Shown here in pieces: positions 1 through 55,818 of a stretch of 55,818 nucleotides of DNA. The stretch is from a bacterium (GTDB taxonomy: Bacteria; Patescibacteriota; Minisyncoccia; Phycocordibacterales; JAKAEA01), in contig JAJYGQ010000001.1 in assembly GCA_021785065.1 (NCBI GenBank), positions 1-55,818 of the forward strand, read 5' to 3'. The translations under genes were made by a program, and so were the position numbers. Under the pieces are notes generated by a model. It had not been told where the DNA came from. It ran no database searches and saw only the letters and a program-made list of their open reading frames with translations. How positions within the stretch are numbered: position 1 is the stretch's first letter; each line of letters begins with the position of its first letter.

Positions 1-36
1 AAACCGTTGTCGCTATTGGCCGTCTTGCCCGTCAGC

Positions 37-65
37 AAAACGCCGCGTCCTGCGACGCGGCGTTT
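37..65 (-). terminator. Intrinsic terminator downstream of tRNA-Ser (possibly bidirectional)
   Basis: AAACGCCGCGTC-ctgc-GACGCGGCGTTT perfect 12-bp stem; on the minus strand it is followed by a short U-tract. Confidence 0.7.
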
Positions 66-98
66 CTGGCCGGTGAACTCGACCAAATCTCCTTAAAG

Positions 99-187
99 CG
101 GAGACGCAGGGATTCGAACCCTGGAGGCCGTTTAACGGGCCTACCTCGTTAGCAGTGAGGCGCTTTCGACCACTCAGCCACGTCTCC
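99..187 (-). tRNA. tRNA-Ser(GCT), CCA not encoded
   Basis: Reverse complement GGAGACG...CGTCTCC acceptor stem, anticodon loop CT-GCT-AA, long variable arm, GGTTCGAATCC T-arm, G73. Confidence 0.95.
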
Positions 188-228
188 AGTTGGGCCATTC
201 TAGCAGATTTTTAGGCAATATGCATTTT

Positions 229-885
229 TTAATGAGCAATGGCAATACAACAAATATCCGTAAGGCCAAGTTCAAGTAATGGTCGTAAAGCTTCAGCAAA
301 TGTCGCGCCAGTGGTGGCTACATCGTCAAGTAAAACAATAAGATTTTCAGTGCCAATTTTCTTTCGAGCATCAATATGTACTCGAAAACAATTAGTGAGG
401 TTTGTCAGTCGAGCTCTATTTTTAAGCGTTGCTTGCGCTGGTGTGTCTCGAATTTTTTTAAGCACATCTGTAAAAACACGTGCCTTGCTGTAGTAGTACG
501 GTATGTAGTGAGCAATGAGTTCAGTTTGATTCCAACCTCGTGTTTGCCGGCGACGCATTGAGTTGGGTAGAGGAAGTATGACTATATTTTTTGAGGTATA
601 GCGTTCAATTTTTACGAGTTCTTCGGCAACGAGCGAAGCAATAAGGCGAGCAACAACAAGATTCCCTCTGTATTTTAGTTCCCAAATAGCTTGACGAACA
701 AGGGGATGGCGATATGTCAGTATTACTAAGGTAATAATTGGTAGGGTGGCTAAGGCTTTTAATTGTGGTTGTGTGGGAGGCGGTATATGTTGACGAAGTT
801 GACGAGCTGTCATATGTTCTATGCTCTCCAAGGCAATGGGCGGGGGAAAAATCCAATCAAAAAATCGTAAAACATGACGCCACAT
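229..885 (-). CDS. comF: ComF/ComFC family competence protein (PRTase fold)
   Basis: LKY-x-G, RGWNQTELIA and LLDDVATTGAT motifs; divergent from the pilus operon. Confidence 0.9.
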   Translation of the reverse strand: MWRHVLRFFDWIFPPPIALESIEHMTARQLRQHIPPPTQPQLKALATLPIITLVILTYRHPLVRQAIWELKYRGNLVVARLIASLVAEELVKIERYTSKNIVILPLPNSMRRRQTRGWNQTELIAHYIPYYYSKARVFTDVLKKIRDTPAQATLKNRARLTNLTNCFRVHIDARKKIGTENLIVLLDDVATTGATFAEALRPLLELGLTDICCIAIAH

Positions 886-985
886 AGCACGACTCTAGCG
901 CACGGGTGTTAAAATTTCATATAATTCTTTTTTAAGAAAAAATAAATATCACTTGCTCAGTCTTTGTGCTATAATTACCAGTAAA

Positions 986-2104
986 ATGGCTTCATTCCTA
1001 GGAAATATTTTTGGGAGAAAAAGTATGAGCGTGATTGGTGTTGATATTGGCTCATCTGCTATTAAGGTGGTACAACTCGCTCGTCGTCGTGGCCGAGCCA
1101 TTCTTGAAACCTATGGCGAGCTTGCGCTCGGTCCGTATGCTGGTGGCGAAATTGGACAAGCCACGAATCTCTCTCCGGAAAAAATTAGTGAATGCTTAGC
1201 TGATCTTATTCGTGAAGCAAAAGTCACCACAAACTTGGCAGCCCTCTCTATTTCATATGCTTCAAGTCTCATCACTATGATTGAAATGCCGGCAGTGCCA
1301 GAACGAGAATTGGCTTCGATGATTCCCCTTGAAGCTCGAAAATATATTCCCGTTGCTCTTTCAGAGGTTGCTCTCGATTGGTCAATAATTCCTAAGGCAC
1401 CATCGGCTGGTACTGGCCGAAATTTTGGCGATCACGAGTCAGCGCCGTTGCCAAGCGAAAAATTAGATGTGCTTCTTGTTGCTATTCACCAAGATACTAT
1501 CGCTCGATATCAAACTATTGTTGAAAAGGCAAAATTAGCGGCCAGTTTTTTTGAAATCGAAATTTTTAGTGCGGTTCGTTCAGTGCTTGATCAAGATGCG
1601 GCGTGTCATATGGTAATTGACCTTGGTGCGGCATCGACTAAGGTGTATGTAGTAGAGCGGGGAGTGGTGCGAGCATCTCATGTCATTAATCGTGGTTCGC
1701 AAGATATTACCCTAGCGCTCTCAGCTGGCCTCAGTATATCTCTACGTGAGGCTGAGACTATGAAGCATGATCTCGGGTCTGTTTTTGCCATAAACAAAAT
1801 GAATGCCGAGGAAGTTATTACACTTGCTCTCGATTATATTTTCAGTGAAGCGAACCGTGTATTAATTGATTACCAAAAAAGAAAAAATACCAATATTTCA
1901 TTGGTGACCCTCGTAGGAGGTGGTGCCCGTTTGGAAGGTATTACAGAAATAGCCGCCAAACATCTTCAATCTGATGTGGTTATCGGCAATCCTTTCGGCA
2001 AAACGCAAGCGCCGGCATTTCTAGAAGATGTACTCAAAAAAACAGGCCCAGAATTTGCGGTAGCTATTGGTATTGCGCTTCGACGACTTCAGGAATTTGA
2101 TTAG
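986..2104 (+). CDS. pilM: Type IV pilus assembly protein PilM (actin-like)
   Basis: IGVDIGSSAIKVVQL, VIDLGAASTKV, LVGGGARLEG, AVAIGIALR; ATG 986 preferred over the track's TTG start. Confidence 0.93.
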   Translation: MASFLGNIFGRKSMSVIGVDIGSSAIKVVQLARRRGRAILETYGELALGPYAGGEIGQATNLSPEKISECLADLIREAKVTTNLAALSISYASSLITMIEMPAVPERELASMIPLEARKYIPVALSEVALDWSIIPKAPSAGTGRNFGDHESAPLPSEKLDVLLVAIHQDTIARYQTIVEKAKLAASFFEIEIFSAVRSVLDQDAACHMVIDLGAASTKVYVVERGVVRASHVINRGSQDITLALSAGLSISLREAETMKHDLGSVFAINKMNAEEVITLALDYIFSEANRVLIDYQKRKNTNISLVTLVGGGARLEGITEIAAKHLQSDVVIGNPFGKTQAPAFLEDVLKKTGPEFAVAIGIALRRLQEFD

Positions 2105-2170
2105 GTTGTCCACAGCTTCAGTATTCAATGTCCAAAAAAATAATATTGAAAATGGTAGAATAAGGTTCTC

Positions 2171-2785
2171 ATGGATGGCGTTCCTCAAACTACTTTTGTA
2201 CCGCGTAAGCCAATGTCTGACGCGGCGCAAATCAAACGGGGTGGCGGCGGTGGTATTTTTCTGACCATCGCGTTCCTTATTTTTGCTGTAGTGTTGTTGG
2301 TAGCGGCTGGTCTCTTTTTCTACGGAAACTTTTATCTTCCCAATCAAGTCGTCACCGAGCAAAGCACACTACATAGCGTTGTACAACAATTTAATTCCAG
2401 TCCACTTTCCGATATGACAACGCTCAGTAACCAGTTGACCGCCGCCCAGACGATTATTGGTCAGCATACCGCTCTCTCAAAATTTTTCGATTATTTATCG
2501 GCATCTACAGTCGCTGAAGTGGGTTTTACTGATTTTTCTTATACAACTGACAACAATACACTCTCAATAAATCTGAAGGGTGAGGCGGCAAGCTTCGCTG
2601 CGCTGCAGGCTGAAGAAGCTCAACTCTTAGCTCCAGGAAGTATTTTAGAAAATCCCACCGTGAGCGATATTGCAGTTACAAAAATAGGTACTATATCGTT
2701 CACTATTATTGGCACTATTGCTGCTGCGAATATTTCATATCAACAAACTACTGCTAATAATCTAACCGCTTCATCAACACCATAA
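2171..2785 (+). CDS. PilN-like pilus alignment protein
   Basis: Single N-terminal TM helix, then an extracellular domain with LKGEAASF; position after pilM. Confidence 0.65.
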   Translation: MDGVPQTTFVPRKPMSDAAQIKRGGGGGIFLTIAFLIFAVVLLVAAGLFFYGNFYLPNQVVTEQSTLHSVVQQFNSSPLSDMTTLSNQLTAAQTIIGQHTALSKFFDYLSASTVAEVGFTDFSYTTDNNTLSINLKGEAASFAALQAEEAQLLAPGSILENPTVSDIAVTKIGTISFTIIGTIAAANISYQQTTANNLTASSTP

Positions 2786-3300
2786 TGAAAGCTTTAATCG
2801 CCATAATTTCTATAGCAGTGAGTGTCGGTATCTTCTTTTGGTACATAGAACCAGCGTGGGCTAATATTAATCTTCTGCAATCACAAATCAGTCAGTATCA
2901 AAATGAGGTGACGCAGGCTCAACAAGCAAAAAATAAGCTCAATCAGCTGGAGAGTACTTACAATACCTTGACCACTAGTCAAACTCAGGAACTGGGTACC
3001 TTTTTACCCACAAACATAAATCCTATTACATTTGCTCTTTCCCTAAATACTATCGCTGCACAGTACGGTTCAGGGCTTTCAAGTATTAGTATTGGCAAGC
3101 CAGCCCAAGTTTCCGGTCAAATTTTCAGTACCTTGCCCGTAACATTCTCTGTATCGATGACATACACCAACTTTCTTCTTTTCTTAAAAGATTTAGAGCG
3201 AAGTTTGCCACCGACTGACGTAACCAGTTTGTCGTTTAAGGCACCTGTTAACAGTGCCACCTACACGTTCACGGTGAGCGTACAAACGTATTACCTATAA
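2785..3300 (+). CDS. PilO-like pilus alignment protein
   Basis: N-terminal TM, coiled coil, LPVTFSVSMTYTNFLLFLKDLERSLP typical of PilO. Confidence 0.75.
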   Translation: MKALIAIISIAVSVGIFFWYIEPAWANINLLQSQISQYQNEVTQAQQAKNKLNQLESTYNTLTTSQTQELGTFLPTNINPITFALSLNTIAAQYGSGLSSISIGKPAQVSGQIFSTLPVTFSVSMTYTNFLLFLKDLERSLPPTDVTSLSFKAPVNSATYTFTVSVQTYYL

Positions 3301-3305
3301 CACGT

Positions 3306-3716
3306 ATGATCTATAAAAGAAAAACCTCAATATCACCCACCGTTATCGCACTCGTCGCGGTTATCGCTAGTGCAGGTATTTTAACAACCGCGATTATGCA
3401 ACCGTCATCGTCGTCGACGACCGTTGCTGCTGTTGCGGCAACGGGAGATCCGAATTTGACAGCGACTGTCAATACAGGTGCTGCTACGACATCCGCCAAC
3501 ATTGGAGCTCTTAATGCGGACGAGGTTGCCTTGCAAAGTGATATTCAGCAAATTAACTCTATTAATCTCGATACTTCGGTGCTTCAAAATCCAACGTTTA
3601 TGAGTTTTGTTAACTTTGTACAGCCAGTTCAAGAGACGATTGGTCGACCTGATCCTTTTGCGCCTATTAATGGTCTCGTTACAACAAACCCAAGTCCGTC
3701 GCCAACTGGTCATTAA
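3306..3716 (+). CDS. PilP-like / pilus accessory membrane-anchored protein
   Basis: TM anchor and C-terminal GRPDPFAP motif reminiscent of PilP; operon position. Confidence 0.5.
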   Translation: MIYKRKTSISPTVIALVAVIASAGILTTAIMQPSSSSTTVAAVAATGDPNLTATVNTGAATTSANIGALNADEVALQSDIQQINSINLDTSVLQNPTFMSFVNFVQPVQETIGRPDPFAPINGLVTTNPSPSPTGH

Positions 3717-3743
3717 CACGTATCGTTCTGTTTTTATTTTGTC

Positions 3744-5510
3744 ATGACACTGCTTGAAGTTCTTGCAAAAAAGAATCTTATTCCTCAAAAAGATATAGTA
3801 GCTATTTATGACCAAGCTGAGGCTGCTGGTGTTTCCGTGGAAGAAGTTTTAAAACGTCGTGGTATTGCGGTTGATGCTATTTTACAGGCAAAGGGCGAGG
3901 CGGCTGAATTGCCAACGCGGATAGTGAATGCTGATGAGGTACCCTACAGTATCTTGCAGTATATTCCTGAGGAATCAGCTCGCTACTATCACTTTGTGCC
4001 GCTCGGTGTTAAAGACGGCGTCTTGGAAGTAGGAATTGTTGACCCCGATAACTTAGAAGCTCGCGATGCACTTAATTTCATCTCAGCAAAAATTAATTTA
4101 CCCTACAAAATTTATCTTATTTCTAGCGGTGATTTTGATAAGGTTGTTGGTATTTACAAGGGTTTGTCAGGTGAAGTAAATCAAGCGCTTTCTGATTTAG
4201 ATGTAGAATTTTCTAAAGGTAAAGAAAAAGAAGCCCCACAGTCGGCAGATGAAGACGCTGGTTCGGGCGAGGATCCGCTGAAAAGCAAAACAGCTGGCGG
4301 AAAAAATTCTGCTTTGGAAACGAAAATTGTTGAAGATGCACCGGTGACAAAAATTGTTGCCACGATCCTTCGGTATGCTGTAGAGGGTGGCGCGTCTGAT
4401 ATACACATAGAACATATGCGAGAAAATGTCCGAGTGCGTTTTCGTGTTGACGGTATACTAAACACCAGCTTGTTGTTGCCCGTATCTATCCATCCTGTGC
4501 TGATTGCCCGTATTAAAATTCTTTCTAGTATGCGTCTCGACGAGAAGCGGAAGCCGCAAGACGGTCGTTTTTCTGCAAAAATTGACGGCCGACGAATTGA
4601 TTTTCGTGTCTCAACATTTCCCACCTACTACGGAGAAAAAATCGTCACTCGTATTCTTGATCAAGAACGCGGGGTGCATCGGCTCGAAGATGTGGGCCTT
4701 ACAAAAACCAATATGGATATGATCCAGCGTGCCCTCAAGCGTCCTTACGGCATCATTCTTATTTCCGGTCCAACTGGTTCTGGTAAAACAACGACGCTGT
4801 ATTCAATGCTCAATCTGATTGATAAAGAAAAACAAAACGTGCTATCGCTTGAAGATCCGATTGAATACAACGTTGAGGGCGTAAATCAGTCACAAGTGCG
4901 ACCTGAAATCGGCTACACGTTTGCTAACGGGTTGCGTACTACTTTACGTCAAGATCCTAACGTCATTCTTGTTGGTGAGATTCGCGATAAAGAAACCGCG
5001 CAACTTGCTATCCAGGCAGCGCTTACGGGTCACCTTGTGCTCTCTACAATTCACACTAATAACGCCGTCGGTATTGTGCCGCGTCTCATTGATATGGGTG
5101 TTGATCCGTACCTGATTGCTCCGACCCTTGTTTTGGGGATTGCCCAGCGACTTGTTGGTTTACTCTGTGAAGGAAGTGGAAAAAATATTCCTGTTGAGGG
5201 TAGTATTAAGAAAATTATTGAGCGAGAATTTGAAGATTTGCCTGAAGAATTTCGTTCAAACGTGCGCATACCCGATACGGTTAAGGAAATTGAACCATCG
5301 CCAACGTGCCCCGTAGGTACGCGCGGCCGTGTCGCTGTCTTTGAAATGTTTGAAATGGATAAAGAATTGGAGCAAATCATTCTTAATAATGCGTCAGAGC
5401 TTTCTATTGGTAAACATCTTCGCTCTAAAGGTATGTTCTCGATGAAAGAAGATGCTTTATTAAAGGTATTTGCCGGTAAGGTGCCGTTTGAAGAGGTGAA
5501 TAAGTTATAA
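3744..5510 (+). CDS. pilB: Type IV pilus extension ATPase PilB (GspE/PulE family)
   Basis: ASDIHIE, RLDEKRKPQDGR, Walker A GPTGSGKTTT, LRQDPNVILVGEIRD, GHLVLSTIHTN. Confidence 0.95.
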   Translation: MTLLEVLAKKNLIPQKDIVAIYDQAEAAGVSVEEVLKRRGIAVDAILQAKGEAAELPTRIVNADEVPYSILQYIPEESARYYHFVPLGVKDGVLEVGIVDPDNLEARDALNFISAKINLPYKIYLISSGDFDKVVGIYKGLSGEVNQALSDLDVEFSKGKEKEAPQSADEDAGSGEDPLKSKTAGGKNSALETKIVEDAPVTKIVATILRYAVEGGASDIHIEHMRENVRVRFRVDGILNTSLLLPVSIHPVLIARIKILSSMRLDEKRKPQDGRFSAKIDGRRIDFRVSTFPTYYGEKIVTRILDQERGVHRLEDVGLTKTNMDMIQRALKRPYGIILISGPTGSGKTTTLYSMLNLIDKEKQNVLSLEDPIEYNVEGVNQSQVRPEIGYTFANGLRTTLRQDPNVILVGEIRDKETAQLAIQAALTGHLVLSTIHTNNAVGIVPRLIDMGVDPYLIAPTLVLGIAQRLVGLLCEGSGKNIPVEGSIKKIIEREFEDLPEEFRSNVRIPDTVKEIEPSPTCPVGTRGRVAVFEMFEMDKELEQIILNNASELSIGKHLRSKGMFSMKEDALLKVFAGKVPFEEVNKL

Positions 5511-5558
5511 AGTGATTACAGAGCGTGCTATACTAGTTAGTGAGCCCACCTATACATT

Positions 5559-5969
5559 ATGGAACAAAAAAATTCTTCGGACGGTAAGAAAATAATGATT
5601 GTTGATGATGACGCGTTTCTGCTCAATATCTACGGAACGCGCTTTGCTAAAAGTGGCTTTGTGGTCAACGAATTTGCTGATTCTACAGCAGCGCTCGAAA
5701 AAATTCGCAACGGTTTTACGCCTGATATCCTTCTTCTTGATGTACTTATGCCCGCAATGAATGGTCTTGATATGCTCGAAAAGTTACGTACGGAAAAACT
5801 TTTACCCGAGACAGTAACTGTGATTATTCTCACTAATCAGAGTGACTCAGCGGAAATAACTCGAGGAAAATCATTAGGTATTGACGGTTACATTATCAAG
5901 GCAACGAGTATTCCGTCGGAAGTCGTCGACACGGTTATTACTCTAAGTCAAAAACACACAAAAAAATAA
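5559..5969 (+). CDS. Single-domain response regulator (CheY-like receiver)
   Basis: IMIVDDD, LLLDVLMP phosphoacceptor Asp, LTN, YIIKA; no output domain. Confidence 0.9.
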   Translation: MEQKNSSDGKKIMIVDDDAFLLNIYGTRFAKSGFVVNEFADSTAALEKIRNGFTPDILLLDVLMPAMNGLDMLEKLRTEKLLPETVTVIILTNQSDSAEITRGKSLGIDGYIIKATSIPSEVVDTVITLSQKHTKK

Positions 5970-5972
5970 TTT

Positions 5973-7031
5973 ATGTCATCCGAACACCCCATCAAAGAAC
6001 TTCTGGCGGCAATAGAGAAAGAGAATGCCTCTGACTTGCACCTCGGTGAGGGGCGTATGCCTTTTGCGCGCATTTCCGGCCTCCTCATTCCCCTGGAAAA
6101 ATTCGGGACACTTTCACGAACCGCCATCATTTCTATTTTAGATGATTTGCTGCCGCAAAAGATCGGAGACGAATTCTTAAAAAATAAAGAAGTTGATTTT
6201 TCCTATACCGACCACGATGTGCGTTTTCGTGGCAATGCTTTTTATCAGCAGGGACTCATTACCATTGCCCTCCGTCTTATTCCCAAGCGCATCCGTTCCT
6301 TAGAAGAACTTCGTTTACCGCCCGTGTTAGAAACCTTTACCAAGCGCACCCAAGGCTTTTTCTTGGTGGTGGGGCCGGTAGGGCAGGGAAAATCAACTAC
6401 CCTTGCTGCTATGATTGAGCTCATCAACCAAGAGCGACCAGAGCACATTTTGACGATTGAAGATCCTATCGAGTATCAGTATGAGCCGAAAAAGTCCATT
6501 ATCAATCAGCGCGAAGTTGGCATTGATACGAATGATTTTCATACAGCGCTCGTATCTATGGTGCGTGAAGATATTAACGTGGTATTGCTTGGTGAAATGC
6601 GCGATCCAGAAACAGTATCGGCCGCGGTTACTGCTGCCGAAACTGGCCACCTAGTATTTTCTACCCTTCACACTAACGATGCGCCCCAGACCATCGACCG
6701 TATCATTGACTCATTTCCTGCCAATCAACAACCTCAAATTCGAACCCAGTTAGCGGGCTCGCTCACGGGTATTTTTTCACAACGTTTGATTCCGCGTATT
6801 GCCGGCGGTGTTATACCTGCTTACGAATTACTGATTTGTAATGTGGCGGTATCCAACCTGATTCGCGAGAGTCGCACTCACGAAATTCCGTCAGTTATTG
6901 AGACGAGCTCGCAGGCCGGTATGATAGATTTCAATCGTTCATTAGCGGAGCTGGTACGCCGAGGAGAAATTACCATTGAAAATGCTTACCACTATTCGCT
7001 TAACCCCAAGATTCTAGAAAAGTTACTTTAA
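5973..7031 (+). CDS. pilT: Type IV pilus retraction ATPase PilT
   Basis: ASDLHL, GPVGQGKSTTLA, ILTIEDPIEY, REDINVVLLGEMRD, GHLVFSTLHTN. Confidence 0.95.
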   Translation: MSSEHPIKELLAAIEKENASDLHLGEGRMPFARISGLLIPLEKFGTLSRTAIISILDDLLPQKIGDEFLKNKEVDFSYTDHDVRFRGNAFYQQGLITIALRLIPKRIRSLEELRLPPVLETFTKRTQGFFLVVGPVGQGKSTTLAAMIELINQERPEHILTIEDPIEYQYEPKKSIINQREVGIDTNDFHTALVSMVREDINVVLLGEMRDPETVSAAVTAAETGHLVFSTLHTNDAPQTIDRIIDSFPANQQPQIRTQLAGSLTGIFSQRLIPRIAGGVIPAYELLICNVAVSNLIRESRTHEIPSVIETSSQAGMIDFNRSLAELVRRGEITIENAYHYSLNPKILEKLL

Positions 7032-7037
7032 TTGTCT

Positions 7038-8249
7038 ATGCTTTTTTCCTACAAAGCTCTTGATACTACTGGTGCCAAACGTGAAGGCACCATTGAAGCT
7101 ATCAATCAAGATGTTGCCATTGCATCATTGCAGCGGCGCGGTCTAGTAATTGTCTCCATTAAATCTCCCGAAGAAGGATCGCTCTTGGCGCGTCTCAGTA
7201 AAATCACTATTTTTACCACGATTAAAACAAAAGACGTTGTCGTGCTTTCTCGGCAGATGGCGGTGTTATTTGATGCCCAAGTGCCAGCTCTCCGAGTTTT
7301 TGGTTTGCTCGCCGCTGAATCAGAAAATCCAGCCCTCCGAAAAATTTTAAGTCAAATTTTCGACGACATCCAAGGTGGCAGCTCAATATCGAAAGCTTTA
7401 GAGCGTCACCCTCGCGTCTTCTCTTCGTTCTACGTCAATATCGTTAAAGCGGGTGAGGAGTCGGGCAAGCTCCAAGATTCACTACTCTATCTGGCTGATT
7501 ACTTGGATCGCAACTACGCTATCACCACCAAAGCTCGCAACGCACTCATTTACCCGACCTTCGTCATTGTGACGTTTGTTGCTGTGATGATCCTTATTTT
7601 TATCTACGTTATTCCAGAAATTAGCAACATTATTAAATCTTCCGGCGCATCTATTCCTATTTATACTACCGTCGTCATCGACATCTCCGCATTTCTCGTA
7701 AGCTACGGTATTTATGTCGGCATTGCTGCGCTTATCGCTATCGGTGTTGCGATATGGTACGTGCGGACGCCCGATGGTAAGGTACAATTTGATGAATTAA
7801 AAGTAGCGACGCCGATAGTGAGCGCGCTCTATCGCAAGCTCTATCTTGCCCGTATCGCTGACAACCTCTACACGATGCTCGTTTCTGGTATTACCACGCT
7901 CAAAGCCCTAGAAATCACCGCTGCGGTAGTTGATAACGAAGTCTATAGACGTATTCTTCTCGAAAGCGTGGAGCAAGTGAAAGCCGGCAAGGCTCTTTCT
8001 GACGTACTCTCGAGCCACCGCGACATTCCCAGTATTATGGTGCAAATGGTTAAAGTTGGCGAAGAAACCGGCCAGCTTGGTCCTATTTTAAAAACACTTG
8101 CTCGCTACTACGACCGCGAAGTCGATCAAGCTGTCGATACACTCGTCGACATGATTGAGCCAATTATGATTGTGGTGCTCGGCGTTGGTGTCGGTATCCT
8201 TATGGCCTCGGTGCTCGTACCTATCTATAATCTCGCCGGGAGTTTGTAA
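7038..8249 (+). CDS. pilC: Type IV pilus platform protein PilC (GspF family)
   Basis: Two GspF domains (AGEESGKL, VGEETGQL), IYP and EPIMIV TM segments. Confidence 0.95.
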   Translation: MLFSYKALDTTGAKREGTIEAINQDVAIASLQRRGLVIVSIKSPEEGSLLARLSKITIFTTIKTKDVVVLSRQMAVLFDAQVPALRVFGLLAAESENPALRKILSQIFDDIQGGSSISKALERHPRVFSSFYVNIVKAGEESGKLQDSLLYLADYLDRNYAITTKARNALIYPTFVIVTFVAVMILIFIYVIPEISNIIKSSGASIPIYTTVVIDISAFLVSYGIYVGIAALIAIGVAIWYVRTPDGKVQFDELKVATPIVSALYRKLYLARIADNLYTMLVSGITTLKALEITAAVVDNEVYRRILLESVEQVKAGKALSDVLSSHRDIPSIMVQMVKVGEETGQLGPILKTLARYYDREVDQAVDTLVDMIEPIMIVVLGVGVGILMASVLVPIYNLAGSL

Positions 8250-8264
8250 AAAAGTATAATTTAC

Positions 8265-8310
8265 TTATCCACAACTATTTTACGCAATCCCTTCATTTAT
8301 TGCGTATAAT
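8265..8310 (+). promoter_or_regulatory. Major pilin promoter with perfect DnaA box
   Basis: TTATCCACA at 8265-8273; TATAAT at 8305-8310. Confidence 0.6.
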
Positions 8311-8390
8311 AGTATTTACATCAGGCAGGTCACTGCGCGCGTCGGCACCGTGACAGGCCAGGATTTAAAAGTCAGATTAATTATTATCAA

Positions 8391-8834
8391 ATGAAAAAAC
8401 TTCAATCGAAAGGTTTTACCCTTATCGAACTCTTGGTGGTCATCGCCATCATCGGCATCCTGGCCGCCATCGTTCTTGCTTCGTTGAGTACTGCTCGTTC
8501 TAAGGCAGAAGGAGCTAAAGTTGAAAGTCAGCTTAACGAAATGCGTAGTGCTGCGGAAATTTATGATACGACTAATGGTAACTATAGTGGTAGTGGAACT
8601 GCTACAACTACAAGTTGCACTAGTGGTATATTTGCGGACACATCTTCTAATATGGCTACTTTAGTAGCTAATACCACAGCAATATCTGGTGTTACACTTG
8701 CCTGTCAGGCATTTGGAACAGGATGGTCTGCTGTAGCAACTTACTCAGCTCTGCCCAATGGCACCTTCTGTGTTGACTCAACTGGTGCTGCCACTTCAAC
8801 AACAGTTAATAGCAGTACTGGTTTGTGTAAATAG
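8391..8834 (+). CDS. pilA: Type IV pilin, probable major pilin
   Basis: KG/FTLIELLVVIAIIGILAAIV class III signal with Glu5; C-terminal Cys pairs; own promoter and strong terminator. Confidence 0.88.
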   Translation: MKKLQSKGFTLIELLVVIAIIGILAAIVLASLSTARSKAEGAKVESQLNEMRSAAEIYDTTNGNYSGSGTATTTSCTSGIFADTSSNMATLVANTTAISGVTLACQAFGTGWSAVATYSALPNGTFCVDSTGAATSTTVNSSTGLCK

Positions 8835-8862
8835 ACTTAAGGCACTACTTAAGTTAGTTTCG

Positions 8863-8893
8863 AACAAAATCCCCACCACGGGGATTTTGTTTT
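8863..8893 (+). terminator. Intrinsic terminator after major pilin
   Basis: AACAAAATCCCC-accac-GGGGATTTTGTT 12-bp stem ending in a T-rich run. Confidence 0.8.
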
Positions 8894-8918
8894 GGCGCAG
8901 ATGGCGTACAATGAAGCA

Positions 8919-9467
8919 ATGAATCGTCGCGGTTTTACGCTCATTGAGTTAATTATTGTTATCGGCATCATCGCTATTTTGGCCGGATTTATTTTGGCGA
9001 GCTATGGGCCGGCGAAGCAGCAGGCCCAAGATTCGCGGCGCGTTTCTGACATAGCGCAGCTACAGACGGCGCTTGAAGCATATTTCGAAGATCCGATAAA
9101 CGGGAGTCAGTATCCGCCAACAGAAGTTCAGACAAATGCAAATGGTGTCTTGATTCAACCTTGTAAGCCTGCAAGTGGCGCTGGTAGCAATCCTAAAACA
9201 TCTGGACTTGCCTGTTTGCCATATGGTGGTTATATCTCATCATTGCCTACTGATCCGCAAACAAAAGCCGCCTACGATTATTATGCTAATCCTACCGCGA
9301 ATCCTGATACGGGTACGCCCTACCAATCCTATTGTCTTGGGGCGAATCTCGCTGATACTAATGCGGCGGGTAATGCTCTGCAGAGCGCAAAAACAAGTTG
9401 CAGCGGCGTTACGTGGTGTCCGTTTTTAAATAATTCTTCTGACAATTACGTCGTCTGTCGACAGTAG
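8919..9467 (+). CDS. Type IV pilin / GspG-like pseudopilin
   Basis: RG/FTLIELIIVIGII, AQDSRRVSDIAQLQTALEAY, LPTDPQT. Confidence 0.88.
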   Translation: MNRRGFTLIELIIVIGIIAILAGFILASYGPAKQQAQDSRRVSDIAQLQTALEAYFEDPINGSQYPPTEVQTNANGVLIQPCKPASGAGSNPKTSGLACLPYGGYISSLPTDPQTKAAYDYYANPTANPDTGTPYQSYCLGANLADTNAAGNALQSAKTSCSGVTWCPFLNNSSDNYVVCRQ

Positions 9468-9500
9468 GGAAGTAAAGTTTGCTATAATGCGAGTAACATT

Positions 9501-10277
9501 ATGTCTCCCATTTTTCTCATTGTCGTCGCGTTCATTCTCGGTACGATTATCGGCAGTTTCCTCAATGTGCTCATTTTACGCTGGAATACTGGTGAATCGA
9601 TTGCAGTAGATAGGTCGCGGTGTTTTTCGTGCGGCCGAACGTTGCGCTGGTACGAGCTCATTCCGGTATTTAGTTTTCTTATCCAGGGCGGGCGTTGTCG
9701 GACCTGCGCTAGTCGGATTAGTTGGCAATACCCTTTAGTAGAAATGGGAACAGGGGTACTTTTTGCGCTGGTCGCGTGGCTTTTTCCGCCGCTTTCGCTT
9801 GTGGCGATACTCGCTGATGCGTTGTATTTGGCAATAATAAGCACACTCATGGTGATTTCCGTCTATGACCTCCGCCACAAAATCATTCCCGATCTCCTTG
9901 CATATTTTTTTGCTTTTTTGAGCATCGTACTTATTTTATTGCAGGCCAGCGTCGGTGTTTTTAGCTGGTGGAGTATTGCGGCGGGACCACTTTTGGCGTT
10001 GCCGCTCTTTTTGCTCTGGCTTATCTCCGGCGGCCGGTGGATGGGTCTCGGAGATAGTAAGCTTATGCTTGGCATTGGCTGGTTTCTCGGTCTTAATGCC
10101 GGCGGCGCCGCGCTCGTGTTAGCGTTTTGGATTGGCGCGATTGTGGGCATTGTGCTTATTGCCGCGAAGCATTTACGCTTAAAAAGCGAAGTGCCATTTG
10201 CTCCCTTCTTAATCATCGGCGCTCTGCTGGTCTTCTTTACCGGCCTCACCTTTACCAGTCTCGCCCTGTTGCTATGA
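9501..10277 (+). CDS. pilD: Prepilin peptidase/N-methyltransferase
   Basis: IGSFLNV, RSRCFSC...GRCRTC zinc motif, YDLRHKIIPD and GLGDSKL catalytic Asp motifs. Confidence 0.95.
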   Translation: MSPIFLIVVAFILGTIIGSFLNVLILRWNTGESIAVDRSRCFSCGRTLRWYELIPVFSFLIQGGRCRTCASRISWQYPLVEMGTGVLFALVAWLFPPLSLVAILADALYLAIISTLMVISVYDLRHKIIPDLLAYFFAFLSIVLILLQASVGVFSWWSIAAGPLLALPLFLLWLISGGRWMGLGDSKLMLGIGWFLGLNAGGAALVLAFWIGAIVGIVLIAAKHLRLKSEVPFAPFLIIGALLVFFTGLTFTSLALLL

Positions 10278-10987
10278 GATTTTTAAAGAAACATAAAATA
10301 GCTGGCTTCACGCTTGTCGAGCTTATGGTCGCGGTTGGCATCTATATTTTAATGGCCGCCCTCCTTTTTGCCAATCAAAATAAATTTAATCACAGTTTGT
10401 CGTTTTCGAATCTTGGCTACGATGTTGCACTCACTATTCGCCAGGCGCAGACGTACGGTTTTGCGGTGCAGGGGGAAAATAACACTAGCAACGGCGTGAC
10501 ATCATTTAGTAATGCTTTCGGTGTTCATTTCGATGGTAGCCATCCTTCCAGCTTCATTCTTTTTTATGAGCCGATTGTGTCGCCGCTCGGTAGTTCCGGG
10601 GGCGGTAGTATTCCCTTGGCATATGATGCGTGTACTAATTCAACAAATGATCCTACCTGCGGCGCACATCAAAAAACCCTTTCTACCTATAATCTTCAAA
10701 ATAATTATACAATCGCCGCGCTCTGTAATGAATCGGGTACGGGGCCAAGTGGTACGTGTGGTAAAACATGTTATTCCGTTTCATCTGGTGGATCGGCGAA
10801 TAATTATCTCGATATTATTTTCCAACGCCCCAACATTAACGCGTTCATTTTTAATCAGGTTAATTCTTCATCGCCACTTCCTCAAGCATCTATTGAGTTG
10901 AAATCGCCCGAAGGGGAGGCAGAATGTATCAACGTATACAGCAGCGGCGATATTGAGGTAAGCACGACAACTACGGCGTTGCCGTAA
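10274..10987 (+). CDS. Minor pilin (FimT/FimU-like)
   Basis: AG/FTLVELMVAVGI; ATG 10274 overlaps the pilD stop; the track start at 10127 is too long. Confidence 0.85.
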   Translation: MRFLKKHKIAGFTLVELMVAVGIYILMAALLFANQNKFNHSLSFSNLGYDVALTIRQAQTYGFAVQGENNTSNGVTSFSNAFGVHFDGSHPSSFILFYEPIVSPLGSSGGGSIPLAYDACTNSTNDPTCGAHQKTLSTYNLQNNYTIAALCNESGTGPSGTCGKTCYSVSSGGSANNYLDIIFQRPNINAFIFNQVNSSSPLPQASIELKSPEGEAECINVYSSGDIEVSTTTTALP

Positions 10988-11001
10988 GGACGCATGTTAT
11001 T

Positions 11002-11637
11002 ATGAAAATGTTCATGAAGAAAAAAAACCTAATCGCTGGCTTCACTCTCATCGAGGTACTCATCTCACTCCTTATTTTTTCTATTATTATCACCATAGCG
11101 GTTGGCGCGCTTTTTTCAATGGTTGATGCAGGCGAAAAGTCACGCTCCATTAATTCAGTGATGGAAAATCTCGATACGGCCCTAGAAACTATGGCGGAGA
11201 CGGTTCGGAGCGGTAGTAATTACGCAGGGTATTCAGCGGTAGTTAATGGTTCGTCGGCAGGGACGTGTTCAAGTCTTCCTTCTTCTTTGTCGCAAGCTTC
11301 TCCCGCTCCCGCATTATCGCTCAGTGTCTCGCCAACATCGTACCTCAATTTAGGTTTGCCATCGGGACAAACAATTTCTAGTATTGTGTATGGTTTGCAA
11401 AACAATCAAATCGTTGAAAACATAAATTATCATTACGCTGATGGTACCACTCATTCTACTGTCATTCCGCTCACTGCCGCTGAAGTACACGTCACTAATC
11501 TTTCGTTTTGGTTAAGTAATTGTGGTGCTATTTCGCCAGCAAAAGCCACTGTGCTTATGGTCGTACAAGGCTTTGCTGAGACCCGACAAAATAATAAGGC
11601 AGATTTTAATATTCAAACGAGCATGACTGCTCGATAA
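11002..11637 (+). CDS. Minor pilin (PilW-like)
   Basis: AG/FTLIEVLISLLIF prepilin motif. Confidence 0.85.
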   Translation: MKMFMKKKNLIAGFTLIEVLISLLIFSIIITIAVGALFSMVDAGEKSRSINSVMENLDTALETMAETVRSGSNYAGYSAVVNGSSAGTCSSLPSSLSQASPAPALSLSVSPTSYLNLGLPSGQTISSIVYGLQNNQIVENINYHYADGTTHSTVIPLTAAEVHVTNLSFWLSNCGAISPAKATVLMVVQGFAETRQNNKADFNIQTSMTAR

Positions 11638-11642
11638 GTTCT

Positions 11643-12293
11643 ATGAATTTATCTCATCACCATCATACAAAAGGATTTACGCTCATAGAGACGCTCATCT
11701 CGCTCCTTATTGTTGGTCTAGCTGTTACGGTAGCGACGGCAGCATTGCAAAGTAGTTTGCAGACTTCAGATTTCGTTGCCAATCAAATCACCGCTCGCTA
11801 CCTAGCCGAAGATGCTATGGAATATGTGCTTGCCCTTAGGGATGCTGGGGCCGCGACACCGCAGGGCTGGATGAATAATTTGATGCAGTGTGTTAATACC
11901 ACAGACACTGTAAACAATGGGGGAGTATTGTGTACTGTTGATACCTATAATCACACGCTACAAACGTACGGTACTTTTCCCGTGGCCGACTTAGGAACAA
12001 CATCAGTGACGGTATTACCGGGTCCGATTCCGTCGCTTGATGAGTGCTCTGTGTCTGCTAATGGTACCACCGTCAATGTTTTTGAACAAAATACTAATTG
12101 CACAAAATCAAAATTTACTAGAACAGTAAGTATTACTCCTGTTCAGCTTCTGCCTGGTATCTCGAGCAGTGATATGAATGCGTACAACGAAGCAGTAGTA
12201 ACCGTAAAGGTCAGTTGGGGCAGTGGTCCATTTTCTTCCGCCGAGTCGTACACGCTCTCCGAAGATATTTATAATTGGCAACCACCGCAATGA
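11643..12293 (+). CDS. Minor pilin (PilV-like)
   Basis: KG/FTLIETLISLLIV; C-terminal FTRTVSI...VTVKVSW. Confidence 0.85.
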   Translation: MNLSHHHHTKGFTLIETLISLLIVGLAVTVATAALQSSLQTSDFVANQITARYLAEDAMEYVLALRDAGAATPQGWMNNLMQCVNTTDTVNNGGVLCTVDTYNHTLQTYGTFPVADLGTTSVTVLPGPIPSLDECSVSANGTTVNVFEQNTNCTKSKFTRTVSITPVQLLPGISSSDMNAYNEAVVTVKVSWGSGPFSSAESYTLSEDIYNWQPPQ

Positions 12294-13747
12294 GAAATCG
12301 CTTCACAAAAAAAGGCTTCGCTCTTCTGTATGCTATGCTCGTCGTGGGCGCGATGATGAGTTTAGTTTTTGGAATTTTAAATATTGTCTTCAAACAAATT
12401 TCTCTCTCGGGCGTCAATAGAAATTCGGCGGTGGCTTTTTATTCCGCCGAGAGCGGCCTGGAGTGTGGTCGTTACTGGAGCACCTATGGCGCGTTTAATC
12501 CTGGTAATCCTGTTGTTTCGATGGCCATGCTCTCCACCTCTCCCTTCTCCACTATTGAATGTCTCGGTAACCCAATTGGAAGTGTCTCGTCCCAAGGCGT
12601 CGGTACTTGTCTAGGAAATACAGGTCAAAATTGCTCTCTGGTGAGCAACGGTGCCACCACTCTTATAAATCAAAATCTTAATGGTATTACTAATCCAGCC
12701 GGTTCGATTACTGATCCCACTACTGGGTTAACTGTGAATTTTTACGGCAACTACTTTACCTATGATCTGAGTAAGGCATATAGCAACTTAACCCCGTCGC
12801 CCCAAGCGCAGGTGAACATTTGGCAGTCAGATCAATTTGTTCCAACAGCTGCAGTTGCAACCACCACCACCGTTTTGTCTGCTGGTCAGACTGGTCTCGG
12901 ACCAACCGAAGTGCAGCGCGGTGCTGGTGAAATTGCCGGCATTCAACAGTGTCTCGCCCCCGCGTTTACGTACAACGTATATAATCCCTACTCTGGTGGT
13001 ACTGATGCTTATTATCCAACGCATTATACAAGTAATCAGAATTTTTCTTCAGCAGCCACTTCTTATTTTCCTGGTGTAAGTATTTCAAGTTTTGAAAATA
13101 ATGATTTTCCTAATACTTTAGGTCTCAAAGTCGGAACTCCCGCATTCGACTACCTTGCCTATCAGCCAGTCGATAATTGGTCGTTTACCTCGTCTAATTC
13201 TAATTTTTCTAACACAACACTTACACTTTCAGCGGTTCCTTTATCGGTAGGACCCTCAGTGAGTTCTTCATATGAATATAAATTTGGTTACTATTCAACT
13301 ACCGGTCTAACCTCAGGGCGAGGTGTTGATTATGCAACAACTACTGGGTTTGTAACGCTATACGACAGCAAAACAGGTGCAACACCCCAGACAATAGCGG
13401 CGGGTACTAAAAATATACACTTTGCGTTGTATATATTGAATACAGACGGAAAAACTACTCATGCGTTTTGGTCTACTAACGCTGCTGACGACTACTACAA
13501 CGGCACATATTTTGATGGCAATAATGGTAATAATCTCGGTGATACTAATAGTGTTAACGGTACCACCGGCTACAACCACGTCATCGTCCTTGCGACGCCA
13601 ATGCCGGGTAATATCAATGCTAATCCTAATAATTCATACACCCTTCTTTCGGGCAAATACGTTTTTGGATTCGGCGGGGTTACAGGAAGCTCGCCAACGA
13701 CCTACAGCGGTCTCATTATAGCCCTCCAACTCGACGGGTGCCCGTAA
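12290..13747 (+). CDS. PilX/GspK-like minor pilin with long C-terminal extension
   Basis: KG/FALLYAMLV lacking Glu5; AFYSAESGLE PilX motif; about 485 aa. Confidence 0.75.
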   Translation: MRNRFTKKGFALLYAMLVVGAMMSLVFGILNIVFKQISLSGVNRNSAVAFYSAESGLECGRYWSTYGAFNPGNPVVSMAMLSTSPFSTIECLGNPIGSVSSQGVGTCLGNTGQNCSLVSNGATTLINQNLNGITNPAGSITDPTTGLTVNFYGNYFTYDLSKAYSNLTPSPQAQVNIWQSDQFVPTAAVATTTTVLSAGQTGLGPTEVQRGAGEIAGIQQCLAPAFTYNVYNPYSGGTDAYYPTHYTSNQNFSSAATSYFPGVSISSFENNDFPNTLGLKVGTPAFDYLAYQPVDNWSFTSSNSNFSNTTLTLSAVPLSVGPSVSSSYEYKFGYYSTTGLTSGRGVDYATTTGFVTLYDSKTGATPQTIAAGTKNIHFALYILNTDGKTTHAFWSTNAADDYYNGTYFDGNNGNNLGDTNSVNGTTGYNHVIVLATPMPGNINANPNNSYTLLSGKYVFGFGGVTGSSPTTYSGLIIALQLDGCP

Positions 13748-13807
13748 TACTCTGAATATCTATATCTAGGCGATACCTGAGCGCGGGGTGGGGTAAAAAA
13801 TATTGTG

Positions 13808-13867
13808 TGTGGATAACTGCAGCGACCGCAGGCGTGCTAGCGGGGTACAATTGCAGTATTACTATAT
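13808..13867 (+). repeat. 60-nt promoter repeat copy 1 (DnaA box plus -10)
   Basis: 57/60 identical to 17336-17395; begins TGTGGATAA (reverse DnaA box); TACAAT at 13846-13851. Confidence 0.9.
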
Positions 13868-13879
13868 TTACCCATTACA

Positions 13880-16800
13880 ATGTCTTTTAAAAAGCATCTC
13901 GGTCTCATTTCTCTATTTTCTCTCTTTGCTATTTTGCCGATTAGTGCTTATGCGCAGAGCAATAGTACTTCTACACCGTCTAATACCAGCAGTTCGTCGC
14001 CGACAAATACGGCCAGTTGCTTTGATTACTATCATTTTGATAGTGTACAAGTAAATTTAACAAGCACATCGACGACAGTTGTTCCCGGTTCCAATATAAC
14101 TTTTACTGGTCACCTTATTAACAATAATTCATATCCGATTGTTGATGGCTCTGTGTACGTTAAGGTCTTTCGTCTTGACCAAAACATGAGCGTTGCTGAT
14201 CCTAATGGTCCACAAGTCGTCGATCAATTTATGGCGGCCGACCAGCTTAATCTTGCTGCTGGAAGTTCTACACCATTTGCATTCACTTGGCATGTACCAC
14301 AACAAACCATTACTGGTAACTATCAAATTGCTACCTTCTTTCAAACAGCTGACTCGTTCGAAGTGACCGGTTTAACATTTACTAACGATGTGATAGGGAA
14401 TACTGTTAATTTTGCTGTTCAGAGTCCACTTAAAAAAGTAGTTGGGTTTGATAAGACATCGGTAAAAGTTGACGGTAGTCCATACTTTTTCGCGACACCA
14501 CCACCGTTGGTTACTAACGGAGTAGCGACGGTTACTGCCACACTCGTCAATCCGACTGCTAATACAGTAACAGTTCCTGTTACATGGAGTGTCTATTCTT
14601 GGGATGGTCTTTCGTCAAGTCGCTTGATTTCTACAAGTAATACTTCAGTGAATATTCCAGCAGGAAAGAATGCTCCGGTCACTCTTACGATAAGCGATAC
14701 TTCTCATGCGGTTTATTATGTCGTAGCAGAAGCTGATTATAAAGATAGTAAGTCGTTTTTAGATATTCGTTTTGTCCGACCGTCAGTAAGTGAAACCAGA
14801 ATGTCCTTTGCTGGTTTAGCATCACCATTTCCATTACAGGCTGGCGCTACCTCAACTATCTTTGCGTGTGTTCATGGTATGACACAGGATGTGCCTTCGG
14901 GTGGTAAGGTGGTACTTTCTCTCGCTGATAACCAAGGTAACCCTATTACAAGCTATACTTATCAAGGTGGTATTACGGGTAATGTTATGGGTGTGAAAGA
15001 TACTTTTATACCTACAAAATCTTATAGTAATGTTACGCTTACTGCCGCACTTTATCAAAATGGTAGTTTGGTTTCTTCGCATAGCTTAACGTATGCTTGT
15101 AAAGCCATTGATCCATCAGCATGTCCGCAGTCGAGTTCGTCTTCACTATTTGGTAATCCTTTATTCGATACCCTGATCGCTCTTATTCTTATCATCATTA
15201 TTATTCTTGTGTGGTTGTTACGAAAAAAGAAACCGTCTATTCCTATTACTCCCATTACGCTTTTCTTCATCGCGGCGGTTGGTTTTACTGTTTTTTCTGT
15301 ACCACATGCAGCACACGCTGATTCAGTAGTGTGGGCAAATAACTTTCCTTACCAGTACAATTTAGATACTTATGTGGATATGAATCCTACTGGTGTTATC
15401 TGTTGGAAATGGGGGGCAAGTCAGAATTGGAAAATTAACCTATCGGATGTTATGAGTAATCCAGGTGCCTCTATTACTTATAATGCTTCGGTTATTAATG
15501 CAGCAACGGGGGCGGTTTTACCTGACAATGCAACAGTAGCCGCTGGAACAAAACTAATTTTTAAATTTGCGCCACATCAATATAATAATGTGTTCTGGTG
15601 GGGTACAGGTTACTATTACGGAACTCCGTATGGTATGTGGATGCCAAACGCTGCAATGCCATCCAGTAGTGACTTAGGAACGACCCCCTATTACTTTGAT
15701 GCTGCAGCATATGGTGGTGGAGAATGTAATTCTCCCGCAGAATATGTATATATTGGTTTATCTGTTGCTCCACCAGTACAACAGGTAACGTTTAGCGGCG
15801 CTGGTTCGAATGGGCTTACTTGTGGTGCACCTGGAGCAGATGGAAGTGTTACTTGTACAGTAAATTCTGGTGGTCCGATAATGGCAAGGTTTAATTTCAG
15901 TTCCACACAAGGAAATTTCTACGGAGAAATAGGAAATGCTTCTAATGGCAATGGAACTATTTATACTGCTGAAGTCCCGTTAACTAATGGTCAAGCCATT
16001 TCTATCCCATCTCAAGATATCTGGATTCCTCTAAACGTACAACCACCCCCTGTATCAGCCAGCATGAGCCTCGTAACGCCTGAGCCAATTTATACCAACC
16101 AACCCTTCACGCTTCACTGGAGTTCAACCAATGCTGATACATGTACGCCAAGTGGTACGGGATTCTCGACAAATTATAACGGCACCACGAATGCTCCCAA
16201 CGGATTTAACTCACCGCAAGTTTCTACTGCTGGTACTTATAATTACTTTGTAACGTGTACCCAACAATCTACCGGTATTACTCAAAAATCTAATGTTATT
16301 TCTGTAAATGTTACTGCACCACCAGCACCAATATCAGTCACTCCTACATGCTCAGCAAATAACACTGCGGTTACTTTGTCGTGGCCGGCGGTCGCGGGAG
16401 CCAGTCATTATATAGTGCAAACTGCTAGTACGAGCATAACACTCAACGAGACATCGCCAACTATTTCTGCTGGTCCGATTAGTATAAATCCCAATATTTC
16501 CTACAACTATAATGTTGCGGCTGACAATACTTCTTGGGAAGTGATGGCTTCAAAGACTGGTTCATTTACTTGTCCGTCAACTGTTCCCCCTGCACCCACT
16601 CCCACTGCTTCACTTTCTGTCTCAACGGGTGGAACGCAGCCAAAGACCTCTATTACTGTCGCAACGGGAACACCGGTGACATTCACCTGGGGATCAACCA
16701 ATGCCACGAGCTGTACTGGTCAGACCCCCCAGACTCCTGCTGGGGCCCCGATCTTCTCGACGGGGGGTAAAACAAGCGGATCTGTTCCACTTACCTTCAA

Positions 16801-17323
16801 TACGCCTAACACATACCAATATTCGGTAACCTGTTCGAATGCGTCTAGCGGTGCTTCCGCATCTGCTTCCGCATCCGCATCAAAGACATCGCCGCCGGTA
16901 ACGATCATTGTTACTCCATACCCGACACCTGTGCCGAATCCCAATCCTAACCCTAATCCTAACCCAAATCCAAATCCTAACCCGAACCCCACTCCCACCA
17001 AGCCAAGCTTAACATTCAGCAATAATAATTCCTGCACGCCAACACTGAGTTGGACAGCAGACATTGTGCCAGGGATAACTTGTACTATGAGCAATTCGCT
17101 GAACGACTCAGCGTGGAATGGCATTCTCCAAAATGGTAGCGGTTCAGATTATGTGATTGGCCAAGGATTCACTCCTCAGCAATTTGACGGTGCCACCTAC
17201 TCACTTTCGTGTAAAAATGGCAATGGCGACATGGCTTCGGCTCCCGCAGTGACGGTCAGTGTGCCAAGCTCATGCATCACTATCAGTGGCTCTGGCGGCG
17301 GTAACACCTTCACGCCGTTCTAA
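13880..17323 (+). CDS. Large secreted/surface protein with Ig-like modules, internal TM plus signal peptide, (NP)n linker
   Basis: N-terminal signal (SAYA), TM-RKKK-hydrophobic-AHA at aa 428-480, T/S/P/G-rich beta-sandwich repeats with paired Cys. Confidence 0.8.
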   Translation: MSFKKHLGLISLFSLFAILPISAYAQSNSTSTPSNTSSSSPTNTASCFDYYHFDSVQVNLTSTSTTVVPGSNITFTGHLINNNSYPIVDGSVYVKVFRLDQNMSVADPNGPQVVDQFMAADQLNLAAGSSTPFAFTWHVPQQTITGNYQIATFFQTADSFEVTGLTFTNDVIGNTVNFAVQSPLKKVVGFDKTSVKVDGSPYFFATPPPLVTNGVATVTATLVNPTANTVTVPVTWSVYSWDGLSSSRLISTSNTSVNIPAGKNAPVTLTISDTSHAVYYVVAEADYKDSKSFLDIRFVRPSVSETRMSFAGLASPFPLQAGATSTIFACVHGMTQDVPSGGKVVLSLADNQGNPITSYTYQGGITGNVMGVKDTFIPTKSYSNVTLTAALYQNGSLVSSHSLTYACKAIDPSACPQSSSSSLFGNPLFDTLIALILIIIIILVWLLRKKKPSIPITPITLFFIAAVGFTVFSVPHAAHADSVVWANNFPYQYNLDTYVDMNPTGVICWKWGASQNWKINLSDVMSNPGASITYNASVINAATGAVLPDNATVAAGTKLIFKFAPHQYNNVFWWGTGYYYGTPYGMWMPNAAMPSSSDLGTTPYYFDAAAYGGGECNSPAEYVYIGLSVAPPVQQVTFSGAGSNGLTCGAPGADGSVTCTVNSGGPIMARFNFSSTQGNFYGEIGNASNGNGTIYTAEVPLTNGQAISIPSQDIWIPLNVQPPPVSASMSLVTPEPIYTNQPFTLHWSSTNADTCTPSGTGFSTNYNGTTNAPNGFNSPQVSTAGTYNYFVTCTQQSTGITQKSNVISVNVTAPPAPISVTPTCSANNTAVTLSWPAVAGASHYIVQTASTSITLNETSPTISAGPISINPNISYNYNVAADNTSWEVMASKTGSFTCPSTVPPAPTPTASLSVSTGGTQPKTSITVATGTPVTFTWGSTNATSCTGQTPQTPAGAPIFSTGGKTSGSVPLTFNTPNTYQYSVTCSNASSGASASASASASKTSPPVTIIVTPYPTPVPNPNPNPNPNPNPNPNPNPTPTKPSLTFSNNNSCTPTLSWTADIVPGITCTMSNSLNDSAWNGILQNGSGSDYVIGQGFTPQQFDGATYSLSCKNGNGDMASAPAVTVSVPSSCITISGSGGGNTFTPF

Positions 17324-17335
17324 GGCCACATATTT

Positions 17336-17395
17336 TGTGGATAACTGCAGTGACCGCAGGCGTGTTAGCGGGGTACAATTACAGTATTACTATAT
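17336..17395 (+). repeat. 60-nt promoter repeat copy 2 (DnaA box plus -10)
   Basis: 57/60 identical to 13808-13867; TACAAT at 17374-17379. Confidence 0.9.
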
Positions 17396-17405
17396 CTTAC
17401 AAAAT

Positions 17406-20400
17406 ATGAGCTTATATAAGGGTTGTCTTCTCGCGTCTTTTCTCGCTATCATTGCACTTGTTGTGCCGTCAGTCGTGTTTGCACAGACTTCAACATCCAC
17501 AACTCAAGCGAGGGCACTTGATCAGGTTACGCAGCTATATGTTCAAAACCTAAAACTTAATGCAACAAGTTATAAGGCAGGAGATACAGTACAAGGAAGT
17601 TTTTCTCTTGTTGATGATAATACTATTGATGCCTCAAATGTTTATTATCGTGTTGCGTACATGGGTAATTATACCGGTCATAATCTTCCCCAGTATCAAT
17701 ATTTTACAGGAAATATCGTGGGCCCTATTTTTGTTCCAGCTACTGGCGCAACTCACGAAACATTCTCTTTTACCTTACCTAATATACAAGTAGGTACTAG
17801 TAGTGTTGGTATTGAAGTCCAGGCGCTTAACCAAGCGGGACGGCTCTATAGTTGGGATGATGCGCAGTTTACTCTTATTAAGGGGGGGAACGTACCGACA
17901 CTAAATGTCTCTAGTGTCTTCCTTAAGGTTGGTACAACCACTTTTTCTCCTACAACAGGTCCTACAATATTCAGTGATGAAACTGGTCAACTCGTGGCGA
18001 AACTATATAATCCGGGCAATGCGAGTGTCACAGTTACTCCTCAAATTTCTATTTATAATCGAGTTATTGGTACGTCAGTTCTCCTTGCAACCCCATCATT
18101 GCCTGTTACAGTGACTCCTCAACATACGGCTACTGTTACCTACTCTCTACCAACCTTTCATAATACTCCTGGTGTTTATGCGGGTACCCTCGATTTTACT
18201 GATGCACAAAATGTTGTTCGTTCAGCACAATATCAATTTCGTTATATTGTTCCTGGTGCTATAGCGACTATTCAGTCGGTTCTCTTGAATCCTATGAATC
18301 AGGTGCGTGCCAATCAACCGGTTCAGGTGACTATTGTGTACACAGGAGCACCCGATAACATCTTAACCTATCAAAGTGCTAATCAAGGTCAGGGACAAAT
18401 AAGCACTACACTCTATGATCGCGACGGCACAAAACTTTCTCAGGCTACAACGACCGGATCACTCAACGGTACGGTCAAAAAAAATGTTACTCTTACTCCT
18501 GAACAGGCGGGACAAGGTCTTTTTGTTAAAGTAGTTATTAGTAAAAATGGTAAGGTGTTAAGTACCTACACTACTGTGTCACCCCCAGCTCTCGCTTCTC
18601 ACACTAGTTCACTTACGGGTTTATGGTATTTACTTGCTTCGATGACTATTCTCGGTGTCCTTATAGGATATCTCTGGTGGAAGAAAAAGCGTGGTTCTGC
18701 AATTCCACTTGCTATTCTCTTTGTCGTTATTATGTTTACATTTCCTTCCGTAACTCCTGTACACGCTGAAACACTTAGTACTGACGCTTGTACGCAAGGT
18801 ATGGTGGGAGCGTGTTTTGATGGCTGGACGTATACAAATATCGTCAATACTTACGGCGACTATTATCCAGGATATTACCTCCTCACTCCCGATGATATCA
18901 CTCTCTATGGCGATCCTCTCGGATGGCCAATGGGTTCTGCTGGTGATGGTATTGTCGTAGGAGAGGGGGAGACATTCGATGTTCCTCTTTTTGTAAATGC
19001 AAACACCTGTCTTAATTCAGCTGAGCAGATAACAGGCAGTGCTACGTTTAATGGCCAAACAAACTCTTTTCAGAGTAGTTTTACTGCCCAAGCTTCATCA
19101 ACAGATCATTCTACTTATGCGCAGACAGATTATCTTAATGCGGGTACGTACGTTGCTCCCACAACTCCTGGGACATATCAAGTAAAATTTTCAATAACTA
19201 ATACGTGGTTAAATGGTGGACCTAATGGCATTCCAGTGTATACAACAGTCTATGGATATTTAAATGTATATGTTATTGCACCGGCATCAGGATCATCAAT
19301 CACTGCTCAGGGAGAATGCAATCCTTACGATAATAATTATCCCGCTATTCAGGTTGGGTTGCCAGGTAGTGCGTATGCAGGCCCCACTCTCGTTAGTGCA
19401 GGTTGGCTTAATTACAATCTAGATGTTTCTACTGATAATTTTCAATCACCAAATTACTGGTGGGAGCAAATTAATACGGCGTACGCAGTTTCTATTTATC
19501 CATTACTTATTGAAGCGGGTGGTTACAATGATCCTAACTTTTTTATGCCAAATAATAATCAAGGTAATCTATATCTTTTACCTGGTACCACCTATTATCT
19601 CCGTATGGATGATCCGGGTGTTAGTTACGGAACTTCTATATCGACAACAATACCCGGTAATTGTGCAGTGCCGCCCGTTCCCGTAGTGACACTTACTGCT
19701 TCATCTTCTTCAATAACACTTGGCTCGAGTGATTTGCTTACTTGGACATCAATAAACGTGCAATCATGTAATAGTGCTTTCTCTTCTTCTAGTGCTACGA
19801 ATGGTTCTGCTTCTGTAACGCCTTCTCAGACGGGAACATCAACGTATACTATAACGTGTGTAGATTCTAGTGGAAACGATGTGAGTTCATCAGCAAGTAT
19901 TGATGTGGTAAGTGCACCCCCACCCCCACCACCATCTGTTACCCTTACCCCAACCAGTCAAACAATCATTCTTGGTCAGAGTGCCTCTATTTCATCAACG
20001 GTAACAGCAACATCACCTGCAACTATTTCATCATGTACTCTATCAAGTGGTGGTACTTCTCAAACAGTTACACCTAATACGCTTATTTCAGAGGCACCTA
20101 CACAACTAGGAGATACGAGTTATTCGATGACGTGTACAGACTCTAACGGTAATTCTGCTACCGCACCCTCAACAATTACTACAGTTTTGCCGACATTCTC
20201 ATTTACTGCTCCAACGAGTCCGGTTCCATCGAATACCTCCTTTAATCTACAGTGGAATTTTACGACACCCTCTGGTCTTACTATGCGCGTGCCGCATCCT
20301 TCCTTGTGGCAAAATATGTTGGCGACGCTTGGTCTAGAACCCGCTCCCGCATATGCCGCAACATCAGGAGACACATTCACCTGTGATCTTTCTTGGAGTA

Positions 20401-20972
20401 CTGCCTCATCAGGTATCAGCGCTTTATGGAAAAATTCTAGTGGCGTATGGTCCTCGTGGTCAAGCGCTCCCAGTACCCAAAGTGTTTCAGTATCATATGA
20501 CGGAACAGGTGTTGGAAGTGGTGTGTGGCCGGTAAAATTGACAAATACAGGAACCAGTCCAGCTTCAGTGTCGTTTATGCTCCAAAATTGTGTTGATACA
20601 AACGGTAATACATTACCCACCCAACAGCCTACTGTCACTGTGAATCCACTTAATCCAGTCATTTCTAACTTCTCATTCAGCAATACCTGCTCAGATCCCA
20701 ATCTTACGCTTGATGTGTCTAGTCAAGGCTCGGTCTCGTGCACAGTTACTGGTCCATCATTTAGTCAAACATATACAGGCACTCCCTCGAGTACTTTTGG
20801 CTCGGCTATCAGTCAGACAATTCCGACGAGTGCGCAAAGTGGTGCTACTTATTCCGTTAGTTGTACGAATAGCGGTGGTAGTAGCGGGTCACAAACAGCA
20901 ACATTTAGTCCAACTTCTACCTGTACTCCCGCATCGTCTTCGGGTGGCAGTACCAATTTCCTTCAATTTTAA
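17406..20972 (+). CDS. Large secreted/surface protein, architectural paralog of 13880-17323
   Basis: ATG 17406 gives a signal peptide (VVFA/Q); TM-KKKR-hydrophobic-VHA at aa 403-454; Ig-like repeats (YTITC, YSMTC, YSVSC). Confidence 0.8.
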   Translation: MSLYKGCLLASFLAIIALVVPSVVFAQTSTSTTQARALDQVTQLYVQNLKLNATSYKAGDTVQGSFSLVDDNTIDASNVYYRVAYMGNYTGHNLPQYQYFTGNIVGPIFVPATGATHETFSFTLPNIQVGTSSVGIEVQALNQAGRLYSWDDAQFTLIKGGNVPTLNVSSVFLKVGTTTFSPTTGPTIFSDETGQLVAKLYNPGNASVTVTPQISIYNRVIGTSVLLATPSLPVTVTPQHTATVTYSLPTFHNTPGVYAGTLDFTDAQNVVRSAQYQFRYIVPGAIATIQSVLLNPMNQVRANQPVQVTIVYTGAPDNILTYQSANQGQGQISTTLYDRDGTKLSQATTTGSLNGTVKKNVTLTPEQAGQGLFVKVVISKNGKVLSTYTTVSPPALASHTSSLTGLWYLLASMTILGVLIGYLWWKKKRGSAIPLAILFVVIMFTFPSVTPVHAETLSTDACTQGMVGACFDGWTYTNIVNTYGDYYPGYYLLTPDDITLYGDPLGWPMGSAGDGIVVGEGETFDVPLFVNANTCLNSAEQITGSATFNGQTNSFQSSFTAQASSTDHSTYAQTDYLNAGTYVAPTTPGTYQVKFSITNTWLNGGPNGIPVYTTVYGYLNVYVIAPASGSSITAQGECNPYDNNYPAIQVGLPGSAYAGPTLVSAGWLNYNLDVSTDNFQSPNYWWEQINTAYAVSIYPLLIEAGGYNDPNFFMPNNNQGNLYLLPGTTYYLRMDDPGVSYGTSISTTIPGNCAVPPVPVVTLTASSSSITLGSSDLLTWTSINVQSCNSAFSSSSATNGSASVTPSQTGTSTYTITCVDSSGNDVSSSASIDVVSAPPPPPPSVTLTPTSQTIILGQSASISSTVTATSPATISSCTLSSGGTSQTVTPNTLISEAPTQLGDTSYSMTCTDSNGNSATAPSTITTVLPTFSFTAPTSPVPSNTSFNLQWNFTTPSGLTMRVPHPSLWQNMLATLGLEPAPAYAATSGDTFTCDLSWSTASSGISALWKNSSGVWSSWSSAPSTQSVSVSYDGTGVGSGVWPVKLTNTGTSPASVSFMLQNCVDTNGNTLPTQQPTVTVNPLNPVISNFSFSNTCSDPNLTLDVSSQGSVSCTVTGPSFSQTYTGTPSSTFGSAISQTIPTSAQSGATYSVSCTNSGGSSGSQTATFSPTSTCTPASSSGGSTNFLQF

Positions 20973-20995
20973 AATCCCAGCGCACACGTTCCTAG

Positions 20996-23071
<2,076 letters not shown>

Positions 23072-23118
23072 AATTCTTGACTTTTTAAAAAATTTTGCTA
23101 GTATAAAAGATGTAATTT

Positions 23119-23649
23119 CTAGGAAAAAGCACTCCTTAAGGTATCGTCCTTAAGCAGTGCTTTTTTATATGCAAGTTTTTCTTTGAGGCGATCAATATAT
23201 TGTATTTTATCTTGAGCAGATTGCTTTAATAATATAGAACAATGTTCTTTATCGGCACTTATTAATTTTTCCAATTTACCTTGCTCGTAAAGATGGCGAA
23301 CAAGAGAATAAAAATCTCCATCACTAGAGACAATAATTGCTCCATGAAATTGATGCCAATTAATAAGGACTTGAAAAACTAAGTCAGCATCGACATTACC
23401 TTTTATAAAGCCATTAGTATCTGGAATAGTTGGTTTGAATTTTAAGATAAAATTTATTTCTTCTAAAAAAGTGTATAGTTTTTGATTGGTCGGCAAAAAT
23501 CCAATAAACAGATACGCTTTCTGAACGTGATATTTTTCTTGCAAATAAATTCTGAATCGTCGATAATCCAGTTTCCATCCCAGTTTCTTAATACCTAAAT
23601 TAAGATTTTGTCCATCTATGAAAGCATAATTATGTATTGTTTTCTTCAT
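23119..23649 (-). CDS. NYN domain protein (LabA/DUF88, PIN-like fold)
   Basis: AFIDGQNL, KGNVDADL, IVSSDGDFYSLV; AT-rich. Confidence 0.9.
   Translation of the reverse strand: MKKTIHNYAFIDGQNLNLGIKKLGWKLDYRRFRIYLQEKYHVQKAYLFIGFLPTNQKLYTFLEEINFILKFKPTIPDTNGFIKGNVDADLVFQVLINWHQFHGAIIVSSDGDFYSLVRHLYEQGKLEKLISADKEHCSILLKQSAQDKIQYIDRLKEKLAYKKALLKDDTLRSAFS
23124..23166. terminator. Bidirectional terminator-like hairpin inside the NYN 3' end
   Basis: AAAAAGCACT-cc-TTAAGG-tatcgt-CCTTAA-gc-AGTGCTTTTT; U-tracts on both strands. Confidence 0.7.
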
Positions 23650-23749
23650 AGTACGAACGTAACACAGATATCCTAAAATATTTTTTAGGAAAATCTAAAT
23701 AAAAGATGAATCTGGCTCACATTCCATTTTGTGTTATTATGTCGCTATT

Positions 23750-24037
23750 ATGATATCCACAGATGATGTAAAAAAATTGGCGGCGCTGGCGCGTATTAAA
23801 TTGACACTCGAAGAAGAAACTTCGCTCGCTGGTGATATGGAAAATATTTTGGGCTATGTGCAGCAACTTCAAGACGTGTCGGCCGAGCAGCACGCGGTAG
23901 CTGCTGATGCAAACGCGGCGCGCAATGTCTTGCGTCCCGATGAAGCCCCGCATGAGCGCGGTGCATACTCGGAAGATTTACTTGCTGCTGCACCGGCGCG
24001 TCAGGGTCAACATGTAAAGGTAAAAAAGATTCTATGA
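23750..24037 (+). CDS. gatC: Asp/Glu-tRNA amidotransferase subunit C
   Basis: DDVKKLAALARI, NVLRPDE, VKVKKIL; overlaps the gatA start. Confidence 0.93.
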   Translation: MISTDDVKKLAALARIKLTLEEETSLAGDMENILGYVQQLQDVSAEQHAVAADANAARNVLRPDEAPHERGAYSEDLLAAAPARQGQHVKVKKIL

Positions 24038-25467
24038 AATCTGATCTTGCTCACTTAACAATCGCCAAGGCTCGCGAGCTGCTTGATCGCGGTGATGTTT
24101 CGGCTGTGGAACTTGCCGAGGCCTATCTCGACCGGATTGCCAAGGAAAATCCAAAACTCAATGCCTATCTAGAAGTCTATGATGATGTGCGTGAGCAAGC
24201 TAAGGCTGCCGACCAGCTGCTCGCTGCTGGGAAAAAAGCGGCGCTCACCGGAATTCCGATTTCGATAAAAGATAATATTCTCTTGAAAGGAAAAATTGCT
24301 TCGGCGGCGTCAAAAATGCTCGCTAACTATACGGCGAGCTACGACGCCACGGTTATCGACCGGCTCAAAAAGCAGGGCGCGGTTTTTTTGGGGCGCACCA
24401 ATATGGATGAATTTGCTATGGGCGGCTCCACGGAAAATTCAGCACTGGGGCCGACAAAAAATCCGCACGATATTTCGCGGGTGCCCGGTGGCTCTTCGGG
24501 CGGGGCGGCGGCATCGGTCGCTGCTGACTTGGCGGTGGCGGCGCTCGGTTCCGACACTGGTGGTTCCATTCGCCAGCCAGCGAGCTTCTGCGGTGTGGTC
24601 GGTTTGAAACCGACCTACGGTGCAGTGTCACGCTCTGGCCTTATGGCGATGGCTTCCTCGCTCGATCAAATCGGTCCGCTCGCTAAAACGGTAGCTGATG
24701 CCGAAATACTTTTTAATGCTATTGCCGGCCGTGACCCCAAAGATGCAACCACGATAGATCGTCCCGTAGCGCCCGCGGTGGCCAATAAAAAATTGGTTGT
24801 CGGGGTGCCGCGCGATTTTTTGGAAAAAGGTGTTGACCCCGACGTGTTGAAAAATTTTGAAACTTCACTGGCCGCTCTCAAATCGGCAGGCGTAGAAATT
24901 CGCGATGTCACGTTGCCGAATTTGAAATATTCTCTTGCCGTCTACTACGTGGTAATGCCGGCTGAAGTTTCTTCAAACCTCGCTCGTTTCGATGGGATGC
25001 GCTATGGCCTCCACAAAGATGCGCCGACCCTGCTCGAAGAATATTTGGCGACGCGCCGCGAAGGTTTCGGAGCGGAGAGTCGCCGTCGCATTATGCTCGG
25101 CACTTACGTGCTCTCAACCGGCTACTACGACGCCTACTACGGCAAAGCCACCGCGGTACGCGAGTTACTAAAAAGTGATTTTGCGGCGGTGTTTGCCCAG
25201 GGTGTTGATTGTATTTTGACACCAACATCGCCAACGCCAGCGTTTAAAATAGGGGAGAAGTCAGCCGATCCGCTCGCTATGTATCTCGCCGATATTTTTA
25301 CCGTGTCCGCGAATCTCGTTACCTTACCAGCCATCTCGGTGCCGTCGGGTTTTGCAAAGCGCGATGGCGCGCAGCTGCCGCTCGGTATTCAGTTCACCGC
25401 GCCCTATGCTCGTGAAGACATTTTATTCACCATCGGCAAACTTTTTGAACAGGCGAATAACGCGTAA
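24034..25467 (+). CDS. gatA: Asp/Glu-tRNA amidotransferase subunit A
   Basis: IKDNI, GRTNMDEFAMGGSTENS, GGSSGG, GSDTGGSIRQPA amidase signature. Confidence 0.98.
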   Translation: MKSDLAHLTIAKARELLDRGDVSAVELAEAYLDRIAKENPKLNAYLEVYDDVREQAKAADQLLAAGKKAALTGIPISIKDNILLKGKIASAASKMLANYTASYDATVIDRLKKQGAVFLGRTNMDEFAMGGSTENSALGPTKNPHDISRVPGGSSGGAAASVAADLAVAALGSDTGGSIRQPASFCGVVGLKPTYGAVSRSGLMAMASSLDQIGPLAKTVADAEILFNAIAGRDPKDATTIDRPVAPAVANKKLVVGVPRDFLEKGVDPDVLKNFETSLAALKSAGVEIRDVTLPNLKYSLAVYYVVMPAEVSSNLARFDGMRYGLHKDAPTLLEEYLATRREGFGAESRRRIMLGTYVLSTGYYDAYYGKATAVRELLKSDFAAVFAQGVDCILTPTSPTPAFKIGEKSADPLAMYLADIFTVSANLVTLPAISVPSGFAKRDGAQLPLGIQFTAPYAREDILFTIGKLFEQANNA

Positions 25468-25485
25468 CGTTGTATAATTGGCCAT

Positions 25486-26283
25486 ATGGCCGATGGTGAC
25501 GAAAAGAAGGACGATACAAAAGACGTACCAAAAGAATCCACTTTTTTGTCGGGCTTAAATGCTGTTGAGTGGGTGGTGATAGCCATTATCGTATTTGCCG
25601 TTGCTATTCACGCGGAGCGTTTTTTTGCGGGTGGTAAAAAAAGCATGTTTAATATCTGGCTCGCGGCGCAGCCAAGTGTTGTGGCTGCTCTTGACGCGAC
25701 GAGAATGTGGATTACAGGGACAGTTCAAACACTTACCGCATTTTCTAATGGTGTGTCGCTTTTCATTCTTATCTTTATCGGTTACTTTATGTTTCGTACA
25801 AGTGAAATAGGTAAAGCGTGGCGTAAGAGTCTCTATCCCGCTGAAAAAAAAGCATCCCACGAAGAAGTTTCCACGATAGTTTCCGAGTCGGCTCGTAGCG
25901 TCTCTTTTGTTCCCGCTAATCTGCCCACCGGTCAACCGGTTACCGTATTGCCGTCCAGCACAGTTGAACAAAATCCGCGTTGGCAAAAAGTGCTCGAGCA
26001 TACAGTGTCCGATAATCCGAGCGATTGGCGTTTAGCGATTCTCGAAGCGGATATCGTGCTAGAGGAAACACTTGATCGGGCCGGCTACGTCGGTGATACG
26101 CTGGGTGATAAGTTAAAAAATTCTGAAAAGCGACCCTTTGCGAGCTTAAACGCGGCGTGGGAAGCGCATCGAATTCGCAACGCCATCGCTCACCAAGGTC
26201 AAGGTTTCGAGCTAACGCAACGTGATGCACGTCGTGTCATATCTCTTTTTGAGGCTGTCTTCCGTGAACTTGGTAGTGTGTAG
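25486..26283 (+). CDS. Membrane-anchored hypothetical protein
   Basis: Two N-terminal hydrophobic segments; C-terminal WRLAILEAD...GDKLK...AWEAHRIRNAIAH domain (HEPN-like RxxxxH). Confidence 0.7.
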   Translation: MADGDEKKDDTKDVPKESTFLSGLNAVEWVVIAIIVFAVAIHAERFFAGGKKSMFNIWLAAQPSVVAALDATRMWITGTVQTLTAFSNGVSLFILIFIGYFMFRTSEIGKAWRKSLYPAEKKASHEEVSTIVSESARSVSFVPANLPTGQPVTVLPSSTVEQNPRWQKVLEHTVSDNPSDWRLAILEADIVLEETLDRAGYVGDTLGDKLKNSEKRPFASLNAAWEAHRIRNAIAHQGQGFELTQRDARRVISLFEAVFRELGSV

Positions 26284-26326
26284 AAATTTGCCGAATCTGT
26301 TTTCTCTGGTATACTAAATACTTTAT

Positions 26327-26397
26327 AGCGGGGTAGTGGACTGGTACCACGTCAGGCTCATAACCTGAAGAAAGAAGTTCGATTCTTCTCCCCGCCA
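26327..26397 (+). tRNA. Initiator tRNA-fMet(CAT), unconventional
   Basis: A1xC72 mismatch, anticodon stem TCAGG/CCTGA, loop CTCATAA, A73; CCA not encoded. Confidence 0.85.
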
Positions 26398-26439
26398 CAC
26401 GTTTCAAAAATTTCAAAAATCTGCTAGTATCAGCCAGTC

Positions 26440-26515
26440 GTCGGAGTAGCTCAGTTGGTAGAGCACGGGACTCATAAGCCCGGGGTCGTGGGTTCGATCC
26501 CCACCTCCGACACCA
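26440..26515 (+). tRNA. tRNA with CAT anticodon (elongator Met or Ile2)
   Basis: GTCGGAG/CTCCGAC fully paired acceptor stem, loop CTCATAA, encoded CCA. Confidence 0.9.
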
Positions 26516-26531
26516 TTTTCTTTTTAAACAG

Positions 26532-26559
26532 TTGCCTTTTTTGTATTACGTAGTATAAT
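26532..26559 (+). promoter_or_regulatory. Sigma70-like promoter for small ORF 26671
   Basis: TTGCCT-N16-TATAAT. Confidence 0.55.
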
Positions 26560-26670
26560 GCAAAGTGATCGTGGAACCGAGAGCCTTGCAGTGTTTGGGG
26601 ATATGGACGTCCTCAACTATAATGTTCTTCGATTTGTTCCACGATGGGCTATTCAAGGAAAGGGTAGCGT

Positions 26671-26922
26671 ATGTCTCATCTCACTGTGGGAGCTGGCATT
26701 CTGCCGGCCGAAGCCGCTCTGGCGGCTCAACGTGGTTCTGACAGAGGTCACTCGACTTCGTCAGAAGGGCAGTCTGTGGATCTTCGAAGTTGGTTTGAGC
26801 GTCTGCTTGAACCTACTAAAGAAGAGCTAGCGCAAGAGGCGTTTGAGCGTAGCATCCGTACTTACGGATGCACTCCTCGGACAGCAGCTGTTATTCCGAT
26901 TCTTCCACGAGGATCGACATAA
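26671..26922 (+). CDS. Hypothetical protein (83 aa)
   Basis: Purine-rich SD (AAGGAAAGGG), upstream promoter and downstream terminator; no recognisable motif. Confidence 0.5.
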   Translation: MSHLTVGAGILPAEAALAAQRGSDRGHSTSSEGQSVDLRSWFERLLEPTKEELAQEAFERSIRTYGCTPRTAAVIPILPRGST

Positions 26923-26926
26923 CGAA

Positions 26927-26968
26927 AGGACTTCGCGCAAACATCGATGTGTGCGAAGTCCTATTTTT
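26927..26968 (+). terminator. Intrinsic terminator
   Basis: AGGACTTCGC...GCGAAGTCCT stem followed by ATTTTT. Confidence 0.7.
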
Positions 26969-27026
26969 ATGGGTCTTTTATATAAAATTGTCGGCGCGGA
27001 AAAAATTTGATAGATTAGACGACACT

Positions 27027-27104
27027 GGGGTCGTAGCTCAACTTGGTTAGAGCACTCGCCTGTCACGCGAGAGGTTGCGGGTTCAAGTCCCGTCGGCCCC
27101 GCCA
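27027..27104 (+). tRNA. tRNA-Asp(GTC)
   Basis: GGGGTCG/CGGCCCC acceptor, CTCGC-CTGTCAC-GCGAG, G73 CCA. Confidence 0.96.
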
Positions 27105-27134
27105 CGATTTTAGGATTATCCGTACGGATTTAGT

Positions 27135-27911
27135 TTAGTAGGGATTGCAAGTACAAACATTATTTCCCGAGCATTGCTGTGCTGCCTTAACTGGTCCACA
27201 ATAGTTGCCAGTTATACTCGTTATTATAGGACCGGGAGTGCTACTCGTTTCTTCCCAACCCCACGTACAACTTTCAGTAACATTCTGGTTGTTAACAAAA
27301 CTTATACCGTACGTTCCGCCTTCAGCAAAACCTCTGCAAGGAAGACCCATAATACACGGATCAGAATTCATTTCCCACGTTGGGTACAACACAATATCGC
27401 TGCTTGGCAAATTAGGGTAAAGACTCTGGGACGTTATGTTTTTAATACGACACTGGGGTCCTGTTACATTTGCGGGATTGGTGACATCTAATGTTGCACT
27501 AAAAACAGCTCCGACGGGTGTATCTGTTCCATAATTATAATAGGAGTAACTCTGATCAAGGTTGGCAGGAATACTCGCGAGGTCTCCCTGTTGCACCAAC
27601 TGATTCATACTTGCTTCGTAGGCGAGTACGTTTTGCTGCATAGAACCAGAAACAGCATTGACGTTACTCGTAATCGTACACGACGCCAGAGTTGTGCCAC
27701 TACAGGTGTAATTAGGTGGCATCGTGCCATTTTTCTCATAGTAGAGCTCTAAAGCAGTCTGGACCTGTCCCACCTCGCTTATTTTTTGAGCATCTCGCGC
27801 TTTTGCTTTTGCTGAACTCACCGAGAAAAATACAATACTTGCCAGCAAGCTGATGATGGCAATGACTACCAAAAGCTCGATGAGGGTGAAAGCGGGGGAG
27901 GATTTTGACAT
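27135..27911 (-). CDS. Orphan type IV pilin-like protein
   Basis: PA/FTLIELLVVIAIISLLASIV, ARDAQKISEVGQVQTALELYY; Cys-rich variable C-terminus. Confidence 0.85.
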   Translation of the reverse strand: MSKSSPAFTLIELLVVIAIISLLASIVFFSVSSAKAKARDAQKISEVGQVQTALELYYEKNGTMPPNYTCSGTTLASCTITSNVNAVSGSMQQNVLAYEASMNQLVQQGDLASIPANLDQSYSYYNYGTDTPVGAVFSATLDVTNPANVTGPQCRIKNITSQSLYPNLPSSDIVLYPTWEMNSDPCIMGLPCRGFAEGGTYGISFVNNQNVTESCTWGWEETSSTPGPIITSITGNYCGPVKAAQQCSGNNVCTCNPY

Positions 27912-27950
27912 AGTGAATTGTTTTTTTAAATAATAACATATTTTGGTATT

Positions 27951-27986
27951 AAAAAAGCGCGCGAGTTCCGTTATGGAATCGCGCGC
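27951..27986 (-). terminator. Intrinsic terminator for the lipoprotein gene
   Basis: GCGCGCGA-TTCC...GGAA-c-TCGCGCGC followed by TTTTTT on the minus strand. Confidence 0.75.
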
Positions 27987-28011
27987 CTCACCCCTCTTTC
28001 TTTACTCTTAC

Positions 28012-28446
28012 TTACCGTCGCCAACATGGCGAGCGGTAGGTATATGTCGGGGGTGGGACATATATTGGCGGGGGAGCTGGTGTCCACGTCGGACACTGCT
28101 GCCGATACTCCTCCTGTGGCACAGGTACTACGCGTACCTGTGGCTGAGGTTGGTACTGCGGTTGTGGGCAGTATGACGGAGCTGGCGCTCCGTAACAACT
28201 GCCGCCGCCGGGGATGTTGACCGACATCGGCCCATCCCCGTACGTTTGCCCATTTACACTTGCTTTTTCTGCAGGAAGCTGGGCATTCCCTGAACCCGTG
28301 GGGACGCCGATGTTAATACTTCGGGCATCCGTCCAGGTTGTTGTAATGGTTCTGCAGTTGTTTGCACAACCGCCCAACCCCATTAACATCAGCGCGGCGC
28401 CAGCCACGAGGATCCCTGCGGGGATCCAATTTTTCTTCGTGCTCAT
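28012..28446 (-). CDS. Proline-rich predicted lipoprotein
   Basis: Signal with lipobox LGG/C; SD AAAGGAG; C-terminal APPPIYVPPPTYTY. Confidence 0.7.
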   Translation of the reverse strand: MSTKKNWIPAGILVAGAALMLMGLGGCANNCRTITTTWTDARSINIGVPTGSGNAQLPAEKASVNGQTYGDGPMSVNIPGGGSCYGAPAPSYCPQPQYQPQPQVRVVPVPQEEYRQQCPTWTPAPPPIYVPPPTYTYRSPCWRR

Positions 28447-28643
28447 GGTGTACTCCTTTCATTAAAAGACCAATTCCCTGAGCTGTTCTGGGATTAATTA
28501 TATCATATATTAAATTTATGTCAAGGAATTTTCTATACAAAACAACCGCTATACAAAGCCATATTTTTATTGTTTTTTGTGTCGCTATTCTGGCGTTTTA
28601 GAAAAAAGTGCGCTATAAATATAAGTAATTGAAGCAATTGCCC

Positions 28644-29882
28644 ATGAAAATCCTTTATATTATTACCCAGGGAGAGTGTGGTGGGGCGCAAAAAAATGTT
28701 GTAGATCTTGCAGTGGGGATGCGGGAAGCGGGGCACGGGGTGGTGGTGGCGACGGGGCGACAAGACACCGTGGCAAGTCGTTGGCTTTTTGATGAATTAC
28801 GGGCGGCGGGATTTCGAACAGCATTGCCAACACGATTACTAGGTGCCCGACCAACAGGGCGGCCAGCTACGTCGCCTGACCTTCTCATTATTCCTGCCTT
28901 GCGAAGAGAGGTGCGACCACTTGCTGATATTTTTGCGTGTATTCAGATTATTCGACTCGTTCGGAAATTGCAGCCGGATATTGTACATCTGCATAGTAGT
29001 AAGGCGGGCAGTATTGGCGCGGTGGCGGCAAAGCTTGCTTTCGTGGGAGTGAAGGTGGTGTACACGGTGCACGGTTTCGTGACGACCGAGCCGCTACCAA
29101 CACTAACAAAAACGTTCTATCGCATTTCCGAATTTATCGCCTCATTTTTTCGTGACTTGGTTATTACGGTGTCGGCGCGCGATGAAGCGGTTGGCCAGGC
29201 GCAAAATCTCATTCATAGTCGGAGCGTAGTAATTTATAATGGCGTAGATCAAGCTAAAAAAGCGGGCATTCTACCTTTTTCGCAGGCTCGGGAAGTGCTT
29301 GGTCGCTTATTACCCGCTGACGTTACGGCACTGGCAAGTAATCGGCGGGCGGTTGGCGTTGTGGCTGGTTTGTATCCAACGAAGGGACTCGTCTATCTTC
29401 TTGAGGCCGTCAAGCTTATACGCAGCATAGCGGCCGAGCGTGATGAAATTCGCCAGGTGCCGGTGATTATCATTGGCGATGGACCGTTGCGCAGTGCGCT
29501 AGAAGCGAAAGCGCGCGAGCTTGATATTACCGACCAAGTATTTTTTGTTGGCGCTGTTGATGACGCGTATCGGTACTTGGCAGCCTTCGATCTCATTGTC
29601 TTGCCATCAGTCAAGGAAGGATTCCCTTACGTATTGCTCGAGGCTTTGCTCGCCGGGCGGCCTTTTATAGCGAGTCGTGTGGGTGGCATTTCCGAGCTTG
29701 CGGATATGCTGCCAGATGGTGTTGCTCATCTTGTGCCCTCGGCGGATCCGCGAGCTCTAGCCGCGGCGATGGTAAAATTTTTTCATGAATCGTCACCGTC
29801 GTCTATCCGTCTACCAGAACTCTTTAGTATTGAGCATATGCGCGCCGCTACCTTTGCCGAATATGCGCGGCTGCTAGCATAA
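28644..29882 (+). CDS. Glycosyltransferase family 4 (GT-B)
   Basis: GGAQKNV, VHLHSSKAG, VYTVHG, PSVKEGFPYVLLEA, SRVGGISE. Confidence 0.92.
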   Translation: MKILYIITQGECGGAQKNVVDLAVGMREAGHGVVVATGRQDTVASRWLFDELRAAGFRTALPTRLLGARPTGRPATSPDLLIIPALRREVRPLADIFACIQIIRLVRKLQPDIVHLHSSKAGSIGAVAAKLAFVGVKVVYTVHGFVTTEPLPTLTKTFYRISEFIASFFRDLVITVSARDEAVGQAQNLIHSRSVVIYNGVDQAKKAGILPFSQAREVLGRLLPADVTALASNRRAVGVVAGLYPTKGLVYLLEAVKLIRSIAAERDEIRQVPVIIIGDGPLRSALEAKARELDITDQVFFVGAVDDAYRYLAAFDLIVLPSVKEGFPYVLLEALLAGRPFIASRVGGISELADMLPDGVAHLVPSADPRALAAAMVKFFHESSPSSIRLPELFSIEHMRAATFAEYARLLA

Positions 29883-29926
29883 TTAAAAAAAATATACTAC
29901 TATTCATTTTCAGCGTGCTTGCGCAT

Positions 29927-29999
29927 GCCGTTGTAGCTCAGTTGGTAGAGCATCCCCATGGTAAGGGGAAGGTCGTCGGTTCAATCCCGACCAACGGCT
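29927..29999 (+). tRNA. tRNA-Thr(GGT)
   Basis: GCCGTTG/CAACGGC acceptor, TCCCC-ATGGTAA-GGGGA, U73; CCA not encoded. Confidence 0.95.
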
Positions 30000-30040
30000 C
30001 CCTGTGGTATAATAAGGTTTATTCGTTTAGACTAATGTAT

Positions 30041-30925
30041 ATGCCCGAAGAAACATTCGAATCTCAACCACTACGTGCATTAACTCCTGTCGCTGAATTA
30101 ATCGAGCGAGCGTGGCAGCGCTTTAAGCGCCTGTTCTCAGGATTATTTCCTTGGCTGGTAATTTCGACATTAGGAGGGTTTATGGCGGTGCTTTCTCATG
30201 CGGCGTTACCACTGTGGTCGCGGCTTATTCTGTCGATAGTAGGAATGGTTGTTCTCCTCCTTTCCTATTTAGCGCAGGTGCGAATTATTTCTGGCGTTGA
30301 ACGTGAGCCGGGCGATATTATTAATAACGGTCGCGTTGCCCTGAAACTTTTTTTCCCGTATGTGTGGCTCGTGCTGATTGAAATTTTTATTTTTTTGAGC
30401 GGCGCTTTACTTTTTGTGATACCCGCCATAATTTTTGGTGTGTATTTACTGCTCACGCCGTTCGTGTTTGTTGTTGAGGGGAGTCGGGGATTGCCGGCGT
30501 TTACTCGCTCGTGGGGGTACATAACCGGCCGTTGGTGGGCAAGCTTGTGGCGGTTGCTCGTGGCGCTTTTCTTGAGTTTGGTTGTTATGTCGGTGATCAA
30601 TTTTATTCTTGCACTGATCTTCGGCTCTTTCTCAACGATGCACGCGTCGTCGTGGAGTATTATGCTTTTCCAGCAGCTCGTTGAAGCGTTTCTGATTGTG
30701 CCCTGGCTACTGTGCTATCTGTTTGAGTTTTATCAGGACGTTCGAAGTGCCAAACCAGTGGCGCAACCCAGTGATGAAAAAACCGCCCGTCTTTGGCTGG
30801 TTATTTTTCTGATACTTGGTATTATTCTAGCGCTCGTGTTTGCTTTTGGAACGGTCACGCATACCGCTGCACATAGTAGCGTTACGACTGGCCTCTTTGA
30901 GCAAAATTTTGTGCAATCGTGGTAG
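30041..30925 (+). CDS. Multi-pass membrane protein, uncharacterised
   Basis: About six hydrophobic segments, ERAWQRF and SWGYITGRWW motifs; the track start 29915 overlaps the tRNA, so it was shortened. Confidence 0.7.
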   Translation: MPEETFESQPLRALTPVAELIERAWQRFKRLFSGLFPWLVISTLGGFMAVLSHAALPLWSRLILSIVGMVVLLLSYLAQVRIISGVEREPGDIINNGRVALKLFFPYVWLVLIEIFIFLSGALLFVIPAIIFGVYLLLTPFVFVVEGSRGLPAFTRSWGYITGRWWASLWRLLVALFLSLVVMSVINFILALIFGSFSTMHASSWSIMLFQQLVEAFLIVPWLLCYLFEFYQDVRSAKPVAQPSDEKTARLWLVIFLILGIILALVFAFGTVTHTAAHSSVTTGLFEQNFVQSW

Positions 30926-30936
30926 CACAATACTAT

Positions 30937-31009
30937 GCCAGCGTAGCTCAGTTGGTAGAGCAACGCACTCGTAACGCGTAGGTCGCCGGTTCGATTCCGG
31001 CCGCTGGCT
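30937..31009 (+). tRNA. tRNA-Thr(CGT)
   Basis: GCCAGCG/CGCTGGC acceptor, loop CTCGTAA, U73; CCA not encoded. Confidence 0.95.
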
Positions 31010-31044
31010 CCTTTACTTTTTAAATATATTTGAGTAGTATAGTA

Positions 31045-31309
31045 CCTGCTCCCACGAGTATGGGAACTGACAACTCCCGGCAGATTTCTTACCCTGCACA
31101 TGCTCGTGCTAGATAGGTCTTAGGCGGTTTGGGACCATCTACGAAACCCTGCTATCAGAAGCGATGGCAGGATGGGGAGATTTAAGCTTCGCTTGGAAGG
31201 TGTTTCCTTCCGCCCAGGATACCACGACCGGTGTCTCCGGTGGATTTGGTTCCTGGTTTCTCCGGCCCCACCCCTCGCTGCTTGAGAAGGTGTGGTCGGA
31301 GATTTTTTT
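31045..31309 (+). ncRNA. Candidate structured non-coding RNA, family unrecognised
   Basis: ORF-free GC-rich stretch after TATAGT with seven or more consecutive stems by eye, ending in a hairpin plus T8; strand inferred. Confidence 0.4.
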
Positions 31310-31323
31310 TATGTATAAAATAA

Positions 31324-31356
31324 AATCAGCTCGTCCCGAGAAGGGACGAGCTGATT
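31324..31356 (-). terminator. Intrinsic terminator for the GNAT gene
   Basis: AATCAGCTCGTCCC-gagaa-GGGACGAGCTGATT perfect 14-bp stem; T-rich run follows on the minus strand. Confidence 0.85.
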
Positions 31357-31366
31357 GAAGATTGCT

Positions 31367-31870
31367 TTAGAGTGTAATGGAATAATCCCTTTCCTCACAT
31401 TGTAGGGAAAATGGTAACGCAATCTCACCACTTTTAATTTTCTGAAAAATGCGTTTGATGATTTCGCTGCCGCCCGCGCCGAGGTAAATGTTGTGTACGT
31501 GGCGGTCGTGTGCGTGTCGTAAAAAGATCTCGACTTGCTGACAGCCATAGCCTTGCTGTCGGAAATTCTCGTCTACTATGAGCCGAAACACTTTCCAGGT
31601 GTAGGTGCCGTTGGCACGATGCTCTTGCCAGAATATTCCGCCGATGAGTTCGCCTCTTTTTCCAAGCTGCTCTGCTTGGGAGAAGAGTAGACCTTCGTAG
31701 CCACGAGCAAATAACGTTTGTAATAGCTCGTTGGCCGGTAAGTGACGAACGTCGCTTGTTGCGGTAGCAAATGTGCTGCCAGGATCTGGTTTTTGCACGA
31801 GGCCAACAATAATTGCTCGCCAAGGATCTCCGTCTCCTAGTTCGCTAACGATATGAGCTTGTAAAGCCAT
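31367..31870 (-). CDS. GNAT family N-acetyltransferase
   Basis: LIVDENFRQQGYG acetyl-CoA motif A; SD AAAGGAGG before ATG 31870. Confidence 0.75.
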   Translation of the reverse strand: MALQAHIVSELGDGDPWRAIIVGLVQKPDPGSTFATATSDVRHLPANELLQTLFARGYEGLLFSQAEQLGKRGELIGGIFWQEHRANGTYTWKVFRLIVDENFRQQGYGCQQVEIFLRHAHDRHVHNIYLGAGGSEIIKRIFQKIKSGEIALPFSLQCEERDYSITL

Positions 31871-31941
31871 AGCAACCTCCTTTCCATAAAATGGTGCATG
31901 ACCTCCTACTGGCAGCATACGCTAATTTAGGGTACATTTCA

Positions 31942-32829
31942 ATGACGATGTCTACGGATGAAATTCGTAAAAAAATTGCCGAGCTTGAAGCCTCGATGAG
32001 TTCGCCAGATTTTTGGGCTGACAAAACGCGAGCGCAGGCGACGATAAAGGAGCTGCAAGAGCTTAAGGTGCGAGCGGAAAATCCGTCGGCTGGCCCGTAT
32101 GATGGCGGCAGCGCGGTGGTGTCTATCCTTTCAGGAGCGGGGGGCGATGATGCGGAAGATTTTTCGGCAATGCTCTTTGCAATGTATCGAAAATTTATTG
32201 AGCGCCGCGGCTGGCAGTGGAGCGTGGTGCACCAAAATGAAAATGATCACGGCGGCTTTCGCAATATCACCTTTGACGTCGCCGGCCGCGGCGCCTACGG
32301 TACCCTCAAAAACGAATCGGGCGTCCATCGCCTGGTACGCATTTCGCCGTTTAATGCTAAGCAGTTGCGACACACCTCGTTCTCACTCGTTGAAGTGGTG
32401 CCAAAATTCGACAAAGAGCCGCCCATTATCATCCGACCAGAAGACATACGTGTGGAATTTGCGCGAGCCGGTGGACCGGGCGGGCAGAACGTGAACAAAC
32501 GAGAAACCGCGGTGCGCGTGGTACACATTCCCACCAACATTTCCGTGCACGTGGCGAGCGAACGCTCTCAAGCTCAAAATCGCGAGCGCGCTCTGGCGAT
32601 TCTCAAGGGTAAACTCTACAAGCGTGCGGAAGCCGAACGTTTGGCAAAAGAAAAGGGGATGCAAGTGAGTGCAACTACCGACATAGAATGGGGCAACCAA
32701 ATCCGCTCCTACGTGTTGCACCCCTACAAACTCGTGAAAGACCATCGCACCGACGTTGAGGTCCATGACGCCGAGCGCGTGCTCGATGGCGATTTAGATG
32801 AATTTATTGAGGCTGAACGAAGCCTCTAA
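31942..32829 (+). CDS. prfB: Peptide chain release factor 2, N-terminally shortened, no frameshift
   Basis: ESGVHRLVRISPF (SPF anticodon), AGGPGGQNVNK, WGNQIRSYV; start ATG 31942 or 31948. Confidence 0.93.
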   Translation: MTMSTDEIRKKIAELEASMSSPDFWADKTRAQATIKELQELKVRAENPSAGPYDGGSAVVSILSGAGGDDAEDFSAMLFAMYRKFIERRGWQWSVVHQNENDHGGFRNITFDVAGRGAYGTLKNESGVHRLVRISPFNAKQLRHTSFSLVEVVPKFDKEPPIIIRPEDIRVEFARAGGPGGQNVNKRETAVRVVHIPTNISVHVASERSQAQNRERALAILKGKLYKRAEAERLAKEKGMQVSATTDIEWGNQIRSYVLHPYKLVKDHRTDVEVHDAERVLDGDLDEFIEAERSL

Positions 32830-32878
32830 ATTACTTCCTTTGATTTATCTGAAGAAGCGGTTACAATAAGAGGGCGGT

Positions 32879-33559
32879 ATGATTTATTTCGATAACGTCT
32901 CCAAACAATACGCTGACAGTTCCATAGCTCTAGATGGCGTGACGCTCGCGGTAGATCCGCAAGAGTTCGTTTCTATCGTTGGCCATTCAGGAGCGGGGAA
33001 GACAACACTCATCAAGATGCTTCTCGCTGAAGAGCGGCCTACTGATGGTAAAGTGTATTTTCAGTCAGTTGATATTCACGACCTGCGCCGCAATGAAATG
33101 AATCTCTATCGGCGGCGTGTTGGTGTGGTATTCCAAGATTTTCGTTTGCTTCCCTATAAAACCGCATTTGAAAATATTGCTTTTGCTATGGAGGCAGCCG
33201 GCCGGCCCGATGCAGAAATCCAGTCGGATGTGCCGCACGTACTCGAATTAGTGGATTTAGGTGAGAAGATGTGGAATTTTCCGCACCAGCTTTCCGGTGG
33301 GGAAAAGCAGCGCGTGGCTATCGCCCGAGCTATCGTCAACCAGCCCGATGTGCTTGTGGCTGATGAGCCGACGGGTAATCTTGATCCCGTGAACACCTAC
33401 GATATCGTGCAAATTCTTAAAAAAATTAATGATCTTGGCACGACGGTCTTGCTCACCACTCACAATCGCGGTGTCATCGATTCAGTTGGTGGCCGAGTGA
33501 TTTCTATGGAAGCTGGTCGAATAATTCGTGATGATCGTAATGGTAGGTACGTTTTTTAA
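32879..33559 (+). CDS. ftsE: Cell division ATP-binding protein FtsE
   Basis: [41 protein letters not shown]; adjacent ftsX. Confidence 0.93.
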
Positions 33560-33586
33560 ATATCGTATACAATTTCTTTAACTACT

Positions 33587-34513
33587 ATGTTTTGGACCAC
33601 CAATAAACGAATCATAAAAGCCGGTTTTGTTGGTTTTTGGCGCAACGGTTTTGTGTCACTTTCGTCGATTGTGGTGATGACCGTGACACTCTTGGTTATT
33701 ATTGCTAGTCTCTTTTTTAGTATTATTTTTGGGGCCACCCTTAATCAAATAAAAAATCAGGTTGATATTACCGTGTATTTTGTTACGACTGCTTCAACGA
33801 GCGATGAACTTGCTTTGCAAAAATCAGTCGACGCGCTGCCGGAAGTGGCGACGAGCACCTACATTTCCGCTGACCAGGCCCTGGCTAATTTTAAGCAGCG
33901 TCACGCGACCGACGAGCTAACGCTCCAGGCCCTCGATGAAATTAACGGCAATCCTCTTGGCGCCGAGCTTAACATTAAAGCAAAAGATCCGTCGCAGTAT
34001 GCGGATATTGCCTCGTTCTTGCAATCGCAAAGCGTGTCGCCGACAAACGGCTTACCGATTATCGATACGGTTAATTACAATCAAAATCAGGCCGCGATTA
34101 ATAAGTTAACGGCAATTATTGACGGCGGGCGGCGACTGGCCATTATCATCATTGCTCTCATGGTGGCCATCTCACTTCTCATCACCTACAATACCATTCG
34201 CCTGGCTATTCACGCGTCACGCGAAGAAATCGCCGTGGAGCGACTGGTCGGCGCCAGTTCACGTTTTGTGCGTGGACCGTTTGTTATTGTGGGTATTATG
34301 TGTGGACTTGTCTCGGCTATTCTTGCTGCGGTGGCTTTGTATCCAGCAACCTATTACCTGGCTCAAGCCACTACCACTTTCTTTATCGGTTTCAATATTT
34401 TCAATTATTATCTCGCTAATTTCAGCCAAGTGTTCCTTGTGCTTTTGGCGAGCGGTATTATAATTGGAGCGATTTCTAGTTGGCTGGCCGTGCGCCGCTA
34501 TCTTAAAGTATGA
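33587..34513 (+). CDS. ftsX: Cell division permease FtsX
   Basis: Four-TM layout, NTIRLAIHASREEI, LVGASSRFVRGPF, AVRRYLK. Confidence 0.92.
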   Translation: MFWTTNKRIIKAGFVGFWRNGFVSLSSIVVMTVTLLVIIASLFFSIIFGATLNQIKNQVDITVYFVTTASTSDELALQKSVDALPEVATSTYISADQALANFKQRHATDELTLQALDEINGNPLGAELNIKAKDPSQYADIASFLQSQSVSPTNGLPIIDTVNYNQNQAAINKLTAIIDGGRRLAIIIIALMVAISLLITYNTIRLAIHASREEIAVERLVGASSRFVRGPFVIVGIMCGLVSAILAAVALYPATYYLAQATTTFFIGFNIFNYYLANFSQVFLVLLASGIIIGAISSWLAVRRYLKV

Positions 34514-36318
34514 GCAAACATCACAAATACGTTTTTGTTATCGGAGGCGTTATGTCCGGCGTGGGCAAAGGTATCGCCACCTCCGCTATCGGCCAAATTC
34601 TCCACGCAAAAGGTTTCCGGGTCAATCCAATCAAGATTGACCCTTATTTAAATGTGGATGCCGGCACGATGAATCCGACGGAGCACGGTGAAGTGTTTGT
34701 GCTCGACTCTGGTCTCGAGACTGATCAAGACATGGGCAATTACGAGCGCTTTTTGGAACTCGATTTAACGCCGGAAGATTATATGACGAGCGGCATGATT
34801 TATAAGCACGTCATCGAGCGTGAGCGCAATCTCGGCTATGGCGGCAAATGTGTGGAAGCTATCCCGCATATTACCGGCGAAATCGTGCGGCGCATTGTCG
34901 CGGCAGCTGATAAAACTCGCTCTGATATTTCGCTCGTGGAAATCGGCGGCACGGTGGGCGACTATCAAAACATGCTCTTTCTCGAAGCGGCGCGCATCTT
35001 GCGTCTGCGTCAGCCGGAAAGCGTGTGCTTTATTTTGGTGAGCTTTTTGCCGGTACCCTCGAAGCTTGGCGAAATGAAAACAAAACCAACGCAGACGGCG
35101 GTGCGTATGCTGAATAGCTACGGTATCCAGCCAGACATTATCATCGCTCGCTCCACCCATCCGCTTGATGCGCGGCGTAAAGAAAAAATCGGTGTGTCGT
35201 GCAACATTCATGGCGACCGGGTAATTTCCGCGCCCGACATTGATTCTATTTACGATGTTCCCGTTAATTTTGAAAAAGACCACATCGGCGAAACTATTCT
35301 CGACGTCTTACGGATGAAGCCGAAACACAATGGCGCGGCACTCGCTCCTTGGCGAAAATTTGTCGCGAAAACTAAGAACGGCAATCGCGACGTCAACATT
35401 GCCGTCGTGGGGAAGTATTTTGATTCAGGTGACTTTGTGCTTTCTGATGCGTATCTTTCGGTGATTGAAGCGGTGAAATTTTCAGCCTATTGGCAAAATA
35501 CCCAGCCCAAGCTCACCTGGATTAATGCTAAAGAATACGAGACGGGGGAGCGTAAGGTGAGCGAGCTTGCGCGTTTCGACGGCATCATCGTGCCCGGCGG
35601 TTTTGGCACCTCAGGTATCGAGGGGGTAATCAGCGCTATTAGATACGCGCGTGAGCATAAAATTCCTTATTTTGGTCTCTGCTACGGTATGCAGCTTTTG
35701 GTGGTTGAATATGCCCGGCACGTGGCAAAGCTGCGTCACGCTCACACTGTTGAAGTTGATCCGCAAAGTCCCGTACCTATTATCGACATTATGCCCGACC
35801 AAAAGAAACTTTTGGCGAGTGGTCACTACGGCGCCACGATGCGCCTCGGTGCCTATCCGGCAAAATTGAAGCGCGGTACTATAGCGCGCGAAGCGTATGG
35901 TCGCGATCGTATTTCCGAGCGTCACCGTCATCGCTACGAAGTAAATCCGGCATTCATCAATAAGCTCGCTGCTGCCGGTCTTGTGTTCTCAGGTACATCG
36001 CCCGACGACACCCTGATGGAAATTGCCGAGCTGGCCCGTGAAGAACATCCTTTTATGCTCGGCACCCAATTTCATCCGGAGTTCAAAGCCCGCCCCCTTT
36101 CGCCGCATCCGCTTTTCAATGCATTCATCGCCGCCGCGCTGAAGCGCGAACGCGCCACCAAGTCGCCGACCTCCACAAAAAATCAATCAAGAAAATCAGC
36201 CAAGCCAGTCAAAGCTACGCGTATCTCAAAAGCCGCGCTTGCTACTAAGCCTGCTAATGTCGCCTCCCTCTCAGCGCGCCGACTCTTGAACAAAAGCGCC
36301 GTTTCCAGTATTGTGTAG
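34510..36318 (+). CDS. pyrG: CTP synthase with basic C-terminal tail
   Basis: GGVMSGVGKG, KIDPYLNVDAGTMNP, GLCYGMQ, ERHRHRYE, QFHPEF. Confidence 0.98.
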   Translation: MSKHHKYVFVIGGVMSGVGKGIATSAIGQILHAKGFRVNPIKIDPYLNVDAGTMNPTEHGEVFVLDSGLETDQDMGNYERFLELDLTPEDYMTSGMIYKHVIERERNLGYGGKCVEAIPHITGEIVRRIVAAADKTRSDISLVEIGGTVGDYQNMLFLEAARILRLRQPESVCFILVSFLPVPSKLGEMKTKPTQTAVRMLNSYGIQPDIIIARSTHPLDARRKEKIGVSCNIHGDRVISAPDIDSIYDVPVNFEKDHIGETILDVLRMKPKHNGAALAPWRKFVAKTKNGNRDVNIAVVGKYFDSGDFVLSDAYLSVIEAVKFSAYWQNTQPKLTWINAKEYETGERKVSELARFDGIIVPGGFGTSGIEGVISAIRYAREHKIPYFGLCYGMQLLVVEYARHVAKLRHAHTVEVDPQSPVPIIDIMPDQKKLLASGHYGATMRLGAYPAKLKRGTIAREAYGRDRISERHRHRYEVNPAFINKLAAAGLVFSGTSPDDTLMEIAELAREEHPFMLGTQFHPEFKARPLSPHPLFNAFIAAALKRERATKSPTSTKNQSRKSAKPVKATRISKAALATKPANVASLSARRLLNKSAVSSIV

Positions 36319-36326
36319 TCTCATCT

Positions 36327-36400
36327 TGCGGGTTCGTCTAATGGTAGGACACATGCCTCTGGAGCATGGTATTGGGGTTCGAGTCCCTGACCCGCAGCCA
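36327..36400 (+). tRNA. tRNA-Gln(CTG); anchor of the cassette array
   Basis: TGCGGGT/ACCCGCA acceptor with U1-A72, CATGC-CTCTGGA-GCATG, G73 CCA. Confidence 0.95.
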
Positions 36401-36444
36401 CCACGAGCTAGCTCATTTGTCAAGAGGTGACTGAGCAGGTGCTC
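36376..36444 (+). repeat. Array repeat R0 (tRNA 3' end plus flank; L type)
   Basis: GG-TTCGAGT-CCCTG-ACCCGCA-GCCA then CCAC-GAGCTAGCTC-ATTTGTCAAGAGGTG...GAGCA-GG-TGCTC. Confidence 0.85.
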
Positions 36445-36460
36445 TTGTTCCTCGCGGTAT

Positions 36461-36505
36461 TTGAGCAGCGCTCGAGACGCGTTCGAGTCCCCGAGAGGGC
36501 AGTCC
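36461..36505 (+). repeat. Array repeat R1 (S type)
   Basis: First 36 nt identical to R5 (TTGAGCAGCGCTCGAGACGCGTTCGAGTCCCCGAGA), then GGGCAGTCC. Confidence 0.9.
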
Positions 36506-36513
36506 GTAGAAAC

Positions 36514-37167
36514 ATGAATAAAAAAATATTGAAAAAATTGGAATTAGTCGCGAGAGAACGGCAAACAAAAGATGACCCGTCTCATGATTTTGAGCATATC
36601 AGACGTGTCTTGAATGTCGCCATTAAAATCAGTAAAAGCGTCGGAGCAGATCTGGATGTGGTAATCCCAGCGGCACTTTTTCATGACACAGTGGTATATC
36701 GTAAGAATTCTCCACAAAGCAAAAACGAATCAAATGAAAGCGCGGAAGTTGCCGCATCTATTCTTAAAAAAACCAATGGATATCCTGAACACAAGATTAA
36801 AGATGTTGAAACATGCATTCGGCAATGCTCTTTCACAAAAGGAATAGTTCCTGAGCTTTTAGAACCAAAGGTTCTTCAAGACGCAGATTTGCTTGAGTCA
36901 ATGGGGGCGCTATCAATTATGCGAACGTTTTCTTCCGGCGGGCAGATGAACAGGTCATTTTACAATCATAAAAACCCTTTCTATGAAAAAAACGAAAAAG
37001 ATTTTCCTTCCGGAATCGGCTTATTTTACCGGCGTTTATTGATCGCTGATACAAGGCTTCACACCGCTTTTGCCAAGAGAATAGCAAAACGACGCACATC
37101 GTTTCTAAAGAAATTCCTTGCTCAAGTAGAAGCTGAACTCAAAGAATCAGGCGTATTGAAGGTTTAA
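36514..37167 (+). CDS. HD-domain metal-dependent phosphohydrolase
   Basis: SHDFEHIRRV, AALFHD, VLQDADLLESMGALSIMRTF; ATG 36514 (the track start lies within the repeats). Confidence 0.88.
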   Translation: MNKKILKKLELVARERQTKDDPSHDFEHIRRVLNVAIKISKSVGADLDVVIPAALFHDTVVYRKNSPQSKNESNESAEVAASILKKTNGYPEHKIKDVETCIRQCSFTKGIVPELLEPKVLQDADLLESMGALSIMRTFSSGGQMNRSFYNHKNPFYEKNEKDFPSGIGLFYRRLLIADTRLHTAFAKRIAKRRTSFLKKFLAQVEAELKESGVLKV

Positions 37168-37170
37168 TGG

Positions 37171-37208
37171 CTTAAAATAGTTCAGATACCCGCCCAGACG
37201 ATCAACCA
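37171..37208 (+). repeat. Array repeat R2 (M type)
   Basis: TAAAATAG-TTCAGAT-ACCCG-CCCAG-ACGATCA-ACCA; closely matches R7. Confidence 0.75.
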
Positions 37209-37673
37209 ATGAATCCCAGGAAAAATAAAAACAATAAAGATGAGTTCGAAAAAATTCGAAAGCAAATTTCTATTTTATTTCCACAAAAAATCAAATTAGG
37301 ATTCTACATTCAAAATTATAAAGATTCCAGAGGTGTCAAAAATCAAAAATTAAAAAATGTGTTAGCCAGCGGTGTAGCTTTTATTGAAGGTGATCAAGTT
37401 GATTTTAGACAATATCGTCATGCGGATAAAGGAACTCACCAGTTCGATGTTGACGAGATTGAAGGAATAAACAAGGATTACGTTATGGTAAAGTCAAAAA
37501 ATGATATTCAAGATCACCATCTCGACAAATCTATTCCGGATGATCTCATGTCTAAGAGAAATTTGGTTTTAGAGGTTATTGAAGATAAAGATGGGACTTT
37601 CAGATTGAATTCTGACGGAAATGGAATGGTAAGGGCCTATATTAGTTTTCCAGATCCTTTTAATAAAAAATAG
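37209..37673 (+). CDS. Hypothetical protein (cassette gene)
   Basis: 154 aa, charged, AT-rich, exactly bounded by R2 and R3. Confidence 0.65.
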   Translation: MNPRKNKNNKDEFEKIRKQISILFPQKIKLGFYIQNYKDSRGVKNQKLKNVLASGVAFIEGDQVDFRQYRHADKGTHQFDVDEIEGINKDYVMVKSKNDIQDHHLDKSIPDDLMSKRNLVLEVIEDKDGTFRLNSDGNGMVRAYISFPDPFNKK

Positions 37674-37674
37674 A

Positions 37675-37701
37675 TTCCAGTCCTGTAACACACGGCAGTC
37701 A
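37675..37701 (+). repeat. Array repeat R3 (highly degenerate)
   Basis: TTCCAGT-CCTGTAACA-CACGGCA-GTCA, starting 1 nt after the stop codon. Confidence 0.45.
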
Positions 37702-37748
37702 CCGTTCAATGTACACATAATCTTATCTCTAAATGATAAAATATGTGT

Positions 37749-39020
37749 ATGAATATCTTGGTTGTTGGAAGCGGTGGACGAGAACACGCTCTTGTTTGGA
37801 AACTACAGCAGTCTCCCAGAGTTACAAAAATTTTTGTCGCGCCCGGGAATGCTGGTACTTCTGCTCTGGCGACAAATATACCGATTTCTGAAACTCGCGA
37901 AATAATTGATTGGCTAAAAAGCAATCCAATAGATTTAGTAGTCATCGGGCCTGATGCATATCTCGCGGAAGGCATCGTTGATAAAATCCAAAAAATCGGA
38001 ATCACTGTTTTTGGCCCGACCAAGGCAGCTGCAGAGATTGAATGGTCAAAATCATTTGCGAAAAATTTAATGCAAGAAGAGGGTATACCGACTGCCTCTT
38101 TCAAGATTTTTAATAATTTTGTTGAAGCCGATTCCTATATCAAACATCGACAATTCCCGTTAGTTATAAAAGCCAATGGTCTGGCTTTGGGTAAGGGAGT
38201 CATAATTGCGGAAGATGTAATTCAAGCAAAAAAAGCACTTAAGGAAATAATGGAAGATAAAGTATTTGGTAAGGCGGGGAGCGAAGTAATCATCGAAGAG
38301 TGCCTTAAAGGACAGGAAATTTCCGTACACGCTTTTTGCGATGGAACCAATGCGGTACTTTTTCCTTCTTCTCAAGACCATAAAAGAATATTTGACGGCG
38401 ACAGCGGTCCAAACACCGGCGGTATGGGAACAATTGCGCCCGTCCCTTGGGTTACCAAAGATCAGATGAAAGAAATAGAAGAGAAGATAGTTCTACCGAC
38501 GCTGCAGGCTCTTAAAAAGAGAGGTAGAACTTTCAGGGGTATTTTGTATCCAGGAATAATGATAACGAAAACGGGTCCGAAAGTTATCGAATTCAACGCT
38601 CGTTTCGGCGATCCAGAAACCCAATCGTATATGCGCATTCTTGACGCAGACTTACTCGACATTCTCATCGCTTGTTCAGAGGGGAATATCGCATCGAAAC
38701 AGATTCAATGGTCAAAAAAATATTCGTGTTGCGTTGTTTGCACGTCAGGCGGATACCCGGCAGCCTATGAAAAAGATAAAGTGATAAAAGGATTAGACAT
38801 TCCCGGAAATAATGACATCGTTATTTTCCATGCTGGCACAAAAACACGCGGAGATAAAATAGTAACAAATGGCGGGCGAGTTTTGGGTATTACGGCAATC
38901 GGGAATAATTTATCAGAAGCGCTTTCGAGTGCGTACGCAAGTCTTCAGTCGCTGTCTTTCTCTGGTATGCAATATAGAAAAGATATTGGTGCTAAATCTA
39001 TGGGTCGGAATCAGGTATAA
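37749..39020 (+). CDS. purD: Phosphoribosylamine-glycine ligase
   Basis: VVGSGGREHAL, APGNAG, KANGLALGKGV, QDHKR, PNTGGMG, EFNARFGDPETQ, TNGGRVL. Confidence 0.96.
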   Translation: MNILVVGSGGREHALVWKLQQSPRVTKIFVAPGNAGTSALATNIPISETREIIDWLKSNPIDLVVIGPDAYLAEGIVDKIQKIGITVFGPTKAAAEIEWSKSFAKNLMQEEGIPTASFKIFNNFVEADSYIKHRQFPLVIKANGLALGKGVIIAEDVIQAKKALKEIMEDKVFGKAGSEVIIEECLKGQEISVHAFCDGTNAVLFPSSQDHKRIFDGDSGPNTGGMGTIAPVPWVTKDQMKEIEEKIVLPTLQALKKRGRTFRGILYPGIMITKTGPKVIEFNARFGDPETQSYMRILDADLLDILIACSEGNIASKQIQWSKKYSCCVVCTSGGYPAAYEKDKVIKGLDIPGNNDIVIFHAGTKTRGDKIVTNGGRVLGITAIGNNLSEALSSAYASLQSLSFSGMQYRKDIGAKSMGRNQV

Positions 39021-39026
39021 TAATTT

Positions 39027-39103
39027 GGTTCGAATACCCGTCCCAGACGGCCAGCCACCACGAGCTAGCTATTTTACCAAGAGGTGCTTGAACAGGTGTT
39101 CAA
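39027..39103 (+). repeat. Array repeat R4 (L type)
   Basis: GG-TTCGAAT-ACCCGT-CCCAG-ACGGCCA-GCCA then CCACGAGCTAGCT-ATTTTACCAAGAGGTG...TTGAACA-GG-TGTTCAA. Confidence 0.88.
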
Positions 39104-39162
39104 ATTCCATAGAAAAGTACTACGTGTGTAATCATGGGAGAAAATTCGATACTATTCTTATA

Positions 39163-39840
39163 ATGAAAGTTTCTTTTGTAAATCGGACAAGATTAATTTT
39201 GACTATTCTTGTTGCGTTACTAGTTGTAATTGTTGCTACTTATATATATTTCTCATTTAATACAAACAGTATTGTCAATCAGGTTACAATTACTCTGGTT
39301 CCTACTAATGTCTCTCTTCCCTCGGTCACTTCAATAAATTCTAAAAATGAATTACCTCCACTCATTCCTTATGAATCTTTTCCAAATAAAACAGCGTTTA
39401 TTCGTGGGAATCCCACAAGCTATATAAATGGCCTAAACTCAAACGACGCCTATTTGTATAAGATTGGTTCAACTACCTATATCACAACCACCGTTAACCC
39501 AAGTGGTTGCTCGTTTACCACTTGCGATATCTCAACCCTATACTATCTCCATGGTAACAATGCTATAAAAATAATTGGCGACCTCAGTGAAAGTATCGAG
39601 AATTACGATTATTTGGGAGAAGAAGGAAATGCTATGTATGCAGATAGAAGGGGGAATGTTTTTACTGTAAGTAATAACGGCACAACAATGTATTTAATCA
39701 AGAATGCTAAAGTGGTGGGGGAGGTTAACGGTGTAGCGACTTTACCATTCGAATTAAAGATGTTTAGTGATAATAAACACACCTACCTCATTATAAATGG
39801 GGCGTATGGCGTTACTAAAAAGTATGAGATTGTTTTTTAG
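39163..39840 (+). CDS. Membrane-anchored extracellular hypothetical protein (cassette gene)
   Basis: ATG 39163 gives an N-terminal TM (LILTILVALLVVIVATYIYF); the track start overlaps purD and R4. Confidence 0.65.
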   Translation: MKVSFVNRTRLILTILVALLVVIVATYIYFSFNTNSIVNQVTITLVPTNVSLPSVTSINSKNELPPLIPYESFPNKTAFIRGNPTSYINGLNSNDAYLYKIGSTTYITTTVNPSGCSFTTCDISTLYYLHGNNAIKIIGDLSESIENYDYLGEEGNAMYADRRGNVFTVSNNGTTMYLIKNAKVVGEVNGVATLPFELKMFSDNKHTYLIINGAYGVTKKYEIVF

Positions 39841-39870
39841 GATGGATGACATATTTTACATAGTATAATC

Positions 39871-39914
39871 TTGAGCAGCGCTCGAGACGCGTTCGAGTCC
39901 CCGAGATGGCAGCC
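39871..39914 (+). repeat. Array repeat R5 (S type)
   Basis: First 36 nt identical to R1, then TGGCAGCC. Confidence 0.9.
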
Positions 39915-39936
39915 TGTAAAATGATATGATTACTCT

Positions 39937-40488
39937 ATGAAGACAGAAATAGAAACAAGATTTTTAGAGATAAATAAAAATCACCTGATCGTTACATTAC
40001 AGGCGTTGGGCGCGGCAGATAAAGGAGAAGTTAAATTGGATGAAATAATATTCTACGATAAATATTTAACCTGGATGAAAGATGGTAAACTCGTAAAAAT
40101 AAGGAGAAAGGGAGACGATATAAAATTGATATTTAAAAACAATAAAGAGAAAACCATTGAAGGTGTTCAAGAAATCGAATTCAAGATTCCAAACATTGCA
40201 GAGGTAAAATCTTTTTTAGAAGCGATAGGGTTGATTGCCTACAGAACGATTGAAAAATATCGGCATTCATTTGAGCTAGATGGGGCGGTGATCGATATCG
40301 ATACTTGGCCGAAAATTCCCGTGTATGTTGAAATAGAAGGGGACTCGGCTGAAAACGTAAAAGGTATTGCCGAGAAATTGGGATTTAATTGGGAAGACCG
40401 ATTTGATGGGGATCCGAGGGTTGTTTTCAAGAAATATGGTTTCGATTTGGACAAAATCAGAACGGTAACATTTGATACTTTTGAATAA
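39937..40488 (+). CDS. CYTH domain protein (class IV adenylate cyclase/triphosphatase-like)
   Basis: N-terminal ExExR (EIETRF), KIRRKG, EKYRHSF, IDIDTWP, VEIEG. Confidence 0.85.
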   Translation: MKTEIETRFLEINKNHLIVTLQALGAADKGEVKLDEIIFYDKYLTWMKDGKLVKIRRKGDDIKLIFKNNKEKTIEGVQEIEFKIPNIAEVKSFLEAIGLIAYRTIEKYRHSFELDGAVIDIDTWPKIPVYVEIEGDSAENVKGIAEKLGFNWEDRFDGDPRVVFKKYGFDLDKIRTVTFDTFE

Positions 40489-40491
40489 ATC

Positions 40492-41010
40492 ATGGAAAAA
40501 CTGAACGCAAATCAAGAAAACGGCAGTGAATCGGAGAATTTCATAGAGGCGTCGGATGTTGTGGTTAGTCCGGAAACTGGTTTGGCCATGGTGGTGATAA
40601 AACCTGACGCTTTTAAAAAAGAAGGTGAGATTATAAAGAGACTTGAAGGGTCTGGCTTGTATGTCGTCAAAAAAGTAGCAAAAAGATTGCCGGACAAATT
40701 TGTGATCGGTACGATGTATAAAGAGTTACCCAAGACCATTGAAAAAGAAACCCTACGTCATTTTAATGCCGGTCCATCGGAAATCGTGCTTGTCAGAGGC
40801 GGTGACGATGTTCTAAAAAAGGTTATTACAGTAACGGGCGAAAATACTAATCCGGCCCAATGTGATGAACAAAGTATCAGATATGTTTTTGGTGAGCACG
40901 TTGGTCGAAAAACTTCAGATGGTAGGAAATACTTTCGCAACGCGGTTCACCGGTCAAAAGACGAAAAAGAGCAAAGCGAAGATCTAGAAAAATTTAAGGA
41001 TTTGTTATAG
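40492..41010 (+). CDS. Nucleoside diphosphate kinase-like protein
   Basis: MVVIKPDA, TGENTNP...SIRYVFG, NAVHRS with catalytic His. Confidence 0.8.
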   Translation: MEKLNANQENGSESENFIEASDVVVSPETGLAMVVIKPDAFKKEGEIIKRLEGSGLYVVKKVAKRLPDKFVIGTMYKELPKTIEKETLRHFNAGPSEIVLVRGGDDVLKKVITVTGENTNPAQCDEQSIRYVFGEHVGRKTSDGRKYFRNAVHRSKDEKEQSEDLEKFKDLL

Positions 41011-41016
41011 ATTTCC

Positions 41017-41045
41017 GTTCGAATACCCTCCCACGCGGCCAGCCA
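41017..41045 (+). repeat. Array repeat R6 (M type)
   Basis: G-TTCGAAT-ACCCT-CCCAC-GCGGCCA-GCCA. Confidence 0.85.
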
Positions 41046-41080
41046 ATTTACATAACGTATATAATAAGATAGAAAATAGT

Positions 41081-41758
41081 ATGGAATCCGTAAAACAAAA
41101 TCTGCCGAACGAAGAAGAGGTTCGTCTGGAGGCGATGAAAATCTACAACGAGCTTCTTAAAGAGCCGGAGATTTCCGAAGCTCTGAATTTACTCGATTCA
41201 CTCCCGAAAAATCTGAAATACCACAATAAAGATCACACGCTTGATGTTTTAAGAGAAACTATTTTGTTTGCTGTGGCAGACGGATTGGATGAGGAAGCAA
41301 TCAAACTTCAGGCCATAGCAGCGGCGTGGCATGATGTCGGCTATGTGCAAAGGTACGAAAACAATGAACCTGTGGCGGTAGAGTTGTTTAAGGGTAGTCA
41401 GGCATTTAAAACCCTATCAGAAGAGCAGAGAGATGAGGTCGTTGCCATAATTTTAGATACGCAAATGGTCATGAAAGACGGTAGACCATTTCTTCTCCAA
41501 CAAAGAAGTCACTCCGGATATGTTTTGGATGGTGATGTCAGCAACTTTGGTAGGCAAGATTATTTGGAGAAAAGAATGGACGTTGCTCAAGAATTGAACT
41601 TGGATCTGTCAAATTCAGAGGTAAAGAAAAAATTTTTCGCTTTTGCTCTAGAGTTGTTAAAAAATCACCAGTGGAAAACAAAATCAGCCCAAGTATTTCG
41701 GAAAAAGCAAAAAGACAATAATCTGGCGTTACTTGAAGAAGAGTACGCTAAGCTGTAG
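41081..41758 (+). CDS. HD-domain phosphohydrolase (PDEase-like YHN motif)
   Basis: YHNKDHTLDV, AAAWHDVG, DGDVSNFG. Confidence 0.82.
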   Translation: MESVKQNLPNEEEVRLEAMKIYNELLKEPEISEALNLLDSLPKNLKYHNKDHTLDVLRETILFAVADGLDEEAIKLQAIAAAWHDVGYVQRYENNEPVAVELFKGSQAFKTLSEEQRDEVVAIILDTQMVMKDGRPFLLQQRSHSGYVLDGDVSNFGRQDYLEKRMDVAQELNLDLSNSEVKKKFFAFALELLKNHQWKTKSAQVFRKKQKDNNLALLEEEYAKL

Positions 41759-41773
41759 AATCGACGTTAGCAG

Positions 41774-41810
41774 CTAAAATAGTTCGAATACCCTCCCAGA
41801 CGGTCAGTCC
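41774..41810 (+). repeat. Array repeat R7 (M type)
   Basis: CTAAAATAG-TTCGAAT-ACCCT-CCCAG-ACGGTCA-GTCC. Confidence 0.85.
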
Positions 41811-41828
41811 GATAAATTTACTCATTAT

Positions 41829-42263
41829 ATGAAATCAAAAACTACAGATTGTCCTTTCTGTGCGATCATAAATCAGCGTACGGAACGAATCGTTAGAGAA
41901 ACGAAAAATACTTTTTCGGTTCTAAGTAATCCATGTTTGATGCCAGGTCATCTATTAGTAATTCCAAAGCGTCATATTGAAAAAATAAGTGAGCTCACAA
42001 AAACTGAAAGAAATGAACTTTTTGATGAAGTTGCTGCGCTGCAAGAATTTGTTGTTAAAAAAATATCGCCAGGTTGTGATATTTCAGAACATTATCGGCC
42101 ATTCATTCCTAATGGTCGCTTAAAGGTCGGTCATTTACATGTTCACATTTGGCCGCGCTACCCTAATGATGAACTTTATGAAAAAGTTCAAGTATTTGAG
42201 AAAAATATCTTTAAAGATTTGTCTCAAGAGAAATTCGAAAAGTACAAAAAACTATACGAGTAA
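41829..42263 (+). CDS. HIT family hydrolase
   Basis: CPFC, GHLLVIPKRH, HLHVHIWPR histidine triad. Confidence 0.92.
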   Translation: MKSKTTDCPFCAIINQRTERIVRETKNTFSVLSNPCLMPGHLLVIPKRHIEKISELTKTERNELFDEVAALQEFVVKKISPGCDISEHYRPFIPNGRLKVGHLHVHIWPRYPNDELYEKVQVFEKNIFKDLSQEKFEKYKKLYE

Positions 42264-42283
42264 TGATATTATTGGTCTAAAGC

Positions 42284-42340
42284 GGTTCGAGTACCCTCCC
42301 TGACCCGCAGTCGCCACGAGCTAGCTCTTTTGTCAAGGGG
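42284..42340 (+). repeat. Array repeat R8 (L type; closest to the resident tRNA end)
   Basis: GG-TTCGAGT-ACCCT-CCCTG-ACCCGCA-G then CCAC-GAGCTAGCTC-TTTTGTCAAGGGG. Confidence 0.9.
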
Positions 42341-42410
42341 CGCTAACAATGTTTCTGAAAGAGTTTTTTGTATACTGAATCTCGCCCAATATTCATGCTA
42401 CTATAGAGCT

Positions 42411-42863
42411 ATGGACGAATGTATTTTTTGCAAAATTGTGCGGGGCGAAGCGCCGTGTCATAAAATAGGGGAGGATGAGCGCCACCTGGCTTTTCTTTCT
42501 ATTTTTCCTAACACCGAAGGTTTTTCAGTGGTGGTGACGAAGCAACACTACCCAAGCTATATTTTTGATTTACCTGAAGATGTACAAGCTGGTCTCGTAA
42601 TTGCGGCGGGTAAGGTAGGAAAACTGCTCGATCAAAAATTAGATGATGTCGGCAGAACGGGCCTGATGCTTGAAGGATTTGGCGTCAACCACGCGCACGC
42701 AAAACTTTTTCCGATGCATGGCACTAAAGACGCGACGTGGCACCCCAAAAAGTCTTCTCTCGACACATTTTTCAAGAAATATGAAGGTTACATTTCTTCG
42801 CACGATAGTAAAAGAGCCGACGATACCGAGCTCGAAAAGTTAGCAAAAAAAATACGCGGTTAG
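42411..42863 (+). CDS. HIT family protein (HxHxK variant)
   Basis: CIFCKIV, HAHAKLFP; ATG 42411. Confidence 0.85.
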   Translation: MDECIFCKIVRGEAPCHKIGEDERHLAFLSIFPNTEGFSVVVTKQHYPSYIFDLPEDVQAGLVIAAGKVGKLLDQKLDDVGRTGLMLEGFGVNHAHAKLFPMHGTKDATWHPKKSSLDTFFKKYEGYISSHDSKRADDTELEKLAKKIRG

Positions 42864-42917
42864 GTTTTTCCTAGCTGTGCTTGCGTTTTTTTTCGATGCG
42901 TATGCTATACTTACTGC

Positions 42918-43499
42918 ATGAACCCAAAAGTTTCGGGGGCCTTTATTTTCATTATCATGCTGGCCACCTTTGTGACGGGTGTCATCGCATATCCGCATGT
43001 AGGTAAGCGGATGGCTTTCGGGATACCGATTGTCTTACTCATTCTCTGGGGTCTTTGGGCACTTTTGCCTAACATTGATCCAATCGCTAAAGGTTTCCCC
43101 GGCTTTCGCTACGTCTATGATTTCTTTTGGATTTTACTTTCAGCAGTGCTTGCATATTGCTACGCACTCGTGCTGGGGCGGGCGCTCGGTTGGCAGATTA
43201 GTCTACTACATTCGATAGTACCAGCGGTTGCGGTCCTCATTTTTATTGTCGGTGCTTTATTGCCAAAGATTCGCCGTAACTGGTTTTTTGGTGTTCGAAC
43301 TCCCTGGACACTTTCTTCAGATGAAGATTGGGCAAAGACACACCGCTTCGCTCGTCCTGTGTTTATGATTGCCGGTGTCATTATCTACATCGGCACGTTC
43401 ATGCCGCGTACCTGGAGTATTGGACTTCTTGTCGCGGTCATTCTGCTTTCCGCTCTCACCAGTGTTATTTATTCTTACTTCGCGTTTCATCATAAATAG
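42918..43499 (+). CDS. SdpI/YfhL family membrane (immunity-like) protein
   Basis: NWFFGVRTPWTLSSDEDWAKTHRFA motif; multiple TMs. Confidence 0.85.
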   Translation: MNPKVSGAFIFIIMLATFVTGVIAYPHVGKRMAFGIPIVLLILWGLWALLPNIDPIAKGFPGFRYVYDFFWILLSAVLAYCYALVLGRALGWQISLLHSIVPAVAVLIFIVGALLPKIRRNWFFGVRTPWTLSSDEDWAKTHRFARPVFMIAGVIIYIGTFMPRTWSIGLLVAVILLSALTSVIYSYFAFHHK

Positions 43500-43647
43500 T
43501 TTTACTTGAGCATATTTTTGCGATAGGGAATTAGCCAGGCCTTAATTGCGCCGCGTGTTGACTTTTTTATTTAAAGTGGTATAAATTACATAGAACATTG
43601 TTCTCTGTGCTCGTTAGTTTATTAATATAATTTATACTTATAAAGTT

Positions 43648-44100
43648 ATGACTAGAAAAGCTATATTTGTAGCGGTTATAACAATCCTGGCAACAGGTGT
43701 TTTAATCGCGCCAACCCAATACGCATTAGCGTGGGGTGGTAATTATGGTGGTTACGGTAATTATGGTGGTGGTAGCTACAATAATTACGGCGGTAATAAC
43801 TATGGTAATTATGGTGGTGGTAGCTACAATAATTACGGCGGTGGTGATTACGGTAATTATAATTGTGGTTGTGATAACCCCGTGCCACCGCCAGTAGTAT
43901 ATGCTCCACCGCCTATCTACGTTCCGCCCCCAACATTTACCTATTCACCGTGCCCGCCTTGGTATTCACCGTCCCCGCTTCGGGAAGATTACTCATACCA
44001 AAATTATAACTATGGCGGTAGCTACAATAATTACGGCGGTAATAACTATGGTACTTATGGTGGTAACAACTACAATAATTACGGTAGTGGCTGGTATTAA
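43648..44100 (+). CDS. Secreted Gly/Asn/Tyr-rich low-complexity protein
   Basis: Signal peptide (QYALA/W), tandem GGxYNNYGG repeats flanking a Pro-rich core. Confidence 0.7.
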   Translation: MTRKAIFVAVITILATGVLIAPTQYALAWGGNYGGYGNYGGGSYNNYGGNNYGNYGGGSYNNYGGGDYGNYNCGCDNPVPPPVVYAPPPIYVPPPTFTYSPCPPWYSPSPLREDYSYQNYNYGGSYNNYGGNNYGTYGGNNYNNYGSGWY

Positions 44101-44116
44101 AAATATTAAAAAATAC

Positions 44117-44152
44117 TTTAAAAACAACCATCATCTGATGGTTGTTTTTAAA
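44117..44152. terminator. Bidirectional terminator between convergent genes
   Basis: AAAAACAACCATCA-tc-TGATGGTTGTTTTT. Confidence 0.8.
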
Positions 44153-44178
44153 TAAGTTTGAAGGTGATCTCGCACTGC

Positions 44179-45540
44179 CTACAAAAAGTGAATGTCTTCA
44201 ATTTCTTCACGCTTGCCGCCCAACACAATATCTTCAATGTGTCGGACTGCTTTTTTAGGTGTGTTGAGAAGTCCATTAACTGCGGCGCCGGCGAGCCAAC
44301 CAGACTCGATCCAATCCATCAACCATTCGTTGGTATAGCGGGGATCAAACTGCTCGGTACCAGCACCAACCATATGAAGCCATGCTCGATTCGATTCTTC
44401 TTGAGAACCAAGCGGGGGAGCAATAATAATAGGCAATCCTAAACCCGTATAAAAAGAAAGTTCACTCGGTTTTGTCCAAAGAATATCAGTTTTATGCATC
44501 GCTTCAGAAAATTTTCTAAAGTACTCAAATTTATTGGGAGCGTAAATAATATTGTTATCGATGGGAATTGCACAACGTTGCATCGCCGTCTCAAATTTTT
44601 CTTTAACGTGTCGCAGAGCTCCAGCCGATAAGATGAGCCGCACCTTACCGGCTTTAATATGTTGTTGCAGTGATTCAAGAATAGCAATGCCAATTTCCCA
44701 CTGGGCACCAGCGCCGCCGACAGAGAACGTGATAGTGACTGGTGGTACTTGAGCTGTACTCGATGGTGTGGTCGGAGTTTTAAGTGTGCGTTTAACGTAT
44801 AAATCCAAAAGCCCTGCATATTTTTTTCGATAGCGCTCGTGAGGATCAAGTGCAATAATACGTCGATCAAGGGCAGTAGCTCGTGTATGATTATCAATCT
44901 CTGGTAGGGGAAAGCCGCTAATAATAATATTTTCTGGTTTAACGCCATAGAGTTTTAAGCGTTCCTTTGCGCGAACTGTCGGCGCTAAATACACAATACG
45001 ACTTTGGGCTGGATTGCGCGGTGCCCAGGTGCGTGCAAGGTCAGTATCAGTGCAGAGACAGTAAATATCACCGCGATACCCATGTTCTTCAGCAAAAAAA
45101 GCGGGAACAGGAAAGGTGCAAATAAGTGGTAGCGGTTCGTTATTTAATGTTTCAATGAGATGTTTGCCCCACCCAGTACGATTAATTAATTTGTATGTTT
45201 CTTTGAGCTCCAGAGTAGGTCGTGATAAATCTCGTCGTGGATAAAACGGCGAAATCTGATGCAGGTAATCCATCAAATGAAAAATTCTTTTACCTAAAAA
45301 GGGGATACTATCAAAACGTGATACGCCCTCGTAGGTTCTCTCAATGTTCCCCCAAATGAGGTTGTCCTTTTCGGGAATGCCTGGGTAACGATTGGCAGAA
45401 ATAATAAATGGTTCAGTAACGTTCCATACGCTCGGTACTTTTGCGAGTCGTAAGAGGGGAAATGCCGCGCGTTGATGACCATAGCCCATATCAACTGCAA
45501 CAATATAAGCACCACGAGGACGAGAAGGGGTGTCAGACAT
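44179..45540 (-). CDS. GT-B fold protein resembling GT28/UgtP-MGDG synthase-like glycosyltransferases
   Basis: MGYGHQRAA N-terminal His motif; DILWTKPSEL...GLPIII.PPLGSQEESN C-terminal motif. Confidence 0.55.
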   Translation of the reverse strand: MSDTPSRPRGAYIVAVDMGYGHQRAAFPLLRLAKVPSVWNVTEPFIISANRYPGIPEKDNLIWGNIERTYEGVSRFDSIPFLGKRIFHLMDYLHQISPFYPRRDLSRPTLELKETYKLINRTGWGKHLIETLNNEPLPLICTFPVPAFFAEEHGYRGDIYCLCTDTDLARTWAPRNPAQSRIVYLAPTVRAKERLKLYGVKPENIIISGFPLPEIDNHTRATALDRRIIALDPHERYRKKYAGLLDLYVKRTLKTPTTPSSTAQVPPVTITFSVGGAGAQWEIGIAILESLQQHIKAGKVRLILSAGALRHVKEKFETAMQRCAIPIDNNIIYAPNKFEYFRKFSEAMHKTDILWTKPSELSFYTGLGLPIIIAPPLGSQEESNRAWLHMVGAGTEQFDPRYTNEWLMDWIESGWLAGAAVNGLLNTPKKAVRHIEDIVLGGKREEIEDIHFL

Positions 45541-45612
45541 AGTATACATATTTAGTATAACATCTTTTTCTTTTTGTCTTTATAAAAATATTTTTCAAAC
45601 AAAAAGGACCCT

Positions 45613-45813
45613 CTAGGGGGTCCTAAAAAATTTTTGCCGACGGGCGGCGGCACTTGCTACACCTCCAAGGTGTCCAAGTTGCCGTCGCACTTCTCTGATT
45701 TCTGCATCAGAGAGGCGAAAACGCCTTTCAATTTTTAACCGTGCCACCCCAAAGGGGATTCCGGCACGGTAGAGTCTTCGAATCTCTATTACAGCTTCTC
45801 CGATTCGATTCAT
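45613..45813 (-). CDS. Small Arg-rich hypothetical protein (66 aa)
   Basis: TTGACT-N16-TACAAT promoter, SD AAAGGAG, terminator hairpin over the stop codon. Confidence 0.55.
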   Translation of the reverse strand: MNRIGEAVIEIRRLYRAGIPFGVARLKIERRFRLSDAEIREVRRQLGHLGGVASAAARRQKFFRTP

Positions 45814-45946
45814 TTTTTGTGCTCCTTTCAAAAAACAGACTACATTGTAACATGAATAAATAAAAAGTCAATAAATATTGTTGATAATACAGAGCATCCG
45901 ATTATGTGGTGCTAGTAGGCCAAAATATGCTACTATAGCTTTGAGT

Positions 45947-46642
45947 ATGATGCTATTTTTTATTGGTGTGGCAACGGGTATAGCGACCTTTATTGGTGGA
46001 TCGCTCGCGTTGCGTTTGAAAGACAATTTGCATTTGATATTGGGTTTTACGGCGGGCGCGCTCCTTGCGGTGGCTTTTTTTGATTTGTTACCAGAAGCAT
46101 TGAGTTTAGGAAAAAATTTTTACACCCCCCTTACTATCACCGGAGTTTTGGCGTTTGGTTTCGTGGTGTATATGATGCTTGATCGGGCGGTGCTCGGGAG
46201 AGAAACGACCGCACGCGGACATGTGGGGGCGGGTAGTTTAACGTTCCACAGTTTTCTTGATGGTCTCGCTATTGGTTTTGCGTTTCAGGTGTCGGCGGCG
46301 GTGGGGGCGGTGGTGACGACGGCGGTGTTGGTGCACGATTTTTCTGATGGTATTAACACGGTGAATTTGAGTTTGGCGGGGGGCACCAATGCGCGAGCGG
46401 CTCGGCGCTGGTTGCTTGCTGATGCACTGGCTCCCTTGGTGGGCATTGGTGTCGCTTCGCTCATTGCTGTGCCCGAGCAATTCTTGGCTATTATTTTAGC
46501 CCTTTTTAGTGGCTTCTTTTTGTATATTGGGGCTAGTGAATTGTTGCCGGAAAGTTATCACAATCATCCACGTTTCTGGACGAGTGTTTTGACGGTTTTG
46601 GGAATGGTCGTTATGTACGTGGCTATTCGGATGGCGGGATAG
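45947..46642 (+). CDS. ZIP family metal (zinc) transporter
   Basis: GFTAGALLAVAFFDLLPEA, FHSFLDGLAIG, LVHDFSDG, LYIGASELLPE. Confidence 0.9.
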   Translation: MMLFFIGVATGIATFIGGSLALRLKDNLHLILGFTAGALLAVAFFDLLPEALSLGKNFYTPLTITGVLAFGFVVYMMLDRAVLGRETTARGHVGAGSLTFHSFLDGLAIGFAFQVSAAVGAVVTTAVLVHDFSDGINTVNLSLAGGTNARAARRWLLADALAPLVGIGVASLIAVPEQFLAIILALFSGFFLYIGASELLPESYHNHPRFWTSVLTVLGMVVMYVAIRMAG

Positions 46643-46678
46643 TGGCGGTACATTATTTTTTTACGATATAGTAATTGT

Positions 46679-47242
46679 ATGTCAGATGTTTCAGATGAAG
46701 TACTCGCCGCGCGCCTACAGGGCGGCGACCACCACGCGCTCGCCCTTCTGATGGAGCGCTACACCCGCAAGTTGCTGCAGTACGGCGCGCGGCTCCTTCC
46801 TCGCGAACCCGACATCGACGACTTAGTGCAAGATATTTTTATCACGGTCTATCGCAACATCCAAGATTTTGATCCAACCCGCCGATTTTCTCCGTGGATA
46901 TATCGCATCGCGCATAATATTTTTGTTGATACGATTCGACGGCGGCATAAAGAATCGGTGCGTTTTTTTGAATTTGATCGTCTCATACCGCATCCGGTGT
47001 ACCACGATCCGACACCGCAGGAGAAAGAAGATGCCGAAATGCGCGTACTAGTACAGAAGGGTCTTGAACACCTGACTCCCGCATATCGAGAAATCATCGA
47101 TCTCTACTATTTTGAGAATTTTAGCTACCGTGAAATTGCCGACATTCTTCATGTGCCTATCGGCACGGTCGGTATTCGCCTCGCTCGCGCTCGCGAGGCT
47201 CTAAAGAGCCATATTCCTGAGCGTGAGATTAATCAAGAATAA
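46679..47242 (+). CDS. ECF RNA polymerase sigma factor
   Basis: DDLVQDIF, FSPWIYRIAHN (region 2), YREIIDLYYFENFSYREIA...GTVGIRLARAR (region 4). Confidence 0.93.
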   Translation: MSDVSDEVLAARLQGGDHHALALLMERYTRKLLQYGARLLPREPDIDDLVQDIFITVYRNIQDFDPTRRFSPWIYRIAHNIFVDTIRRRHKESVRFFEFDRLIPHPVYHDPTPQEKEDAEMRVLVQKGLEHLTPAYREIIDLYYFENFSYREIADILHVPIGTVGIRLARAREALKSHIPEREINQE

Positions 47243-47257
47243 GCGTACAATGTGCAT

Positions 47258-47983
47258 ATGAACGAACATAACGACAACCGCATAGCTCACGATATCCAAG
47301 AAAACGTTCTCCGAAAAGTGGAGGAGGGAACGGTGCGTTCGCATTCGCGCGCGTTTTTCATGGTGCGTTTTGTGGGGACTATTACCGTGGCGGTACTCGC
47401 CTTTCTCCTCTCTACGTTTGTGGTGAGCTTCATCTTTTTTAGTATTCACGAGAGTGGCGAGCAGTTTCTTCTTGGTTTCGGTGGCGCAGGCGTGCTCACG
47501 TTCTTTGAACTTTTTCCGTGGACGTCGTTCATTATCGATATCGCGTTACTTGTTCTTTTAGAGTGGCTGCTGCAAGGATTTAAACTTGGCTATCGCGTCT
47601 CACTCGTTGTAATTTTTGTTGGTATTTTCGGTGGCAGCGCGCTGCTCGGGTTTTTAATTAACTTAACTCCACTACATACGACGCTTTTGGGACTGGCGAA
47701 CAAGGGAGAGCTGCCTATTGTCGGTAGTGTTTATGAAAGTATTCGTGATTGTCATGCCAGCCAAGGTGTCTTTCGTGGATCAATCATAGCGCTGGCACCG
47801 GGGCAGATTACTCTTACGCATCAAGATAGTGATCGTGATGGTGATGATGGTACTTGGACGGTGGTGCTTCCTCCTGGTTCCGGACCATTCTCGCTTGGTG
47901 AACGAGTCTACGTGTTTGGTCCGCTTGTCGACGGCCGTATCGAAGCACAGGGCGTTGAACCGCTTCCTACCGACCAATTTTAG
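47258..47983 (+). CDS. Putative anti-sigma / membrane protein
   Basis: Directly follows the ECF sigma; short cytoplasmic N-terminus, several TMs, C-terminal OB-like segment. Confidence 0.55.
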   Translation: MNEHNDNRIAHDIQENVLRKVEEGTVRSHSRAFFMVRFVGTITVAVLAFLLSTFVVSFIFFSIHESGEQFLLGFGGAGVLTFFELFPWTSFIIDIALLVLLEWLLQGFKLGYRVSLVVIFVGIFGGSALLGFLINLTPLHTTLLGLANKGELPIVGSVYESIRDCHASQGVFRGSIIALAPGQITLTHQDSDRDGDDGTWTVVLPPGSGPFSLGERVYVFGPLVDGRIEAQGVEPLPTDQF

Positions 47984-48068
47984 TAAGTATTTGTACTGAA
48001 TTGAAATAAAAAATATGTTGCTTCGTAGTATAAACGTGTAAGAATTATTTATTCGCGCGTTATATACT

Positions 48069-48578
48069 ATGAAAAAATATATTGTATCGTCGGTGGTTGT
48101 TGGAGCTATCGTGCTCTACATTTTGTAACAACATATTCAAGGGCCTGCTACGGTCGCTCTCGCGCCCACAACACCAGCGGCATCTTCCTCGTCACAAAAC
48201 ACTACTAACACTTCGAGCACGGCGAGCGGCAATACAAACAATACTACCGCTTCGAACACGAGCGCCCCGGCGGCTGCCGTGCCCACGAGTCGCTACAAAA
48301 ATGGCACCTACACTGGCCCAACGACCAATGCGTTTTACGGACCAATGCAAGTAGCGGCCGTTATTAGTGGTGGCAAACTTACAGCAATAAATGTGTTGCA
48401 GTATCCGCAAACGCATAGCTACTCCATTATGGTTAACAATGAGGCGCTGCCGTACCTGAAATCTGAGGCGATTCAAGCGCAGAGTGCCACGATAGACTCA
48501 ATTTCTGGTGCGACCGCGTCGAGCGACGCGTTTATGCAGTCTCTCGCTGCAGCTCTTTCACAAGCAAGCAACGGTTAA
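48069..48578 (+). pseudogene. Exported FMN-binding protein with in-frame premature TAA
   Basis: ATG 48069 encodes MKKYIVSSVVVGAIVLYIL, TAA at 48126-48128, and the same frame continues to YKNGTYTG...DSISGAT flavinylation motif. Confidence 0.8.
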
Positions 48579-48581
48579 TAT

Positions 48582-49337
48582 ATGCTACAACAAAGTCGAA
48601 TGTTGATGGGTATGCCTATTACCGTGACGATTGTTGATGAAAAGGCAACCGCGGCAGATAGTGATGCGGTGTTCGAGTATTTTACTTACGTTGATGAAAA
48701 ATTCAGTACCTATAAACCAACAAGTGAAATTAGTCGTATCAACAAAGGTGAGCTTGCCCCAGCCGAATATAGCGAAGATATGAAAACCATTTTTACTCTT
48801 TCCGAAGAAACAAAACAAGCAACCAACGGTTACTTTGACATTCGCGCGAGCGACGGCTCATGGGACCCTTCAGGGCTCGTCAAAGGATGGTCAATACACA
48901 ATGCCGCGAAAATCTTGGCGGAGCGCGGCTGTAAAAATTTTTGCATTGAAGCGGGCGGTGATATTCAGGTTGCCGGTACTAATGCCGCGGGTGGTCCGTG
49001 GCGCATTGGTTTACGAAACCCGTTTCAGCATCAGGAAATTATTAAAACTGTGGCGGTGAGCACTGAAGGAGTGGCGACCAGCGGCACCTATTTGCGCGGG
49101 CAACATATTTACAATCCACACCAGCGGAGTGAACAACTCACTGACGTGGTGAGTATCAGCGTTATCGGGCCAAATATTTATGAAGCTGATCGCTTTGCCA
49201 CGGCGGCGTTTGCGATGGGGCAGCAAGGTATTTCATTCATTGAACAGGTACCAGGTTTCGAAGGATATCAGATTAATCATAATGGTGTCGCTACTATGAC
49301 GAGCGGCTTTGAAAACTATGTTACGAACTATGCTTAA
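48582..49337 (+). CDS. apbE: FAD:protein FMN transferase
   Basis: MGMPITV, FSTYKPTSEISRIN, DPSGLVKGW, EAGGDI, VATSG, HIYNP. Confidence 0.92.
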   Translation: MLQQSRMLMGMPITVTIVDEKATAADSDAVFEYFTYVDEKFSTYKPTSEISRINKGELAPAEYSEDMKTIFTLSEETKQATNGYFDIRASDGSWDPSGLVKGWSIHNAAKILAERGCKNFCIEAGGDIQVAGTNAAGGPWRIGLRNPFQHQEIIKTVAVSTEGVATSGTYLRGQHIYNPHQRSEQLTDVVSISVIGPNIYEADRFATAAFAMGQQGISFIEQVPGFEGYQINHNGVATMTSGFENYVTNYA

Positions 49338-50859
49338 ATTTATCGACAATATTCTCGACAAAATTACGATGTATCGAGTGGTGCTGTACGTGCTCATTGG
49401 GCTCGTCGGCATCACGGCGCTGTTAGGAGCGGTGCACCTTGTACCGTACAATCCCGTCGCTATTATTTTCTCTGCATTTTTCTTTACTGTGCTGTGTGTG
49501 GCGGCTAATGCGCTCTTTGTCTGGGCGTTTTCTGTGCCGGCAAATGTGGAATCAGTGTACATTACAGCGCTTATCTTAGCCCTCATTGTGTCACCGCCGC
49601 GTTCACCGAGCGATGGTATATTTTTTACGCTCGCAATACTTTCCTCAGTGATTGCAATGGCATCAAAATATATTTTAGCTATTGGTCGAAAGCATATTTT
49701 TAACCCGGCGGCGATTGCTATGGTGATTACCGGTTTTGCTTTTGGTATGCCGGCGAGCTGGTGGATTGGCACCAAGGCCGCCCTGCCATTCGTTATCATC
49801 GGAGGTCTTCTGATTACCAGAAAAATTCGTCGCTTCGATCTCGTTATTAGTTTCGGTGCGGTGGCCGCTATCACGATGGCCTTGACTCCTTTTGCTGGTC
49901 TATTTGGCACCGTGGTGAATTGGGGACAAGCGGTCGCTGATTCACCAATTATATTTTTTGCGACCGTTATGTTGACCGAACCGTTGACATCGCCGCCAAC
50001 ACGCTGGCGTCGAATTATCTACGGCGGTATTGTCGGGTTTCTTTTTGCGCCAGCGGTACACGTGGGGAATTTCTATATTGCTCCGGAGTTGGCGCTGGTG
50101 GCGGGGAACGTGTTTGCGTATCTGGTGAGTCCGAAAGATCGGCTCATCTTGCAGTTGAAAAAAATCCAGAAGGTGGCTCATGACACCTATCATTTCGTTT
50201 TTAGTAGTCCGCGGCCGCTCGCTTTTGCGCCCGGGCAGTATCTTGAATGGACGCTTCCCGCGCGGGGAGCAGATAGTCGTGGTAATCGTCGCTACTTTAC
50301 CGTGGCTTCGGCGCCGACCGAATCCGACATTATGCTCGGCGTAAAATTTTATCCCAATCCGAGTAGTTTCAAACGGCAGCTCGCGGCGATGCGTCCGCGC
50401 GACACCATCATTGCGTCGCAACGAGCCGGTGAATTCACACTACCTTACAACCGAAAGAAAAAACTCGCCTTCATTGCGGGCGGCATCGGCATCACGCCGT
50501 TTCGCAGTATGTTGAAGTTTCTCATTGATCGTGATGAAGAGCGCGATATTGTGATGCTCTACTCAAATAAAACTATTGCCGACATTGCTTACACTGATGT
50601 GCTCGATACTGCTTACGAGCAGCTGGGCATTAAAACAATTTATACGCTCACCGATGAAGACACTATTCCGCCCACCTGGCGCGGTGAACGTGGTTTCATT
50701 GACGCAAAAATGATTACCAGAGAAATTCCCGATTTTGCCGAGCGCATTTTTTATCTCTCCGGTCCGCGGGTTATGGTGGTGCATTTTGACGAGGTGCTAC
50801 GCGGTCTCGGTGTTCACCGTTCGCACATCAAAAAAGACTTTTTCCCCGGTTTTGCCTAA
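49330..50859 (+). CDS. RnfD/NqrB-like membrane domain fused to ferredoxin-NADP reductase-like FAD/NAD-binding domain
   Basis: KHIFNPAA and MLTEPLTSP (RnfD-like); PGQYLEW, RRYFTVASAP, FIAGGIGITPFRSML, YLSGP (FNR). Confidence 0.88.
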   Translation: MLKFIDNILDKITMYRVVLYVLIGLVGITALLGAVHLVPYNPVAIIFSAFFFTVLCVAANALFVWAFSVPANVESVYITALILALIVSPPRSPSDGIFFTLAILSSVIAMASKYILAIGRKHIFNPAAIAMVITGFAFGMPASWWIGTKAALPFVIIGGLLITRKIRRFDLVISFGAVAAITMALTPFAGLFGTVVNWGQAVADSPIIFFATVMLTEPLTSPPTRWRRIIYGGIVGFLFAPAVHVGNFYIAPELALVAGNVFAYLVSPKDRLILQLKKIQKVAHDTYHFVFSSPRPLAFAPGQYLEWTLPARGADSRGNRRYFTVASAPTESDIMLGVKFYPNPSSFKRQLAAMRPRDTIIASQRAGEFTLPYNRKKKLAFIAGGIGITPFRSMLKFLIDRDEERDIVMLYSNKTIADIAYTDVLDTAYEQLGIKTIYTLTDEDTIPPTWRGERGFIDAKMITREIPDFAERIFYLSGPRVMVVHFDEVLRGLGVHRSHIKKDFFPGFA

Positions 50860-50957
50860 AGCGAGATTTTTTGCATTTCCCCCCTAAAATAAGGATATTT
50901 ATCAACAGTTTACCCTATATTTGTATAACAATCTGATGATATAATGATGGTGGCCCA

Positions 50958-53900
50958 ATGAAGTCACCTAGACAAAAATATACACAAAGTATGGCCCGAG
51001 TGGTGATCATTGTCGTGCTCATCGCTTTTTTCATATCCGGAAACGTCTACGCAGCTGAAAAAACCCCCTCGAGCGCGGCCATTCCAACACCAACTTCTAG
51101 TCCTATAGAGAGTTCTGCCCCAAGCGCACTGTCATCAGTGTCATCTTCATTCGTTGCTGCCGTGGGGGATACCGTTAACGGGGTGACGAACACGCTTTCG
51201 TCATTCTGGAATTCAGTTGTCGGATTTTTCTGGCACAGTACACCGCCGTCAACAGCCCCAACACTCACCACTTCATCAACGCCCCACGCATCGTTTCCTA
51301 TTGCTCCGAAAAATCAAGTAACTGCTACTGACACCATCCACACGTCTACGTCGCAGCCGCTGCTCTATCCGCAAACACAAGTCGATTCGCAGCAAGACAT
51401 AAATCAATCTGTTTCTCTTGCGCCCACTACACCTTTCGCTCCCGACACGGTCACGCGTGCCGAACTCGGTGCTAGTTTACAATTACTCTCGCAGCAACTC
51501 ACCGCGCAAATCGCCGCGATACCGCGGATTACTGGCATTATAATTCCGCCTGCCCCGTCGGGAGGAGCAGGCGTTACTACCGTGGGGGCGTTGAGCTCCG
51601 GTTCAATCGCGTCTGGTTTCGGTCCGATAGATATTGGCAGCAATGATCTCACCGCTGGTCTCGGTACTCTTTCCGATCTCTCCGTCTCAGCCACTACTAC
51701 CACGGGAACACTCGATGTCACCAACTCCACCGGCCCCAGCGCCACCTTTGCCGGCGATGTTGGCATTGGCACCACCAATCCAAAATATCTCTTAGACGTT
51801 GCTGGCGCCGCCCACTTCGACACCTTAGTCACCAACGGTCAAACCATTGGTGGCAATTTCGGCGTCACTGGTACCGCTTCGTTTGCCACCACCACCATCA
51901 CTGGCCCACTCACCCTCGGTAGTCTCAACGGCCTCATCTACGGCACCAACGGATCACTAAGCGCTATCGCCACTTCATCGCTTGGCATTCCGCTCGCCGC
52001 TTCCACCACCGCCTGGAACGATTTCTACAACACACCTTCCACCCGCATCACTGCCGGCACCGGCCTCGCCTGGTCGGGCAACACCCTCAATGCCGCTGCC
52101 ACCGCTCCCGGCGGCGCATCATCTACTATTCAGTACAACGCCAATGGTTCACTTGGTGGTAATAATAATTTTGTTTTTAATGGAACCGATGTTGGTATTG
52201 GCACAACGTCGCCGACAACAGCTCTTTCTATCACCGGTGACACTACTATCACTTCCAATGATCAAAACGCTCTGCAAATAAATAATGCCGCAGGTTCTCC
52301 GATGATAAATATGGGTGAGTGGCAAAACAATTCCAATTACAGTGGTATTTGGTTGAAACAATCAAGTCCTTCCGCTGGCAACTATGCACTTCTGGGAACT
52401 AATGATGGCCTATTTCTCAATGGTCCAACAACAAATGGATTTATTCAATTTAATATCAACAACACTATCGGGGCGATGAGAATTATTTCAAACGGCTTTG
52501 TCGGTATCGGCACAAGTCACCCCGTAAACAAACTCGACATCGCTGGCGCCGAAGCGATCGGCTCCTACGCAGGCGTGAATACTGCACCAAGCAATGGTTT
52601 AATTGTGAGTGGTAATGTGGGGATAGGTTCTTCAACGCCGTCGTACCCTCTCACCGTTGGTACTTCACTATTCAACGTAGACTCGAATGGATATATTGGT
52701 TCAGGGATGGGTGGTTTCAACCCTATTATTGAACCAGATTTGTATTATGATTCTTATGATTTTTCGTTACGAGGATTTGCAAACCAAAAATTTGTTACTG
52801 TGGGATATGAGGCTGTTTCGGGTGGCAATCCTGGTGTGGGTATTTCTCAACAGGGTGGTATTGCGTGGACAGAAAGTACTTCAAACTCAACGCGAGCAGG
52901 TGTGGATTCACTTACTCTCACACAACCATCAAATGGTTCTCTCGAAATAAAATCTCCAACAACAAATACTTTAACTGGTATTGGGGTTGCGCCAGTAAAC
53001 ACACTCGACGTCTCAGGTGCCGAAGCTATCGGCTTATACGCAGGCATAAATACCGCTCCGAGCGACGGTTTGATTGTGAGTGGTCAAACAGCACTTGGAA
53101 CAAATAGTGTAGTAAGCGGCGCTACTCTTACTGTAAATAACAATATTGCTTTTTCTGGTACAGGTACGGGTAATGCGGGAAATATATCGTGGGGTACAGG
53201 ATTCGGTTCACCCGCTCTTACGCTTTATAATGGTGGTGCTACAGGAAGTTATGGGTGGGGATTGATACCAAATACAACCGAGTTCTTTATGCCTTCTAAT
53301 TCTTCATCTAATATCTATGAATGGACAGGCGGTGGTACATTTTCAACTACGGCGGGAACTAATGCTGCTATGGTATTGAATACCTATTATGACCGACTCG
53401 GCATCGGCACCAGTTCGCCCTATGCTACTCTCTCTGTCGTGGGTAATCTCGCGCTCACTGGCGCGCTCTATGACAGTGCCGCGAGCCCGGGCGCTAATGG
53501 CGATATTTTGCAATCGACGGGATCGGGCACGCAGTGGATTGCGACAAGTTCGCTTGGCATCGCGTCGGGAAAAATTAACGCAACCTATCCGCTCGAAGAT
53601 ACGGCTGGCGCGCTTTCACTTGCTTTCGGCACCACCACAGCTAACACCTGGTCGGGCGCACAAACATTTGCCAGTCCCATCACCGTGACAGGCACCGGCA
53701 CCTCGACGTTCGACAGTAATATTGCCATCGCCGGCAACATTGTGCCTACGGCCAACAACACCTATAGTCTCGGCACGGCAAGTTCCACCTGGAAGAGTGT
53801 CTACATCGGTCCCGGCTCGCTCTATGTAAACGGTCAAGAAGTTATTCATACTGATCCCAGTAAAAACGTCAATATCAACGCTGACACTAACCAAAGCCTT

Positions 53901-55818
53901 GTGCTAGGAACCTTTGGCACTGGCAACATCGATCTAAATCCCTCTGGTTCGGGAGTGATTGAGCTCCAAGGTAATGTGCTTGTACCCGGTGGCAATACCA
54001 TTTCGACAACCAACAATAGTCCGCTTGATTTTCTCAGTGGTATTAATGCTGGCAATGTTGCGCTGAATGGTAACACGCTTGAAGCGAGTAATCTCAATGG
54101 CGGTCTCGCCATTGCTGCTACAGGCACGGGTGCTGTCTACGTTACTCACGGCAATTTCGGCATCGGCACGACAAGTCCCAGCGTTGCCGCGCTCGACGTC
54201 GCTGGCGGTGGTTATTTCTCTGGTAATCTTAAACTTGGCGGTGCACTCACGGTGAGCGGTAGTGGCACCTCCACTTTTGCCAACGGTATCAATCTCACTG
54301 GCGGCTGTCTTGAACTGGGTGGTTCTTGTTTTACAGGCGGCGGCACACCAGGCGGCGCATCATCTACAATTCAGTACAACAAAAACGGCTCGTTTGGCGG
54401 TTCAAATAATTTCGTCTTTAATGGTACGGATGTCGGCATCGGCAGTACAACTCCCACGTATAGTTTAAGTGTTGGTAATAATGCATATGTAGTTGGTAGT
54501 ACGGGTGAATTTGTTTCGCAAGACGCATTTGATTTCGGTCCTAGCAATAATAGTAATGGTCTTTACACAGCGCGTGGTGATTTTACCTATTGGGGGAAAC
54601 CAAGTTCAAAAATTGTCTTCAGTACAGGTACTTATGAGGATTTAGCTTTTCCTAATACGGGTGAAATTATTTTTAGCTCTGCTGCTAACAGTGCAACAGC
54701 TCAAAATATTCGTTCAGGAGGTGATACTTTTCTTACACGTTATAGTGCAAACAATTTGCTACTTTCTTCAAATGGAAGTACGGGGTTAGCTAATCTTTTA
54801 GTTACAGGCAAAATTGGCATCGATACCACTAACCCTCAAAACAAACTTGACGTCTCTGGCGGTGCAGCTATCGGCTCATACGCAGGCGTCAACACCGCAC
54901 CGAGTAATGGCTTGATTGTGAGTGGAAATGTGGGGATTGGTACGAATAATCCACTATCGCAAGTCTCTATTTCAGGTACTGCACCAACTTTAAACTTATA
55001 CACCACTAATGACAATACAGGCACAAGTTCGATTCTTTTTAGTTCAGGTATTAATCATCCAGCCCAAGCTGGTATTTTTGCTAAGAGCCAAGGTGCTTAT
55101 GACCAAACTAACTTATATATATCCTCAAACTTCGCTAATAATGGCGCACCAGCTCAAATTTCTAATGCTCAAATTGCAATAACTCCAGATGGTACTCAAA
55201 TAAATGGTCCATTTGGATTAAATGCGACTCCTGTAGCTAATCGGCTTACACTCGCACCCTCGACGGGTAATGAATTTAATCTTAATGTCGCTTCGGGATT
55301 TAATAATGGAACAGCGCTTATAAATTTTGCTAATGCGGTTGGAACAATTAAAACTGCTATTTATTCTGCAGCCAATGGTGCTTATGGAGTAGGAGATGGA
55401 ATCAATTTTGCGATTAACCCGTACACAAATGGTTCCACTATTAGCACTACGACGAACAACTATACACGTTTATTTATTTCTCCCAATGGACAAGTAGCTA
55501 CTGGATATAATGCCGCTGGTATTACGAGTTCGTCAGCATCTTTCACCGTAGAAGGTACATCAACACTTCCCACAGTACCTCTGGTGAATATCGCGTCATC
55601 AACAGGTTCAACCCTCTTTACAATAACCAATTCTGGCAACGTGGGTATTAATACAACCAGTCCCGTAAACAAACTCGATGTAAACGGCGCCGAAGCTATC
55701 GGTTCCTACGCCGGTGTGAACACCGCACCAAGTAATGGCTTGATTGTTAGTGGCAATGTGGGGATTGGTACGAATAATCCAAGTGCGCCTCTAGATATAT
55801 CTTATTCCGACAATAATT
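50958..55818 (+). CDS. Giant surface protein with GNVGIGT repeats, partial (more than 1620 aa, runs off the window)
   Basis: ATG 50958 (or 50991), signal peptide ending NVYA; same frame confirmed at 52560, 53031, 54831 and 55740; missing from the ORF track, consistent with no stop before the edge. Confidence 0.85.
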   Translation, partial: MKSPRQKYTQSMARVVIIVVLIAFFISGNVYAAEKTPSSAAIPTPTSSPIESSAPSALSSVSSSFVAAVGDTVNGVTNTLSSFWNSVVGFFWHSTPPSTAPTLTTSSTPHASFPIAPKNQVTATDTIHTSTSQPLLYPQTQVDSQQDINQSVSLAPTTPFAPDTVTRAELGASLQLLSQQLTAQIAAIPRITGIIIPPAPSGGAGVTTVGALSSGSIASGFGPIDIGSNDLTAGLGTLSDLSVSATTTTGTLDVTNSTGPSATFAGDVGIGTTNPKYLLDVAGAAHFDTLVTNGQTIGGNFGVTGTASFATTTITGPLTLGSLNGLIYGTNGSLSAIATSSLGIPLAASTTAWNDFYNTPSTRITAGTGLAWSGNTLNAAATAPGGASSTIQYNANGSLGGNNNFVFNGTDVGIGTTSPTTALSITGDTTITSNDQNALQINNAAGSPMINMGEWQNNSNYSGIWLKQSSPSAGNYALLGTNDGLFLNGPTTNGFIQFNINNTIGAMRIISNGFVGIGTSHPVNKLDIAGAEAIGSYAGVNTAPSNGLIVSGNVGIGSSTPSYPLTVGTSLFNVDSNGYIGSGMGGFNPIIEPDLYYDSYDFSLRGFANQKFVTVGYEAVSGGNPGVGISQQGGIAWTESTSNSTRAGVDSLTLTQPSNGSLEIKSPTTNTLTGIGVAPVNTLDVSGAEAIGLYAGINTAPSDGLIVSGQTALGTNSVVSGATLTVNNNIAFSGTGTGNAGNISWGTGFGSPALTLYNGGATGSYGWGLIPNTTEFFMPSNSSSNIYEWTGGGTFSTTAGTNAAMVLNTYYDRLGIGTSSPYATLSVVGNLALTGALYDSAASPGANGDILQSTGSGTQWIATSSLGIASGKINATYPLEDTAGALSLAFGTTTANTWSGAQTFASPITVTGTGTSTFDSNIAIAGNIVPTANNTYSLGTASSTWKSVYIGPGSLYVNGQEVIHTDPSKNVNINADTNQSLVLGTFGTGNIDLNPSGSGVIELQGNVLVPGGNTISTTNNSPLDFLSGINAGNVALNGNTLEASNLNGGLAIAATGTGAVYVTHGNFGIGTTSPSVAALDVAGGGYFSGNLKLGGALTVSGSGTSTFANGINLTGGCLELGGSCFTGGGTPGGASSTIQYNKNGSFGGSNNFVFNGTDVGIGSTTPTYSLSVGNNAYVVGSTGEFVSQDAFDFGPSNNSNGLYTARGDFTYWGKPSSKIVFSTGTYEDLAFPNTGEIIFSSAANSATAQNIRSGGDTFLTRYSANNLLLSSNGSTGLANLLVTGKIGIDTTNPQNKLDVSGGAAIGSYAGVNTAPSNGLIVSGNVGIGTNNPLSQVSISGTAPTLNLYTTNDNTGTSSILFSSGINHPAQAGIFAKSQGAYDQTNLYISSNFANNGAPAQISNAQIAITPDGTQINGPFGLNATPVANRLTLAPSTGNEFNLNVASGFNNGTALINFANAVGTIKTAIYSAANGAYGVGDGINFAINPYTNGSTISTTTNNYTRLFISPNGQVATGYNAAGITSSSASFTVEGTSTLPTVPLVNIASSTGSTLFTITNSGNVGINTTSPVNKLDVNGAEAIGSYAGVNTAPSNGLIVSGNVGIGTNNPSAPLDISYSDNN

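What the first reader, a model, noticed from the sequence alone, without database searches (positions are those of the whole stretch)
15161..18770. Bacterial polyprotein adhesins with an internal, cleavable-looking second signal peptide
Seen in both paralogs: signal peptide, about 400 aa extracellular region, TM helix, basic cluster, second hydrophobic helix, then an SPase-I-like site. Protein 1 reads LIALILIIIIILVWLL-RKKK-PSIPITPITLFFIAAVGFTVFSVPH-AAHA/DSVV (nt 15161-15322, cut after aa 480). Protein 2 reads LWYLLASMTILGVLIGYLWW-KKKR-GSAIPLAILFVVIMFTFPSVTP-VHA/ETLS (nt 18612-18770, cut after aa 454). Established: n-h-c regions with Pro and A-x-A define SPase I substrates, and internal signals are typical of viral glycoprotein polyproteins. 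Inference: one ORF yields a membrane-anchored N-domain and a separately exported 670-730 aa Ig-repeat passenger in 1:1 stoichiometry, possibly an anchor/chaperone plus filament or adhesin pair.
Basis: partly seen in the sequence, partly recalled or inferred. Interest (0 to 1): 0.66.

Follow-up and report, generated by a model that had tools for sequence, protein, structure and literature searches.

The report
Fused surface proteins keeping internal signal peptide
Two neighbouring genes of an uncultured ultra-small (Patescibacteria) bacterium each encode a membrane-anchored surface protein fused to a secreted protein, with the secreted partner's export signal kept in the middle, so one chain is probably cut into two proteins during export.

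Summary
Both ORFs (13880-17323; 17406-20972) read: signal peptide, about 400-aa domain, TM helix, basic loop, second hydrophobic segment, A-x-A, then a 667/734-aa passenger.

It is not chance. The N-domain family has about 1,500 cluster representatives, seemingly all Patescibacteria. It occurs in two states. In the fused state it looks like the window. In the split state, gene A stops after the TM helix and basic tail. Gene B follows within a few bases and begins with an ordinary N-terminal signal peptide. That peptide ends at the same A-x-A / [K/E/D]-S-V-x-W junction. The internal segment is therefore the retained signal peptide of the downstream gene.

Among 62 distinct fused proteins, -1 is Ala in 56, and 54 obey the -3/-1 rule (14% expected). 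A rough tree implies at least 16 switches between fused and split states.

The best reading is a Sec-exported polyprotein cut by signal peptidase I into an anchored three-β-sandwich protein and a released or docked passenger. Cleavage itself is inferred, not shown. Adhesin function and a pilus link are unsupported: pilus-gene synteny holds in only 2-6 of 80 loci. No Pfam, NCBIfam or PDB relative was found. The mechanism has a bacterial precedent (FbcH); the family appears undescribed.

The parts
13809..13871 (+). Conserved upstream element, copy 1. It is about 63 nt, about 95% identical to copy 2, and contains a promoter-like TACAAT. It ends 8 nt before the protein 1 start codon.
   Evidence: Alignment. 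The 44-nt core matches only at these two places in the window, with 0 expected by chance.
13880..17323 (+). Protein 1 ORF (1147 aa plus stop): a fused anchor-passenger precursor.
   Evidence: homologs.
13880..13954 (+). N-terminal signal peptide of protein 1 (aa 1-25, ...ISAYA/QSNS).
   Evidence: Sequence. The same A-x-A/Q pattern occurs across the family's N-terminal signal peptides.
13955..15169 (+). Exported N-domain of protein 1 (aa 26-430). It forms three tandem β-sandwich domains and carries the family motif C-F-D-Y-Y-x-F-G-S-V-Q.
   Evidence: AlphaFold2 model with pLDDT 86.5. Foldseek gives only generic macroglobulin-, FnIII- or Ig-like hits. Family alignment.
15170..15220 (+). TM1 of protein 1 (aa 431-447, TLIALILIIIIILVWLL). 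It acts as a stop-transfer anchor. In split relatives this is the C-terminal anchor of gene A.
15221..15232 (+). Cytoplasmic basic loop RKKK (aa 448-451). It doubles as the n-region of the internal signal peptide.
   Evidence: Across the family the loop has a median of 7 aa and a net charge of +4.
15233..15319 (+). Internal signal peptide, h- and c-regions (aa 452-480, PSIPITPITLFFIAAVGFTVFSVPHAAHA). The predicted signal peptidase I cut lies after A480, between nt 15319 and 15320.
   Evidence: It corresponds to the N-terminal signal peptides of split passenger genes.
15320..17320 (+). Passenger of protein 1 (aa 481-1147). It starts DSVVW. It has a conserved head domain (W-x-G-T-G...S-P-Y-G-x-W), then Ig/PKD-like repeats and a P-N repeat linker, and ends ...NTFTPF.
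   Evidence: Model pLDDT is 77. No PDB or viral structural match was found.
17337..17400 (+). Conserved upstream element, copy 2. It starts 14 nt after the protein 1 stop codon and ends 5 nt before the protein 2 start codon.
17406..20972 (+). Protein 2 ORF (1188 aa plus stop): a fused anchor-passenger precursor and distant paralog of protein 1.
   Evidence: relatives P0180 and P0181.
17406..17483 (+). N-terminal signal peptide of protein 2 (aa 1-26, ...PSVVFA/QTST).
18618..18680 (+). TM1 of protein 2 (aa 405-425, GLWYLLASMTILGVLIGYLWW).
18681..18692 (+). Basic loop KKKR of protein 2 (aa 426-429).
18693..18767 (+). Internal signal peptide of protein 2 (aa 430-454, GSAIPLAILFVVIMFTFPSVTPVHA). 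The predicted cut lies after A454, between nt 18767 and 18768.
   Evidence: Protein 2-type relatives keep small-x-small sites, ASA/S and ADA/A.
18768..20969 (+). Passenger of protein 2 (aa 455-1188). It starts ETLST and ends ...TNFLQF. Its head domain is not detectably related to the protein 1-type head domain.
   Evidence: hhalign probability 0.1%.

Best explanation
Protein 1 and protein 2 are natural fusions of a two-gene cassette that is widespread in Patescibacteria.

Gene A encodes a Sec-exported protein of three β-sandwich domains. It is held in the membrane by a C-terminal TM helix with a short basic cytoplasmic tail. Gene B, immediately downstream and often overlapping, encodes a secreted multi-domain β-rich protein with an ordinary N-terminal signal peptide.

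In the fused form the stop codon, start codon and n-region between A and B are lost. The basic tail of A now serves as the n-region of B's signal peptide.

The proposed export sequence is as follows:
- The N-terminal signal peptide starts translocation of the N-domain.
- TM1 stops transfer, leaving the basic loop in the cytoplasm.
- The internal signal peptide re-inserts N-in/C-out and restarts translocation of the passenger.
- Signal peptidase I cuts after A-H-A (aa 480) in protein 1 and after V-H-A (aa 454) in protein 2.

The products would match those of the split cassette: an anchored N-module, now carrying the spent signal peptide as a second helix, and a free passenger made in 1:1 ratio at the same translocon. 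The passenger probably docks back onto the anchor or the cell surface.

Shown: the architecture, the correspondence of the internal segment to N-terminal signal peptides, conservation of the site, and repeated fusion/fission. Inferred: actual cleavage, a physical A-B complex, and any surface or adhesion role.
For: 1. All 8 first-round fused proteins have exactly three hydrophobic segments and a small-x-small site. The -1 Ala is invariant at 20-35% identity.

2. Split versions exist.
- In L008, P0028 (498 aa, ending in TM plus basic tail and TAA) is followed 3 nt later by a 1222-aa gene that starts with its own signal peptide (...IVKA/ASVQ). P0029 is followed by a 1237-aa gene in the same way. 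This is the same tandem two-pair layout as the window, but as four genes.
- In L005, a 515-aa gene A overlaps passenger gene P0038, whose signal peptide ends ...KTEA/ASKSV.
- In most of the 24 species-representative loci where a long ORF starts near the gene A stop, that ORF starts -8 to +22 nt from the stop. It opens with a signal peptide ending A-x-A / [K/E/D]SVxW, the same mature N-terminus as in fused forms.

3. A heuristic -3/-1 site score separates these segments from controls.
- Fused internal segments: mean 4.31, 82% at or above 3.8.
- Split passenger signal peptides: mean 4.64, 88%.
- Family N-terminal signal peptides: mean 4.52, 85%.
- TM1 control: mean 2.21, 30%.
- Random positions: mean 2.65, 28%.

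4. When the site is defined only from the mature side, 56 of 62 distinct fused proteins have Ala at -1 (background 7%). 54 of 62 obey the -3/-1 rule (14% expected).

5. The loop has a median of 7 aa and a net charge of +4, which fits the positive-inside rule.

6. A neighbour-joining tree of N-domains needs at least 16 changes between fused and split states. Split pairs are real: stop codons are TAA 23, TAG 8 and TGA 8, and gene B is in a different frame in 21 of 24 pairs.

7. The fused state is common: 38 of 80 loci and 114 of the best 150 representatives, with a bimodal length distribution.

8. Pro at -6 in protein 1, and at -4 and -8 in protein 2, are typical c-region helix breakers (sequence).

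9. An h-region shorter than a signal-anchor is the established determinant of signal peptidase cleavage (PMC2120157 abstract).
Against: - No direct evidence of cleavage exists: no proteomics and no dedicated predictor could be run.
- The distance from the last charged loop residue to the site is somewhat longer in fused forms (median 24) than in split signal peptides (median 20). It is comparable to TM1 (median 20). Some internal segments could therefore behave as uncleaved signal-anchors.
- The A-E-A/K-S-V-x-W conservation could partly reflect structure, because residues 2-8 of the passenger form the first β-strand in the model.
- Protein 2-type evidence is thin. Only two relatives were found, both fused. 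One has its small-x-small site 14 residues beyond a 20-residue helix.
- The sequences are related by descent, so counts and the binomial p-value overstate independence.
- The tree is a rough neighbour-joining tree.
Confidence: 0.7

Rival explanations
1. Uncleaved helical hairpin. TM1 and segment 2 stay together as a two-helix anchor, and both large domains remain on one polypeptide at the cell surface. The A-x-A motif would be a relic or a structural linker.
For: - The topology is the same with or without cleavage.
- AlphaFold2 models both segments as helices (427-449 and 458-472).
- The loop-to-site distance in fused forms (median 24) is longer than in split signal peptides (median 20).
- P0180 and P0181 have second helices of about 20 residues.
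Against: - The -1 Ala (56 of 62) and the -3/-1 rule (54 of 62) are kept at the level of genuine N-terminal signal peptides, despite about 30% overall identity and at least 16 independent state changes. A relic should decay.
- Split forms release the passenger from the anchor, so an uncleaved fusion would change the product each time the state flips.
Confidence: 0.2
2. Internal translation initiation. The passenger is made as a separate protein from a start codon inside the fused ORF, so no polyprotein processing is needed.
For: - This genome hardly uses Shine-Dalgarno motifs (2 of 25 starts), so internal starts cannot be excluded from sequence.
- Protein 1 has GTG (V444) and TTG (L446) just before RKKK. 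A start there would give a plausible signal peptide, MWLLRKKK....
- 27 of 136 fused proteins have a Met in the loop, against 10.7% expected. These are probable relic start codons.
Against: - 80% of fused proteins have no Met in the loop.
- Protein 1 has no ATG between TM1 and the site.
- Protein 2 has ATG only inside TM1 (M413) or inside the h-region (M443).
- Split genes nearly always start with ATG.
- Val and Leu codons in a TM helix are expected by chance.
- Even if internal initiation occurs, the full-length chain is still made and still carries the site.
Confidence: 0.05
3. Artefact or pseudogene. The fusions come from assembly or frameshift errors, or from recoded stop codons, and do not represent real proteins.
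For: All data are from metagenome assemblies. Some Patescibacteria relatives recode TGA.
Against: - The fused architecture occurs in 136 distinct sequences from many studies and assemblers.
- Length is cleanly bimodal.
- Split genes end mostly in TAA or TAG, and the partner is in another frame in 21 of 24 pairs.
- Both window ORFs are intact over more than 1100 codons.
Confidence: 0.02
4. Dedicated type IV pilus accessory or tip adhesin, functionally tied to the pilus locus directly upstream in the window.
For: In the window the pair follows PilM/O/B/T/C, pilin, PilD and four minor pilin-like genes on the same strand.
Against: - PilB/PilT homologs lie within 7 kb in only 6 of 80 related loci, and prepilin motifs in 2 of 80.
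- Other homolog loci sit next to ftsA/ftsZ, pth or glycolysis genes.
- Each gene has its own conserved promoter-like element.
- Neither protein has a prepilin (class III) signal.
Confidence: 0.08

Closest known systems
[quoted passage not shown] The paper itself is not held, so details are from my own knowledge.
   Same: One bacterial ORF gives two mature membrane or exported proteins. The upstream part ends with a TM helix whose end faces the cytoplasm. An internal Sec-type signal peptide follows and is removed by signal peptidase, releasing the downstream exported domain.
   Different: - There is no sequence or fold relationship.
- In FbcH the upstream part is a polytopic cytochrome, not an exported β-sandwich ectodomain with its own N-terminal signal peptide.
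- FbcH is a respiratory enzyme.
- Here the family has hundreds of members and flips repeatedly between fused and split states.
- Cleavage here is only inferred.
Viral glycoprotein precursor polyproteins with internal signal peptides, for example the orthobunyavirus Gn-NSm-Gc precursor processed by host signal peptidase (PMC6784171).
   Same: The layout is ectodomain, TM, short cytoplasmic stretch, internal signal peptide, next ectodomain. Co-translational cleavage gives stoichiometric partners that assemble at the same membrane.
   Different: - It is a eukaryotic ER system encoded by a virus, with no homology.
- The passenger fold has no significant match in the viral structure library.
- The bacterial family also exists as two separate genes.
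Clostridioides difficile SlpA S-layer precursor (my own knowledge).
   Same: A single secreted precursor is cut into two surface proteins that stay associated in 1:1 ratio on a cell without an outer membrane.
   Different: - SlpA is cut by a dedicated cysteine protease (Cwp84) after export, not at an internal signal peptide.
- It has no TM hairpin.
- It is anchored through cell-wall-binding repeats.
- There is no homology.
Sortase/exosortase-type C-terminal sorting signals (signature motif, TM helix, basic cluster).
   Same: Gene A ends in a TM helix plus basic cluster, the last two elements of such tripartite signals.
   Different: No conserved signature motif (LPXTG, PEP, PGF and so on) precedes TM1. 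That stretch is variable in the alignment. No sortase-like neighbour was seen. The helix is best read as a plain stop-transfer anchor.

Membership tests
Sec-type (signal peptidase I) signal peptide | Positively charged n-region | tested here: met
   RKKK in protein 1 and KKKR in protein 2. Across 136 fused proteins the loop has a median of 7 aa and a net charge of +4.
Sec-type (signal peptidase I) signal peptide | Hydrophobic h-region, shorter than a typical TM anchor and ended by helix breakers | tested here: inconclusive
   The hydrophobic cores are followed by Pro/Gly/Ser-rich c-regions, with Pro at -6 in protein 1 and at -4 and -8 in protein 2. However, the loop-to-site length has a median of 24 in fused forms, against 20 in split signal peptides and 20 for TM1. 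No dedicated predictor was available.
Sec-type (signal peptidase I) signal peptide | Small neutral residues at -3 and -1, and no Pro at +1 | tested here: met
   The sites are A-H-A/D and V-H-A/E. In 62 fused proteins, -1 is Ala in 56 and the rule holds in 54, against 14% expected. Scores equal those of true N-terminal signal peptides and exceed controls.
Sec-type (signal peptidase I) signal peptide | The corresponding segment acts as an N-terminal signal peptide in relatives | tested here: met
   Split passenger genes start with this segment and share the mature N-terminus [K/E/D]SVxW.
Sec-type (signal peptidase I) signal peptide | Cleavage demonstrated experimentally | not testable with these tools
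   This needs N-terminal sequencing, proteomics or tagged expression.
Bacterial polyprotein processed at an internal signal peptide (FbcH-type mechanism) | A single ORF in which the upstream part ends with a TM helix whose C-terminus is cytoplasmic, followed by a signal peptide and an exported domain | tested here: met
   Architecture. The positive loop fits the positive-inside rule.
Bacterial polyprotein processed at an internal signal peptide (FbcH-type mechanism) | Two mature proteins are produced from one translation product | not testable with these tools
   This is inferred from equivalence to the split two-gene form.
Bacterial polyprotein processed at an internal signal peptide (FbcH-type mechanism) | Homology to cytochrome b/c1 | tested here: not met
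   No Pfam, NCBIfam or PDB cytochrome hits were found, and the folds are β-sandwiches. The resemblance is in mechanism, not in family membership.
Sortase/exosortase-type C-terminal sorting signal | Conserved signature motif immediately before the TM helix | tested here: not met
   The stretch between the conserved Cys pair (C407, C415) and TM1 is variable, with no LPXTG-, PEP- or PGF-like motif.
Type IV pilus component or pilus-associated adhesin | Class III (prepilin) signal G/FTLxE | tested here: not met
   Absent from protein 1 and protein 2. The N_methyl Pfam motif hits only the upstream pilin genes.
Type IV pilus component or pilus-associated adhesin | Conserved synteny with pilus genes | tested here: not met
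   PilB/PilT homologs occur in 6 of 80 loci and prepilin motifs in 2 of 80.
Any curated protein family (Pfam-A, NCBIfam) or solved structure | A significant profile or structure match | tested here: not met
   - Pfam gives only a sub-threshold DUF4131 hit on the TM region.
- NCBIfam gives none.
- PDB sequence search gives E >= 0.02.
- Foldseek gives generic multi-β-sandwich hits with TM <= 0.28 for the N-domain, and nothing at E < 0.01 for the passenger head in the PDB. The viral library gives only two weak hits, with best E = 1.3e-3 and TM 0.28.

The most novel reading that the evidence does not exclude
Patescibacteria carry a lineage-wide two-part surface system. A membrane dock (three β-sandwiches plus a TM helix) is made together with interchangeable secreted passengers. 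The retained internal Sec signal peptide acts as a natural 'cut-here' linker, so genes can fuse and split freely without changing the products. This would be the first large natural family of signal-peptidase-processed bacterial polyproteins. After cleavage the passenger would re-dock on the anchor, perhaps through its conserved C-terminal ...P-x-x-x-E-x-COOH or W-K-E-V-A-P tail. The resulting surface structure might help these wall-less-periplasm epibionts contact host cells.
Probability: 0.25. Interest if true: 0.75.

Novelty: new member of a known kind. Interest (0 to 1): 0.57.

Why it matters
Internal signal peptides cut by signal peptidase are textbook for viral and some eukaryotic polyproteins. 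In bacteria they are known from very few cases.

This is an undescribed protein family with about 1,500 cluster representatives and no Pfam or NCBIfam model. Nature has built the fused and the split version many times. That gives a ready-made comparative system for three questions:
- When does a signal peptide work internally?
- How is 1:1 co-export used by cells with no periplasm to trap secreted partners?
- How do gene fusions of exported proteins evolve?

There is also a practical consequence. Genome annotation and localisation predictors would mislabel these ORFs as two-pass membrane proteins and miss a major secreted or surface protein of Patescibacteria. The biology of that group, including host attachment, is largely unknown.

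Tried and rejected
- **Curated families and structures.** Pfam, NCBIfam and PDB sequence searches gave nothing significant for either protein or for the family profile. Foldseek of the N-domain gave only generic multi-β-sandwich proteins at low TM-score. The passenger head gave no significant PDB or viral match. No function can be read from fold.
- **Type IV pilus link.** Rejected as a family feature.
- **Linkage to signal peptidase or ftsZ.** Linkage to signal peptidase (S26), ftsA and ftsZ was seen in the first two homolog loci. It holds in only 2-3 of 80 loci, so I treat it as coincidence.
- **Sortase-like sorting signal at TM1.** No conserved motif was found.
- **Stop-codon recoding or read-through as the cause of 'split' genes.** Rejected on stop-codon types and reading frames.
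- **Relatedness of the two passenger heads.** hhalign finds none.
- **Structure prediction with locus-derived sequences.** The alignment was rebuilt from admissible database proteins.
- **Literature.** Searches for bacterial internal signal peptides or polyproteins, and for Patescibacteria surface proteins, found no description of this family. The FbcH paper is not held.

Full report
**1. Observation**

Protein 1 is the ORF 13880-17323 (1147 aa). Protein 2 is best started at ATG 17406 (1188 aa). The mechanical ORF start at GTG 17259 lies in a repeated upstream element.

Each protein has exactly three hydrophobic segments:
- an N-terminal signal peptide (...AYA/Q and ...VFA/Q);
- a TM helix at aa 431-447 (protein 1) or 405-425 (protein 2), followed by RKKK or KKKR;
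- a second hydrophobic segment ending P-H-A-A-H-A/D (cut after aa 480) or P-V-H-A/E (cut after aa 454).

The passengers are 667 and 734 aa. The two proteins are distant paralogs, 23% identical over the N-domain plus hairpin. No other ORF in the window has this layout.

**2. The layout is a family trait**

A first search found six relatives at 31-37% identity, one labelled Patescibacteria. All six have the same three hydrophobic segments and a small-x-small site: IHA/D, VQA/E, AEA/K (three times) and TYA/A.

In the alignment of the eight proteins the -1 Ala is one of only 21 invariant columns.

A profile of the N-domain run against 1.84 billion cluster representatives finds 1,528 proteins at E <= 1e-3 and 923 at E <= 1e-30. 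The best 150 fall into two clean length classes: 36 shorter than 560 aa and 114 of 686 aa or more.

A scan of one genome per GTDB species found 174 relatives. The 80 listed loci mostly carry Patescibacteria/CPR names (Kaiser-, Moran-, Paceibacterota, Parcubacteria and others). About a third are labelled Saccharibacteria, and a dozen carry labels such as Bdellovibrionales, 'archaeon' or 'uncultured bacterium' that I read as binning labels rather than true taxonomy.

**3. What the internal segment is**

The short class is the N-domain alone: signal peptide, three β-sandwiches, TM helix, basic tail, stop.

In locus L008, P0028 (498 aa) ends ...MKRGRRGGKGLKK-TAA. Three bases later a 1222-aa gene starts MLYDFFKKISSKKYIPYAGIVCIAVGVALFAFGISPSYIVKA/ASVQ. 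P0029 and a 1237-aa gene follow in the same way. This is the window's tandem arrangement written as four genes instead of two.

In L005 a 515-aa anchor gene overlaps the gene for P0038. P0038 starts with its own signal peptide...GKTEA/ASKSV, and continues with the same conserved head domain as the passenger of protein 1.

Of the 80 species-representative loci, 38 are fused, 39 are split and 3 are truncated. In 24 split loci a long ORF starts close to the gene A stop. For most of them it starts -8 to +22 nt from the stop, often as an ATGA overlap. It opens with a signal peptide ending A-x-A followed by [K/E/D]-S-V-x-W.

Fused proteins have the same mature N-terminus: AEA/KSVxW in most, and AHA/DSVVW in protein 1. 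The 'internal signal peptide' therefore corresponds to the ordinary N-terminal signal peptide of the downstream gene. In the fusion, the basic tail of the anchor replaces the n-region.

**4. Is the site maintained?**

No SignalP was available, so I used a transparent -3/-1 score with controls.

| Segment class | Mean score | Share at or above 3.8 |
|---|---|---|
| Fused internal segments | 4.31 | 82% |
| Split passenger signal peptides | 4.64 | 88% |
| N-terminal signal peptides of the family | 4.52 | 85% |
| TM1 (control) | 2.21 | 30% |
| Random positions (control) | 2.65 | 28% |

To avoid circularity I also defined the site from the mature side only, using the motif [KEDN][SDTG]xxW.
- In 62 distinct fused proteins, -1 is Ala in 56 (background 7%).
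- -3 is A, V, T or S in 53.
- 54 of 62 obey the rule (14% expected). For split genes the figure is 12 of 13.

The loop between the helices has a median of 7 residues and a net charge of +4.

The sequences are related by descent, so these counts are not independent. Even so, overall identity is only about 30%.

**5. Fusion and fission recur**

A neighbour-joining tree of 109 N-domains needs at least 16 changes between the fused and split states. Several fused proteins sit next to split ones, for example L085 with L067 and L088, and L012 and L030 with L055.

Split pairs are real genes. Stop codons are TAA 23, TAG 8 and TGA 8, and the passenger gene is in another frame in 21 of 24 pairs.

A Met survives in the loop of 27 of 136 fused proteins, against 10.7% expected. 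This is consistent with relic start codons. 80% have none.

Protein 1 has no ATG between TM1 and the site. Protein 2 has ATG only inside TM1 or inside the h-region.

**6. What the parts look like**

The N-domain model is confident (pLDDT 86.5). It shows three tandem β-sandwiches followed by two helices. Foldseek returns only generic macroglobulin-, FnIII- or Ig-like multi-domain proteins at low TM-score.

The conserved passenger head (W-x-G-T-G...S-P-Y-G-x-W) models at pLDDT 77. It has no significant PDB or viral match.

No Pfam, NCBIfam or PDB sequence relative exists.

The head domain of protein 2's passenger is not detectably related to that of protein 1. Its only relatives, P0180 and P0181, are also fused, with ADA/A (displaced) and ASA/S sites. 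The anchor module therefore pairs with different passengers.

**7. Genomic context**

In the window the two genes follow a complete type IV pilus locus: PilM, PilO, PilB, PilT, PilC, pilin, PilD and minor pilins.

This is not conserved. PilB/PilT lie nearby in 6 of 80 loci and prepilin motifs in 2 of 80. Other loci sit by ftsA/ftsZ, pth, signal peptidase or sugar metabolism genes.

Each window gene is preceded by its own copy of a 63-nt element that is about 95% identical between the copies and is found nowhere else in the window.

**8. Mechanism and rivals**

Most likely (0.7) the chain is exported in two rounds through Sec and cut by signal peptidase I after the internal A-x-A. This reproduces the two products of the split cassette in 1:1 ratio at one translocon. 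That is a plausible advantage for cells without a periplasm, where a secreted partner would otherwise diffuse away.

That a short h-region favours cleavage over anchoring is established (PMC2120157).

The rivals are:
- The main rival (0.2) is an uncleaved hairpin. The somewhat longer loop-to-site distance in fused forms (24 against 20) and the helical model leave room for it. The maintained site argues against it.
- Internal initiation (0.05) cannot be excluded in a genome that barely uses Shine-Dalgarno motifs. It is not needed, and most members lack a start codon.
- Artefact (0.02) is excluded by numbers and reading frames.
- A surface-complex or adhesin role is inference only.

**9. Comparison with known systems**

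The mechanism matches the FbcH cytochrome b/c1 precursor of Bradyrhizobium. The reference was seen, and the details are from my own knowledge. It also matches viral glycoprotein precursors cut at internal signal peptides (PMC6784171).

There is no homology to either. The family is not a member of any curated family and fails the tests for sortase-type signals and pilus components.

I found no paper describing it.

I rate it a new, large and evolutionarily dynamic member of a known but rare kind of mechanism. Cleavage remains to be demonstrated.

Noticed in passing
window 13809-13871 and 17337-17400: A 63-nt element, about 95% identical between its two copies, sits just upstream of both start codons, although the coding sequences are only about 23% identical. 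It contains a promoter-like GTGACC-18-TACAAT and a partly palindromic CTGCAG-GACCGCAG. It occurs nowhere else in the window. It is probably a shared promoter or operator giving co-regulation.
   Followed up: partly
C-termini of passengers: window 17300-17320 and 20949-20969; loci L008, L023, L036, L073 and others; P0003, P0005, P0072 and others: Passenger proteins end in a conserved extreme C-terminal motif. The penultimate residue is Glu in 86 of 151 distinct C-termini. One class reads [VI]-x-[VI]-x-P-x-x-x-E-x-COOH (for example VNVVPGIVEF, VEVVPTATEI). Another reads N-W-K-E-V-A-P. Protein 1 and protein 2 have a variant...NTFTPF and ...TNFLQF. It could be a docking or sorting tag and appears undescribed.
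   Followed up: partly
window 953-13747: A complete type IV pilus gene cluster lies on the + strand: PilM, a PilN-like ORF, PilO, PilB, PilT, PilC, major pilin, PilD prepilin peptidase, three N_methyl minor pilins, and a 490-aa PilX-like protein with no family match.
   Followed up: partly
window 18768-19700 compared with 15320-16099: The passenger head domains of the two paralogs are unrelated by profile comparison (hhalign probability 0.1%). The same anchor-plus-signal module therefore carries different cargo.
   Followed up: yes
L008 10001-20437: Another Patescibacteria contig has the same tandem duplication, but as four genes: anchor, passenger, anchor, passenger. The gaps are 1-3 nt. This is a direct split counterpart of the window's arrangement.
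   Followed up: yes
Loci L009, L013, L016, L017, L019, L021, L037 and others: About 15 of 39 split loci have an anchor gene with no passenger gene next to it. The next genes are GAPDH, rplC or a transposase. The anchor module may therefore also work alone, or with a partner encoded elsewhere.
   Followed up: partly
window about 50958-55818: A very large ORF (more than 1,600 aa) with an N-terminal signal peptide (...GNVYA/AEKT) runs off the end of the window. It is another large secreted or surface protein.
   Followed up: no
window, 25 gene starts: Only 2 of 25 start codons are preceded by a Shine-Dalgarno-like motif. Several genes start with TTG or GTG. Start-codon choice in this genome cannot be judged by ribosome-binding sites.
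   Followed up: partly
window 27135-27911 (-): An additional prepilin-type (N_methyl) gene lies far from the main pilus locus, next to a tRNA cluster (tRNA-Met x2, tRNA-Asp).
   Followed up: no
window 29915-30925 and 29927-30001: The mechanically listed 336-aa ORF overlaps tRNA-Thr (GGT) at its 5' end, so its true start, if it is a gene, must lie further downstream.
   Followed up: no

What the first reader, a model, noticed from the sequence alone, without database searches (positions are those of the whole stretch)
31045..31309. Candidate novel multi-domain structured RNA of about 265 nt downstream of tRNA-Thr(CGT)
Seen: an ORF-free stretch after TATAGT (31038-43), ending in T8. Pairings by eye: three-way junction CACGAGTATG/CATGCTCGTG (31053-62/31099-108) enclosing GGGA/TCCC and GCAG/CTGC; TAGAT-GGTC/GACC-ATCTA; CCTGCTATC/GATGGCAGG (31148-56/31163-71); AAGC/GCTT; GGAAGG/CCTTCC; nested CCAGGA/TCCTGG-ACCA/TGGT-ACCGG/CCGGT; and TCTCCGGCC/GGTCGGAGA before the T-tract. 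GGAGATTT occurs twice (31176, 31298), and either copy can pair with TCTCC (31259), suggesting a switch. No match by eye to RNase P, SRP, tmRNA, 6S or T-box cores. Inference: an unannotated ncRNA; large tRNA-adjacent ncRNAs such as GOLLD are precedents.
Basis: partly seen in the sequence, partly recalled or inferred. Interest (0 to 1): 0.6.

Follow-up and report, generated by a model that had tools for sequence, protein, structure and literature searches.

The report
Strain-specific structured RNA after tRNA-Thr
A 265-base stretch just after a threonine tRNA gene in a tiny-genome bacterium folds into an unusually stable, well-defined RNA shape, but it occurs only in this strain, so it is a credible yet unproven orphan RNA gene.

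Summary
The structure is real. Window 31045-31310 (+) folds into a four-way-junction domain, three hairpins and an intrinsic terminator (MFE -111.5 kcal/mol, z -4.2 to -4.8). Each sub-domain is significant alone, and the + strand ensemble is unusually well defined. It is among the most structured non-rRNA stretches of this 566-kb, CPR-like genome.

No Rfam family matches. It is not SRP, 6S, RNase P or tmRNA.

No homologue was found either. At the same site both sister species have only about 90 nt between tRNA-Thr(CGT) and a GNAT gene. A single-sequence covariance model, BLAST and exact-word scans found nothing in several hundred related genomes or in the phage, plasmid, viral and metagenome sets.

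Public contigs from one mine-drainage study confirm the sequence. They also show a second allele: near-identical flanks, but 289 other letters in place of 31027-31303.

My reading is a strain-variable noncoding cassette in the 3' trailer of tRNA-Thr. It is probably transcribed with the tRNA and stops at its own terminator. Function, expression and covariation are untested. The repeated GGAGATTT is at chance level. Interest is modest.

Side observation: no Ffh, FtsY or SRP RNA was detected in this genome or in sampled relatives.

The parts
30937..31011 (+). tRNA-Thr(CGT). No CCA is encoded. It is probably the 5' neighbour on the same transcript.
   Evidence: ARAGORN; Rfam tRNA 69.6 bits; sequence
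31012..31026 (+). AT-rich spacer shared by both alleles (left flank of the cassette)
   Evidence: In run X4, contig record 24 matches 30800-31026 with 0 differences and then diverges. X3 record 21 stops matching at 31026.
31027..31303 (.). Variable cassette: 277 nt here, replaced by 289 other letters in a second allele from the same study. Absent from sister species G001 and G002.
   Evidence: read laying joint 31026>31304, 'skips 277, 289 letters between'; sister loci L012 and L013
31049..31179 (+). Domain 1: four-way junction. P1 is 31049-53/31175-79. P2 is 31054-61/31100-07 with an inner three-way junction (31062-65/31075-78 and 31080-83/31094-97). P3 is 31110-41. P4 is 31148-56/31163-71.
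   Evidence: MFE equals centroid; alone -50.5 kcal/mol, z -3.31, 0 of 200 shuffles as good
31184..31256 (+). Domain 2: three consecutive hairpins (31184-94, 31195-211, 31214-56)
   Evidence: alone -33.6 kcal/mol, z -4.41
31259..31310 (+). Intrinsic terminator: 44-nt interrupted hairpin 31259-31302 followed by T8 at 31303-31310
   Evidence: inverted repeat I3; alone z -4.70. The simple scan missed it because its loop is longer than 8 nt.
31324..31356 (-). 14-bp perfect hairpin with a T-rich tail on the minus strand: terminator of the convergent GNAT gene, not part of the RNA
   Evidence: Terminator scan; the repeat finder I1
31367..31918 (-). Convergent GNAT-like acetyltransferase gene (183 aa), present only in this genus between tRNA-Thr and prfB
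   Evidence: Pfam PF00583, E 4e-4; sister-species genes; 48% identity to the L051 copy

Best explanation
The stretch is a strain-specific, recently acquired and replaceable noncoding cassette. It sits in the 3' trailer of tRNA-Thr(CGT) and specifies a stable, well-folded RNA of about 265-300 nt on the + strand.

Proposed mechanism:
1. Transcription enters from upstream, from the membrane-protein gene and tRNA-Thr unit.
2. RNase P and a 3' endonuclease such as RNase Z release the CCA-less tRNA.
3. The trailer folds co-transcriptionally into a four-way-junction domain plus three hairpins.
4. Transcription stops at the cassette's own hairpin-T8 terminator.

The released RNA would be an accessory, non-core structured RNA. 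A protein- or ligand-binding scaffold seems more likely than a base-pairing sRNA.

Shown here: the fold statistics, the strand asymmetry, the terminator, the single copy, the absence from sister species, and the second allele.

Inferred: co-transcription with the tRNA, processing, stability, and any function.
For: - The fold is far better than shuffles for the whole stretch and for each of three sub-domains.
- MFE equals the centroid. Ensemble diversity is 16.3, against a shuffle minimum of 25.5 and 40.5 on the minus strand. The + strand is 8.3 kcal/mol more stable than the - strand.
- The hairpin plus T8 reads as a terminator only on the + strand.
- No sigma-70-like promoter lies between the tRNA and the RNA, and the tRNA lacks an encoded CCA. 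Both fit a trailer transcript.
- It ranks with RNase P and rRNA windows for structure in this genome.
- GC is 54.7%, against 45.9% for the genome. tmRNA is 53.5% and the six tRNAs of the window are 54-64%.
- No convincing ORF, and no protein relative of the longest frame.
- An independent public assembly reproduces the sequence exactly (X1 record 1). A second run holds pieces of it with 0 differences.
- A second allele of similar length (289 vs 277 letters) sits at the same site. It appears to keep the last bases of the terminator's 3' strand and the T run, because X3 record 23 matches from 31295.
Against: - No homologue was found, so there is no covariation support. It is absent at the syntenic site in both sister species.
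- The covariance model R1 found only G000 in 12 family, 151 order, 151 class and 151 phylum genomes (the sets overlap).
- BLAST found only G000 in 41 relatives. In 401 class genomes the only other matches were 17-32 nt chance hits.
- No expression data exist.
- Absence from close relatives in a 566-kb genome means it cannot be a core function, and it may be neutral foreign DNA.
- Hairpin-rich DNA gives similar z-scores on both strands (z -4.06 on minus).
- A single-sequence model has limited reach.
Confidence: 0.45

Rival explanations
1. Functionless or nearly functionless foreign DNA. A short piece taken up and recombined into a variable spot between tRNA-Thr and the GNAT gene. Its hairpins do nothing beyond perhaps adding a terminator for the tRNA transcript.
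For: - Absent in both sister species, which have only about 90 nt with one bidirectional hairpin at this site.
- Single copy, with no relative anywhere searched.
- The whole body is replaced in a near-identical strain.
- The neighbouring GNAT gene is also fast-changing: 48% identity against 86% for prfB. The spacer is therefore a variable spot.
- GC is 8-9 points above the genome.
Against: - Random or decaying DNA is not expected to give three independently significant sub-domains or an ensemble better defined than 100 of 100 shuffles.
- The + strand advantage and the + strand terminator point to selection on an RNA, at least in the donor.
- CPR-size genomes carry little idle DNA.
Confidence: 0.33
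2. A cis-acting switch, either a riboswitch or an attenuator. The four-way junction would be a sensor. Its P1 3' strand (GGAGA, 31176-80) competes with the terminator 3' strand for UCUCC (31259-63). That would set read-through into the antisense of the GNAT gene and on into prfB-ftsEX.
For: - The forced alternative pairing costs only 4.3 kcal/mol (-107.2 vs -111.5).
- prfB lies on the same strand 580 nt downstream, and in 8 family loci tRNA-Thr(CGT) directly precedes prfB.
- The hairpin at 31324-56 has no T run on the + strand.
Against: - No known aptamer matches.
- The repeated 8-mer is at chance level.
- 73 nt of stable hairpins separate the competing strands.
- No gene starts after the terminator on the + strand.
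- The sister species manage without it.
Confidence: 0.07
3. A DNA-level mobile or recombination relic: a non-autonomous transposable element (MITE or IS200/IS605-derived), or the scar of an element that integrated next to the tRNA.
For: - It lies just 3' of a tRNA gene, a classical integration spot (established knowledge).
- It is a clean insertion relative to the sister species.
- Two different inserts occupy one site.
- An imperfect AT-rich palindrome is centred on the left boundary (I2).
Against: - Single copy in the genome.
- No terminal inverted repeats and no flanking direct repeat at 31027/31303.
- No TnpB-type domain and no tyrosine recombinase found in the assembled genome.
- No partial tRNA duplicate was found: the blastn-short query began just after the tRNA and found no second copy of the trailer.
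Confidence: 0.08
4. A very divergent copy of a housekeeping RNA (SRP RNA, 6S, RNase P or tmRNA), or a degraded protein-coding gene.
For: - The size resembles a Bacillus-type SRP RNA.
- No SRP RNA or 6S RNA was detected elsewhere in the genome.
Against: - RNase P RNA (C6:1060-1498, 79.9 bits) and tmRNA (C20:46796-47180, 92.2 bits) lie elsewhere.
- No Ffh or FtsY partner was found.
- A housekeeping RNA would be present in the sister species, but the site is empty there and R1 finds nothing.
- The longest frame has no relative among 5.8 billion proteins.
Confidence: 0.03

Closest known systems
sRNAs derived from tRNA 3' external transcribed spacers (the E. coli 3'ETS-leuZ type). This is recalled knowledge; no paper was seen here, because one search failed on term syntax and was not repeated.
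   Same: It lies between the 3' end of a tRNA gene and the intrinsic terminator of that transcript, with no recognisable promoter of its own. It would be released by tRNA processing.
   Different: It is about 265-300 nt with a multi-helix junction, against some tens of nucleotides. No target complementarity was found: the longest exact match elsewhere in the genome is 14 nt. It is strain-specific, and its processing and stability are untested.
GOLLD and ROOL large ornate RNAs. I saw passages of PMC12286853 and the listing of PMC5737381.
   Same: Structured noncoding RNAs of unknown function that are often encoded near tRNA genes.
   Different: Those are 500-800+ nt, sit in phages and prophages, and are conserved families in Rfam. 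This one is 265 nt, has no phage genes around it, no Rfam match and no relatives.
Transcription-terminating riboswitches
   Same: A junction domain whose closing-helix 3' strand can alternatively pair with the 5' strand of a downstream terminator.
   Different: No known aptamer matches, no downstream gene on the strand, and a long hairpin-filled spacer. The complementarity is only 5 bp and at chance level.
Horizontal replacement of intergenic regions between near-identical strains ('regulatory switching' in enterobacteria). Recalled; no paper was seen here.
   Same: Flanks are 99-100% identical while the intergenic body cannot be aligned between strains of one population.
   Different: The replaced segment here is not a promoter region between genes. 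It is a terminator-bearing structured module between two convergent transcription units.

Membership tests
Any Rfam 15 family (4227 models) | Covariance-model score at or above the family's gathering score | tested here: not met
   In the window scan only 7 tRNAs pass. In the 551-nt scan at E<=10, the only matches inside the candidate are P8 (31292-31347, 16.1 bits, gathering 60) and NsiR1 (31247-31310, 14.9 bits, gathering 39). Both cover the terminator.
Bacterial SRP RNA (RF00169, RF01854) | Model match | tested here: not met
   No match at E<=1 and E<=10 in the whole genome, and none in the region.
Bacterial SRP RNA (RF00169, RF01854) | Ffh partner with an M domain in the genome | tested here: not met
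   PF02978 in 0 of 12 family genomes. PF00448 in 0 of 12 above the cut-off. tblastn with E. coli Ffh against G000 gave a best E of 0.63, while the controls rplS, trmD and rpsP were found.
6S RNA (RF00013) | Model match, a rod with a central bubble, and conservation in related species | tested here: not met
   No match. The fold is a junction plus separate hairpins. It is absent from the sister species.
RNase P RNA and tmRNA | Being the genome's copy of that RNA | tested here: not met
   Both lie elsewhere: C6:1060-1498 (79.9 bits) and C20:46796-47180 (92.2 bits).
GOLLD / ROOL / OLE / raiA large ncRNAs | Model match and a size of several hundred to 800 nt | tested here: not met
   No Rfam hit. 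Length is 265 nt.
GOLLD / ROOL / OLE / raiA large ncRNAs | Location near tRNA genes | tested here: met
   It starts 34 nt after tRNA-Thr(CGT). The phage context typical of GOLLD and ROOL is missing.
Riboswitch / T-box leader | Known aptamer, and a regulated gene directly downstream on the same strand | tested here: not met
   No aptamer match. The next feature is the convergent GNAT gene.
Riboswitch / T-box leader | Mutually exclusive terminator and antiterminator | tested here: inconclusive
   The alternative fold is only 4.3 kcal/mol above the MFE, but it rests on 5 bp and a chance-level repeat.
tRNA 3'-trailer (3'ETS) derived RNA | Lies between the tRNA 3' end and the transcript's terminator without its own promoter | tested here: met
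   The promoter scan is a simple consensus scan.
tRNA 3'-trailer (3'ETS) derived RNA | Accumulates as a discrete processed RNA | not testable with these tools
   No RNA run was listed for this DNA. Contigs cannot show transcript ends.
MITE / IS200-IS605-derived / REP-like element | Several copies per genome | tested here: not met
   Single copy. blastn-short with word size 7 gives only matches of 14 nt or less elsewhere.
MITE / IS200-IS605-derived / REP-like element | Terminal inverted repeats or target-site duplication at the boundaries | tested here: not met
   The repeat finder on 30990-31380 shows none at 31027/31303. No TnpB-type domain in the genome.

The most novel reading that the evidence does not exclude
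The spacer after tRNA-Thr(CGT) is a dedicated, hypervariable RNA-cassette locus. Near-identical strains of one CPR population would carry different, equally long, highly structured RNAs at exactly the same site, exchanged by recombination. These would be fast-evolving functional RNAs under diversifying selection, for example in phage or host interaction. That would be a kind of strain-level RNA polymorphism not yet described in these bacteria.
Probability: 0.12. Interest if true: 0.7.

Novelty: new member of a known kind. Interest (0 to 1): 0.3.

Why it matters
If it is expressed, this would be a large structured RNA with no family in an ultra-small CPR-type genome. Almost nothing is known about noncoding RNA in these genomes, and spare DNA in them is rare.

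The population data add a specific and cheap test. Two non-alignable alleles of equal size sit between identical flanks. Aligning them would show at once whether a fold is being conserved while the sequence is replaced, or whether this is just a dumping site for foreign DNA.

As it stands it is one orphan locus in one strain. There is no covariation and no expression evidence, so the finding is a lead, not a discovery.

Tried and rejected
Homologue searches that found nothing:
- BLAST of 309 nt in 41 relatives: only G000.
- BLAST of 284 nt in 401 class genomes: 23 other genomes gave only 17-32 nt matches at E 0.009-0.09. I inspected 6 of them; 5 lie inside long open frames of unrelated proteins.
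- Covariance model R1 (214 positions, single sequence, MFE structure): only G000 in 12 family, 151 order, 151 class and 151 phylum genomes (the sets overlap).
- Phages: 3 records with 26-36 nt matches at E 0.9. Plasmids: none.
- Metagenome contigs with the GNAT protein: 378 pattern hits, 0 confirmed. With a flank pattern: 0.
- An exact 22-mer in genome contigs and viral contigs: 0 each.
- The GNAT protein in genome contigs: one locus, L051, with the sister-species arrangement.
- The 81-aa frame against 5.8 billion proteins: nothing.
- Low-stringency blastn in the own genome: nothing longer than 14 nt.

Expression: no RNA holder was listed by the look-up of sequencing runs. The four runs laid were DNA contigs, so they say nothing about transcripts.

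The letters of the second allele could not be read. Read laying prints at most 40 letters between the sides of a joint, and its cap is one call.

Ideas rejected:
- SRP RNA, 6S, RNase P and tmRNA (see Membership tests).
- A small protein gene.
- A GNAT toxin-antitoxin or defence module: NCBIfam gave only weak generic acetyltransferase hits and PADLOC gave none.
- Simple inversion as the second allele: the lengths differ (277 vs 289) and no strand-change joint was reported.

Tools and literature:
- Supplementary files of papers were not consulted.
- Literature searches for structured RNAs in Patescibacteria gave 0 papers.
- Searches on SRP in CPR or Patescibacteria gave no statement on its presence or absence in the passages I read. 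The ftsY and SRP genes named in the TM7x papers carry the host's locus tags.
- Structure prediction, complex prediction and the protein atlas were not used, because there is no protein to test.

Full report
**Setting**

The window is contig C17 of a 566-kb assembly (20 contigs, 92% complete, 45.9% GC). Its relatives all have genomes of 0.5-1.2 Mb.

The gene order around the finding is:
- tRNA-Thr(GGT)
- a membrane-protein gene, ending at 30925
- tRNA-Thr(CGT), 30937-31011
- the candidate
- a 14-bp hairpin at 31324-56
- a convergent GNAT-like gene, 31367-31918 on the minus strand
- prfB, ftsE, ftsX and pyrG on the plus strand

Yes. They are reproduced by the minimum-free-energy fold, which is identical to the centroid.

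- Energy is -111.5 kcal/mol against -89.5 +/- 5.3 for 200 dinucleotide shuffles (z -4.17, none as good). My own shuffles gave z -4.77.
- The signal does not come from the terminator alone. The four-way junction (31049-31179) gives z -3.3, the three middle hairpins (31184-31256) z -4.4, and the terminator (31257-31309) z -4.7.
- The + strand ensemble is unusually well defined: mean base-pair distance 16.3. The 100 shuffles average 63.7 with a minimum of 25.5, and the minus strand gives 40.5.
- The + strand is 8.3 kcal/mol more stable than the minus strand.
- Only the + strand has hairpin-plus-T8 terminator geometry.

Against the genome's own background:
- 20 of 1532 windows of 265 nt (four contigs, + strand only) have an equal or lower GC-corrected energy. 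These are mostly rRNA-like stretches, RNase P RNA and windows overlapping the candidate. The overlapping window at 31123 ranks first.
- Among 81 ORF-free gaps of 150-450 nt (99 gaps of 150 nt or more, 18 longer ones skipped), the gap 31102-31366 ranks second.

- The T run is 31303-31310.
- Short frames exist but are implausible. The longest has no relative.
- TATAGT has no usable -35, and the consensus scan finds no + strand promoter.
- The duplicated GGAGATTT is at chance level.

**What it is not**

- No Rfam family reaches its gathering score. In a permissive scan only noise over the terminator appears.
- RNase P RNA and tmRNA are elsewhere in the genome.
- SRP RNA and 6S RNA are not detected anywhere in the genome. 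The candidate still cannot be either, because it is missing from the sister species and there is no Ffh or FtsY for an SRP RNA to serve.
- It is single copy.
- It has no terminal inverted or flanking direct repeats.
- The assembly shows no TnpB-type domain and no tyrosine recombinase.

**Comparative evidence**

tRNA-Thr(CGT) followed by prfB is conserved across the family. The tRNA sits upstream of prfB in 10 of the 11 prfB loci examined. The eleventh, L015, starts at a contig end (L018 and L021 come from unpublished genomes G010 and G004).

Only the three species of this genus carry the antisense GNAT gene between the two. In the two sister species, the tRNA-to-GNAT spacer is about 90 nt with one bidirectional hairpin.

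The 277-nt body is therefore an insertion specific to this lineage. Nothing similar was found elsewhere; the searches are listed under Tried and rejected. A single-sequence model and sampled genomes limit the reach of these searches, so I write 'not found in those searched'.

**Population evidence**

Four DNA runs of one mine-drainage study hold parts of the locus.

- One run, possibly the source of this DNA, has an 8.7-kb contig identical over 30800-31500.
- A second run holds two pieces of the candidate with no differences.
- In a third run, an 828-nt contig matches 30800-31026 (0 differences) and 31304-31366 (1 difference), but carries 289 other letters in place of 31027-31303.
- Two contigs of a fourth run break at the same left boundary and resume at 31295.

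So there are two alleles: near-identical flanks, a non-alignable body (under 80% alike), similar length, and probably the same terminator end. I could not read the alternative letters.

**Most likely mechanism**

Shown: a + strand fold with a terminator, no own promoter, and a CCA-less tRNA immediately upstream.

Inferred: the stretch is transcribed as the 3' trailer of the tRNA-Thr transcript, freed by tRNA 3' processing, and ended at its own terminator. That would give a stable accessory RNA of about 265-300 nt.

I put 0.45 on a real, expressed structured RNA of accessory function.

Rivals:
- Essentially neutral foreign DNA parked in a variable spot: 0.33. The neighbouring GNAT is also fast-changing, at 48% identity against 86% for prfB.
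- A mobile-element relic: 0.08.
- A read-through switch: 0.07. The swapped pairing costs only 4.3 kcal/mol, but nothing lies downstream to regulate except antisense GNAT and then prfB, and the repeat is at chance level.
- A divergent housekeeping RNA or a dead gene: 0.03.

**Comparison with known systems**

In position it works like a tRNA 3'-trailer RNA. It shares tRNA adjacency with GOLLD and ROOL (PMC12286853, passages seen). It fails every membership test for a curated family. It is an orphan.

**Verdict**

Interest is modest at 0.3. The one cheap decisive step is to read and fold the second allele.

**Seen in passing**

No SRP component was detectable in this genome, or in the sampled relatives up to phylum level. 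Details are under Noticed in passing. If confirmed with full-sensitivity searches, this may be of more general interest than the finding itself.

Noticed in passing
Whole genome G000 and relatives (not a window coordinate): No signal-recognition-particle component was detected.
- SRP RNA models RF00169 and RF01854: 0 hits in G000 and in 0 of 5 relatives.
- Ffh M domain PF02978: 0 of 12 family genomes.
- SRP54-type GTPase PF00448: only short, partial matches over the N-terminal quarter to third of the profile. These occurred in 0 of 12 family genomes above the cut-off, 1 of 121 order, 2 of 201 class and 1 of 151 phylum genomes.
- E. coli Ffh by tblastn against G000: best E 0.63, while the rplS, trmD and rpsP controls hit. 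It found nothing in 5 near-complete relatives.
- A recalled G-domain motif is absent from all six frames of G000.

The tool's controls ring in 14 of 14 model genomes, but I had no positive control inside this phylum. My paper searches found no statement either way. This needs a full-sensitivity check.
   Followed up: partly
G000:C10:63522-63935 (locus L049:1523-1936), outside the window: The most structured ORF-free gap of the genome. A 461-nt stretch including it folds at -185.6 kcal/mol (z -8.9). It has 21-nt outer inverted repeats 334 nt apart, enclosing a perfect tandem duplication of a 74-nt unit. No Rfam match at E<=0.1. Its nature is unknown.
   Followed up: partly
G000:C19:2439-2793 minus strand (locus L050), outside the window: Directly after tRNA-Asn(GTT) lies a perfect TTGACA-N17-TATAAT promoter. 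It is followed by about 330 nt of strongly structured, Rfam-negative sequence (gap z -4.45), ending at the start of a 164-aa hypothetical gene. This is a second tRNA-adjacent structured noncoding stretch in the genome, here looking like a long leader.
   Followed up: partly
window 45550-45877: The third most structured ORF-free gap (z -6.4). It holds a small minus-strand ORF at 45613-45831 (72 aa from TTG; an internal ATG gives 66 aa) packed with hairpins, plus a bidirectional terminator at about 45603-45625. This shows that strong folding in this genome does not by itself exclude a small gene.
   Followed up: partly
window 31367-31918 (-) and loci L012, L013, L051: The GNAT-like gene sits antisense between tRNA-Thr(CGT) and prfB only in this genus. 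It is far more divergent between species (48% identity) than the adjacent prfB (86%). It has no specific NCBIfam or PADLOC assignment. Its annotated start overlaps the prfB start.
   Followed up: partly
G000:C6:1060-1498, outside the window: The RNase P RNA scores 79.9 bits, below the Rfam gathering score of 100 for RF00010. Standard annotation would miss it.
   Followed up: no
window 27135-27911 (-) and 27931-28195: A 258-aa protein with a type IV pilin-like N-terminus (the pilin likeness is my reading of the N-terminal sequence and was not searched). The neighbouring window starting at 27931 is the second most structured 265-nt window of four contigs, although it overlaps a 144-aa proline-rich ORF.
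   Followed up: no

What the first reader, a model, noticed from the sequence alone, without database searches (positions are those of the whole stretch)
36327..42863. Integron-like gene cassette array built on repeated tRNA-Gln 3' ends
Seen: downstream of tRNA-Gln(CUG), eight degenerate copies of its T-loop-to-CCA segment have cores at 36482, 37181, 37675, 39029, 39892, 41018, 41783 and 42286 (tRNA core at 36378). The spacing is 104-1354 nt. Each copy after R1 begins 1-51 nt after a stop codon, each interval holds 0-2 complete genes, all genes are co-oriented with the tRNA, and the DNA is AT-richer than pyrG/gatA. The most distal copy R8 retains the resident CCCTG-ACCCGCA-G. No integrase, transposase, IntI or attC is seen. 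Established: tyrosine integrases often cross over in the 7-nt T-loop and duplicate tRNA 3' ends, but normally bound multi-kb islands with their own integrase. Inference: single-gene cassettes carrying a tRNA-derived att site are serially captured by a recombinase acting in trans, a tRNA-based analogue of an integron. Acceptor variants (ACGGCCA-G, GAGGGCA-G, all keeping A72/G73) may be 3' ends of tRNA-Gln from donor genomes.
Basis: partly seen in the sequence, partly recalled or inferred. Interest (0 to 1): 0.9.

Follow-up and report, generated by a model that had tools for sequence, protein, structure and literature searches.

The report
Gene-cassette array behind tRNA-Gln
Behind a glutamine tRNA gene in a tiny-genome Patescibacteria (CPR) bacterium, eight small gene units are each bounded by a conserved 30-50 bp copy of the tRNA's tail, and related strains carry different units there, so this looks like a swappable cassette rack whose recombinase has not been found.

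Summary
Downstream of tRNA-Gln(CUG) (36327-36400), every intergenic spacer up to 42410 except one 3-nt gap carries one direct repeat. Seven of the eight copies are statistically solid; R3 is weak.

- **Site classes:** B-type sites are R2, R4, R6, R7 and R8: a tRNA-Gln-like T-loop-to-CCA tail with a 5-nt ACCCT insert. A-type sites are R1 and R5 (51 nt, 92% identical). R0, R4 and R8 also share about 45 nt of downstream flank.
- **Where they occur:** a model built only from copies in other strains recovers the window's B sites and nothing else in 55.8 kb.
- **Strain variation:** two other assemblies of close relatives carry different cassettes. Homology to the window breaks at the site ends.
- **Conservation:** the orthologous R6 site differs at 3 of 33 positions, while 58-67% of synonymous sites differ in the adjoining genes. 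The sites are conserved, not decaying relics.
- **What is absent:** no recombinase in the window, no attC-like hairpin and no RNA family match. More distant relatives have no array. One sister species has a large-serine-recombinase island at the same tRNA.

Best reading: cassettes move at a tRNA-derived double-stranded site through a recombinase encoded elsewhere. It works like an integron but is not one. It is closest to integrase-less tandem islands at tRNA or tmRNA genes.

The parts
36327..36400 (+). tRNA-Gln(CUG), intact, with encoded CCA. It forms the left boundary (R0) of the array.
   Evidence: ARAGORN and Rfam RF00005 at 55 bits. Homology to strain L011 ends at 36399.
36401..36451 (+). 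Flank(i) copy 1: CCACGAGCTAGCT..CAAGAGGTG plus a small GAGC/GCTC hairpin. The same flank follows R4, R8 and L016_b.
   Evidence: Repeat family D1; alignment; blastn.
36461..36511 (+). R1, an A-type site (51 nt).
   Evidence: 92% identical to R5, with 36 nt exact.
36514..37167 (+). Cassette gene C1: YedJ-like HD phosphohydrolase.
   Evidence: Pfam HD; PDB 3gw7 at E = 4.5e-26.
37171..37208 (+). R2, a B-type site and the most diverged of them.
   Evidence: External-copy HMM E = 1.7e-4; combined model E = 1.5e-7.
37209..37673 (+). Cassette gene C2: an ORFan of 154 aa, 31.6% GC.
   Evidence: Only a self-hit among 5.8 billion proteins.
37675..37704 (+). R3, a doubtful and possibly degenerate site.
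   Evidence: Found only by the circular model at E = 0.0012. Missed by the independent models.
37743..39020 (+). Cassette gene C3: purD (phosphoribosylamine-glycine ligase).
   Evidence: Pfam GARS_N, GARS_A and GARS_C.
39027..39057 (+). R4, a B-type site ending in CAGCCA.
   Evidence: External-copy HMM E = 1.2e-6.
39058..39108 (+). Flank(i) copy 2, with a TTGAAC-AGGT-GTTCAA hairpin.
39163..39840 (+). Cassette gene C4: 225-aa protein with an N-terminal hydrophobic segment, no family match.
39871..39921 (+). R5, an A-type site.
39937..41010 (+). Two-gene cassette C5 (CYTH, 39937-40488) plus C6 (NDK-like, 40492-41010).
   Evidence: Pfam CYTH and NDK. dN/dS against L016 is 0.04-0.05.
41011..41045 (+). 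R6, a B-type site. Homology to strain L016 ends at 41043.
   Evidence: 3 of 33 differences against pS 0.58-0.67.
41081..41758 (+). Cassette gene C7: HD/phosphohydrolase-like, weak evidence.
   Evidence: phrog_19425 at E = 6e-4. No Pfam hit above threshold.
41773..41810 (+). R7, a B-type site.
   Evidence: External-copy HMM E = 2.5e-7.
41829..42263 (+). Cassette gene C8: HIT-family hydrolase.
   Evidence: Pfam HIT.
42276..42313 (+). R8, a hybrid site: B-type left arm and ACCCT insert joined to the resident tRNA's CCCTGACCCGCAG.
42314..42390 (+). Flank(i) copy 3 (diverged) plus spacer. This is the right end of the strain-variable segment; homology to L011 and L017 resumes at 42389-42391.
42411..42863 (+). 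C9: a core HIT gene. It belongs to the backbone and is not a cassette.
   Evidence: More than 5000 homologues, about 70-76% identical among the best 120, found in an aspS-HIT-gatCAB context elsewhere. Retained in L011 and L017.

Best explanation
The 6 kb between tRNA-Gln(CUG) and the core HIT gene is a strain-variable array of at least eight small cassettes. Each cassette holds one or two genes, mostly nucleotide-handling enzymes.

Each cassette is bounded by a 30-50 bp direct-repeat site. The sites descend from the T-loop-to-CCA tail of tRNA-Gln.

I think these are double-stranded att-type recombination sites. A site-specific recombinase encoded elsewhere would insert, delete and exchange cassettes at them. 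Candidates are a tyrosine integrase, or a large serine recombinase like the one in the sister species' island at the same tRNA.

In this reading the tRNA gene's 3' end is the primary docking site. R8 is the hybrid joint left by a founding insertion. The B-type site is carried along with each cassette.

**Shown:** the repeats, their confinement to this locus, cassette differences at site boundaries in other strains, and site conservation above the neutral rate.

**Inferred:** the recombinase, the crossover point, and a circular intermediate.
For: **1. One site per spacer.** Seven significant copies lie in 6 kb and none elsewhere in 55.8 kb. None occurs in about 250 kb of relatives' loci.

**2. 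Unrelated cassette proteins.** The cassette proteins are not related to one another. The repeats are therefore not by-products of gene duplication.

**3. Different content in close relatives, with breakpoints at the sites.**
- L011: tRNA, then an inverted NYN gene, then a B site, then the backbone.
- L016: C5-C6 and the R6 orthologue, then an inverted AAA_33 gene, then a B site with flank(i), then a new gene. Homology to the window stops at ...CGGCCAGC.

**4. Orientation.** The site keeps the array's orientation even when the cassette gene is inverted. This fits a DNA-level site rather than a terminator or an RNA signal.

**5. Shared derived characters.** B sites share the ACCCT insert and CCCAsrCGGyCAG. 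They are 75-93% alike, against 46-62% to the tRNA.

**6. Conservation above neutral.** The orthologous R6 site differs at 3 of 33 positions while the adjoining genes have pS 0.58-0.67 (P <= 6e-9).

**7. Independent history of cassettes.** Cassette genes diverge much more (dS 1.1-1.7) than pyrG and C9 (0.14-0.17) in contigs from the same sample. Cassette GC ranges from 0.32 to 0.42. Both fit independent acquisition.

**8. A hotspot.** The tRNA-Gln locus is variable in relatives. L014 carries a large-serine-recombinase island there, and L005, L002, L023 and L024 all differ downstream.
Against: - No recombinase is present in the window. None could be linked to the sites.
- There is no direct evidence of excision or circles. 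The L013 contig that runs from R1 to R5 is explained by k-mer branching at the 36-nt exact repeat.
- The comparison strains are short metagenome contigs. L011 has a probably chimeric left end. L016, L017 and L018 cannot be proven to come from one genome.
- Exact-pattern scans found the site family in no GTDB representative genome and in no JGI metagenome contig beyond one chance hit. The system is narrow, or it varies too much for that kind of search.
- If a B site recombined inside the tRNA's T-loop it would destroy the acceptor stem. The geometry of tRNA-by-site recombination is therefore unresolved.
Confidence: 0.5

Rival explanations
1. The array is a relic. Ordinary integrase-bearing islands inserted one after another into tRNA-Gln (tandem accretion). 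They then lost their integration genes, leaving cargo genes between att scars (CIME-like). Nothing moves at the level of single cassettes today.
For: - This is a well-documented route to tandem, integrase-less segments bounded by tRNA or tmRNA 3'-end repeats (PMC5704250; PMC3146451; 10.1101/2020.12.28.424599).
- R8 keeps the resident tRNA tail and lies most distal, as expected of the oldest attR.
- A recombinase-bearing island sits at the same tRNA in sister species L014.
Against: - No integrase fragments or non-coding debris are present. Spacers are 41-147 nt and each unit holds one or two intact genes.
- The sites share derived characters that are absent from the tRNA.
- The sites are far better conserved than synonymous sites.
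- A single unit is replaced in L016.
Confidence: 0.2
2. The repeats are conserved for a different function, such as an operator, a promoter-proximal element or a transcript-processing signal. Cassettes are shuffled among strains by homologous recombination using the repeats as short homology arms after DNA uptake.
For: - The sites are under constraint.
- They sit just after stop codons and ahead of AT-rich -10-like boxes.
- The array contains no terminator-like site, so it may be one transcript.
- The window encodes a type IV pilus system. From general knowledge, such systems have been linked to DNA uptake in these bacteria.
- No recombinase was found.
Against: - The site orientation follows the array, not the gene, in the inverted NYN and AAA_33 cassettes.
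- There is no significant secondary structure (z = -1.15 to +1.35) and no RNA family match.
- The sites are absent from the other roughly 45 intergenic regions of the window.
- The clear descent from the tRNA tail, including the R8 hybrid, is the signature of att sites.
Confidence: 0.15
3. The apparent strain variation is an artefact of metagenome assembly, with chimeric joins at short repeats. The array itself would then be a fixed feature of one genome.
For: - L011 carries a 160-nt inverted duplicate fused to mid-pyrG at its left end.
- L016, L017 and L018 are contigs of 1.7-2.3 kb.
- Assemblers do break at these repeats, as L013 and L018 show.
Against: - The window's array is identical in three assemblies.
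- The joins in L011 and L016 involve genes absent from the window (NYN, AAA_33) and diverged copies of the sites. They are not a re-joining of window sequence.
- L017 confirms, in another sample, the backbone sequence that follows L011's site.
- A 13-nt identity is too short to cause a join at the tRNA end.
Confidence: 0.05

Closest known systems
Integrons, including sedentary chromosomal integrons and CALINs
   Same: - A one-directional array of one- or two-gene, largely promoterless cassettes.
- Each cassette ends in a recombination site next to a fixed docking site.
- Cassette content differs between strains, and ORFan cassettes occur.
   Different: - There is no IntI.
- The sites are conserved in sequence and do not fold. 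attC sites are variable in sequence and conserved as hairpins.
- The core GTTCGAA does not fit GTTRRRY.
- The docking site is the end of a tRNA gene, not attI.
- Inverted cassettes keep the site's orientation.
Tandem accretion of tRNA/tmRNA-targeting islands and cis-mobilizable elements (CIMEs), e.g. ICESt1-related elements (PMC5704250)
   Same: - Segments bounded by direct repeats of the target gene's 3' end.
- They lack integration and transfer genes.
- They are stacked downstream of the intact gene.
   Different: - Units here are 0.5-1.4 kb with one or two genes, not multi-kb decayed ICEs or IMEs.
- No decay debris is present.
- The sites form their own conserved lineage with a 5-nt insert and a different 'acceptor' sequence.
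Dehalococcoides ssrA-specific genomic islands (PMC3146451)
   Same: - Many tandem islands downstream of one small-RNA gene.
- They are bounded by a repeat of its 3' end that starts in the T-loop.
- A conserved motif lies just upstream of the repeat.
- About half of the islands lack the integration module.
- The integrase is a large serine recombinase on the reverse strand near attL. This resembles the recombinase island at tRNA-Gln in sister species L014.
   Different: - The target here is tRNA-Gln, not ssrA.
- The units are far smaller.
- No integration module occurs anywhere in this array.
- A link between L014's recombinase and these sites is untested.
Tycheposons and tRNA-seeded genomic islands of Prochlorococcus (10.1101/2020.12.28.424599)
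   Same: - A streamlined genome.
- A flexible island next to a tRNA.
- Partial tRNA copies separate neighbouring elements and lie scattered through the island.
- The cargo is adaptive metabolic genes.
   Different: - The hallmark recombinase and replication genes are absent here.
- The repeat density (one per gene or gene pair) is much higher.
- The repeats are a diverged, conserved site family rather than plain partial tRNAs.

Membership tests
Integron | An intI tyrosine recombinase gene adjacent to the array. | tested here: not met
   No Phage_integrase or any other recombinase domain in the window's ORFs or in the precomputed Pfam hits.
Integron / CALIN | attC sites: imperfect palindromes that fold as single strands (R''-L''/L'-R') with a GTTRRRY core. 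| tested here: not met
   The DNA folds of all spacers are no more stable than shuffled sequence (z = -1.15 to +1.35). The core is GTTCGAA/GTTCGGA.
Integron | An array of small cassettes, each ending in a recombination site, that varies between strains. | tested here: met
Tandem tRNA-targeting islands / CIME | Segments downstream of an intact tRNA gene, bounded by direct repeats derived from its 3' end. | tested here: met
   R8 carries the tRNA's T-loop and 13-nt tail exactly. R1 and R5 share GTTCGAGTCCC. B sites are linked to the tRNA through R8.
Tandem tRNA-targeting islands / CIME | att sites are retained but integration and transfer genes are absent. | tested here: met
Tandem tRNA-targeting islands / CIME | Origin by decay of an ICE, IME or prophage, with relics of integrase or transfer genes. 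| tested here: inconclusive
   No relics were seen and the spacers are 41-147 nt. Absence of relics does not exclude old decay.
Tycheposon | Hallmark recombinase plus a replication or packaging module in the element. | tested here: not met
   None is present in the array.
ssrA-GI-type elements (large serine recombinase integration module) | A CcrB/DsiB-like large serine recombinase near attL. | tested here: inconclusive
   Absent from the window. L014 has a 456-aa Resolvase+Recombinase protein about 2 kb from tRNA-Gln on the reverse strand. No B site or tRNA repeat occurs in the 10 kb available.
Dispersed intergenic repeats (REP/MITE) | Many copies scattered through the genome, with terminal inverted repeats or palindromes. 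| tested here: not met
   No copy lies outside 36.3-42.4 kb in the 55.8-kb window. No palindromic structure. The rest of the genome was not available.
Pseudo-tRNA / tRNA-like RNA element | Folds as a tRNA or minihelix and is detectable by tRNA models. | tested here: not met
   ARAGORN and Rfam find only the true tRNA, even at E <= 10.

The most novel reading that the evidence does not exclude
This would be a true cassette-capture system in CPR bacteria. A recombinase acting in trans would use a conserved, unstructured, double-stranded site derived from the tRNA-Gln tail as the functional equivalent of attC, and the end of the tRNA gene as the equivalent of attI. Single accessory genes would be acquired, stacked and exchanged this way. 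That makes it an integron analogue that arose independently of IntI and attC.
Probability: 0.3. Interest if true: 0.85.

Novelty: new variant of a known kind. Interest (0 to 1): 0.65.

Why it matters
Patescibacteria (CPR) have very small genomes, and my library searches found no description of a cassette system in them. How they gain and exchange accessory genes is poorly understood.

A rack of single-gene cassettes docked at a tRNA gene, with a conserved dedicated site, would give a concrete and testable route for fine-grained gene flux in these organisms. It would also be a second solution, apparently independent of IntI and attC, to the problem that integrons solve.

The cargo is mostly nucleotide-handling enzymes: two HD enzymes, HIT, CYTH, NDK-like and PurD in the window, and an AAA_33 kinase-like protein and an NYN nuclease in other strains. 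This hints that flexible nucleotide salvage or signalling is what is being traded.

If it is instead only a decayed tandem-island array, it is still an unusually dense and well-preserved example.

Tried and rejected
**Collection scans for the sites**
- B-site pattern in JGI metagenome contigs: one hit (L006), inside a coding region of a high-GC unrelated contig, which I judge a chance match.
- A-site 25-mer and a degenerate B-site 26-mer in 185,579 GTDB representative genomes: no hits.
- The tRNA-Gln tail, B-site variants and an insert-less 'ancestral' tail in IMG/VR viral contigs: no hits for three patterns, and four low-specificity hits for the loosest (L007-L010). None of the four is in a CPR-like array context, and ARAGORN found no tRNA in the two tested (L007, L010).

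**Homologue searches**
- C2: it is an ORFan, so it gives no context.
- C9: it is a core HIT gene found in an aspS-HIT-gatCAB context elsewhere, so it is not a cassette and gave no further arrays.

**Rejected readings**
- Segmental duplication: the cassette proteins are unrelated to one another.
- Hairpin, terminator or attC-like structure: rejected.
- Pseudo-tRNA or a known RNA family: rejected.
- Known defence systems: only a weak HIT/ThsC match for C8.
- Donor tRNA-Gln as the source of the acceptor variant: the tRNA-Gln(CUG) genes of six relatives all end in CCCGCA-G.
- L013 (R1 to R5 with a 30-nt terminal overlap) as an excised circle: the overlap equals k-1 at a 36-nt exact repeat.

**Could not be done**
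- Relatives of L014's recombinase in viral contigs: none.

Full report
**What is there**

The window is a contig of a Patescibacteria (Paceibacteria-like) genome. Its PyrG has named best relatives only in that group. The same sequence occurs 100% identical in an ENA assembly, in NCBI MAG GCA_027328845.1 and in a Logan assembly.

tRNA-Gln(CUG) lies at 36327-36400, directly after pyrG. From there to 42410 there are nine co-oriented genes:

| Gene | Product |
|---|---|
| C1 | YedJ-like HD phosphohydrolase |
| C2 | ORFan, 154 aa |
| C3 | PurD |
| C4 | protein with an N-terminal hydrophobic segment, no family match |
| C5 | CYTH |
| C6 | NDK-like |
| C7 | HD-like (weak evidence) |
| C8 | HIT |
| C9 | HIT |

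Every spacer carries one direct repeat, except the 3-nt C5-C6 gap. The tRNA-C1 spacer has the tRNA tail (R0) plus R1. The array is 39.1% GC against 46.5% for the rest of the window.

**Anatomy of the repeats**

They fall into classes.

- **B-type** (R2, R4, R6, R7, R8): (c)TTAAAAtaG-TTCGrAy-ACCCT-CCCAsrCGGyCAG-CCA. This is a T-loop, a 5-nt insert, and then a tail with the tRNA-Gln identity features A72, G73 and CCA, but a different 'acceptor' sequence (ACGGCCA).
- **R8** is the bridge between the B family and the tRNA. It has the B-type left arm and insert, followed by the resident tRNA's CCCTGACCCGCAG exactly.
- **A-type** (R1, R5): 51 nt, 92% identical, with 36 nt exact. These share GTTCGAGTCCC with the tRNA and have a GAGC/GCTC hairpin on the left.
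- **Flank(i)**: R0, R4 and R8 are each followed by about 45 nt of a second shared sequence, CCACGAGCTAGCT..CAAGAGGTG plus a small hairpin.
- **R3** is weak. It was found only by the model that had been trained on it.

**Is it more than chance?**

- An HMM built solely from three B copies found later in other strains recovers R7, R6, R4 and R2 (E = 2.5e-7 to 1.7e-4) and R8 (E = 0.035). It finds nothing else in 55.8 kb.
- A combined model over 307 kb of all DNA fetched finds only the array members, plus the loci that had been fetched because they matched the search pattern.
- Comparable regions downstream of tRNA-Gln in five relatives contain no such family.
- The cassette proteins are unrelated to one another, so the repeats do not come from gene duplication.

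**Comparison with relatives**

Relatives with PyrG 70-84% identical (L002/L003, L005, L023) keep the upstream synteny (prfB, ftsE, ftsX, pyrG) and tRNA-Gln directly after pyrG. In L024, tRNA-Gln lies about 3 kb further downstream. All of them carry different genes after the tRNA and no array.

A sister species whose PyrG falls in the same 90% protein cluster (L014) has an island immediately after the same tRNA. The island carries a large serine recombinase, an EcoRI-type methylase, GmrSD/HNH and DUF4238 genes. The locus is therefore a hotspot.

Closer strains were found through cluster members.

- **L011.** It is 98.5% identical to the window on the pyrG side and 90% on the C9-SdpI side. Between the two sides it has the tRNA, one NYN-domain gene on the opposite strand, and a B-type site (GGTTCGGACACCCTCCCACACGGCCAGCG). 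The backbone resumes 20 nt before C9.
- **L016.** It carries C5'-C6 and the orthologue of R6. Homology to the window stops at the end of that site (...CGGCCAGC). Then come an AAA_33 gene on the opposite strand, a further B site with flank(i), and a new gene.
- **L018.** In the same sample as L016, the tRNA is followed by flank(i), as in the window.
- **L017.** It confirms the backbone sequence that follows L011's site.

Cassette content therefore differs at the site boundaries. The site keeps the array's orientation even when the gene is inverted.

**Are the sites relics or working parts?**

Between the window and L016, the adjoining genes C5 and C6 differ at 58-67% of synonymous sites (dS 1.1-1.7, dN/dS 0.04-0.05). 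The non-coding R6 site differs at only 3 of 33 positions (P <= 6e-9).

B copies share derived characters and are 75-93% alike, against 46-62% to the tRNA. L016_b and L011's site share 51 nt at 86% although they flank unrelated genes. Independent decay of att scars does not predict any of this. Selection on a site, or concerted evolution through recombination at it, does.

In contigs from one sample, pyrG and C9 have dS 0.14-0.17 against the window, whereas C5 and C6 have dS above 1. This fits separate histories for cassettes and backbone. The caveat is that those contigs cannot be proven to come from one genome.

**What it is not**

- The spacers have no significant secondary structure, so the sites are not attC-like hairpins and not terminators. 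No terminator-like site lies inside the array.
- No RNA family or pseudo-tRNA is detected.
- No recombinase or transposase domain occurs anywhere in the window.
- The cassettes do not match known defence systems, apart from a weak HIT/ThsC hit.
- C9 is a core gene and not part of the array.

**Mechanism**

The best-supported reading is site-specific cassette insertion and exchange at a double-stranded site that descends from the tRNA-Gln tail. A recombinase encoded elsewhere would catalyse it.

Steps that are shown:
- the cassette architecture;
- confinement to this locus;
- strain differences at site ends;
- constraint on the site.

Steps that are inferred:
- the enzyme;
- a circular intermediate;
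- the crossover point.

All homology breaks lie at the 3' edge of the site (...CAGC|). That would fit a crossover near the discriminator/CCA, but it equally fits a shared identity block with the crossover further left.

One difficulty remains. A crossover between a B site and the tRNA's T-loop would destroy the acceptor stem. New cassettes therefore probably enter at existing B or A sites, or at the extreme 3' end of the tRNA.

The rival readings cannot be excluded without read-level data or complete genomes. They are decayed tandem islands, and homologous shuffling at repeats that serve another function.

**Relation to known systems**

The array works like an integron array but fails integron membership on both IntI and attC. 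In kind it belongs with integrase-less segments stacked at tRNA or tmRNA genes:

- CIMEs and tandem accretion (PMC5704250);
- the Dehalococcoides ssrA islands, half of which lack the integration module and which use a large serine recombinase (PMC3146451);
- tRNA-seeded islands with partial tRNA copies in Prochlorococcus (10.1101/2020.12.28.424599).

It differs in three ways: single-gene granularity, the absence of any decay debris, and a conserved site lineage distinct from the resident tRNA. My library searches found no description of such arrays in Patescibacteria. That is not proof that none exists.

**Limits**

- The site family was not found by exact-pattern scans of GTDB representative genomes, JGI metagenome contigs or IMG/VR. 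It may be confined to one species-level clade.
- The comparison strains are short contigs, and L011 has a chimeric-looking left end.
- The rest of this genome could not be inspected for a recombinase.

Noticed in passing
window 23119-23649 (-): An NYN-domain gene sits in a 36%-GC patch between ligA (20999-23071) and gatC. Sister species L014 has ligA and gatC adjacent. The gene is only 37% identical to the NYN cassette at tRNA-Gln in strain L011, and no flanking repeats were seen.
   Followed up: partly
L014 11933-21761 (recombinase at 13756-15126, - strand): In the sister species, tRNA-Gln is followed by an island carrying a 456-aa large serine recombinase (phrog_95 integrase, E = 5e-72), an EcoRI-type methylase, a GmrSD/HNH nuclease, two DUF4238 genes and an HTH regulator. 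The right end lies beyond the DNA that could be fetched.
   Followed up: partly
window 36398-36400; L018, L005, L014, L023, L024: CCA is encoded on tRNA-Gln only in the strains that have flank(i) after the tRNA (the window and L018). Relatives L005, L014, L023 and L024 read GCAGCA; L002 and L011 read GCAGCC followed by C, not A. The encoded CCA therefore seems to come from the inserted DNA.
   Followed up: partly
window 36401-36511 versus 39058-39921: Flank(i) followed by an A-type site occurs twice. Once the two are 9 nt apart with nothing between them. Once gene C4 lies between them. C4 looks nested inside a unit whose ends are flank(i) and the A site.
   Followed up: no
L011 1-160: The first 160 nt are an inverted, 97.5% identical copy of nt 1263-1422 (the start of the NYN gene), fused to mid-pyrG. 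This is probably an assembly chimera at that contig end.
   Followed up: yes
window 42918-43499 versus L017 538-1119: SdpI has dS 0.87 against the ERZ27237538 strain, while the adjacent C9 has 0.14 and pyrG 0.17. The backbone just right of the array may also have a mosaic history.
   Followed up: no
window 43648-44100 (+): A 150-aa ORF is made almost entirely of Gly/Asn/Tyr repeats (GGNNYGNYGGGSYNNY) around a Pro-rich centre, with internal DNA repeats. It has no family match.
   Followed up: no
window 953-13747; 13880-20972; about 51000-55818: There is a type IV pilus gene cluster (PilM, PilO, PilB and PilT-like ATPases, PilC, prepilin peptidase and several pilins). It is followed by two giant ORFs (1147 and 1237 aa) without Pfam hits. 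Another ORF of more than 1600 aa runs off the window's end.
   Followed up: partly

What the first reader, a model, noticed from the sequence alone, without database searches (positions are those of the whole stretch)
36376..42340. Repeat anatomy: recurring 5-nt insertion, three subfamilies in L-S-x-x-L-S-x-x-L order, and compensatory dyads
Seen: (1) R2, R4, R6, R7 and R8 carry ACCC(T/G/GT) inserted exactly between the T-loop heptamer and the 3' T-stem strand, which destroys the T-arm; R8 is the resident end plus ACCCT. (2) L copies (R0, R4, R8) share about 30-45 nt beyond CCA, S copies (R1, R5) share 36 identical nt, and R2/R7 share TAAAATAG. (3) L copies contain the palindrome GAGCTAGCTC (36405, 42318; 9/10 at 39062) and a dyad with a compensatory change, GAGCA-GG-TGCTC (36433) vs TTGAACA-GG-TGTTCAA (39088); S copies start with the related TTGAGC-AGC-GCTCGA. 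(4) The R0-R1 interval looks like R4-R5 with its gene removed (an empty slot). Inference: the insertion marks the crossover or inactivates copies as tRNA/targets, the dyads are recombinase arm sites or ssDNA hairpins, and the periodicity suggests a duplicated scaffold refilled with different cargo. R3 assignment is weak.
Basis: partly seen in the sequence, partly recalled or inferred. Interest (0 to 1): 0.68.

Follow-up and report, generated by a model that had tools for sequence, protein, structure and literature searches.

The report
tRNA-anchored gene cassette array
Downstream of a glutamine tRNA gene in an uncultured Patescibacteria genome lies a strain-variable row of single-gene cassettes, each bounded by a short site that copies the tRNA's 3' end with five extra bases, which looks like an integron-style gene-shuffling system that has no recombinase gene nearby.

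Summary
Five repeats (R2, R4, R6, R7, R8) are tRNA-Gln 3'-end look-alikes with ACCC(T/G/GT) inserted after the T-loop. The L tails, the two S copies, the palindromes and the 'empty' R0-R1 interval are at the stated coordinates. R3 is not detectable.

The region is a 6-kb, low-GC array of single-gene cassettes, mostly nucleotide-metabolism enzymes, inserted at the 3' end of tRNA-Gln(CTG) in a Patescibacteria MAG. Close relatives have the same tRNA and no array. A sister strain has one unrelated cassette between the same flanks. The same MAG holds a second array with three more sites of this type.

All 11 such 'M' sites carry the extra 5 nt, so it is a fixed family trait and not a recurring mutation. 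A three-way mosaic places the crossover in CGGCCAGC, at least 7 nt 3' of the insertion, around an invariant CA next to the CCA end.

The sites show no single-strand folding signal. The dyads are not conserved, and the L-S-x-x period does not recur.

The 5-bp offset of the GTTCGART motif matches the attP/attB half-site geometry of large serine recombinases. This is an inference, and no recombinase was found.

Verdict: a new variant of tRNA-targeted integrative arrays.

The parts
36327..36400 (+). tRNA-Gln(CTG), the anchor of the array. GTTCGAGT is at 36377-36384, the invariant CA at 36395-36396 and the discriminator G at 36397. CCA is encoded twice (36398-36403).
   Evidence: ARAGORN and Rfam. 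The sister strain is 98.5% identical up to 36399 and then diverges.
36401..36460 (+). L tail 1. It contains CGAGCTAGCTC, TTTGTCAAGAGG and the dyad GAGCAGGTGCTC at 36433, with no gene (the 'empty' frame).
   Evidence: (D2). An equivalent tail follows tRNA-Gln-CCA in L069, L050 and L044.
36461..36505 (+). S site 1 (R1). It has a standard-length tRNA-3'-end look-alike with no extra 5 nt (GTTCGAGT at 36481), preceded by AGCGCT-CGAG-ACGCGT.
   Evidence: (D5).
36514..37167 (+). Cassette ORF: HD phosphohydrolase (217 aa).
   Evidence: Pfam HD, 1.2e-8; NCBIfam phosphohydrolase.
37172..37208 (+). M site R2 (GTTCAGAT-ACCCG-CCCAGACGATCAACCA).
   Evidence: M profile E=3.6e-7.
37209..37673 (+). Cassette ORF of unknown function (154 aa). 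Its start codon abuts R2.
   Evidence: No Pfam, PHROG or PADLOC hit.
37674..37710 (+). R3 candidate. At best it is a decayed site (ACACGGC-AGTCACC against ACACGGCCAGCCACC).
   Evidence: Not detected by the M profile; sequence read.
37743..39020 (+). Cassette ORF: PurD (phosphoribosylamine-glycine ligase).
   Evidence: TIGR00877, 525.7 bits; Pfam GARS_N/A/C.
39020..39057 (+). M site R4 (GTTCGAAT-ACCCGT-CCCAGACGGCCAG), followed by CCACCA.
   Evidence: M profile E=8.9e-10.
39058..39112 (+). L tail 2, with the dyad TTGAACAGGTGTTCAA at 39088.
   Evidence: D2. Only 6 of 1000 shuffles give as good a dyad.
39163..39840 (+). ORF inside the L-tail...S frame: a 225-aa protein with an N-terminal membrane helix.
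39871..39915 (+). S site 2 (R5).
   Evidence: (D5): 92% identity to S1, with a 36-nt identical run.
39937..41010 (+). Two-gene cassette: CYTH (39937-40488) and an NDK-like gene (40492-41010).
   Evidence: Pfam. The same pair, 82% identical, sits in another context in L034.
41010..41045 (+). M site R6. Its first 27 nt are identical to site M_b of the second array.
41081..41758 (+). Cassette ORF: HD-like protein (225 aa).
   Evidence: A homologue is named 'HD domain-containing protein'. A 65%-identical homologue lies in the L118 array next to a CYTH gene.
41775..41809 (+). M site R7.
   Evidence: M profile E=3e-10.
41829..42263 (+). Cassette ORF: HIT-family hydrolase (144 aa).
   Evidence: Pfam HIT, 8.6e-13.
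42277..42312 (+). M site R8. It equals the tRNA's own GTTCGAGT...CCCTGACCCGCAG with ACCCT inserted.
   Evidence: M profile E=1.4e-6.
42313..42390 (+). L tail 3 remnant, with no S site and no gene. It ends where similarity to the sister strain resumes (42391).
42411..42863 (+). Resident HIT-family gene, the right flank shared with the sister strain (90% identity).

Best explanation
Window 36,400-42,390 is an array of small mobile gene cassettes inserted at the 3' end of tRNA-Gln(CTG).

Each cassette holds one or two genes, mostly nucleotide-handling enzymes. Each ends in a roughly 35-bp double-stranded recombination site that imitates the tRNA-Gln 3' half. There are two site types:
- 'M' has the T-loop octamer GTTCGART, five extra bases, and then an acceptor-like stretch ending in CAG.
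- 'S' has tRNA-like spacing without the extra bases.

L is not a site type. It is a conserved cassette start (CCA-CCA-CGAGCTAGC...) that follows some sites.

Cassettes are gained, lost and swapped by site-specific recombination between these sites and the tRNA. The crossover lies at or next to the invariant CA just before the discriminator and CCA, so the tRNA stays intact. The recombinase is encoded elsewhere.

Shown here: the anatomy, the indel against relatives, the differing cassette content between strains, the second array, and the crossover interval.

Inferred: the enzymatic mechanism. My preferred specific version is a large serine recombinase that reads the tRNA as an attB-type half-site and M as an attP-type half-site. 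For that enzyme class, the distal binding motif sits 5 bp further from the crossover in attP than in attB.
For: Indel. Relatives with 84% and 80% identical PyrG keep pyrG-tRNA-Gln but have no array. The array is 37-42% GC against 48-53% upstream.

Strain variation. Sister strain L033 is 98.5% identical up to the end of the tRNA and 90% identical from 42391 onward. Between those points it has a single reversed NYN cassette plus one M site (729 bp), where the window has 5,991 bp.

Second array. The same MAG has a second array (L120) with three M sites and different cargo: His_Phos_1, S41-like, AAA_33 and a secreted protein.

Mosaic. The AAA_33 cassette is 99% identical in L034 and L120 but has different left neighbours. 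The neighbour in L034 is only 82% identical to the window's CYTH-NDK cassette. The switch falls inside the M site. Its first 19 nt carry 3 mismatches, as expected at 82% identity. From CGGCCAGC onward there are 6 mismatches in about 890 nt.

Site restriction. A profile of 11 M sites finds them only at cassette boundaries, always in tRNA orientation, even where the cassette gene is reversed and has its own terminator.

CCA link. Among 48 relatives, an encoded CCA and the L tail co-occur (4 of 9 against 1 of 39, p=0.003). This is as expected if CCA plus tail arrives with the inserted DNA.

Wider distribution. A diverged array with the same cargo types and GTTCGANT cores in the spacers exists in L118.

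Serine-recombinase geometry. GTTCGART lies at positions 12-19 from the invariant CA in the tRNA and at 17-24 in M. The published zinc-ribbon-domain motif positions are 11-19 in attB and 16-24 in attP (PMC3783163). The conserved GAGCTAGCTC lies at 10'-19' on the right of R0. Large serine recombinase genes sit next to tRNA-Gln in two related lineages.
Against: No recombinase gene was found in the array. None was found in most of the 55.8-kb window; several ORFs between about 8 and 23 kb were not scanned. None was found in the 13 kb around the second array.

No excision product or circular junction was seen. Only assembled contigs at about 9x depth were available.

The exact M sequence was not found in JGI metagenomes or viral contigs. 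The one genome-collection scan used a pattern that was too narrow.

Against the serine-recombinase version: sequences to the right of M at non-L cassettes share no motif. The right-hand motif of R0 is not the inverse of the left one. Repeated insertion at an attL-type site is not standard behaviour for these enzymes. S has spacing one base longer than the tRNA.

The acceptor-like part of consensus M (ACGGCCA) matches no tRNA-Gln among 48 relatives. R8 alone carries the resident sequence, and this is unexplained.
Confidence: 0.6

Rival explanations
1. Fossil pile-up. The array is what remains of successive conventional tRNA-integrating elements that have lost their integrases. The M and S sites are dead attR scars. 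The differences between strains come from ordinary homologous recombination, for example after natural transformation, using the conserved scars and flanks as anchors.
For: tRNA-Gln is a general hot spot in this clade. About ten relatives carry partial copies of their own tRNA-Gln 3' end 75 nt to 3 kb downstream. L069 has a clean 3-kb islet with no integrase. The window encodes a type IV pilus system. The two flanks of the sister strain diverge unequally (98.5% against 90%), which suggests recombination in this region.
Against: The units are single genes of 0.45-1.35 kb, and there are no integrase fragments anywhere. The M sites form one family with their own consensus and a fixed 5-nt extra, and are not a set of displaced ends from the resident tRNA. 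The same site type bounds cassettes at a second locus and, in diverged form, in a distant genome. A 27-35-nt repeat is a poor substrate for RecA-dependent exchange; this last point rests on general knowledge.
Confidence: 0.25
2. RNA-level punctuation. The tRNA-like pieces act in a long transcript as processing, stabilising or termination signals between genes.
For: All nine window ORFs are on the tRNA strand and tightly packed. No intrinsic terminator is predicted on the + strand of the array.
Against: The sites lack a 5' half and show no fold above shuffles. They are not recognised as tRNA. They keep tRNA orientation where the neighbouring gene is reversed and has its own terminator, which places them upstream of that gene's promoter.
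Confidence: 0.05
3. Integron-type system. The sites are attC-like elements that recombine as folded single strands, as the first reader's 'ssDNA hairpin' idea implies.
For: The array of mostly one-gene cassettes is co-oriented in the window and varies between strains. The crossover lies near one end of the site.
Against: There is no IntI gene. The M and S sites have no inverted-repeat architecture, and single-strand DNA folding is at chance (z from -0.9 to +1.8). The L-tail dyads are not conserved.
Confidence: 0.03
4. Assembly artefact. The repeats or the strain differences come from chimeric metagenome contigs.
For: L033 has an inverted duplication at its 5' end (nt 1-154), a typical contig-end artefact. 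The sister contigs are short.
Against: The window region is 100% identical in an independent NCBI assembly over 11 kb. The Logan contigs agree with it. The second array is present in both an NCBI and a Logan assembly. The repeats are far shorter than the k=141 used for the ENA contigs.
Confidence: 0.02

Closest known systems
Genomic islands integrated in tRNA/tmRNA genes, with a regenerated target and a displaced 3' fragment (Islander concept, PMC4383910). This includes the tandem ssrA islands of Dehalococcoides, which are made by a serine recombinase (PMC3146451).
   Same: There is an intact tRNA at one end and direct repeats of its 3' end downstream. Units are stacked in tandem. The region is absent from relatives. 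It is foreign in base composition.
   Different: No integrase lies in or beside the array. The units are single genes. The repeats are a family of their own, with 5 extra bases and an acceptor-like part unlike the resident tRNA, and are not displaced copies. The same sites occur at a second locus where no tRNA was seen in the 13 kb available.
Tycheposons and their remnants in Prochlorococcus islands (bioRxiv 10.1101/2020.12.28.424599, read).
   Same: Both involve tRNA-adjacent flexible islands in a streamlined genome. Partial tRNA copies separate the cargo. Newer insertions push older ones inward.
   Different: Tycheposons carry their own integrase and replication module and are several kb long. 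Here no such genes exist and the repeat unit is a single cassette.
Integrons (IntI, attI, attC cassettes).
   Same: The logic is the same: a fixed anchor site followed by a variable row of one-gene cassettes. Each cassette ends in a conserved short site, and the crossover is at the end of the site.
   Different: There is no IntI. The sites are not folded hairpins. The anchor is a tRNA gene. Cassettes appear to carry their own -10-like boxes, and some are reversed.
Large serine recombinase attP/attB half-site geometry (Rutherford et al. 2013, PMC3783163).
   Same: A 7-8-bp distal motif is present in both site types and is shifted by exactly 5 bp. Its positions (12-19 against 17-24 from an invariant dinucleotide) match the published 11-19 and 16-24.
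   Different: Only the left half-sites behave this way. Right half-sites of internal junctions are not conserved. No recombinase was identified.
pdif modules of Acinetobacter plasmids (compared from my own knowledge, not tested here).
   Same: These are small gene modules bounded by short conserved recombination sites and moved by a recombinase encoded elsewhere.
   Different: pdif sites are XerC/XerD inverted-arm sites in alternating orientation. M sites have no such arms and all point the same way.

Membership tests
tRNA-integrated genomic island (Islander-type) | An intact target tRNA gene at one end | tested here: met
   tRNA-Gln(CTG) at 36327-36400, 55 bits in Rfam.
tRNA-integrated genomic island (Islander-type) | A displaced copy of the same tRNA's 3' end at the far end | tested here: inconclusive
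   R8 carries the resident 21 nt but is interrupted by ACCCT. The sister strain has a non-resident consensus M site upstream of the same resident HIT gene.
tRNA-integrated genomic island (Islander-type) | An integrase gene inside the island | tested here: not met
   Pfam scans of all array ORFs and the precomputed Pfam hits for window positions about 24.5-52 kb show no recombinase.
tRNA-integrated genomic island (Islander-type) | Presence/absence polymorphism against relatives | tested here: met
   L005 and L002/L003 lack the array, and L033 has different content.
Integron | An intI tyrosine recombinase next to the array | tested here: not met
   The upstream neighbour is pyrG. No recombinase was found within the region scanned, about ±10 kb of the array.
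Integron | attC sites with imperfect inverted repeats that fold as single strands | tested here: not met
   DNA folds of the M, S and L-tail stretches give z from -0.9 to +1.8 against shuffles.
Integron | A variable array of mostly single-ORF cassettes separated by the sites | tested here: met
Tycheposon | An element-borne integrase plus replication genes | tested here: not met
   None among the array ORFs.
Large serine recombinase att sites | The distal (zinc-ribbon-domain) motif is shifted 5 bp between attP-type and attB-type half-sites | tested here: met
   For the left half-sites, GTTCGART lies 10 nt from CA in the tRNA and 15-16 nt from it in all 11 M sites. The published rule was read.
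Large serine recombinase att sites | An identical central dinucleotide in the partner sites | tested here: inconclusive
   CA is invariant in the tRNA, both S sites and all M sites, and it lies inside the mapped crossover interval. Cleavage at that point is not shown.
Large serine recombinase att sites | A second, roughly inverted half-site on the other side of the crossover | tested here: not met
   Cassette starts after non-L M sites share no motif. GAGCTAGCTC to the right of R0 is at the expected distance but is not the inverse of GTTCGAGT.
Large serine recombinase att sites | A cognate recombinase gene in the genome | not testable with these tools
   Only two contigs of the MAG could be read. 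Such genes lie next to tRNA-Gln in the related lineages L047 and L057.
tRNA gene / pseudogene | Cloverleaf or at least both halves of the acceptor and T arms | tested here: not met
   Only R0 is called by ARAGORN and Rfam. The M and S sites have no 5' partner.

The most novel reading that the evidence does not exclude
Patescibacteria carry an integron-like but mechanistically distinct cassette system. A trans-encoded large serine recombinase treats the tRNA-Gln 3' half (plus the L tail) as an attB-type site. It treats each cassette's M site as an attP-type half-site, and the fixed 5-bp spacer is the feature that tells the two apart. This would let single nucleotide-salvage genes be shuffled in and out of several chromosomal arrays without ever damaging the tRNA.
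Probability: 0.25. Interest if true: 0.8.

Novelty: new variant of a known kind. Interest (0 to 1): 0.62.

Why it matters
Patescibacteria (CPR) have tiny genomes and depend on scavenged nucleotides, and few mechanisms of gene flux are known for them. If this is an active cassette system, it would explain how single accessory enzymes are exchanged between strains. The cargo seen here includes HD, HIT, CYTH, NDK-like, NUDIX and PurD enzymes, kinases and phosphatases.

It would also be a natural case where one recombinase target differs from another only by a 5-bp spacer. That makes the site-discrimination rule for serine integrases directly testable. It could also yield a compact tRNA-targeting integration tool.

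Tried and rejected
- Genome-collection scan with GTTCGARTACCCKCCCWSRC. It returned 23 single hits in unrelated high-GC taxa, about the number expected by chance.
- Metagenome and viral scans with GTTCGNAYACCCTCCCASRCGG. No hits.
- Viral scans with S and L-tail patterns. None for S, and one chance hit inside a coding region for the L tail.
- Rfam on the window and on six related loci. Only tRNAs were found.
- Promoter and terminator scan of the array. Counts were below or at the shuffle expectation, so the sites are not explained as sigma-70 promoters or intrinsic terminators.
- PADLOC on ten cassette proteins. Only a generic HIT match, so there is no sign of a defence island.
- PHROGs on unknown ORFs beside the L118 array and on two window unknowns. 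The only hit was a terminase-small-subunit-like match on one neighbouring L118 ORF.
- Search for a P-type site at the far end of the serine-recombinase elements in L047 and L057. None found, so these loci do not link that enzyme to M sites.
- Pfam on ten long ORFs downstream of tRNA-Gln in relatives. None was the recombinase. It was then located by motif.
- Reads laid on the tRNA region were uninformative, because the tRNA sequence is shared by many organisms in the sample.

Full report
**Source and setting.** The window is a metagenome contig from mine drainage (ENA ERZ27236914 k141_64636). The array region is 100% identical to a contig of NCBI MAG GCA_027328845.1. PyrG homologues place it in Patescibacteria / Paceibacteria. 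The finding lies between pyrG (34510-36318) and a resident HIT-family gene (42411-42863). It starts at tRNA-Gln(CTG), 36327-36400.

**Check of the observation.**
- Anchored on GTTCGART, the tRNA reads GTTCGAGT-CCCTGACCCGCAG-CCA.
- R8 reads GTTCGAGT-ACCCT-CCCTGACCCGCAG. R6 and R7 carry ACCCT, R2 carries ACCCG and R4 carries ACCCGT.
- The motif GTTCRARTMCCC occurs 10 times in the window against 1.15 expected.
- R0, R4 and R8 share a tail after the CCA (78% and 65% identity over 69 nt).
- R1 and R5 share 51 nt at 92% identity, with a 36-nt identical run.
- The palindrome GAGCTAGCTC and the two dyads are where stated.
- R3 is not detected by a profile built from 11 sites. Only its 3' third resembles the family.

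**What the region is.** The nine ORFs are all on the + strand. They encode an HD phosphohydrolase, an unknown 154-aa protein, a full-length PurD, a 225-aa membrane protein, CYTH plus an NDK-like protein, an HD-like protein and a HIT hydrolase. GC is 37-42% inside the array and 48-53% upstream.

The nearest relatives (PyrG 84% and 80% identical) keep the order prfB-ftsE-ftsX-pyrG-tRNA-Gln but have no array. Their tRNA does not encode CCA.

A sister strain (L033) is 98.5% identical up to the last base of the tRNA and 90% identical from window position 42391 onward. Between those points it has only 729 bp: a reversed NYN gene with its own terminator, and one site, GGTTCGGACACCCTCCCACACGGCCAG. The 5,991 bp of the window are therefore a strain-variable insert bounded on the left exactly by the tRNA 3' end.

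**A second array and the site family.** A contig from another sample (L034) carries CYTH-NDK, a site, a reversed AAA_33 kinase gene, and a site followed by an L tail. The AAA_33 protein led to a second contig of the same MAG (L120), also present as a Logan contig at the same depth as the window. Read in site orientation, L120 holds His_Phos_1, a site, an S41-like gene, a site, the reversed AAA_33 gene, a site plus L tail, a secreted 225-aa protein, and then a resident helicase gene.

Together this gives 11 sites of the type I call M. All have the extra five bases, or six in R4, at the same place. All point the way the tRNA points, whichever way the neighbouring gene points. A profile of the 11 sites finds nothing else in the window or in about 1 Mb of related loci.

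The 'recurring insertion' is therefore a fixed, inherited feature of one site family. Two copies in a distant AT-rich relative (L118) have the same 30-nt length. They are followed by tail-like and S-like sequence. That locus also has GTTCGANT cores in four spacers between small genes (HD-like, CYTH, NUDIX and others).

**Where the crossover lies.**
- L034 is 99.0% identical to L120 over 916 nt (9 mismatches), an alignment that starts 8 nt upstream of the M site. To the left of the site, L034 is only 82% identical to the window's CYTH-NDK cassette. L120 has an unrelated cassette there.
- In the three-way alignment, the first 19 nt of the site carry 3 mismatches, which fits 82% identity. From CGGCCAGC onward L034 and L120 agree.
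- The last letters of the site (CTA against CCA) travel with the downstream cassette.
- The exchange point is therefore within CGGCCAGC, at least 7 nt 3' of the inserted bases.
- Every site of every type, including the tRNA and S, has CA-G at this point.
- Among 48 tRNA-Gln genes of relatives, an encoded CCA and the L-tail motif go together (4 of 9 against 1 of 39, p=0.003). This is expected if CCA plus tail comes in with the inserted DNA.

**What L and S are.** L is a conserved cassette start and not a repeat subtype. The same CCA-(A/C)C(A/T)(C/T)GAGC(T/A)AGC tail follows tRNA-Gln in L044, L050 and L069. In L069 it runs straight into an S-start-like sequence, as in the window's 'empty' R0-R1 interval. 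The empty form may thus be the basic one, and R4-R5 a filled one.

S has the standard length of a tRNA 3' end, with a different acceptor-like sequence and no extra bases.

- Single-strand DNA folds of the M, S and L-tail stretches are no better than shuffles (z from -0.9 to +1.8). RNA folds of the whole intervals are also at chance.
- The R4 dyad beats shuffles (6 of 1000) and the R0 dyad barely does (71 of 1000). The tails of R8, L034, L120 and L069 have no dyad above chance.
- The compensated change is one base pair between two copies.
- The order L-S-x-x does not recur. L120 reads M, M, M+L and L034 reads M, M+L.

**Mechanism.** The evidence supports double-stranded, site-specific exchange at short tRNA-like sites by an enzyme encoded elsewhere. 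No recombinase gene was found in the array or in most of the window; several ORFs between about 8 and 23 kb were not scanned. None was found around the second array.

One published rule fits the five extra bases. For large serine integrases, a 7-8-bp motif bound by the zinc ribbon domain lies at positions 16-24 of attP half-sites and 11-19 of attB half-sites, a 5-bp shift (PMC3783163). Counting from the invariant CA, GTTCGART lies at 12-19 in the tRNA and at 17-24 in M. The conserved GAGCTAGCTC lies at 10'-19' to the right of the tRNA.

Genes for such recombinases lie next to tRNA-Gln, convergent with it, in two related lineages. I could not link those loci to M-type sites.

Against this reading, the right-hand sides of internal junctions are not conserved and S has spacing one base longer than the tRNA. 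I hold this version at about one in four.

**Rivals.** The main rival is a pile of decayed conventional elements reshuffled by homologous recombination. It is favoured by the fact that tRNA-Gln is a general hot spot in this clade: about ten relatives have partial copies of their own tRNA end downstream. It does not explain a site family with its own consensus that is spread over two loci and a distant genome. RNA punctuation, integron-type folded sites and assembly artefact are each contradicted by a direct test.

**Unexplained.** R8 alone has the resident tRNA's sequence to the right of the extra bases. The consensus M acceptor-like part (ACGGCCA) matches none of the 48 tRNA-Gln genes sampled. 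No tRNA was seen near the second array or in L118, although both contigs may simply end too early.

**Novelty.** I found no paper that describes tRNA-anchored cassette arrays in Patescibacteria. The nearest descriptions are tRNA/tmRNA islands, tandem ssrA islands and tycheposons.

Noticed in passing
L120:8900-12989 (minus strand), same MAG as the window; also L121: A second cassette array in the same genome. It has three M sites and different cargo (His_Phos_1, S41-like, reversed AAA_33, a secreted 225-aa protein). It ends at a resident DEAD-box helicase gene. No tRNA lies in the 13 kb available.
   Followed up: yes
L072:6128-6322, L076:5447-5604, L108:2617-2766, L107:3633-3818: The 150-195 nt after tRNA-Gln in several relatives form a very stable rod-like fold (z from -6 to -7.8). 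It is built from an inverted copy plus a direct partial copy of that lineage's own tRNA-Gln 3' end. In L072, L076 and L108 the direct copy has a 13-14-nt insertion at the same T-loop/T-stem junction as the window's ACCCT. L072, L076 and L108 share an inner motif, GGTGTACWGAASCTGTAAGGTTCGAG. There is no Rfam match. It may be an undescribed RNA or a recombination site.
   Followed up: partly
L118:8200-13300: A diverged array in an AT-rich Paceibacterota genome. Small genes (inositol phosphatase, HD-like, CYTH, NUDIX, rhodanese) are separated by spacers with GTTCGANT cores, all in one orientation. Two M + tail + S-start composites are present. No tRNA lies within 20 kb.
   Followed up: partly
L047:13866-15197 (-) and L057:18124-18987 (+): Large serine recombinase genes lie directly beside tRNA-Gln and convergent with it in two related lineages. 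No M-like site was found at the far end of either element.
   Followed up: partly
window 23119-23649 (-): An NYN-domain gene sits in a 36% GC pocket between a large ORF (20999-23071, not identified) and an apparent gatC just upstream of the amidase (gatA-like) gene. It is 37% identical to the NYN cassette of the sister strain. No M site is nearby, so it may be a separate small insertion.
   Followed up: partly
window 36398-36403: The tRNA-Gln gene is followed by an encoded CCACCA, whereas most relatives encode no CCA at all. The doubled CCA belongs to the L-tail unit.
   Followed up: partly
L069:9797-12765: A 3-kb islet with no integrase lies between tRNA-Gln and a clean partial copy that lacks the extra bases. 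By my reading of the ORFs, not a database match, it carries GTP-cyclohydrolase-like, cytidylate-kinase-like (frameshifted) and NTPase genes. That is the same nucleotide-metabolism theme as the window's cargo.
   Followed up: partly
L092, about 350 nt downstream of its tRNA-Gln (minus strand, near 15128): A single small ORF lies between tRNA-Gln and a partial copy of its 3' end. By eye it looks GIY-YIG-like. It is a one-gene unit in another lineage.
   Followed up: no
window 43648-44100: A Gly/Tyr/Asn-rich secreted protein is encoded by imperfect tandem repeats with a 24-nt period.
   Followed up: no
window 36150-36318: PyrG has a C-terminal extension of about 50 aa, rich in Lys, Ser and Ala, that relatives lack (602 aa against about 550 aa).
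   Followed up: no
L033:1-154: The first 154 nt of the sister-strain contig are an inverted copy of part of its own NYN gene. This is probably a contig-end assembly artefact and does not touch the tRNA-cassette-flank junctions.
   Followed up: yes
window 953-10277: A type IV pilus gene set is present (PilM, PilO, PilB/PilT-type ATPases, PilC, prepilin peptidase). It would be compatible with DNA uptake as a route for cassette exchange.
   Followed up: no
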